Position numbers and translations under genes: made by a program | Shown here: positions 1 to 20,000 of the stretch, piece after piece | Layout: each line of letters opens with the position of its first letter | Position numbering within the stretch: position 1 is the stretch's first letter | Assembly (NCBI GenBank): GCA_045837725.1 | Contig: JBEWZL010000123.1 | Coordinates: forward strand, 433,110-453,109 | Length of the DNA: 20,000 nucleotides | DNA from: Vermamoeba vermiformis | Taxonomy: Eukaryota | Direction: 5' to 3' | The notes under the pieces: generated by a model | Told to the model about the DNA's origin: nothing | Databases searched by the model: none | Seen by the model: only the letters and a program-made list of their open reading frames with translations

Positions 1-528
1 GGAAGATGAACTCTTGCCGCACAACGTGAAGCTTATTACGTCACGAGCCCTTGACAACTATGACCGTCCCTTCACCCACTCACTTAGTCTCACCGACTCT
101 GAGTTCAACCTTTACGTGTCTCATTGCTTCGACCTCAACAGGAGCAGAGATGTCAACAAAGTTTTCGAGGAAGACGATGTGAAACAGCGGATTGTAGAGC
201 TCCTTCCTGCCAAGGAGTTGCCAATTGTTCGCCTTTTAGTAGATGAAATCTCTCGTGCCACACTAGCAGCAGACGTGGAGGAGATTTTTGCCAAGTTTGA
301 AGGACAGCAGATTCAGACTTTGATTGCCGAAATTGGTACGTTCACCATCGAGGAGATAACGTGACTAACCATTTTTTAGTTTTGCCTAATCTGCGCAAGG
401 AGTTCAACAACATCGAGCAAGCGTTGAAAATCGTCTTTACTAGTCCATCGCTGCCAGAAATGTTTAAGAATGGAATTTCCTTTGAGCGGGCTTGTCGCTT
501 AAAATATCTGCTCAACTTGCCTTTGTAA
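1..528 (+). CDS. 3' end of an uncharacterised protein-coding gene (last two exons; start lies upstream of the window)
   Basis: Open frame from position 2 (EDELLPHNVK...). Intron 336-379 (GTACGT...CTAAC...TTTTAG) joins in frame to VLPNLRKEFNN...RLKYLLNLPL, stop TAA 526-528. No family recognised. Confidence 0.75.
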
Positions 529-584
529 ATACAGATTTTGTTAATTAAATAACACACGACGTAGCATTATTTATTATTTAAGCC

Positions 585-2623
585 ATGCAAAGCGTGCTTC
601 GTCGATTAGTTAGCCGTTCTGCGAGATGCAATTCCACATCAGGAACTCGAGGACGCGCAAGAGTTTATAAAAAGAATTTCTGGACGTGCTCTGCGCCAAA
701 ATTTGTTATGCTAGCAGGTGTTGGTGTTGTAGGGGTAAGCATAATTATCCATAATTTTTTAGAATTAATTCAGAAATTAAAAAAAACTCTCTGGATCCAA
801 CGTAGAAATAATCGTATTGTTTGCGTTTAGGCATTTTCATACAGCGCTCTAGCGCCAAATTCGCGTAATTTAGATTCCAAGACCTCTGTTATTAACCCAG
901 CGGTGCCAGATGCACAAAATTTGGATGTCAGCGAGGCAGGATTTCGCTGGGTTGATGTAACTGCAGCGAACTTTGACGCAGAGCTTAAAAGAGTAAGAAA
1001 AACCTGCTTTGATTTGAGGCTAATCTCAATGTCCAGTTCAAACAACTCCTTCCGGAAGCCTTTTTAGTCTCAGTTGACACCGAGTTTACTGGCCTTGAAG
1101 CAAGCGAAAAGAATCGTAGTACATGGAACGATTCAATTGCACAGCGCTACCGTAAAAATAGAGATAATTGCAGTCAATTTATGGCATTACAAATTGGTGT
1201 ATGTTTGTGGACCAGAAACGACAAGCAAGAGTAAGTCTGTGTTGCATGTCATTTCACTCGTATTAATGTGTTGCAGATATGTCGCATATCCATTTAATTT
1301 CTATGTGATGCCCAAGGACAAGAACTTCTTGGTTCAAGCATCGTCTTTGCGATTCCTCGCGGATAACCATTACGATTTCAACAAGACGTTTGGGGAAGGC
1401 AAGAAAAGTGTAAATGCTCGATATTGTACTCATCTGAGTATTTTTATAGGAATTCCTTTCTTGAACTTAGATGAGGAGACACAAAGAAAAGATAAAGTGC
1501 TCATACGCTCTTATGATAAAATTACGATTGGACCCAAAGAGGAGATCTTGTTGAACGATTTAGTGTAAGTATATGCACAAATAGCGACTTTACTTATCCG
1601 TGTAGCAAGGAAATATCTGCGTGGCGAGATACGGCAAAACCGGGTGATGTGTTAGAAATGCCCAACTTAACTGGATTTCAACGATTGTTGGCGTATCAAG
1701 AAGTAGACCACAGGTTGGAGGCGTGATGAATTATAATGTTTTGTCTGAACTAATAATTATCCGATCAGGTTTGACGACATCTACTTCGATTCAAAACGAA
1801 CAGGCCCGCAAGTCGTACTGAAGGTGTTAAAGATTACCAAAGAAGAAAAAGAGGATAGAAATAGACAAAAAGTTGAGGCTGCGCTCGTAAGTTTATTATT
1901 ACACGGCAGTACACGTGTTAAAGTTTTGACAGAAAAAAATCGATGAAGAGGTTGGCTTTACAAAGGTCATGAAGAGCATAAACGAACGGTCCAATCAATT
2001 CGTCGTGGTTGGACACAACATGTTCTTGGATCTGTTGCACTTCTACGACAAGTTCTACAAGCGCTTGCCGCAAGAGCTTCCCGAGTTCGTTAAAGAAACC
2101 AACCAATTATTCCCGCAGTACGTACCCGCGCGCTTCCGTGTATTTAGTACTTATATTCATATTTAAAGGGTTATGGATACAAAATACATCGCTATTAACG
2201 ACCCACAGATCTCGAGTGTAGTAAAAACAACGGATCTGGGCTTCTTGCATCAAAATATTGCCAAGTTCAGCACAAATAATTCTCCTAAGATAGGTAAGTA
2301 ATTGACGAGAAACAAAGACGTAAATGTAACGCGACAATTTTAGCCATCCCGTCAAACTTCGGTAGGGACAGTGGATCCGGTGTTTATCACCAAGCAGGTA
2401 ATACAAGATCAATAATAAGAATAAGGGGTATCTCACCCACAAATTGACAGGTTTTGACGCGTTTATCACGGGTTACGTGTACCTGCACATGCTACACACT
2501 CTTGGAGGCAACGCCTTTAATCGTGCTTCAATGATGGCCTTTGCTCCATATATGAACAAAGTGAATTTATCGATGTCGCGAGCTCCACTGGATTTACAAC
2601 CTGTGAGCAAAAACGAAAAATAG
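585..2623 (+). CDS. PARN: Poly(A)-specific ribonuclease PARN-like (CAF1/DEDDh exonuclease with R3H insertion), multi-exon
   Basis: Spliced translation gives PARN motifs in order: VDVTAANF, VSVDTEFTGL (ExoI), PFNFYVMP, QASSLRFLADNHYDFNKTFGEGIPFL, R3H-like LTGFQRLLAYQEV, VVGHNMFLDLLH (ExoII), MDTKYIA, HQAGFDAFITG (ExoIII). Stop TAG 2621-2623. An alternative last exon via GTGAGC at 2603 would only change the last few residues. Confidence 0.92.
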
Positions 2624-2860
2624 AATTCCAGATTTAAATTTGTGAGCACATCCACGCAAGCGGCTGTTAATTTTCAGAAATTAAATAAGAGCAATTATAA
2701 CAAATGACCATCGATCAACGAAGGTTGTTAGAATTGTAGCTTAACACATTTTATTTTTATGACAAGTTTCTGACGTTTTTACAATTTGTGGTTCGGTTCA
2801 GAAAACAGCAAATTATTCAGTTATTGTCGAGCCTTTCTCACGCTAAACACAACACAAGCC

Positions 2861-5799
2861 ATGGAGATAACAGGCCTTGCGTTGAAAGAAGCTGCGAACG
2901 TAGCTTCTGGCAAAGATCACGATGGTAAACTCATTTCGGCGTTAGCCGAATTTAAGACCAATTTATTATCATTTTACTTGTTCTTTTAACCTCGCAAATA
3001 TCACCTTATTTTATTTTAAAGTGATTAATCAGCTGAACTAACATTTTAATTTCGCTAGAATACGTCGTGTATCGAGACGATGCAATTTCTATTTTAAAGT
3101 AAGTTACAGTAACTTAATATTTATTACGCACTATTTTGTGATTTTCGTCTCACCACATAACTGACTTTCGCAAATCTCAGACACAAAAAACGAAGCAAGC
3201 TTGGTAGCCGAGTTTTATTTTTACGCTTGGCGTTTTTAGTTATCTATATGCTTGCTCTAGCACTGCAGCAAACTCCTGACCGGTACGTGTTTCGAAATCT
3301 AAAAAGTGCGCCAAACTAAGATCTCGCGTTGCTCAGCATTGCAAGCATTGTGAAGCCTGTTAGAGCGAATTGGGATCCTAGTTTTGACGGTATTAACAGT
3401 CCTGTAAGTTTGACAGTTGTCGTTAGCTGACAATTTTACTAACTGCAATTTCTCTGTACAGATCGATTGGTATAACGTAAGTAGGCAGCCCAAAAATTAT
3501 TTAAAATTAATTTCAACAATAGTGGATGAGAGGGACGTTTGCCGGAGTAATTTTTGTGGGCACAGATCCAAGCGGCCAACCGCTGCCTCCGCGAGAGATC
3601 AACTTGGTCGCGCAAGCGAGTAAACTCATGTCTCCTGTTGTCATTGAAAGGAATAACGGAGGAGAGGACAATTGTGATGGTAAATACACTGTTCTGTAGA
3701 AATTTTCAACAACTTTTTCGTAGGTCGGTTTGCGGATGTTTACCCTGAATGTTTCGATGACTCGTTCACAGGTAAAAATATGTTACTTCATGTTTAAATT
3801 TCTAAATATGTCGCTAGAGCTTGATCTTAACGTTGACGAAACGACTTTCAACTCGGTCACGTTCAACGACTCGTTGTTCTTAGTCTCCAGCGATTACAAC
3901 GTGATTATCATCCCCGGCAATGTTTCAGATCCCGTGGCGGTCAATTCAATGATCAGTGATTTGCAAAGTCGAAACTGGATTGATCGAACGACTCGTACTA
4001 TTCGTGTTTCATTCGTGTTGTACAACGGCAACTGGAACGTGTTCATCAGAAACGACTTGGTACGTCCATATAATGTTGCTAAGATCGACTATTAACTCAA
4101 TTCAGACCGTTCTATTCACTACGTCCGGCACTGTGCGAAAAGAAATGTTGATTTCACCTGCCAAATTGGAACTGTACGAAGATCGAGTAGACAAGTTCCG
4201 TGGATTTTTGGAAGTATTTTTGCTTCTCGCTATCATTGGCTTCATGGTGTTTGAAATGCACTTCGTTCCGTTGAAGAGAAAAAAGCCGTTCTGGAGACCC
4301 GAAAATGTTGATAAGATGCTTTGGTTCTTGGTAAGCGTTGATCGTTATTTATGCGTGCTGTTGTGCTAATGTCTATCAGCTCACTCTTTCCTGCGCTGCT
4401 TTGTGGTGCGCTATCATCGGTGTATTCGACGCCGTAGTCTTCGACCCAGCTACTCTGTTGACCGACATTGAAGAAACCAACGGCATTTTCTTGTCGATCA
4501 AGCTGTTCACTGCCTACCGAGTGTTGAGCGCGTTAAGTAAGAGTTTGATTTTATCGTATATCTTCCTTTCTTTTTCTGACTCGTTGACAGATTTGTTGTT
4601 CACCCTCTACTTGACTGTCAAGGACATGCGTCTGTCTACGAACTTGTCTCTTGTGTCGCGCGCTATTAATAGAGTAAGAATAACCTTTCCTGTATTTTTA
4701 GCGCTAACAAGAAGTTTAGGCTGCCGCTGACTTGGTGTTCTTCTTGTTCTTGTTCTTCGTAGTATTTTTCACCTACGCCTTCATCGGCTTTTACTACTTT
4801 GCCGAAGTTGACCCACAATTCAAGACTTACCTCGCTGCGATTGAGTCGCTGTTCCAATGGTTGCTCGGTCAAGTTATTTTTGACACGCTGTACAAAGAGA
4901 GTCCCGGTGTTGGTCACTTGTACTGCTGGGGCTTCGTCATTGTGTTGATTTTCTTGTTGGTAAGTAATTCGATACATTGTATTGTGCGACGTTTTCTCAT
5001 CTCTTGCAGTTCAACATGCTTATCGCTATCATTATCGATGCTTATGGCTTCGAAAAAGAACAAACCGCAAAACTCCGCAAGACCAAGCTTGGTATCATCG
5101 AAGAGTTTAAATCATTGGACGCCAAGCGCAGGAGGAAACAAATTCAGAAGGGCAAGCTCACCACTGATCAAATCTTGGAGCGATTGCAAGCTGAAGATAT
5201 GGAGCTTGAGCGCGTGTTGACGAAATCTGATTTGCAGCAAATCACGTAAGTGTTAGAATCCGTAAAAACAATCGCGAACTCGTTTCTAAGCGTGGTTTTA
5301 GCGACTGGAGCGAGGAGCAAATCAGCGCTTTCTTGAAGAAGTTTGGTGAAAAGAACACTGCTGGCAAGTTGAACCGCGATCAACAACAGTTGATGGAAGA
5401 GTTCGAAAAGCAAATGCAATATCAAATGGCAAAGATGCAGCAGGAAATTTTGGGTGCGTTCCTACACATATTTACCTAAATTTGACGATGAGTGCTAATT
5501 CGATGTAAAACAGCGCAAGTGGCCACGTGGTTGGGCAAGCCCGTTCCTGAAGCGAATATTCGTCCTATGCTCAGCCCGCGAAAGGTCGTTAGTCCGCGCA
5601 ACAATAATGCTTCGCCTGTGACCTTGGACGATAAGTAAGCTGATATGATTTACCGTGTCATAGTAATTAACGCTGTTTTTGTTATTATAGGAACATTCGT
5701 ATGAGTTTGATCAATCCTGTAACCGTCAAGAACCTGCAATCTGAGACTAAACACGACTCTTCAAGCTCTTCGAGCGACAACGAGGCAGACAACGTCTAA
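2861..5799 (+). CDS. Polycystin-2 (PKD2/TRPP)-like cation channel, multi-exon
   Basis: Polycystin-domain signature LQSRNWIDRTTRTIRVSFVLYNGNWNVF, hydrophobic TM segments, pore region FKTYLAAIESLFQWLLG, S6 FLLFNMLIAIIIDAY, and a coiled-coil-like C-terminus. Includes a 15-nt microexon at 3462-3476. Last exon 5691-5799 ends DNEADNV-TAA. Confidence 0.88.
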
Positions 5800-5950
5800 A
5801 TTTTTCTTTTTCATACGTTACTTTATTTAAATAAACTAATAAATTTAAGAAAATCTCGAAAGACAGATTCGGTTGGAATTCCATTTTTGACGTATGCCAA
5901 AATACGTGGTTCGTTTGTATATTATTTAAAGTTAACGCGCGATAGCAACA

Positions 5951-8484
5951 ATGGAGTCCGAGGAGAAGAGCGGAACCGAATCTGGCGATCTGCGTTGGGT
6001 ATTGGCCAAACCAGAAGGAGATCTTCCTCCAGTAATGTTCGGACATTCCGCTGTTATTTGGAAAGACTCAATGTATATTTTTGCTGGTTATTCTTTCGGT
6101 TATTGGCGAGATCTCTTTCATTATGATTTAGGTATGCCTCTACAATTTTTAAAAATATAATTACCTTTATCTTTACGTTAAATATTAAATGGCACGACGC
6201 GTGCGAATAATAATTTTCATTTTGAAATTAACGCTCAATTTTAAATTTGATTTGGCTGGAAATTTAATATTGTACAGTAAAAAACGAGTGGAACGATACT
6301 ACAAGAATTAAGAGCGAACTACCTGCGCATTTGGTTGGTCGACAATACCACACAGCGGTCGTTTATGAAGACCAGATGTGGGTTCTGATGGGCGCTGGGC
6401 CCGGACAAGTTTTAAAAGAGTTATTTACGTATAATTTCCGTAAGTTAAATACAGATTAAAGAGATCAAGTATTAATTTTCAAAGGAACTCACGCGTGGTC
6501 ACCCGTCCCAATCAACGACGATTTTCCTCCCATTCGTTATCTTCAATCGGCAGTTGTATATAAAGATGCGATGTGGATATTCGGAGGAAAATTGAACACG
6601 TACAATAACGATTGCGTGAACGACCTACACCGCTTCGATTTCAGTACGTGTCATCAAAGATCTGGCAATTTAAAACCTAACCGTTTCAATATAGAAACAC
6701 TTAAATGGACTGAAATTAAAGTCCCTGATTATCTTCGACCTGCGCAGCGTCGCACACATTCAGCAGTTATTCACAACGATTGCATGTACATATTTTCAGG
6801 CTGGAACGGCGTCGATTATTTCGATGACTTGTGGGAGTTTAATTTCGGTAAGTTAATTGAGACGCGTGATTAATATTAATTCTAATGCAATTCTACAGAA
6901 TTACGTCGCTGGTCCCTTGTACACACGCTCGGAGACAAACCAACGGGTCGTCAGTTGCACACCGGTGTCATGTACGACGGTGAAATGTGGGTGTTTGGCG
7001 GGTACGATTCACATGAATTCTACAACGACTTGTACAAATTCAACTTCGGTAAGATAATGATCAACTGACAATTAATAGCACTAACCTCGGGCAGAAACAT
7101 GCATGTGGACTAAATTCGAACTCGATCACAAACCTGGTCCGAGAAATGCACACTCAGCAGTTGTTTATGAAGGTGCAATGTACATATTAGGAGGAAACAA
7201 CTTCTTTGAGCCTGAGGATTCGCTGTGGAAATTAGGTAAGTAAATTGTTCGATACGGTCTTCGGCTAGGGATTAATGAACTTTAGAATTGCCGCATCGAC
7301 AACGCTTCTCTTTGAACGAACAATTAACAAATGATTTTCATGGATTACTCAACAACCAGCGTATGACGGACATACACTTGACCATCAACGGCAAAGAGTT
7401 TCAATTGCACCGATTTATGTTGTTGGCACGATGTCCGAAATTCCTGCAGCTTGCAGAGTCAGACAAATTGCTGCACTTCGACCTGTTCGTGGGTGAAGAG
7501 GGTGCCGAGTTACTTGAAAACGTGATCGACTTCATTTACACGGATCGACTGTCCGTGTTTCGAAAAGCAAATTGGGAGACATTGTTTGAAGTTTTGGAGT
7601 TTGCTCAAAGCATCAACTTTGACCAGCTTGTGCATGCCTGCGAGTACATGATTTCAGCGCGTGCCCGAGTGGACAACATTAACGAGATCGAAGCTCGTGC
7701 TGCCGGGGCACCCAACTTGTTGGCCTGGTACGTTTACGCGAGTGTTGTCATCCTATTTTATTAATTAACACGATATAGGTGTAAATATTTCAGCGATAGC
7801 ACGGTTGATATGCGTGACCCTGCTCTTCTAGTCCCATTGTTGTTTGAACCGAAAGAACCCTCTGAAGAAGTGCGTTTGACTTACGAGCCAACTCTCGCTA
7901 AAGATATGCTGCGATTATACACTGACCAAGTACAAACCGACTTGACAATAGTAACCCAAGCACGTAGCTTTTCTGTGCATCGAACGGTTCTCCTTGCACG
8001 GTAAGAAAAAGTATAATAACGCTATATTAAGCGGTGCTGACAAATGTAGGTGTCCCTATTTCGAAGGTTTAATGCATTAAGTCAAAACACAGCAGAGAAC
8101 ATTAACCACGATTTGAAAATACCCGAAGAAGATTTTGAAACAATGTTGAAGTTCATCTACTCCTCTGAAGTGCACTTCAAGCCAGAGAGCTTCTTCTCCT
8201 TGATTGCTGAAGCTTCATTTTACATGATTGATTCTGAACAGTTCTACGAAGCATGCTTTGAGCATTTTGAGTCTCATATCTCACTGGAGAATATCTACAA
8301 TTTGTCCAAAATTGCAGCACAATTCCCCGAGATGACCACCGTTAAGAATTGCTTGCTGGAGTTTGTCAAGAAAAATTGGGCAACTGTGAGGCAGCAAATC
8401 AATGATTGGCAGGTTGGTTTACTAGATTCTCTAGATTGGACAAGAGCATTATGGGACTTCAAGAAAATAGAAGATGTAGATTAA
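5951..8484 (+). CDS. Kelch-repeat plus tandem BTB domain protein (LZTR1-like Cullin-3 adaptor), multi-exon
   Basis: Six Kelch repeats (GHSAVIWKDSMYIFAGY; YHTAVVYEDQMWVLMG; QSAVVYKDAMWIFGG; THSAVIHNDCMYIFSG; HTGVMYDGEMWVFGG; AHSAVVYEGAMYILGG) followed by two BTB domains (TDIHLTINGKEFQLHRFMLLARC; TDLTIVTQARSFSVHRTVLLARC). Confidence 0.9.
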
Positions 8485-8574
8485 TAAACGTAAAATCACT
8501 TACTGGTGTTACAGATTTTACTAATACTTAAAAAAAGTGACATTTGCCTGACCTGTTTTTCTTAATTATTCACC

Positions 8575-9295
8575 ATGGAAGATTGGCAAAATACACTTTC
8601 TTGGTGGGATACCAAATCCATTTGATGTGGATGGGGCCATGCTCAATCACATCAACAAAATGGACACAAACACCCTGCAAGAATAAATTTCTGTCTTATT
8701 GACAGTAAGTTATATCAGGCAGTCAAATTCACTGAGATCACAAAAGAATTGCTGAAGCCTGCAAATGAGATTGGCAACAACCTGAAGTTGGGAATTGACT
8801 TTGCACTAAAGAAAGTCAAAAACAAAAAGTGGGTTCCGTTGGTAAAGTAAGTAATCCGATCAATAGGTGTGTTTCAATTTGTAACTTATTTTTTGAAGAG
8901 TGTCAGAGAAAGAAGGCTCACTGGTTTGGTATGAAGACAGATGTAAGCGATCACATCTGCCTGTGTGATTTGTGTCAAAGAACACAAACTGAATATACAG
9001 TGGCCCCACTTGAGCATATAATTCCAGAGTATGTCTCAAATTATAGCATATTACTATTTTAATTAATGCTTATAAAATTAACAAGCTTCAATTTTTTAGG
9101 AAACCATTTGTCTGTTGGCAGATTGACTTCACGACAATTGCAGGACATGATGGCTATTTGTTAATTGTAATTGATTGCTTCAGCAAATACATATGGTTCA
9201 AATGGCTTGCAACCAAGGAAGCATCTGGCGTAACTGCATTTTTGCTCTCTATAATTAAGAAAGACGGTGCAAAGCCTCACATCATTCATGCATAA
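8575..9295 (+). pseudogene. Decayed retroviral-type (rve) DDE integrase with introns; Ginger/TDD-like DNA transposase remnant
   Basis: ATG at 8575 with an in-frame TGA at 8623. Zn-binding half HWFGMKTDVSDHICLCDLCQR. Intron 9029-9099 joins APLEHIIPE to KPFVCWQIDF...YLLIVIDCFSKYIW...KPHIIHA, then TAA (9293-9295) where the second catalytic Asp (SDNG) is expected. Confidence 0.85.
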
Positions 9296-10270
9296 TTAGG
9301 TTGGTGCTGAACAAAGTTGGAAAGTGCACATCCATGCACACAAGCAATTGTTTAGCCATCTTGTCTTCCACCTGTGGTTCTCGGATCTGCAACAGTTTGG
9401 CCTCTGCTAATTTGGGCTACCATCGTAAAAGTTAGTACATGAGTCCACTTCCTCATAAATAATGTACTAACATTTTTTTCACACCATAGTTTAATAAAGT
9501 AAGAGCAGCTGTGGACGAGGAATGCTGGTGTAACTCCAATGATGTTGTGATGGACCATGCTGTAAATTTTGGATGCTTTCTTGATTTTCTATGATGAACT
9601 TGTACAGGATCAAAGAAGCTAACCATTGATGAGGTAGGTATTACTTCGTCTCAAATTGACCCCAGATCAAACCCTTGCCAATGCTCAAAAACAAAATGTG
9701 AAGAAACAGTGAATGGAACTATTAAATGATGCTATGAAAATTAATTAAATCTGCCAAGGATCAAAACAAAAGATTTGTCATCCTCAAACTATTAGAATAG
9801 ACAGTGGACACATACCTTGCTAGTCAAACAGAAGAAGCCAAATAAATTTTGTCATGTGGGAAGAATTAAAACTTATCTATTTAATACCCACTTATTTCAT
9901 TTTCCTAGGAGTTAGGGGCATGATTTGAGGATCCACTAAGTTGATGAAAATCTCAAAAAGTAAAAAAGTTGTCAATTTTTTTGTGAAAATATTGTGCCTT
10001 CAGGTCAATATTAAAGGGATCTAGCAGATTTACCAAAACTTCAAGTTCATCTTCTGCGGTGTGCATCAAGATGCTGCAGCAGTGGTTGACATAACATGTA
10101 CATGTACATTTTACCTTTTGAAATTAAGTAATTTAGTTTGTGATTGAAATGGAGATTGACACAACTCCAACTTGTGAATTGATTTTCAATGCTGTTTGAA
10201 GTGAACCTGGTATTGACTGCTACAGTATTAGAACTCAGCAACGTTTGCGCATGCTCCAATACAAGCATAC

Positions 10271-10337
10271 GCATTTATATAGGGTCTAGGGTTATATATC
10301 ACATTGGGGTTAGCATTTTACAGGGTTAGGGTTATAT
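10271..10337. repeat. Imperfect direct repeat with telomere-like TTAGGG/CTAGGG words
   Basis: GCATTTATATAGGGTCTAGGGTTATAT (10271-10297) and GCATTTTACAGGGTTAGGGTTATAT (10313-10337). Confidence 0.7.
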
Positions 10338-10387
10338 TCTCCATCCGGATGAATCACCCTAAAAACCTTCTCTTTTTTTACTATTAA

Positions 10388-11028
10388 AATGCGAATGGGT
10401 TTACTAAATAATGCGCATGAGTTCTCTAATAATGCGCATGAGTTCGCTTAATTAGTACAAAATTGTACCAAGAGTACGTTGAAAAATAAAGTTTATTTTA
10501 CAGTTACAGTACGTTGTACATGAAATTTCTATGTCAATTCCCATTATATGGGATTTGATTCAACTCATTCGCATGTAGACATCAGCATGAGGACATTCGC
10601 ATGAAGACATCAGCATGAGAACATTCGCATGCTTCATCCGAATGACTGACACTAATGGGGCATGCGCATGTAAATTAAACATGCAAATGTATTTACTATC
10701 ATGCGAATGCAGTAACGGACTGTCTGCCATGCGAATGTACTCGCTGCCATGCGAATGCGATCACTTGACTGTCATGCGAATGTACCCGCTGCCATGGTGA
10801 TCACTTGACTGTCATGCGAATGCAATCACTGTCATGCGAGTGTAATCACTTGGCTTTCATGCGAATGCGTTGGGTTTCATGCGAATGCATTGGCTGTCAT
10901 GCGAATGGACTAACTCGCTGTCATGCGAATGCACAAGCTGGCTAACATGCGAATGCACTCCTTGGTTGTCATGCGAATGCTACGAGCAAGTATTAGTCTG
11001 ATGCTTGGCATTGCTCATCATGCTAATG
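10388..11028. repeat. Array of ~24 copies of a 10-bp quasi-palindrome CAT(G/T)CG(A/C)ATG in two opposed blocks
   Basis: CATTCGCATG at 10566, 10594, 10622, alternating with CATCAGCATG at 14-bp period. Perfect palindrome CATGCGCATG at 10661. Eleven exact CATGCGAATG copies between 10700 and 10979, with motifs mostly 20-28 bp apart, plus variants. Confidence 0.92.
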
Positions 11029-11576
11029 TACTGGGATGCTGAAACAAGTTAAGTCCAGCAGTGCGGAGTGACACGTGTCAAATATCTCACCTTTGCGCGG
11101 TGGCACATTCAAATACTCGTCGCTCAGTCGGCAGCGGAATTAACGCGGAACTTTGGTCTGGTGGTGTCAATCGGCTGTTCTCCAGTCTCGCTCTCCTGTG
11201 CCGTGCTGTCCTCACTCGTGCTATTATTAGCCTCAGTGGCACTCTCCGTCTCTTTCTTCACCACGCGCTTGGGTCGCATGATGAGTGCACGCGTGCAACT
11301 CTGCACCAGGGCACATTTCTCCGCAATCTCCGCACTCGAGATGACGGGTCAAGTACTCGCTGTGCTCGCTCAGCTACGTGCTGCTGTCACTGCGAGTGTA
11401 CTGTGGCCACCACGAGTAGAAATCGTTGCTCGTGCGCATGTGAAGCACCACCAAATAAACTAGAAAAAACAAGTAAATAAGAGTTTGAAGTAAATACATA
11501 CATAATATTTATTAATTGTTTTTGTTTTTTTTTTGAATTTGATATTAAATATATATATAAAATACTCGTGGACAAA

Positions 11577-14496
11577 TTACATCGTCTTTTGTCTCTTCTC
11601 CTCTCGCTCTTGTTCGAGAAGTTTTGCCAAGGAGAACGTAGTAATCTTTCTCTTCTTCTCGGGGTTGGCAGCGCCGGCGGGTGCATTGTTAGACGGAGTA
11701 CTACCATCGTTGTTGACCATGACAGGAACAGGCTTGTTGTACGAAACCTTCGGAACAGGCACCGGTGTAGGTGATGGCATCACTGGCACAGGCAAGGGGA
11801 CTTTTTGCTCTCGTTGTCCTAGTATGACCTTTGGACGACAGTACTTGACGACGGTGTTGGGCTTAGGTTTGCTTGGTTTCGGAGTCATGCGAGCACTCTC
11901 GATGGACGTAGTTCTCCGGCTACAGTCACCGTACACAAGCTTACGGGATGGCCCTGGCTTCAAGTTCGTGTTTGCGCCAGTTCGCATGTTGGTGTTTGCG
12001 TCGGTTTTCAGGTTGGTATTTGTGCTTGTGTCCTTGTTCGTTTCCCATTCAGGTGGAGCATTCAAATCCAAAGGAGGCGTTGAGGGCGCGTTCGAATCCT
12101 CAGCAACAATCGAGTTGATCGTATGGGTAGGAGAGTCAGACGAAGAAAGTGAACTGTGAGCAGCGTGGTAAGAATCAGACTCAAGAGCATCATCAGAATC
12201 AGAGACGATATGAGAAGATTCGATGGACTCGCACTCGGCATCACTCTCGTCGCTGTCCTCGCTGGCCTCACTTTCTTCGCTTTCTTCGCTTTCTTCGCTT
12301 TCTTCACTCTTGTCATCACTTTGGTCCTCGTCGCTCTTGTCGTCATCACCGGAATTAGCGCCAGAACCTCCTGATTTGCCTCCCGAGCTGGATCCATCAG
12401 CAGAGTCGCGTGAGCTGTCATCATTGCTCTCCTTCGAATCAGATGAAAAACCAGAAGACAGCTCCATAGAGCTGCTGTCAAGGCTGGACTTTTTTGTCGA
12501 GTAGCAACCTCCGATTGTAGCCCAGTACGTGTTGACGAGTGACATGAACGCAAGTAGCTTGGGCCCAGGCAAAGTTTGCTTGGTGCCATCTTTGAACAAG
12601 ACTTCGAAGCAAACGGACTGTCTCTTGCCAACGAACTTGTGACCAACGATTCGGTCAATACTGTCTGCAAAGTCGTCATGAGTCTTGTCGTAGCGCTTCT
12701 CAAACTTGTTGATGACGCTCGCCATGGCCTCGGAAGGAGCTATTCCAACCGTCTCGTTGACCTCCTTCAGCGTCTTTTCGTTGACACCAGCACGTTGAAC
12801 TCTGTCGTAGTGCGTGCTCATAACGGCAGGTGAAGTATTGATCAGTGCTGCGTGCTTCTCGCTGAAAAACTTCGAGATGCCTTCGGTGTCGTTGTTCAAG
12901 TGATGTTCGGTCAGAAAAGAGACCAGCGCACGACGGAAATAAGCGCAGCTGATCGCTCTTCCTGGGAAGTAACTCGCAACGACATTGCTCACCACCTTCG
13001 AGAGTGTAGTGAAGTCTAAACGAGCGAAGGTTAGCGACAAGATGAGTTTGAAACAATTACTTACTAGGTGCGTTACCGTCTCGATTGACCCACATGGACT
13101 CAACTCCTTCGTTACGAACCAGAGGCAAGTAGTGCTCGAACCAAATTCGCAACGGTACTGCAAACGCTGCAGGCAGCAAGAAGAAATCTGTCTTAGCTCG
13201 CTTGACTTTTTCCGGTGGTGGGAAGAACTTGACAGTGTTTCCCTCAAAGACAATGTTCTAATTAAATAATTAGTAAAGTATTGATTAACGGAGCCGATTT
13301 GTAGTTCGTACCGACACCGTCATTGAAGCCGTGAACTGTCGTCGTTGTCCTCCAAGATACATCATTCCAAGGACGAACAAGTTGCCCATGAAGTTGAACA
13401 TTCCTTGTCGCGACAAAGCTGAACTTTGTCGCTCTTTCGTCAAGAACTTGTCATCCAAGTTGATGTAATACACCAACTTGTCACAGATGTACGCGTTCAA
13501 CTGCCGTAGCTCGTCTTGATGAAGCCACTGCCCAAGTAACATCAGGTTCTCAATCACCATTTTATTCGCGTTAGCCTTGGCTTCGTCTTTCGCTTCTGCA
13601 GGTCAAAATAGTATCAGAATCGTAATCGTACAGAATATGTTCGCAACTTACTTGCACAAGGAGCACGCAGCAAATCCTCCACTGCATCAATCCGTGCCCT
13701 GTAATTGGCAAACTCTTCGAGACCCTATTACAGAATTAGATTACACCCCATGACCACAAGTAGTTACTTACGTGAAGATACTTCAAGAACATTCGAATAA
13801 TCTTCAGGCAATTTGCAATCGTGCTTGCAGACTTGCCCATGGATTCGTACCACCGCGGAAAAGCGGCCGCCACGCGAACGTCCAGTAGATGACGAAGGTC
13901 TACTACGACTGGTTTCACTTCCGTATCGACAAAACGAAAGAAGATGCCAAGCATAGAACGAGTTTCGGCGCCGCGATCAGAGCCTGTGTTGGACAAGTGC
14001 TTCTCTTTCACCTTGAGTTCGTCTGCGGCAGAGGATTTTTTCCTGGTCTTGCGCTCACGTTCGATGTAAGTATCGAACAACTTCGGTACCTTGAAGTACT
14101 TGACCAAGACTTGATCAAGCGAGAGAGCATTAATTCGTAGCGGCTTTCCTGTTCTTGAATCCCCTATTAATAAAGTTAACAAACTTAACCACCGGGACTA
14201 ATTAGTCTTAAACTTACTTTCGGCAACAGCAAACTCCTTAGTTGCTAAGTCTTCAGGTACGTCTTCCATATCAACGACTACAGGAGCGTCGCTATATTGA
14301 AGCAAAGCCTTTTTGACGTTACTGAGGTCAGTGCGAAGCCTTTTAATCTCCGGCGAATCTGCTTAGACTGTAAGATTCGGTTACAGAATTACTGAAAGGC
14401 TTACCATTCATCGTCGCTGTAGACTCTTTTTTCTGATCCGTGTCCTACAAATTGTCAACAAAAATTTTTAAAATTCTGTTGTGTTACCTTCTCCAT
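11577..14496 (-). CDS. Tyrosine recombinase (phage-integrase fold) with C-terminal chromodomain-like domain and acidic/Ser-rich tail, ~856 aa, 8 exons
   Basis: Exons 14496-14488, 14444-14405, 14358-14218, 14163-13772, 13724-13652, 13595-13312, 13257-13065 and 13015-11577 join through GT-AG introns into one stop-free frame. Core-binding helix GKSASTIANCLKIIRMFLKYL; catalytic motifs GGQRRQ (R), PEKVKR (K), SCAYFRRALVS (HxxR position), LINTS...THYDR (Y). Confidence 0.82.
12271..12308 (-). repeat. Coding 9-bp tandem repeat (SEE)n in the YR acidic tail
   Basis: CTTTCTTCG repeated about 4 times on the + strand, encoding SEESEESEESEE on the - strand. Confidence 0.85.
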
Positions 14497-14628
14497 GATT
14501 GCAAAAGATAAAGATTGAAAAAACGCCTACGAAAAAAAAAATTGTTAACCACGCGACTTTTGACGAACTAAAATTTATAAGTCCAAATATAGTACGTTCT
14601 GAAAATAAAATTAAGTAATCTCACAAGC
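14497..14628. promoter_or_regulatory. Probable bidirectional promoter between the YR gene and the small divergent gene
   Basis: Only 132 AT-rich bp separate the two divergent ATGs (14496 on -, 14629 on +). Function is inferred from the arrangement. Confidence 0.5.
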
Positions 14629-15482
14629 ATGGAACCACACAACCAAACTCCACTCCTCGATCAATACTACGGCAGTGATATGAGCGACGAGACAGTTGAG
14701 CAGGCATATCTTAAGATTGAGGAGCTGCTTAGCTACGCACGAGAGGACAGTAACAACACCATTCTTGTTGGCGACGGCGATGATATTGAGTGCGAACAAA
14801 CCTTACCCTATGAACACGAGAACGACGAGAACGACGAGAAGAACGAACGGGAAGTATTATCATGGCAAATCAAGGATCCGCGCACGTGGTTAGAGAAAGA
14901 TATAAATAAATCCCACGCACATGGTTTGAAGACAATTTTATCATGAAATTGCCTGAAGAAGAACGAGAAGAAGTCCGACGGAAATACAACAACGGTAACT
15001 AAAAATAACTCCGCCGGATAACCTCCGGTACAAAAATGTTAGCGATTAATAAATTATGCATTTAATTACAGAAATGGGAGAGAAGTAAGTCTTACCTCAT
15101 TCTAGTCTTAATTTTAACATGCCATAGCGAACTGCGATGCTTATGTTCGAAAGAACACGGACACTTTTACGTGCACTCAAAAGATTTTTCCGAGCAATGG
15201 TTTGGTAGAGGTGCGTTAGCTGGATTGCTCGGAATGACAAAGAACTCTTTCTGTTCTAAGCTATCGATCTATGTGCTCAATTGCCCGGCTGGCTGCGCAC
15301 CGTTCAACACGTGCAAAGTCTTTCATTCTAGCGGCAACGGCAGCCCAATACGCCCAGAACGTTACTATACGTTGGAAGAAGCCAACGATATACTGAGACA
15401 ATGGCTTACGCGCCCAGGAGGGAAAAAGGATTGGGTAAAGAGATTGCACGAGGCCAACGATTTTTTGAAAAACTTACTATAG
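14629..15482 (+). CDS. Small divergent gene: acidic N-terminus plus putative Bro-N/winged-HTH-like DNA-binding domain; apparent frameshift near 14905-14915
   Basis: MEPHNQ...KDPRTWLEKD changes frame to PRTWFEDNFIMKLPEEEREEVRRKYNN. An intron, a 13-nt microexon (AAATGGGAGAGAA) and a second intron follow, then ELRCLC...EQWFGRGALAGLLGMTKNSF...RYYTLEEANDILRQW, ending at TAG 15482. The domain call is by weak resemblance only. Confidence 0.6.
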
Positions 15483-15834
15483 TAGGCTTCTGGGTTATAG
15501 AAATTTAAGGGTTATAGAGTTTAAAGTCCAGTTAAACCCCTTTTTTGTTAAATTTTTGACTTTTTTTGTCTTTTTGCCGTCACTTTTGCATTGAAAAGCA
15601 TGCCAAAATAAAAACACTAAGAGACAAGTTTAACTTTAATTTACTTAGAATAAATGTATGAAAAACAATAAATAGAAAAGAACAGCAAGAGTTTGTTTGA
15701 AGTTTTTTTTATTTTTACATAAAACAGTTACAACTGGTGTTTTTATTTGGCAAGGCAGTGAAAGCAAAGCTCTGCGGACCAAAGATAGGCTGTAGACTAA
15801 AGTAAGTTAAGTAATGTTAAGTTAAACATTGCCT

Positions 15835-16481
15835 GGTGCAATGTGGAACATCCCCTTTGAAAAGCTAAAGTTGAACAAGGGGTGGTTCTACAAGGAGCCA
15901 GGGGTACAGACACATGGAAGACTGGTTTGTGTGGTGCTGGTCCTATGTAAAAACAAAGTCTAACAGGGGGAGGTATCGCATGGAACCAACCTGTTAAAAA
16001 AATTGAAGTTCAAACAAGGGGCGGTTCCTCAAGGAACCGGGGGGCAAGAAAAACTAAGTCCAGCAACCCCGGTACTGTGAGGAACTGCCCTTTGGGAAAA
16101 AATAAAGTCCAAAGAGGGGCCGGTACGGCAAGGAACCGACCCTTGAAAAAAAATAAAGTCCAAGAGGGGTCGGTTCCTCAAGGAACCGGGGTCAAAAAAA
16201 AACAAAGTCCAAAAAGGGCCGGTTCGGCGAGGAACCAACCCCTGAAAAAAACTAAGTCCTACAGGGGTCGGTTCCTCAAGGAACCGGGGGTAAAAAAAAC
16301 TAAGTCCTGCAAACCCCGGTTCCATGAGGAACCGACCCTTGGAAAGAAACAAAGTCCAAACTAGGGTCGGTTCCACAAGGAACCAGGGGTGAGGAAACAA
16401 AGCCCAATTGAGGCTAGTTCCCCGCAGGAACATAGTACTGGGGCAGGCTAGGTCTTGAAAGGGCTGGTTCCACTTGGAACA
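15835..16481. repeat. Tandem array (~49-50 bp period, ~13 units) of 16-bp palindromes GGTTCC-N4-GGAACC separated by A-tract/AAGTCC linkers (parS-like)
   Basis: Cores start at 15835, 15884, 15972, 16023, 16071, 16122, 16172, 16221, 16270, 16318, 16369, 16416, 16466, with a degenerate unit near 15924. GGTTCCTCAAGGAACC is exact at 16023, 16172 and 16270. Confidence 0.95.
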
Positions 16482-17570
16482 GCTCATCCAGGATTAGCAC
16501 ATCGAGGTGCCAGTTCAGAAAAAAAGGCTGTATAATGAATTTGGCCCAGAAAACAATTAATTGGGCATGTGCCTAGTGGCACAAGTGAAAAAATCAAGTA
16601 AAAGAAATAAATTTGAGCTAATCTGGAATAAAAAATTTTGACATCCAAAAATTAGCCTTGGTGTCGTAAAAATTTGAAACCAATCATGTAATTAATGGGA
16701 AAACAGTGGCATACTATTTCAGGTATAGCCACTGCTCAAGAAATTAAAAAGTGACTTACCTGGCAACCGTGGCTCAGATGGGCAAACAGTCTCACGCAGG
16801 AGTGCACAGACACGCAGAGTGTATTACCACACAGGAGTGCACCAAGCACTCGACCATAGGCAACACACTGTGCTTGTCTGTGCATGAGAGTGGTGGTGTT
16901 GTGGCTGCGAGAATAGATAAACAAAAACAAAATCTTTTGCGAATTTTTTTTGTTGTGGTTCAAAGAGTGAACAAAAACTTTTTGGACCAATCACATCACA
17001 GGAAGTGTTAGTGTAGGGCTCCAGGACCCTAGCATGCAGTAGCAGTGCTAGAGGCAATGCAAGGCACTACACTGTCGATCTACTAGTGCAAAGACCACCA
17101 TGCAGCAAGATCTTGGTGGGGAAGTTAAGTTTTGGAAAGAAGGTCCGAGACTTAGGCATCCTATTAAGTAGAAGCTCTGCAACTCTCCACCCGGTCCCTG
17201 CAGTTGTTAGTTGAAAGGCAACCAAATGAATGCACAAGGAAGCCCGTGTGTAATTATTTTTTTTTGTTGTGAAGCAAAGTTGTGAAACAAAAAGTTTTTG
17301 GACCAATCCCAGAGAGCCTGCTGTGAATCTCACAGGGTGGAATTGTGCAGGAATAGGAACACTCACAAGTTAGGCCATTGCTGGTAAGCACTGGGTATTA
17401 AGGGAAGTATAGCTATGAAAGTTGACACATTCCAGTGTTCTTCGAAAACCGATCCGATATTTTTTCACAACCAATGACTAAATCTGCCTAATAGAAAGCA
17501 TCATTATAGTTAAACTCACAAGCACCAACAAATTAGAGTCACTAGGTAATAAACAAAGCCAACAGCAACG

Positions 17571-18230
17571 AGAAATTTCATTCGAATAAAATTTATAAAA
17601 TTCTTCTGCAGTAGATTTTTCTTGCGCTTACTTTGAGATTTAACGCTGCTCAAATGGGTTGCCAATACCTCATATCAAGCTGTCTGCAATATATGGGCAA
17701 AGAGAAGGTCAACAGGCACCAAACTAGCAAGGTGAGCACAGATCTGAATCCGATCCAAAGTCAAATTTTTTTTTGCTTTGCTTACTATACCTGATGGCAG
17801 AAATAATAGGAATTGATGTGGAGCTCTCTATATTAAAGCATAAGTAGCTGGGCCAGTAGAAAGGAGAAATTTCGGGTTAATAAACTTAATAAAAATCTTC
17901 CCCAGTAGAATTTTATTATTTTTAGTGTTGCGAGATTTCATGTGGCTTAAATTGTGATGTGTGCTTCATATTGAGCTATCTGCAGTATCATTCAATAGAA
18001 CAGGTCAACAGGCACGAGATGAGCAACATGAGTCCCCGATCTGAACTCGCATCCAAAGGTATTCTGGATGCAGGTTGCACAATGGCCCTGGTGACTGCAA
18101 TGTGCAAAATTAGTGAAAAGGTTTGAGAGTGAAAACCCACACAACTGAGTCAATATAAGGGAGGTATAACTGTTGCAGAAGGTTGACAAAATCTCCCCAG
18201 AATAATTTTTTCTCTCTAGGGAGATTTCAC
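17571..18230. repeat. Diverged ~295-bp tandem duplication (two copies plus part of a third)
   Basis: Matching blocks ~295 bp apart: AGAAATTTC at 17571/17866; CATATCAAGCTGTCTGCAATAT vs CATATTGAGCTATCTGCAGTAT at 17671/17967; AGGTCAACAGGCAC at 17706/18002; AAAATCTTCCCAG vs AAAATCTCCCCAG at ~17892/18188. Confidence 0.75.
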
Positions 18231-18288
18231 AACCAAACAAAATCTTTTTTCCAACGGTTCTATTTCATTTCAATATTTTGCTGTTATC

Positions 18289-20000
18289 ATGAGTAACACA
18301 AATATACGTGTTATGTCAGCAGACCTTGCAGCTGCTGTGCAAAGTCAACAGAGATCTTACGTAGAGATCTCAGATCAGTATTGGAAACAGAATGTTCTGG
18401 TAAGTATTGCTCAAATAATTAATTTAACTATGTAATAATTTTAATAATAATATTTTAACCTTTACAAGGTTATTTTGGAGGGTAAAATTGCAATTTAATT
18501 TTTTTGTGTCAGATTTGACTTTTTTCTTTTCACAGCTCCTCCTAATTCAATGTATTTTAATTAAACAATATTCCCTATATATTTTTACATATAAATTAAT
18601 AGCTTTTTAAATAGTCACACCAACTCTCTAATGAGTGGAAAATGGTCACGTGTGCCGAACTCAAGGCAAATCCCAAGGTCTTCAACAAGGCAAATTGCTG
18701 CGTCCCAGACTGCAAAGAGAAGGCACAGTACTCGTAAGTAACTCCAATCTATTGTTTTCAAGCCTAACTAATCCCTTGTAGCATCCCCACGTCAATAATT
18801 GATGATGGTGCAGCAGTGTGCAAAAACCACCTCAGACGCTTCACCATCACGCAAAGCTGCCACCCACTAAATAAGAAGGAGTCAGTTATTTTTGGTAGAG
18901 CGTAAGTATTGTCAGTTTAAATATATTATTGACTCTAATTTCCTTTCATGTTAGGTTCAACATCCGCACTCTAAACCGTGTTGGTCTCAATCGAGTGATC
19001 AACAAAATAGAGAAGCATGGTTGGGATTCGAACCAAGGATCCCTCCATGGTGTCATTGTGACAAATGGCAAGATAAAAAAGGTTGCCATCTTTGCAGGTA
19101 AGTAAAAGTAGTTGTTTTTTTTGCTTTATTTAGGTTATTAACAGTTTATTGTAGGTCAGCATCGATTTGAAGCTCTGATTTACTTGTGTGATCTGCACAA
19201 GAAGAATTTGGAGCATCAAATCCTTCTTTATGCTTTTGACTCCGAGGTGGAGATGCGAGCTGAAGGACACAGCATCCAGTCTAAAGAACAGACTGTGCGT
19301 AAGATGTCCTACCTGGAAAAGATCCTCCAGGTGCAGCATTTGGCTCATGAAGCTTATGGGGATACCCAAGATAATTGGTTCGCAGGCAATCGAACCAAAA
19401 ACTATTGGGATGCTATTGCTGGTCGCAAACTTCATGGTAAGTTGATTTTTGTTTTAATTAGATCTTTTTTAACCATTTGTTAAAAGATGTTGAATGGCAG
19501 CTGAGGTCGTTGGATTATAATGTCCTCAAAGAGCTTTCAACTTACCATGCCAACCATGAGGCAAGGAAAAAGTTCTTCCAAGTGTAAGTAATAACCAATA
19601 TTAAACCTCTAAAACTAAAAATAACATATTCTTTTAGCCCTTTTCTGAAAACTGACCTGCAGTGCTTGGCAAAATTGCCAAGGAAAGATCAGAAGATTTT
19701 CATGGAGCGACAGCAAGCACAGTGGCAGGAGGTTCACCACAAACGTAAGCAAATAGTGTGAGGTATTTCACCATTCTAAATCTTTTTTTTAGGTGCTGAT
19801 GTTAATTCAGCCCAAAATGTTAGCATTATGGCTGAATTGTTTGTTGATCATGCGGTGAAGGCCTTTGACAAGCTTCGCAAGCATTACAATGCGCTGGTGA
19901 GTTCCTTTTCAATTTTAAATTATTAAAAAAAAAACTGAATGATTCGCACATAGGAGGCACAAGGCAAAGACCTTGCTGCATTTAAAAGGAAACTGTGCCA
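18289..20000 (+). CDS. ParB/Sulfiredoxin-fold protein with an N-terminal Cys/His zinc-finger-like motif, multi-exon, 3' end beyond the window (5' exon structure uncertain)
   Basis: Spliced translation: CCVPDCKEKAQY...VCKNH; FNIRTLNRVGLNRVINKIEKHGW...IKKVAIFAG|QHRFEAL (intron 19098-19154 splits the GQHR motif); VRKMSYLEKILQVQHL; RSLDYNVLKEL; LAKLPRKDQKIF. The frame is open across all exons from 18615 onward. Confidence 0.75.

Follow-up and report, generated by a model that had tools for sequence, protein, structure and literature searches.

A unit roughly 5.2 kb long, with its left edge at approximately 10.24-10.33 kb and its right edge at approximately 15.48-15.52 kb of the window (the whole 20,000-nucleotide stretch of DNA analysed here), is probably, if only by a modest measure, a very divergent Crypton-like DNA element that has a tyrosine recombinase and is free of reverse transcriptase, or a derivative of such an element. 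The block contains the recombinase gene, a small divergent gene pair and an array of short repeats (array A), while a second array (array B) and a gene with a GQHR motif lie outside it (Table 1). No reverse transcriptase was found in the block, where eight ORFs in alternative frames gave no Pfam family. We infer the mobility of the unit, its exact ends and the roles of array A and of the small protein. An earlier note had read the region as an integrative element with a ParB/parS-like part; its recombinase module is plausibly a present or former integrative element of the Crypton type, and no support was found for the ParB/parS-like part.

The block is delimited by three signs which coincide, namely the GGGTTATA repeats, a step in CpG content and breakpoints in the assembly graph. 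GGGTTATA occurs four times in the 20 kb against 0.26 expected, a count reached in none of 200 shuffles, and all copies are on the plus strand in direct orientation, with a pair at either end of the block and none elsewhere in the window. These terminal direct repeats are imperfect, built on the telomere-repeat-like GGGTTATA, short, doubled at each end and set in A/T-rich DNA, and the left and right boundary zones can be aligned locally over about 25 nt, the left zone being a candidate for a terminal repeat or a recombination core. At the left edge an X3 contig begins at 10322 and X1 contigs diverge past 10323; at the right edge the breaks in X3 contigs fall at 15477/15478, with 165 dissimilar letters preceding 15478 in one contig. 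The ratio of observed to expected CpG is approximately 1.0-1.5 in 10500-15500 versus 0.2-0.6 in 15501-20000, a sharp step which bears out a caveat of the earlier note on composition, and it is 0.13-0.6 on the two flanks of the block. The CpG-dense stretch starts at approximately 10240 and its final CpG is at 15458, so that the true left edge may lie anywhere in 10240-10330; CpG-rich motif-like sequence already begins some 50 nt to the left of the first repeat, which means that the block ends are not fixed. The left GGGTTATA pair is embedded in GGGTTA sequence resembling the telomere repeat.

The block is set in CpG-depleted, transposon-rich DNA rather than among host genes. Its left neighbour is a truncated integrase relic with matches to rve (E 1.9e-8) and H2C2 (E 8.5e-5) and a CpG ratio of 0.36-0.41; X1 contigs with internal deletions indicate that other copies of this relic exist.

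Table 1. Coordinates of the features in and around the block
Feature	Position	Strand	Remarks
Truncated integrase relic (Integrase_H2C2 + rve)	8799..9292	+	neighbour just left of block
Left boundary zone	10289..10336	+	GGGTTATA x2, direct, at 10289 and 10329
Array A	10388..11028	both	~20 copies of 10-nt unit CATGCGAATG and variants ATGCGCATG
GC-rich short segment	11126..11393	-	51-codon ORF, ATG at ~11280 (translation)
Tyrosine-recombinase-like gene	11577..14496	-	8 exons, 857 aa, single open frame
Recombinase exons 1-4	14496-14488, 14444-14405, 14361-14218, 14163-13772	-	gene model
Recombinase exons 5-8	13724-13652, 13595-13312, 13257-13065, 13015-11577	-	gene model
Acidic ORF, 105 aa	14629..14943	+	divergent from recombinase gene, 132 nt from recombinase ATG
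Small 3-exon gene, 139 aa	14943-14994, 15072-15084, 15128-15482	+	GT-AG introns, open frame
Right boundary zone	15492..15516	+	GGGTTATA x2, direct, at 15492 and 15509
Array B	15860..16490	.	49/99-bp tandem array, neighbour outside block
GQHR-motif gene	18289..20000+	+	at least 9 exons, 376 aa in window, continues past window end
GQHR-motif gene exons 1-5	18289-18399, 18615-18733, 18782-18901, 18955-19097, 19155-19436	+	
GQHR-motif gene exons 6-9	19487-19583, 19638-19744, 19793-19896, 19954-20000+	+	

The recombinase gene is intact and interrupted by introns, as the earlier note had it. Its seven introns are all GT-AG and 43-56 nt long; since RNA-supported host introns in the window measure 46-50 nt (joints 4673-4720 and 4958-5009), they match the style of the organism itself. 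The identity of the product, a putative and very divergent tyrosine recombinase, is supported in part. When the spliced protein and its relatives P0001 and P0002 were compared by hhalign with a profile built from 13 PF00589 domains of E. coli K-12, the score was 32.2 (P 4.6e-4, 134 columns), which none of 149 column shuffles reached (best 21.3; reversed query 17.0), and the alignment placed GGQRR on the box I arginine and AYFRRA on HxxR. A second recombinase profile, which covers the entire domain and puts K336 on the hairpin lysine and STHY on the nucleophile tyrosine, scored a marginal 22.3 (one of 129 shuffles was higher). The proposed catalytic residues are R304/305, K336, Y404, R407, N438 and Y448; the canonical R-H-R-Y tetrad is incomplete, with Y404 at the usual His and N438 at the usual His/Trp position. 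Those in the last exon are invariant in all three sequences. Beyond the catalytic part come a conserved stretch some 70 residues long (three strands and a helix), an acidic and serine-rich linker and a basic tail. The seven introns, the acidic linker and the nuclear-localisation-like tail are also compatible with a host gene.

CATGCGAATG with up to one mismatch is matched 22 times in the window, where 1.47 matches are expected, and 21 of these fall within array A, which is subterminal in the block. The minus strand carries three copies (10566-10631) and the plus strand about 14, the latter spaced 20-45 nt apart. The earlier note had described two arrays of palindromic sites; both arrays are real, and array B is the palindromic one: array A holds a palindromic CATGCGCATG at 10661, and its unit CATGCGAATG is not itself a palindrome. 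In the subterminal arrays of En/Spm-CACTA and hAT elements, which use DDE transposases, and in the arm-type sites of the lambda integrase, a bacterial enzyme working with IHF and Xis, the repeated copies bind the element's own protein. Array A resembles these in having many short motif copies in both orientations inside one end of the element, whereas its own binding role, as accessory sites, is one that we infer. The stop codon of the acidic ORF overlaps the ATG of the 139-aa gene (ATGA), and the sole match of this ORF is to DUF5406 (E 0.0043, short of the cut-off for that family). Both small plus-strand genes are real; the DNA binding that the earlier note had supposed for one small divergent gene would depend on an HTH-like stretch, LAGLLGMTKNSFCSKL, read by eye in the 139-aa protein, which had no match in Pfam, PHROGs or PADLOC and is a candidate DNA-binding accessory protein.

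Crypton DNA transposons are reportedly known from Goodwin et al. in 2003. In the portions of the literature drawn on here (Kojima and Jurka, 2011, PMC3212892; and, for CryptonA, the Glomhopper paper, PMC13465315) they appear as eukaryotic elements with a tyrosine recombinase as sole enzyme, without reverse transcriptase, and with an intron-interrupted gene, no terminal inverted repeats, short direct repeats at the two ends and an additional DNA-binding function tied to the recombinase, all of which the present unit resembles. It differs in that Pfam finds none of DUF3504 (CryptonA), GCR1_C/NDC10_II (CryptonF) or Phage_integrase in its recombinase, and in its active site, R-K-Y-R-N-Y as against R-K-H-R-H/W-Y in Cryptons. 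The same portions give terminal motifs of 4-6 bp, whereas the motif here has 8 nt and is doubled, and place DNA binding in a C-terminal domain, whereas the putative DNA-binding protein here has a separate gene; they also make no mention of a subterminal array such as the one here, with its roughly 20 sites, and the term 'tandem repeat' is absent from the available part of PMC3212892. If the unit behaves as proposed for Cryptons, the recombinase would pair the two direct terminal cores, the unit would be excised as a circle, and the circle would be reinserted by the recombinase at a site sharing the core; array A would supply accessory binding sites, and the small protein might act as an architectural or directionality factor.

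That the gene is instead a domesticated or resident host gene derived from a recombinase, for example one for a chromatin or DNA-binding factor, with the arrays and GGGTTATA being ordinary minisatellites and chance motifs, is unlikely, yet it deserves the most serious hearing among the alternatives. Numerous Crypton-derived host genes exist, among them Gcr1, Cbf2/Ndc10, KCTD1 and WOC/ZMYM, and as presented in the portion of PMC3212892 used here they share with our gene a low copy number, introns, a nuclear-type protein, a core of recombinase origin and deviations from the canonical tetrad. Such a reading would fit the seven introns in host style, the non-canonical Tyr for His and Asn for His/Trp, and the relatives from other sources (in the last exon P0001 is approximately 80% and P0002 approximately 62% identical), which keep the basic tail. 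At approximately 1.1, the CpG ratio of the gene is the same as in the unmethylated host genes of 1-8000. Low copy number is suggested by an X1 contig (12110-14027) whose depth of 663 is near that of the single-copy flanks (390-583), although depth summed over contigs does not measure copy number and such comparisons are suggestive only. Against it, the recombinase keeps both arginines, the lysine and the nucleophile tyrosine, invariant wherever the relatives cover them, and unlike the domesticated genes in that source it lies in a block set off by its composition, by matching end repeats and by assembly breakpoints at the same places, amid CpG-depleted transposon debris and not among host genes.

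It is more improbable still that the product of 857 aa is no recombinase but some unrelated nuclear protein with coincidental motif matches. The exons and the read-through piece had no significant family in four HMM libraries (Pfam, NCBIfam, PHROGs and PADLOC), the collection of about 15 billion proteins yielded no relatives beyond P0001 and P0002, AlphaFold gave no usable model for the last exon (pLDDT 41.6), and a custom HMM gave just 2.6 bits, equalled by five of 500 shuffles; this test and the second hhalign profile are marginal. The first profile nevertheless stands 11 score units above all of its shuffles, the two profiles agree in which conserved residues they put on catalytic positions, with order and spacing as they should be, and a SAM-like core-binding motif occurs independently in the N-terminal exon (Phage_int_SAM_1, weak, E 0.079). 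Clusters of Phage_integrase, NDC10_II and ResT/TelK in the ESM Atlas (0.80-0.82) serve as leads only. The recombinase assigned by the earlier note keeps the first profile in its favour, with the missing Pfam match and the marginal second profile on the other side.

To the right of the block, GGTTCC-N4-GGAACC (up to two mismatches) is matched 10 times where 0.30 matches are expected, each time within 15884-16481; array B is a genuine palindrome array, with a core CGGTTCC-N4-GGAACCG in alternating orientation and in CpG-depleted DNA. It lies 1.8 kb upstream of the GQHR-motif gene, in which a strand-like segment, AGQHR and a helix occupy the place of GxxR/DGQHR in the ParB_N and DndB profiles (PF02195, PF14072), and the AGQHRFEAL motif aligns at that position. 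The read-through piece of this gene has no family in Pfam, NCBIfam, PHROGs or PADLOC; its best match in a PDB sequence search is a chance-level methyltransferase (E 0.034), and the AlphaFold model has too low a confidence for use. The hhalign score against ParB_N is inside the null (reached by 4 of 92 and 5 of 125 shuffles) and that against DndB is at its edge (1 of 92 and 1 of 125). Among the three relatives spanning the motif, P0010 has GKHW, so that the defining arginine is not conserved. No HTH or dimerisation domain was recognised in the protein, and no ParA or other ATPase was seen within the window. Scans of metagenome and viral collections, and for the ParB-like query alone also of prokaryotic genome collections, gave no related loci. 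Any link of the array B unit, of 49 bp with a 7+7 palindrome, to this protein would be hypothetical. The intron-containing gene of the earlier note is there, what speaks for its ParB fold is the AGQHRFEAL motif, and the likeness of this predicted protein to ParB or DndB is a putative one.

It is very improbable that one larger element reaching past the window unites the recombinase with the two arrays and with a protein of the ParB/DndB superfamily that binds array B on an excised circle, as the earlier note had proposed: the parts do lie within 10 kb, and the X3 contigs, which come from a separate water sample, carry the same pieces with few differences, though none of these contigs bridges the parts, but array B and the GQHR-motif gene are beyond the repeat-bounded block, the ParB comparisons are negative or marginal, the CpG ratio of the coding sequence is 0.46 in this gene versus 1.08 in the recombinase, and the depth ratio of the recombinase body to the ParB region varies by sample (663/538 in X1 versus about 3/6.4 in X3). 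The repeats, the CpG step and the breakpoints are better fitted by separate units, a possibility which the earlier note had itself raised, and array B and the GQHR-motif gene are best read as neighbours of the Crypton-kind unit rather than as its partition module.

The matching contigs showed neither another complete copy of this unit nor an empty site or a circle junction. The GC-rich segment at 11126..11393 has further copies with different flanks elsewhere in the source organism: X1 contigs match just 11171-11349/11393 and diverge beyond, and X16 RNA reads match from 11182 and diverge leftward. X1 depth is higher at the left end (1313-1743) and at the right end (862-1080) than in the recombinase body (663-673), which is suggestive of shorter derivatives of the unit.

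Three independent kinds of evidence, namely base composition, repeats and assembly graphs, separate a block of about 5.2 kb from its surroundings. The CpG observed/expected ratio is about 1.0-1.5 in 10500-15500 as against 0.13-0.5 in 8001-10000 and 0.2-0.6 in 15501-20000, and the CpG-dense stretch extends from about 10240 to 15458. The sequence GGGTTATA is present exactly four times in the window, where 0.26 copies would be expected, always as a direct repeat on the plus strand, with two copies at the left edge (10289 and 10329) and two at the right edge (15492 and 15509). The left and right ends align over about 25 nt around these copies, and no inverted repeat joining the ends of the block was found in the window. 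In the assembly graphs, contigs of sequencing run X3, an independent water sample, start at 10322 and break at 15477/15478, one of them carrying 165 unlike letters before 15478, while contigs of a second run, X1, diverge past 10323. The block takes in the recombinase gene, the pair of small genes and the site array A; it leaves out the palindrome array B and the gene which we name GQHR after its motif (see the table).

Features of the block and of its surroundings
Feature	Coordinates	Strand	Details
Integrase relic, truncated (Integrase_H2C2 + rve)	8799-9292	+	Pfam: H2C2 E 8.5e-5, rve E 1.9e-8
Array A, unit CATGCGAATG	10388-11028	both	matches with at most one mismatch
GC-rich piece of about 200 nt, 51-codon ORF	11126-11393	-	ORF; just downstream of recombinase gene
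Recombinase-like gene, 8 exons, one open 857-aa frame	14496-11577	-	7 GT-AG introns, 43-56 nt
Acidic 105-aa ORF	14629-14943	+	divergent, 132 nt upstream of recombinase ATG
3-exon gene, 139 aa, HTH-like stretch by eye	14943-15482	+	gene model
Array B, GGTTCC-N4-GGAACC core	~15860-16490	alternating	period 49/99 bp
GQHR gene, at least 9 exons, 376 aa up to window end	18289-20000+	+	introns 48-57 nt, except one of 215 nt

The curated profile libraries do not identify the gene as a recombinase. No tyrosine recombinase (YR) family was found by Pfam in the exons (E up to 1) or in a 176-residue read-through piece, which crosses an in-frame intron and has X in place of stops (E up to 10), and none was significant in NCBIfam, PHROGs or PADLOC for exons or read-through piece; the only library hint is Phage_int_SAM_1 in the 130-aa N-terminal exon at E 0.079. 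Searches of HMM libraries are less sensitive here, as three exons share the catalytic domain between them, and the gene was therefore spliced in silico and compared with bacterial PF00589 profiles. Alignment by hhalign with 13 PF00589 domains of E. coli K-12 gave a score of 32.2 (P 4.6e-4, 134 columns), a value reached by none of 149 column-shuffled queries (best 21.3), with the reversed query scoring 17.0. The result with 27 PF00589 domains from five other genomes was marginal (22.3, one of 129 shuffles higher), and when the E. coli set was made into a plain HMM the recombinase scored 2.6 bits, which five of 500 shuffles equalled or exceeded. Both hhalign alignments place R304/305 (GGQRR), K336 and R407 (AYFRRA) on catalytic positions, and the 27-domain alignment places Y448 (STHY) on that of the nucleophile; the canonical His position is a Tyr (Y404) and the second His/Trp position an Asn (N438), leaving the R-H-R-Y tetrad (plus Lys and second His/Trp) incomplete. 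The proposed catalytic residues of the last exon are invariant in all three sequences available. The ESM Atlas leads, at 0.80-0.82, were to Phage_integrase, NDC10_II and ResT/TelK clusters, weak and all of the same superfamily, and included at 0.80 a cluster with NDC10_II in 25% of its members. AlphaFold2 modelling of the last exon (three sequences) yielded a mean pLDDT of 41.6, too low for a fold search, and sequence searches of the PDB returned low-complexity or chance matches only. Taken together, a recombinase catalytic domain is probably present in the 857-aa protein, which is itself far outside every described recombinase family.

Only two relatives of the recombinase were recovered among about 15 billion catalogued proteins. 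These match the last exon, P0001 at about 80% and P0002 at about 62% identity; both come from the 262-837 aa length class and are last-exon ORFs on contigs each shorter than 2 kb. The 838-2390 aa and 96-307 aa classes held no relative of the last exon, and no locus related to the recombinase alignment was found among metagenome contigs or viral contigs. A second copy of the recombinase in the window's left half was rejected, tblastn of the exons against 1-10300 giving a best E of 0.015. The segment which follows the catalytic Tyr (12489-12700, minus strand; residues ~480-550) is conserved, and three strands and a helix are predicted for it in a low-confidence model; downstream of it come an acidic/serine-rich linker and then a basic tail conserved in the relatives. 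Pfam found no chromodomain in residues ~480-550, and a resemblance to one, drawn from the sequence pattern and from the strands and helix that the low-confidence model predicts, is speculation.

Small genes and array A make up the remainder of the block, in which the recombinase is the sole enzyme: no reverse transcriptase, RNase H or other enzyme was found in it, and eight alternative-frame ORFs gave no Pfam family. With at most one mismatch, the unit CATGCGAATG is matched 22 times in the window, where 1.47 matches would be expected; 21 of these matches fall within array A, which is composed of three minus-strand copies, a palindromic variant in mid-array and about 14 plus-strand copies spaced 20-45 nt. 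Three claims of the earlier note concern this part of the sequence. Its intact, intron-containing YR gene stands as an open frame of eight exons and, by hhalign, as a probable recombinase, with no library match and an incomplete tetrad to be set on the other side. Its small divergent gene for a putative DNA-binding protein is kept as the 139-aa gene model, the HTH-like stretch of which is recognised by none of Pfam, PHROGs and PADLOC. Its two arrays of palindromic sites are both real; array B is indeed palindromic and the unit of array A is not. The GC-rich piece at 11126-11393 is common to other loci of the organism, as X1 contigs diverge at 11171 and 11349/11393, and it is covered by reads of the RNA run X16, diverging at 11182. 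A first exon, either captured or shared, is a possible identity for this piece.

On balance we favour an interpretation of the block as a Crypton-type element, or as something recently derived from one. It resembles Cryptons in having a recombinase only, introns, and candidate direct terminal repeats with no inverted repeats; it differs from them in the lack of any Pfam match to DUF3504, GCR1_C, NDC10_II or the Pfam recombinase families and in its non-canonical active site. In the Crypton descriptions consulted we found no counterpart to its dense array of subterminal sites, its additional small gene or its doubled 8-nt core resembling a telomere repeat. In the mechanism that we propose, all of it inference, the recombinase would bring together the two direct ends that contain GGGTTATA and excise the block as a circle, which would then reinsert at a site sharing the core; array A may provide accessory sites and the 139-aa protein may act as an accessory factor. 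Excision and reinsertion through a shared core is the model proposed for Cryptons (PMC3212892). Among the joints listed in the assembly graphs, where contigs drop rare forms, none was an empty-site or circle joint between about 10.3 kb and about 15.5 kb. Contig depth, when summed, rises above that of the recombinase body at each of the two ends of the block, and the ratio of recombinase-body to GQHR-region depth is unequal between X1 and X3; summed contig depths are not copy numbers, so that this pattern is a hint only, compatible with shorter derivatives together with presence/absence variation.

A bolder form of the Crypton-like interpretation, possible rather than probable, is that the block is an active member of an undescribed lineage of eukaryotic tyrosine-recombinase DNA transposons, characterized by an R-K-Y-R-N-Y pocket, a chromodomain-like C-terminal module, an HTH accessory gene distinct from the recombinase gene, about 20 accessory sites arrayed subterminally and telomere-repeat-like GGGTTA recombination cores. 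If this holds, the block would represent in a eukaryote the "integrase + arm sites + directionality factor" arrangement of lambda. The main rival is that of a resident host gene derived from a recombinase; an open frame of eight exons with a non-canonical active site would fit such a gene, the direct repeats and contig breakpoints at both edges count against it, and we consider this rival unlikely. The composite of YR, ParB-like protein and parS-like array proposed by the earlier note, in which the GQHR gene and array B would also belong to the element, is very improbable, given that CpG content, repeats and breakpoints all leave both of them outside the block.

A eukaryotic element equipped with a ParB/parS-type partition module of its own would have been a remarkable counterpart to bacterial plasmids and prophages, but the evidence does not support one; nor did the literature searched yield a description of any eukaryotic recombinase element accompanied by a ParB-like gene. 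The caveat attached to the proposal, that the YR side is CpG-rich and the ParB side CpG-poor, was borne out, the CpG observed/expected ratio being 1.08 for the recombinase CDS and 1.17-1.30 for the small genes against 0.46 for the GQHR gene. Of some value still is a very divergent recombinase in a cleanly delimited unit with candidate recombination cores, a dense array of candidate accessory sites and a small gene, separate from that of the recombinase, for a putative DNA-binding protein. Were the block mobile, it would extend the known range of Crypton-like elements and provide a compact, testable system for studying how eukaryotic tyrosine-recombinase transposons select their ends and bring them together, a matter on which little is known so far; its telomere-repeat-like core suggests a possible target preference.

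The neighbours of the block were analyzed in their own right. The GGTTCC-N4-GGAACC core of array B occurs ten times in the window with at most two mismatches, against 0.30 expected, and always within the array. The case for ParB in the GQHR gene is the motif AGQHRFEAL after a strand-like segment. No ParB or Srx family was found by Pfam, NCBIfam, PHROGs or PADLOC in its exons or in a 160-residue read-through piece, and the DndB/DGQHR family was likewise without a match in NCBIfam, Pfam or PADLOC; the best PDB sequence match, a methyltransferase at E 0.034, is at chance level, and the ESM Atlas gave no usable match for exon 5. The AlphaFold2 model of the read-through piece has a mean pLDDT of 45.3, with values below 50 over residues 1-97, motif included. 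By hhalign, the spliced product scored 16.3 against 36 ParB_N (PF02195) domains (4 of 92 shuffles as high) and 19.9 against 23 DndB (PF14072) N-terminal parts (1 of 92); the alignment of the GQHR family scored 15.1 (5 of 125) and 19.7 (1 of 125), respectively. These alignments do place GQHR on GxxR/DGQHR, with scores that fall inside the null distribution or at its edge. Three sequences cover the motif: that of the window and the relative P0008 have GQHR, and the relative P0010 has GKHW, in which the defining Arg is replaced. Given such scores and the GKHW of P0010, the ParB/DndB reading is unproven, and what is left of the intron-containing ParB-fold gene of the earlier note is a gene of at least nine exons with a GQHR motif.

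The intron just before the motif (19097-19155) is at the same position in P0010, a relative from another source which reads through it, and the sharing of this position is a sign that the gene family is old and eukaryotic. A search of 1.84 billion representatives with exon 5 yielded no more than three short ORF fragments, to which their clusters add four (P0008-P0011); no locus related to the ParB-like alignment was found among metagenome, viral or prokaryotic genome contigs. The relative P0005 was seen on five contigs, and the relative P0004 on a contig of 135,677 bp. No ParA or other ATPase ORF is present within the window, past the end of which the GQHR gene continues. Exons 2-3 (18618-18899, plus strand) show a C-x2-C ... 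C-x2-H pattern (CCVPDC ... CKNH) like that of a small zinc finger, and Pfam, scanning exon 2 only, found no match to one. Between array B and the GQHR gene, at 16700-18050, there are two pairs of degenerate repeats of about 300-316 bp, 16944-16995 with 17258-17311 (each with a GACCAAT box) and 17670-17736 with 17966-18032; ORFs of this region have no Pfam match.

The window is eukaryotic, and its left half contains host-type exons of a CAF1 ribonuclease, a polycystin-type channel and a protein with Kelch and two BTB domains, whose GT-AG introns of 46-50 nt were confirmed by RNA reads. No structured RNA or tRNA was identified in the window by Rfam and tRNA scans. The integrase relic left of the block has a CpG observed/expected ratio of 0.36-0.41, and X1 contigs show that deleted variants of its region are present elsewhere; the block therefore lies within old, CpG-depleted transposon debris. 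An intron-like gap apparently interrupts the relic at about 9003-9100. The host genes at 1-8500 (plus strand) have ratios of 1.0-1.7, as against 0.13-0.6 in 8001-10000 and 15501-20000, a mosaic which suggests that germline methylation in this organism is limited to stretches rich in repeats, or else to certain gene bodies. RNA reads over 11508-11540 and 19934 are poly-T/poly-A artefacts and are uninformative on expression of the recombinase or GQHR gene. Reads of two RNA runs with the same species label are mostly 90-95% like the window and differ from it at fixed sites within 4503-4643, in the host gene (e.g., 4503, 4518, and 4632); these runs appear to be from a diverged strain or a sister species.

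Follow-up and report, generated by a model that had tools for sequence, protein, structure and literature searches.

The locus examined here raises the question of what a regular array of palindromes is for, what kind of DNA carries it and which protein might read it. The array occupies positions 15835..16481 (no strand assigned) of the window, by which we mean the whole stretch of DNA analysed, the 20 kb with which contig C123 ends. A sequence-only reading had described it as about 13 phased, parS-like cores GGTTCC-N4-GGAACC with A-tract linkers, spaced 47-51 bp apart save for one degenerate unit, and had interpreted it as a centromere-like loading array for a neighbouring ParB-like protein. 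The cores were borne out, as 13 of them are found with at most 3 mismatches to the pattern, 5 being exact. The spacing was regular with one exception as described, but measured 48-51 bp plus a single 88 (49, 88, 51, 48, 51, 50, 49, 49, 48, 51, 48 and 49 bp from core to core). At up to 2 mismatches, the 20 kb hold 10 matches, all inside the array, compared with 0.30 +/- 0.50 in 200 shuffles, and the 24 exact cores in the genome all cluster near the ends of 8 contigs. Each of the 13 units consists of an A-tract, AAGTC and a palindromic box of 26-28 bp, the flanks of which flip orientation from unit to unit. With 10.5 bp per turn, the period of 48-51 bp corresponds to 4.6-4.9 helical turns and places neighbouring A-tracts out of helical phase; hence the word phased holds for the regular repeat of about 49 bp and not for the A-tracts, and a helically phased bend is ruled out. 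A structured RNA was also considered and rejected, since the 13 Rfam matches are generic hairpins that all lie far under the gathering scores.

The likeness to parS is uneven. The last core, GGTTCCACTTGGAACA, agrees with the parS form used in the sequence-only reading at 14 of 16 positions, and the first core terminates in GTGGAACA, both exactly as had been stated. Scored against the same form, 12 window cores differ at 4, 6, 6, 5, 7, 7, 5, 5, 5, 4, 4 and 2 positions (range 2-7, median 5), and none of the 12 has a CACGTG centre. The centre of the window cores varies freely, and the box arms are conserved in the window's family.

The surroundings of the array were next of interest. The genome (a 43-Mb assembly in 309 contigs) is that of an intron-rich eukaryote with short introns and TTAGGG telomeres. 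Towards its end the window runs, from left to right, through host genes, sequence resembling DNA next to the C151 telomere, a stub of a type D left end, a tyrosine-recombinase (YR) element and, from 15478, the element that bears the array. The host genes at 3700-5250 and 6000-8500 have short introns and, judged by eye, resemble a channel of polycystin type and a protein of kelch/BTB type. Positions 9879..9991 (forward strand) share 91% identity with DNA that lies some 150 bp inside the C151 telomere, which indicates that the window end is subtelomeric. The type D stub of 49 bp (10275..10323, forward strand) follows a host AT at 10273-10274 and is truncated by the YR element (10324..15477, no strand assigned), a tyrosine-recombinase plus chromodomain-like element, which starts with GGTTAGGGTTA and is itself truncated on its right side by the array-bearing element.

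Uninterrupted copies of the YR element settle to which of the two neighbours the array belongs. Those on C117 and C183 read AAAACTTAC followed directly by CG(G/A)GGGTGC across the insertion point, and together with the copy on C228 they run past the position equivalent to 15477 with a gene of their own and without an array (no cores in L051-L055, one in L056), so the carrier of the array must have inserted into the YR element. The dinucleotide AC at 15476..15477 (forward strand) thus belongs to the interrupted YR element and served as the target. The possibility that the array is part of the YR element is rejected on these grounds. We take the protein to be a tyrosine recombinase from its R..H/H..Y motifs, read by eye; against Phage_int_SAM_1 it scores an E value of 0.088. 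YR copies (C117, C183, C228, C190, C231 and C16) contain introns and are confined to short contigs and contig ends, the one on C16 on a contig that terminates in a telomere. The telomere-like GGTTAGGGTTA start follows an AG in 3 copies, and AY-type ends, as described below for the array-bearing element, are absent from the YR copies. The YR element may be a second one-ended, telomere-swapping family. Tandem CATGCGAATG-type repeats with periods of 14-45 bp are seen at its left end (10380-10990).

The array-bearing element opens with a sharp left end of type B1 (15478..15560, forward strand), a conserved stretch of about 80 bp that starts with TATAG and contains degenerate GGGTTA motifs; 23 ends of B type were found in unrelated flanks. 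The array is placed 0.36-1.0 kb inside this end. Farther in, there are a 26-bp inverted repeat (16803..16884, no strand assigned), which is matched also in a B2 copy on C99, an internal duplication of about 200 bp (17558..18058, forward strand) containing an AT-rich, self-complementary motif found again before later genes of the element, and the 5' part of an intron-rich, ParB-like gene (18642..20000, forward strand), which continues off the window, the contig stopping at 20000 within the element. Two B1 copies, on C272 and C265, are 97-98% identical to the window and provide the remaining layout: left end, array, ParB-like gene, a second gene (gene 2), a last gene and a 200-bp repeat, about 14.5 kb altogether. 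Even among these near-identical copies the number of array units differs, with 13 in the window, 14 on C265 and 16 on C272.

Altogether 23 B and 32 C left ends were counted, a lower bound as the loci were chosen around search hits. An AC or AT stands directly before 53 of these 55 ends, and before 66 of 68 when the D types are included, against a background of 13%. For 23 junctions an uninterrupted host copy was available, and in 21 of them the AY was already present in the empty site, which identifies AY as the target: insertion takes place directly 3' of a host AC or AT, and the dinucleotide is kept. The C-type ends start with 5'-TC and have a hairpin 13-40 bp inside. Left ends often truncate one another after 38-700 bp, forming stacks. 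On C265 (L031 9212-9290) the first 38 bp of a B1 end are duplicated, which amounts to the insertion of one B1 end into another at an AT. The D and D2 left ends (window 10273-10323; L057, L058, L065-L068 and L037-L039) share the AY target (13/13) and the polarity, and have other tandem repeats next to them in place of an AAGTC array.

Arrays and left ends go together. A B or C end lies less than 1 kb upstream in the same locus for 31 of 34 arrays, and 2 of the remaining 3 miss it only through a locus boundary in between; conversely, 9 of the 44 B/C ends followed by at least 600 bp of sequence have no array recognisable by the patterns used. Related families have the same linker and period with other cores, namely GGT(A/T)TCACGTGAAACC, GGT(G/A)CCACGTGGAACC and, in C type, GTCGTCTCC-N4/5-GGAGACGA, and the half-sites of B and C arrays are alike (GGnCGGTTCC / GGTCGTCTCC). 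It could be asked whether such an array is simply a satellite of the subtelomeres that needs no enzyme of its own and is spread passively, by break-induced replication or ectopic recombination, as the changing unit number and the subtelomeric position of all copies might suggest. We find this hardly credible, as dozens of junctions fall at the same nucleotide, after AY and in unrelated flanks, which homology-driven exchange cannot give. The array is almost certainly a subterminal part of the array-bearing element, and of the alternatives raised by the sequence-only reading, that of subterminal sites of a mobile element is the one that the evidence supports. A viral hr-like origin or enhancer, also raised there, fares poorly, for the core pattern was found at 0 loci in viral contigs and the Rep-like exon discussed below is missing from them too.

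Whether the element has a second end was judged from its orientation and its tails. On contigs of at least 60 kb, 49 of 49 B/C ends face the nearer contig end, all from 30 kb away or less and at 35 contig ends, and 0 of 61 ends on large contigs face inward, although assemblies that break within long repeats would by themselves account for part of this orientation. C209 contains a whole element, which proceeds from its left end at 14587 to the last gene and reaches telomere repeats 1.4 kb later, and C164 has the same tail, with the last gene again leading into telomere repeats. On C8 a left end cuts a B2 element, the remainder of which does not return before the telomere, and on C89 a left end is situated only 0.55 kb from the telomere. 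Of 7 other contigs with the 200-bp repeat of the B1 tail, 4 have it at a distance of 0.7-1.7 kb from a telomere. No shared or defined right end is seen in the tails of 12 regions compared, which differ among copies in an assembly that is itself incomplete, and host sequence resumes downstream in 0 of 22 informative junctions, most of these contigs ending before the telomere and C8 alone giving the full test. The element is not present at every telomere, as 4 of 5 further telomere-bearing ends (C44, C78, C84 and C151) are without a B, C or D end in their last 10 kb. A third Rep-like clade (L101, L104 and L075, on C226, C205 and C149) is observed directly upstream of the repeat that adjoins telomeres, and no left end of it could be found.

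These data bear on a more conventional explanation, that of a giant element with two ends, Helitron-like or DDE-like, the right ends of which are hidden in assembly gaps; the array would then hold subterminal transposase sites, and the link to telomeres would reflect an insertion preference followed by truncation. Most copies are indeed cut by contig ends, and with its AT target and its 5'-TC start the C type is reminiscent of Helitron insertion as described in the available text of PMC10288648, to which the hairpin 13-40 bp inside the C end may be added. However, this explanation has difficulty with the passage from last gene to telomere repeats on C209 and C164, with host DNA failing to resume at any informative junction, with tails that share no right end, with the lack of inward-facing ends on large contigs, and with searches that return no HUH, helicase or DDE match, and we regard it as rather improbable. 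That the element moves in a one-ended, telomere-ward manner appears likely to us.

We were curious to know which enzyme could drive such movement. Only the last gene and gene 2 are common to B- and C-type elements. A Pfam search with 16 exons of element B yielded no match (HUH, helicase, DDE and DUF3435 included), no helicase gene was seen in the element, and Pfam and profile searches gave no match to a TnsB/TnsC transposase or to a telomere protein of its own. C-type elements (L083/L091, L096/L095 and L070/L090) have a conserved first gene of about 300 amino acids, a second gene and gene 2, and none of these three has a library match. The last gene has 28 exon-level matches in the genome. From script-spliced proteins of 11 loci, leaving out one mis-spliced row, we obtained an alignment of 10 paralogues with 20-77% identity (median 25), in which the intron positions are conserved and 25 columns are invariant. 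The residues shared by all 10 include D95-x-D97, D285, K-x-Y377 and G-x-R455-x-E457 (C56 numbering); a conserved His pair is not among the invariant columns. The invariant D, D, Y and R-x-E stand in the order N', I, III, IV of Rep_trans proteins, whose motifs are given as D, RxD, T/SxYxG, YxKxxE and RxE, with the tyrosine in a beta-sheet, unlike in HUH enzymes (PMC5714925, in the text available), and the C-type rows read YDKSSE or YHKGSE at the tyrosine motif. In RepC, D46, D142 and E214 are the three metal ligands, Y191 being named as well, and the family is called bacterial with a distant archaeal relative, Rep-Arvir, in the accessible part of PMC13107129.

Profile comparisons and models gave mixed support to this assignment. 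In hhalign runs by blocks against a 23-row alignment of pT181 type, the blocks having been chosen by the analyst from their motif likeness, N', I and IV landed on RepC D46, D142 and E214 with scores of 11.9, 17.5 and 14.0, against 11.8, 12.8 and 13.2 for the best of 15 shuffles, so that the margins of N' and IV are narrow. The block with motifs II-III, which holds the tyrosine, and three control blocks gave no alignment to the pT181-type set, and the whole profile scored 19.2 against it, inside the 12.7-23.1 of 20 shuffles. The PF02486 profile found 0 matches in the whole genome with a positive B. subtilis control, a search weakened by the intron-split gene, and the exons of the last gene found none in Pfam, NCBIfam and PHROG, nor did PDB sequence searches. 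The protein is long (about 1100 amino acids), intron-rich in its gene and interrupted by long insertions, with about 80 residues from tyrosine to glutamate versus 23 in RepC. In a first AF2 model, the tyrosine and R-x-E lie in beta-strands. Two AF2 models of parts of the protein, obtained from intron read-throughs with pLDDT of 65 and 52, drew no Rep_trans chain from Foldseek or VIA, a result that excludes nothing; the best VIA match of these partial models was the START-like 3w9k (Z 6.6, rmsd 4.4, 104 residues aligned), tied with helical bundles.

Homologues found outside this genome are 10 fragments, 8 of exon size at 28-66% from a phmmer search of 1.84 billion entries plus 2 near matches of alignment A1, for which the search for longer proteins returned 0. 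The Rep-like exon had no usable match in the Atlas and none in metagenome or viral contigs. A 22-mer of the left end was matched once in metagenomes, in unrelated flanks without AY or array, which we take as chance. One water metagenome does carry DNA of the element, covering 29 of 30 bins, mostly at 95% likeness or higher. Among the data sets listed as containing it, none is of RNA. Three RNA runs under the same species label but from another study and strain gave only poly-A artefacts for the C272 copy, from which silence does not follow.

At the level of its motifs, we infer that the last gene encodes a putative tyrosine transesterase of Rep_trans type (pT181 RepC / NicK), and a Rep_trans-type protein is, on balance, the probable mobiliser. 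A different chemistry in an equally one-ended, telomere-ward element would be compatible with HMM and fold searches that do not confirm Rep_trans: the last gene could be another nuclease, gene 2 or the YR protein could act in trans, or the array might consist of host-factor sites (promoter/enhancer or nucleosome positioning). The nearby YR elements are telomere-linked too and start with telomere-like repeats, and CACGTG, present at the centre of sister cores, is a common host bHLH site. Yet the invariant D, D, Y, R and E follow the Rep_trans order, the YR copies lack both arrays and AY-type ends, and in the window's family it is the arms of the box that are conserved, not its centre. Taken together, we consider these variants quite improbable.

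The role of the ParB-like gene remains to be weighed. The gene noted by the sequence-only reading does exist, beginning about 2.1 kb downstream of the array on the same element, with a possible further upstream exon at about 18290-18410. It encodes a Cys/His cluster, a ParB/DGQHR-like domain and a helical region, then a Q-rich linker and a C-terminal domain off the window, with N-x-R in exon 18956-19097 and an AGQHR motif, a variant of the DGQHR type, split between AG and QHR by an intron at about 19098-19155. The canonical CTPase motif of ParB is of GERR type. A paralogue on C65 is 44-51% identical. The window protein itself has no direct match in the profile libraries, and a search for longer proteins with its exon left 0 of 7 candidates, whereas intronless subtelomeric paralogues match TIGR03187 DGQHR (E 2.8e-6), DndB (E 5e-4), GmrSD_N and phrog_1033 below cut-off. 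The window protein connects to these paralogues by hhalign (E 8.5e-4). A ParB fold is thus backed for the paralogues, and the identity proposed for the window protein reaches it through them.

Further DGQHR/ParB-like genes, mostly intronless, were noticed in subtelomeres (L060 1-1495, L080 8105-9559, L092 1-2214, L195 2847-4541 and L093 3130-3399), and the one on C62/C289 has many copies of a 21-bp palindrome in its flanks, a sequence that C203 and C151 contain as well. For one paralogue (L092 400-1950), the nearest Atlas neighbours are fungal DUF3723 clusters (score 0.95, with a weak recognition of 2009), which suggests that Starship DUF3723 is ParB/DGQHR-like; no paper holding both terms was found in the literature searched.

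Could the array nonetheless be a parS-like loading site for the ParB/DGQHR-like protein in B elements, and the C arrays for the C first gene, serving segregation, tethering or end synapsis? The ParB-like gene follows the array in both B families covered far enough, B1 (C123/C265/C272) and B3 (C65). The sister B2 and B3 cores are nearer to parS than those of the window and often have a CACGTG centre, with GGTATCACGTGAAACC agreeing at 13 of 16 positions with parS TGTTTCACGTGAAACA as printed in PMC8367383 (text available in part). The type of core changes along with the first gene, which is ParB-like in B and a different conserved gene in C, and the intronless relative on C62/C289 has a palindrome family of its own. 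In contrast, none of 5 complete C-type elements shows a ParB-like gene on the way from array to last gene (tblastn E 0.01, by which intron-split genes could escape), even though linker, period and half-site are homologous, and it is mainly for this reason that we prefer another reader of the array. CACGTG centres occur also in C arrays lacking the gene, the core centres of the window vary, the type of core follows the clades of Rep and gene 2 just as closely, and no ParA is seen. The linkage of array and ParB-like gene holds for B1 and B3 and breaks down in the 5 complete C-type elements, and the co-variation of core type and first gene is not specific to the ParB-like protein. With the same architecture in sister elements devoid of the gene, variable core centres and an AGQHR motif, a centromere-like loading array is a minority reading; a parS role for ParB is unlikely, including the broader version with the C first gene. 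We rather favour reading of the array by the Rep or by the shared gene 2, and infer that the ParB/DGQHR-like protein is a family-specific accessory and not the main reader.

With modest confidence, our best reading is a rolling-circle transposon that has one end and moves telomere-ward, with the array as a subterminal set of predicted binding sites close to its origin end. In the mechanism we propose, the Rep_trans-type protein would be loaded on the inverted palindromic boxes and would nick at the first T of the element, the 5' end of which could then be joined to the target 3'-OH after AY in another chromosome end. Displacement synthesis, for which a host helicase or a replication fork would be needed, would have no terminator and so would run to the donor telomere. 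The transferred strand would be the one ending in TTAGGG, such that the recipient tip would be replaced by the element plus TTAGGG repeats, gaining a ready telomere and losing its own tip. On this basis we propose, tentatively and somewhat short of even confidence, a new superfamily of eukaryotic DNA transposons with a Rep_trans initiator (TBP-fold, non-HUH) and a single end, which would replace chromosome tips with itself and a telomere, use the array as initiator-loading origin and build stacked subtelomeres by successive invasions. If true, this would add a third chemistry to eukaryotic rolling-circle mobility and a new way of remodelling chromosome ends. Even if the call of the enzyme is wrong, a family of large, one-ended, telomere-facing elements that strictly target AY and show no transposase that can be recognised occupies no fewer than 35 contig ends. 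The grouping of Starship DUF3723 with ParB/DGQHR proteins is a testable lead in its own right.

The array-bearing element apparently represents a previously undescribed one-ended subtelomeric family. Our literature search, mostly of titles and the beginnings of abstracts with few subscription papers or repeat databases covered, found no eukaryotic Rep_trans and no one-ended telomeric DNA transposon. Compared with ParABS (PMC8367383, in part), clustered 16-bp palindromes, a ParB-fold gene nearby and sister cores at 13/16 to parS are shared, whereas the DGQHR-type motif, the missing ParA, the variable centres and the persistence of arrays without the ParB-like gene are not. Fungal Starships, so far as the accessible text of bioRxiv 10.1101/2021.12.13.472469 describes them, are likewise large, cargo-bearing eukaryotic elements, and their cargo DUF3723 is a weak neighbour of a ParB-like paralogue, but they are two-ended, with TSDs and a DUF3435 recombinase captain on the 5' side, features not seen here; the first gene of our element is ParB-like (B) or another conserved gene (C), with no match to Pfam DUF3435. 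Helitrons and Replitrons are eukaryotic copy-type DNA elements too, with orientation-specific insertion at a dinucleotide (AT/TT; RG) and hairpins near the end. Rolling-circle transposons of eukaryotes are described as using HUH enzymes, and Helitrons and Replitrons with two defined ends (PMC10288648, in part), unlike the present element with no HUH or helicase match and no right end found. To the Rep_trans family (PF02486; pT181 RepC, ICE NicK and Rep-Arvir), the last gene is likened by the order of D, D, Y and R-x-E, a tyrosine that one model puts in a strand and nearby inverted repeats as predicted binding sites; it departs from them by the lack of an HMM or fold match, its long insertions and a protein of about 1100 residues from an intron-rich gene, and the family as described in the available parts of PMC5714925 and PMC13107129 is bacterial and distantly archaeal only. 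Eukaryotic telomeric transposons are said to be mostly retroelements in the accessible text of bioRxiv 10.1101/2024.11.13.623437, which describes bacterial telomeric transposons (PAST; Streptomyces Tn7-like and TnsBC) with one specific end and the telomere as the other boundary. Those differ in a TnsB/DDE chemistry with two bridged ends and in telomere proteins of their own, while the element reported here is eukaryotic with host TTAGGG telomeres, has an AY target and gives no DDE match. What both have in common is one end plus a telomere, as on C209, C164, C8 and C89, a fixed orientation (49/49) and, for the present element as proposed, replacement of the chromosome tip.

What the first reader, a model, noticed from the sequence alone, without database searches (positions are those of the whole stretch)
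18615..20000. Intron-split ParB/Srx-fold gene missed by the ORF track
Seen after splicing: NIRTLNRVGLNRVINKIEKHGW...VAIFAGQHRFEAL, followed by RKMSYLEKILQVQHL and LAKLPRKDQ. Established: these resemble the ParB N-domain (N.R...L..SI...G and the GxxR box) and the later ParB helices (R.DLS.LE.A; LLKLP.E.Q). GQHR is the variant typical of DGQHR/DndB-type members and close to Srx GCHR, rather than canonical ParB GERR. Inference: a prokaryote/virus-derived nucleotide-binding DNA clamp or nuclease that has acquired eukaryotic introns.
Basis: partly seen in the sequence, partly recalled or inferred. Interest (0 to 1): 0.8.

Follow-up and report, generated by a model that had tools for sequence, protein, structure and literature searches.

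The report
ParB-like gene on subtelomeric mobile element
This is a real, intron-rich gene for a bacterial-style ParB DNA-binding protein, carried by a repeated mobile element near chromosome ends in a eukaryote; similar cargo genes are known from algal transposons, but here the element also carries an array of sites that closely resemble the bacterial centromere sequence parS.

Summary
The gene is real. It continues in near-identical copies to about 1,205 aa, and a diverged paralog shares all 16 intron positions and phases. The N-terminal domain is ParB/Srx-like: profile matches are modest but above controls, and an intron-poor sister family folds like bacterial ParB. It is not canonical ParB, DndB or sulfiredoxin: both CTP-hydrolysis residues are replaced and no ParB-type HTH was detected. 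The gene is cargo of a multicopy element of more than 14.5 kb that starts at 15478, points toward contig ends and ends in TTAGGG-like repeats. No transposase was found. ParB-like transposon cargo beside inverted repeats is published for red and brown algae, so the kind is known. Two things look new. First, the family consensus of the subterminal 49-bp array, GGTTCCACGTGGAACC, equals the 14-bp core of bacterial parS (about 0.7% by chance after allowing for multiple looks). Second, six of seven ParB loci scanned carry their own recurrent intronic or flanking motif. Best reading: a nucleotide-binding self-recognition protein of the element. Binding and expression are untested.

The parts
15478..20000 (+). 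Left 4.5 kb of a multicopy element (>14.5 kb in the C272 copy); the contig ends at window 20000
   Evidence: Similarity to C272 and C265 begins at about 15474 with different flanks; empty sites in C183 and C117 read TTAC|CG.GGG
15478..15560 (+). Left terminus TATAGTAGGCTTCTGGGTTATA..., shared by 21 loci; preceded by AC or AT in 21 of 22 junctions
15835..16481 (.). Array of 13 imperfect 16-bp palindromes (GGTTCC-N4-GGAACC), mostly 48-51 bp apart; family consensus GGTTCCACGTGGAACC resembles bacterial parS; best single site 16466-16481 matches 14 of 16
   Evidence: (17 strand-matches against a shuffle mean of 0.48)
17597..17620 (.). Paralog-specific inverted repeat (AAAATCT-N8-AGATTTT type), upstream copy 1
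17891..17914 (.). Same inverted repeat, upstream copy 2 (copies 1 and 2 lie within a ~294-bp direct duplication)
18188..18209 (.). Same inverted repeat, upstream copy 3; a fourth copy lies in the long intron 10 beyond the window
18289..18399 (+).
   Evidence: In frame with exon 2 and alignable with exon 1 of the C65 paralog
18615..18733 (+). Exon 2 (aa 38-76); first two Cys of a putative C-x4-C-x19-C-x2-H zinc site
   Evidence: Cys and His kept in C65; zinc binding is inference
18782..18901 (+). Exon 3 (aa 77-116); CxxH half of the putative zinc site
18955..19097 (+). Exon 4 (aa 117-164): ParB Box I region; N119 at the Q52 position, R121 = R54, G139 = G73 of M. xanthus ParB
   Evidence: hhalign; residue roles from PMC13229309 passages
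19155..19436 (+). Exon 5 (aa 165-258): Box II GQHR (Q166 at the catalytic E93 position, R168 = R95) and following helices
19487..19583 (+). Exon 6 (aa 259-290), helical region after the ParB domain
19638..19744 (+). Exon 7 (aa 291-326), LAKLP helix; no detectable similarity to the ParB HTH region
19793..19896 (+). Exon 8 (aa 327-361)
19954..20000 (+). Start of exon 9; the gene continues in the C265 and C272 copies through a Q-rich linker, an unassigned middle domain, a weakly cupin-like domain and a CxxC...CxxC motif
15066..15477 (+). ORF of a neighbouring repeat, cut off by the element; it runs 416 codons at the empty site in C183

Best explanation
The gene encodes a ~1,200-aa accessory protein of a large subtelomeric mobile element. 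Architecture: putative zinc finger, ParB/Srx-fold nucleotide-binding domain, helical domain, Q-rich linker, unassigned middle domain, weakly cupin-like domain, C4 motif. Shown: gene structure, conservation, multicopy element, insertion junction, repeat arrays and fold family. Inferred mechanism: the protein works as a dimer that binds an NTP through R121 and R168, recognises inverted repeats in its own element through the helical domain, and so marks the element as self. That could autoregulate the gene, protect the element from host silencing, or hold the C-terminal chromatin/DNA-modifier-like domains on it. Because the positions of both hydrolysis residues are changed (Q52 to N, E93 to Q), it probably hydrolyses slowly or not at all, or uses another NTP, so it is more a stable binder or clamp than a cycling CTP switch. 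I take the paralog-specific repeats near and inside the gene as the likelier present-day sites, and the parS-like array as a second or ancestral set of sites.
For: Gene integrity and selection. ParB-like profile match above controls and ESM features. Sister DGQHR family: hhalign 92%, E 6e-7 to ParB; model pLDDT 73.6; top Foldseek hits are M. xanthus, Caulobacter and Bacillus ParB; VIA Z 8.9, rmsd 3.0, 100 residues to PadC; it links to the window family at E 9e-5. Element with three near-identical copies, empty sites and 21 related termini. Five other ParB loci scanned (C65, C62, C233, C270, C11) each carry a different recurrent inverted repeat in introns and flanks, C158 carries its own recurrent motif, and C4 shows none; in C65 the copies sit in the unusually long introns 3 and 10. 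Precedent: red-algal PAG3 (ParB plus 2OG oxygenase beside tandem inverted repeats; bioRxiv 10.1101/2025.02.11.637652 section 8), Ectocarpus Sola1-1 ParB plus methyltransferase (PMC12477816 passage), and phage ParB activating a DNA dioxygenase without needing its NTP residues (PMC13229309 passages).
Against: No Pfam or PHROG hit for the window's exons, and none for PF02195 in the genome. The spliced window protein itself was not folded. Its match to strictly chromosomal ParBs alone is not significant (E 0.09-0.11). The helical region shows no similarity to the ParB HTH or to the sister family, so DNA binding is unproven. The middle and C-terminal domains failed profile tests against N6/N4 methyltransferase and PhyH (E 0.58 and 0.09) and matched Cupin_8 only over a 19-column motif (E 0.013). 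The window family's own intragenic repeat is degenerate (4 copies). Paralog-specific repeats could arise by local duplication without any binding protein. One metagenomic homolog has GKHW instead of GQHR.
Confidence: 0.6

Rival explanations
1. A retained bacterial-type ParB-parS module: the protein loads at the parS-like subterminal array as an NTP-gated sliding clamp and spreads over the element, for example to pair, tether or package element ends or to coat it against silencing.
For: The spacer-anchored consensus of 59 array units (33 distinct 16-mers, 12 loci) is GGTTCCACGTGGAACC; its inner 14 bp equal Pseudomonas and Myxococcus parS (Table 1 of PMC7022226). Chance is 7e-4 per palindrome family, about 0.7% over the ~10 motif families I looked at. 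53 of 54 genome-wide sites lie within 1.1 kb of a left terminus. The sister family's best structural hits are chromosomal ParBs.
Against: The window's own sites have a decayed centre (commonest GGTTCCTCAAGGAACC, 11 of 16). The most parS-like arrays (GGTATCACGTGAAACC on C8, C139, C158, C239, C266) were not seen next to this gene. No HTH similarity, so the parS-reading residues R173 and G201 (PMC7383237) cannot be placed. The Box III Asn and both hydrolysis residues are missing. No ParA was found among the ORFs scanned. A homologous array in a second element family reads GTCTCCACGTGGAGAC (5 of 8 per half-site). The consensus was symmetrised, which favours palindromes.
Confidence: 0.2
2. The ParB fold is a catalytically silent scaffold or activator for another protein (its own C-terminal domain or another element ORF) and does not read DNA sequence; the arrays are bound by an unidentified mobilisation protein or by a host factor (CACGTG is an E-box, recalled).
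For: Phage 5mYOX-associated ParBs lack a DNA-binding domain and tolerate NTP-site mutations. No HTH detected. Many termini with arrays were not seen with this gene. Subterminal repeats are commonly transposase sites (own knowledge).
Against: Repeats that differ between ParB paralogs sit inside their introns. In the window's array the flanks are kept while the CACGTG centre decays, which does not suit an E-box reader.
Confidence: 0.15
3. A stand-alone nucleotide-degrading or nuclease effector of the DndB/Osa kind, or a domesticated host gene duplicated with subtelomeric segments.
For: GQHR resembles DGQHR; ESM lead to DndB 0.86; ParB-superfamily members are described with NTPase or nuclease activity (PMC10853773 passage); giant-virus DndB/GmrSD-like proteins appear among the sister family's hits.
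Against: Precise insertion with empty sites, a shared terminus with different flanks, and pseudogene relics on C233 and C302 show mobility rather than segmental duplication. The Asp of DGQHR is absent. The long multidomain architecture is unlike DndB.
Confidence: 0.05

Closest known systems
PAG3 of red-algal Plavaka (EnSpm/CACTA) transposons (bioRxiv 10.1101/2025.02.11.637652; section 8 and passages read)
   Same: N-terminal ParB-like domain (their best HHpred hit, 7BNR, is also a top Foldseek hit of the sister family here), cargo of a giant element, adjacent tandem inverted repeats, proposed self-binding, mobility between element families.
   Different: No DDE transposase, terminal inverted repeat or target duplication found here; the 2OG-oxygenase call for the C-terminus is not confirmed; the element points to contig ends and ends in TTAGGG-like repeats. 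The text I read gives no sequence for their repeats and no parS match; sequence homology to PAG3 was not tested.
Sola1-1_Ec32 ParB-like plus N4C/N6A methyltransferase gene of Ectocarpus (PMC12477816, passages); chlorophyte/chytrid ParB-HTH-Dam fusions (PMC4738411, passages)
   Same: Large (~1,100 aa) ParB-led multidomain accessory gene in a eukaryotic giant transposon.
   Different: No methyltransferase signal in the window family's middle domain.
Chromosomal ParB/Spo0J-parS (M. xanthus 7bnr, C. crescentus 6t1f)
   Same: Box I Arg, Gly and Box II GxxR; a nearby palindrome array whose family consensus equals the 14-bp parS core.
   Different: Q52 and E93 positions changed, Box III Asn not found, no HTH similarity, no ParA found; intron-rich eukaryotic gene with extra domains.
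DndB/DGQHR proteins and sulfiredoxin
   Same: GxHR form of Box II.
   Different: AGQHR rather than DGQHR; no Cys at the Srx catalytic position (Srx motif recalled); different architecture and context.
Phage 5mYOX-associated ParB (PMC13229309, passages)
   Same: Orphan ParB linked to a possible DNA-modifying beta-helix domain.
   Different: Fused here, in a eukaryote; the oxygenase identity and activity are unconfirmed.

Membership tests
ParB/Srx (ParB-CTPase fold) superfamily | Box I Arg, helix-Gly and Box II GxxR in order | tested here: met
   R121, G139 and G165-Q-H-R168 align to QPR, G and GERR; kept in C65
ParB/Srx (ParB-CTPase fold) superfamily | Profile similarity above controls | tested here: met
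   Pairwise hhalign E 1.4e-4 and 2.8e-4; reversed control 0.24-0.53; 60 shuffles max score 17.3 against 29.5; modest (41-52% probability). Pfam on single exons negative
ParB/Srx (ParB-CTPase fold) superfamily | Structural match | tested here: inconclusive
   Met for the sister DGQHR family; the spliced window protein itself was not folded
ParB/Srx (ParB-CTPase fold) superfamily | NTP binding | not testable with these tools
   Nucleotide choice is not predictable from sequence or AlphaFold3 (PMC12704722 passage)
Canonical chromosomal ParB | Hydrolysis residues Q52 and E93 | tested here: not met
   N119 and Q166 at these positions
Canonical chromosomal ParB | Box III Asn (N127) and cytosine-binding Ser (S68) | tested here: not met
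   K134 at the Ser position; no EN..R motif in the window or C65
Canonical chromosomal ParB | HTH domain with parS specificity residues (R173, G201) | tested here: not met
   No profile similarity to 23 bacterial ParB DNA-binding regions; a divergent HTH is not excluded
Canonical chromosomal ParB | ParA partner | tested here: inconclusive
   No ParA family hit among the element ORFs scanned; the genome was not searched for ParA
Canonical chromosomal ParB | Nearby parS-type 16-bp palindromes | tested here: met
   Family consensus matches 14 of 16; window sites match 9-14 of 16 against TGTTCCACGTGGAACA; binding untested
DndB/DGQHR | DGQHR motif and PF14072 match | tested here: not met
   AGQHR; no PF14072 hit on exons; ESM 0.86 is only a lead
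Sulfiredoxin | Catalytic Cys in GCHR (motif recalled) | tested here: not met
   Gln in the window and C65
PAG3-type transposon accessory protein | N-terminal ParB domain in a giant element beside tandem inverted repeats | tested here: met
PAG3-type transposon accessory protein | C-terminal 2OG-oxygenase domain | tested here: inconclusive
   PhyH E 0.09 with a spurious alignment; Cupin_8 E 0.013 over one motif, JmjC E 0.09; query profile of only two sequences
PAG3-type transposon accessory protein | Sequence homology to PAG3 | not testable with these tools
   PAG3 sequences were not in the text I read
Plavaka/EnSpm, KDZ or other DDE transposon | Transposase, terminal inverted repeats, target-site duplication | tested here: not met
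   No family hit for the C272 and C62 element ORFs scanned; no inverted copy of the left end within the fetched C272 stretch; no duplication flanking the complete 11.9-kb C62 element. An unrecognised or trans-acting mobilase is not excluded
Telomere-attached Penelope-like elements (Terminon/Athena; features recalled) | Reverse transcriptase and terminal hammerhead ribozyme | tested here: inconclusive
   No RT among the ORFs scanned; no hammerhead in 6 terminal loci at E<=1; the genome was not searched for RT

The most novel reading that the evidence does not exclude
A eukaryotic, telomere-directed mobile element family with no recognisable transposase has kept a bacterial ParB-parS pair: an intron-rich ParB-fold protein loads as a nucleotide-gated clamp on an array of parS-core sites in the nucleus, while diverged ParB paralogs have each co-evolved a private inverted-repeat operator inside their own introns.
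Probability: 0.2. Interest if true: 0.9.

Novelty: new variant of a known kind. Interest (0 to 1): 0.62.

Why it matters
ParB-like cargo genes of eukaryotic transposons have been proposed to bind their own repeats, but in what I read no site was defined and nothing was tested. This genome offers several ParB paralogs, each with a candidate cognate inverted repeat, plus an array matching the bacterial parS core. That makes self-recognition directly testable by a paralog-by-repeat binding matrix. If clamp loading holds, it would be a ParB-parS mechanism working on eukaryotic chromatin. The carrier element (precise left end after AY, TTAGGG-like right end, polarity toward contig ends, no transposase found) is itself unclassified.

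Tried and rejected
RNA: no RNA holder was listed. The four runs laid on the C265 copy gave almost only poly-T matches and one 229-nt contig that crosses a splice donor unspliced, so nothing follows about expression or splicing. Pfam and PHROG on single exons and element ORFs gave no informative hit (the best ParB hint was phrog_1033, E 0.054, for the sister family). PF02195 found nothing in the own genome. Homolog searches: exon 5 against longer proteins, none; 2-sequence profile against 1.84 billion representatives, 4 hits, of which 1 is the C65 copy, 2 are true fragments and 1 is a repetitive protein I dropped; no related loci in metagenome, viral or GTDB contigs; no parS-like pair of the element's type in viral contigs. 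PDB sequence search gave only spurious DBL and WbgU hits, or none. A single-sequence AlphaFold of the C62 paralog failed (pLDDT 34.5). The first hhalign run used some wrong-strand reference ORFs; it was redone with correct frames. My own guesses of a methyltransferase in the middle domain and PhyH or JmjC at the C-terminus were not confirmed. Forced global alignments to ParB failed. The GGNHR family's match to ParB is weak (E 0.016). Rejected: DndB or Srx membership; segmental duplication; Helitron ends (no TC...CTRR, by inspection); target-site duplication. Literature searches (open-access library only) showed no report of parS-matching arrays in a eukaryotic element. bioRxiv supplements (PAG3 repeats and sequences) were not seen and could hold such a match. 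Maindola 2014 was not held.

Full report
Observation. The window is the last 20 kb of contig C123 of a 43-Mb eukaryotic assembly that has TTAGGG arrays at several contig ends. A nine-exon model from 18289 to the window end has 8 of 8 GT-AG introns and no stop in 376 codons. Of five AG acceptors tested for donor 19098, only 19154 keeps the frame, and it creates GQHR. The gene continues in two near-identical copies (C272, C265); the C265 model is 1,205 aa in 17 exons. A paralog on C65 (44-51% identical over the ParB exons) gives 1,224 open codons with 16 of 16 introns at the same positions and phases. Window vs C265 shows 12 synonymous and 4 non-synonymous differences. Decayed relics lie on C233 and C302. 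A metagenomic protein reads through an intron at the same spot. The gene is real and under selection. Transcripts were not observed.

Fold. Single exons hit nothing in Pfam or PHROGs, and PF02195 finds nothing in the genome. Positive evidence comes from three lines. (i) ESM features of exon 5 give DUF6551 0.93 (156 shared features, below the usual same-family count) and DndB/DGQHR 0.86, with 7 of 10 family hits in one family or clan. (ii) Local hhalign of the spliced N-terminal region against bacterial references fetched gives E 1.4-2.8e-4, aligning FNIR to YQPR, the K..G helix end and GQHR to GERR. Reversed queries give E 0.24-0.53 and 60 shuffles reach at most score 17.3 against 29.5. Against chromosomal ParBs alone the match is not significant (E 0.09-0.11). 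(iii) An intron-poor sister family with DGQHR on related elements matches ParB at 92%, E 6e-7 and the window family at E 9e-5. Its 7-sequence AlphaFold model (pLDDT 73.6) retrieves M. xanthus ParB (E 7e-4), then Caulobacter and Bacillus ParB and Noc, and PadC at Z 8.9. Phage and giant-virus ParB-, DndB- and GmrSD-like proteins score similarly, so the donor is not resolved.

Residues. Using the M. xanthus roles given in PMC13229309 (passages) and bioRxiv 10.1101/2021.05.05.442810 (passages), the phosphate-binding R54 and R95 (R121, R168) and G73 (G139) are kept. S68 is Lys, Q52 is Asn, E93 is Gln, and no Box III Asn is seen. Box III is often missing in orphan ParBs and the nucleotide cannot be predicted (PMC12704722 passages). 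My guesses for the later domains fared poorly: no methyltransferase or PhyH signal, and only the PGEVLHIP motif matches Cupin_8 (E 0.013). Conserved C-x4-C-x19-C-x2-H and C-terminal CxxC...CxxC motifs suggest zinc sites (inference).

Element. Similarity among the three copies starts at about 15474 with unrelated flanks. Empty sites on C183 and C117 place the junction at TTAC|TATAGT (15477/15478), cutting a 416-codon ORF. Of 23 matches to this region, 21 are related left termini and 2 are empty sites. 21 of 22 junctions follow AC or AT. All 21 point toward a contig end within 27 kb. Assembly breaks could produce part of that pattern. However, of 9 related right-end loci, 8 showed degenerate then plain TTAGGG (the ninth stops at its contig end); two of these run into telomere arrays (C226, C283), and a third (C205) ends its contig in TTAGGG. 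The C272 copy runs 14.5 kb until a second element family interrupts it, and its remainder was not found in the 10 kb checked. A complete 11.9-kb relative on C62 has no target duplication and carries different internal genes, including a DGQHR ParB. No transposase, RT or hammerhead was recognised. How it moves is open; addition at chromosome ends is one possibility (inference).

Repeats. The window has 13 palindromes at 15835-16481, mostly 48-51 bp apart. To avoid scanning for parS, I anchored on the A-rich spacer and took the most self-complementary window in each unit. Of 154 units, 59 fell to this family (33 distinct 16-mers, a handful mis-registered and left in), and the symmetrised consensus is GGTTCCACGTGGAACC. 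Table 1 of PMC7022226 (passage) lists TGTTCCACGTGGAACA for Pseudomonas and NGTTNCACGTGAAACN for V. cholerae chromosome I, so the inner 14 bp match. A random palindrome does this with p = 7e-4, or about 0.7% over the roughly ten motif families I examined. A pattern drawn from these arrays hits 54 sites in the genome, 53 of them within 1.1 kb of a left terminus; the reversed control hits 2. Against over-reading: the window's commonest site matches only 11 of 16, the closest matches lie on copies not seen with this gene, and the other 95 units form a homologous array reading GTCTCCACGTGGAGAC. Separately, of seven other ParB loci scanned, six carry their own recurrent motif in introns and flanks (C65, C62, C233, C270, C11 inverted repeats; C158 a motif in tandem units) and C4 shows none. 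The window family has a degenerate version, three copies upstream and one in its long intron 10.

Mechanism. The simplest account is an element-encoded self-recognition protein: a ParB-fold dimer, NTP-binding but probably poor at hydrolysis, that binds inverted repeats of its own element and thereby regulates or shields it (0.6). A true parS-loaded sliding clamp (0.2), a non-DNA-binding scaffold (0.15) and a nuclease or domesticated gene (0.05) are the rivals. Gene, element, repeats and fold family are shown. Dimerisation, NTP binding, DNA binding and the biological role are inferred.

Comparison and novelty. Red-algal PAG3 combines ParB, a putative 2OG oxygenase and adjacent tandem inverted repeats, with the same self-binding proposal (bioRxiv 10.1101/2025.02.11.637652, section 8 read). 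Ectocarpus Sola1-1 carries ParB plus a methyltransferase (PMC12477816 passages), and ParB-HTH-Dam fusions are known in chlorophytes and chytrids (PMC4738411 passages). So an intron-bearing ParB cargo gene is not new in kind. My searches of the open-access library showed no report of a parS-core array, of paralog-specific intronic repeats, or of this element structure; supplements of the red-algal paper were not seen. For telomeric Penelope-like elements I saw only a search listing; their features are recalled. Verdict: observation confirmed, interpretation partly supported, new variant of a known kind, interest 0.62.

Noticed in passing
window 11577-14197 (-): Neighbouring repeat with a phage-integrase N-terminal SAM-like hint (Pfam E 0.094) and a 580-codon ORF with a chromodomain-like stretch (recognised by eye); the flank next to the insertion recurs on C183 and C117.
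   Followed up: partly
window 8799-9295 (+): Decayed retroviral-type integrase: Integrase_H2C2 E 8.5e-5 and rve E 1.9e-8.
   Followed up: partly
window 10281-10335: Internal degenerate GGGTTA repeats, like the right ends of the elements studied; may mark an older element end or a former telomere.
   Followed up: no
window 10388-10980: Tandem arrays built on a CATGCG/ATGCGAAT core.
   Followed up: no
window 3724-5479 and 6460-8484 (+): Intron-containing host-type genes that look like a polycystin-type channel and a Kelch-BTB protein (names by recall, not tested).
   Followed up: no
L089-L094 (C233, C270, C188, C53, C11, C253): A further ParB-like family with GGNHR, 6 loci; the three scanned (C233, C270, C11) are each studded with their own inverted repeat; profile match to ParB is weak (E 0.016).
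   Followed up: partly
L109-L114 (C62, C289, C158, C204, C4, C270): Intron-poor DGQHR ParB family with a shared downstream domain that looks like a decayed methyltransferase by eye but failed the profile test; the C62 copy is frameshifted just before the ParB domain, whereas C289 is open.
   Followed up: yes
L011:7620-8173 (C272) and about 25 other loci: Second element family starting ATTCATATATG with a homologous 49-bp array, consensus GTCTCCACGTGGAGAC, often stacked head-to-tail with the first family.
   Followed up: partly
L103:7582-8166 (C83, +): SET-domain-like ORF (motif recognised by eye) about 7 kb downstream of a family left terminus; red-algal PAG2 also has a SET domain.
   Followed up: no
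L050 (C265 about 69210-69290): The first ~38 bp of the left terminus are duplicated in tandem, and this copy interrupts the upstream part of a DGQHR-family gene.
   Followed up: no
L005:2659-4734, L005:3-1548, L011:8562-9878; L095:1872-4534: Further large element ORFs with no family match; one could be an unrecognised mobilisation protein.
   Followed up: partly
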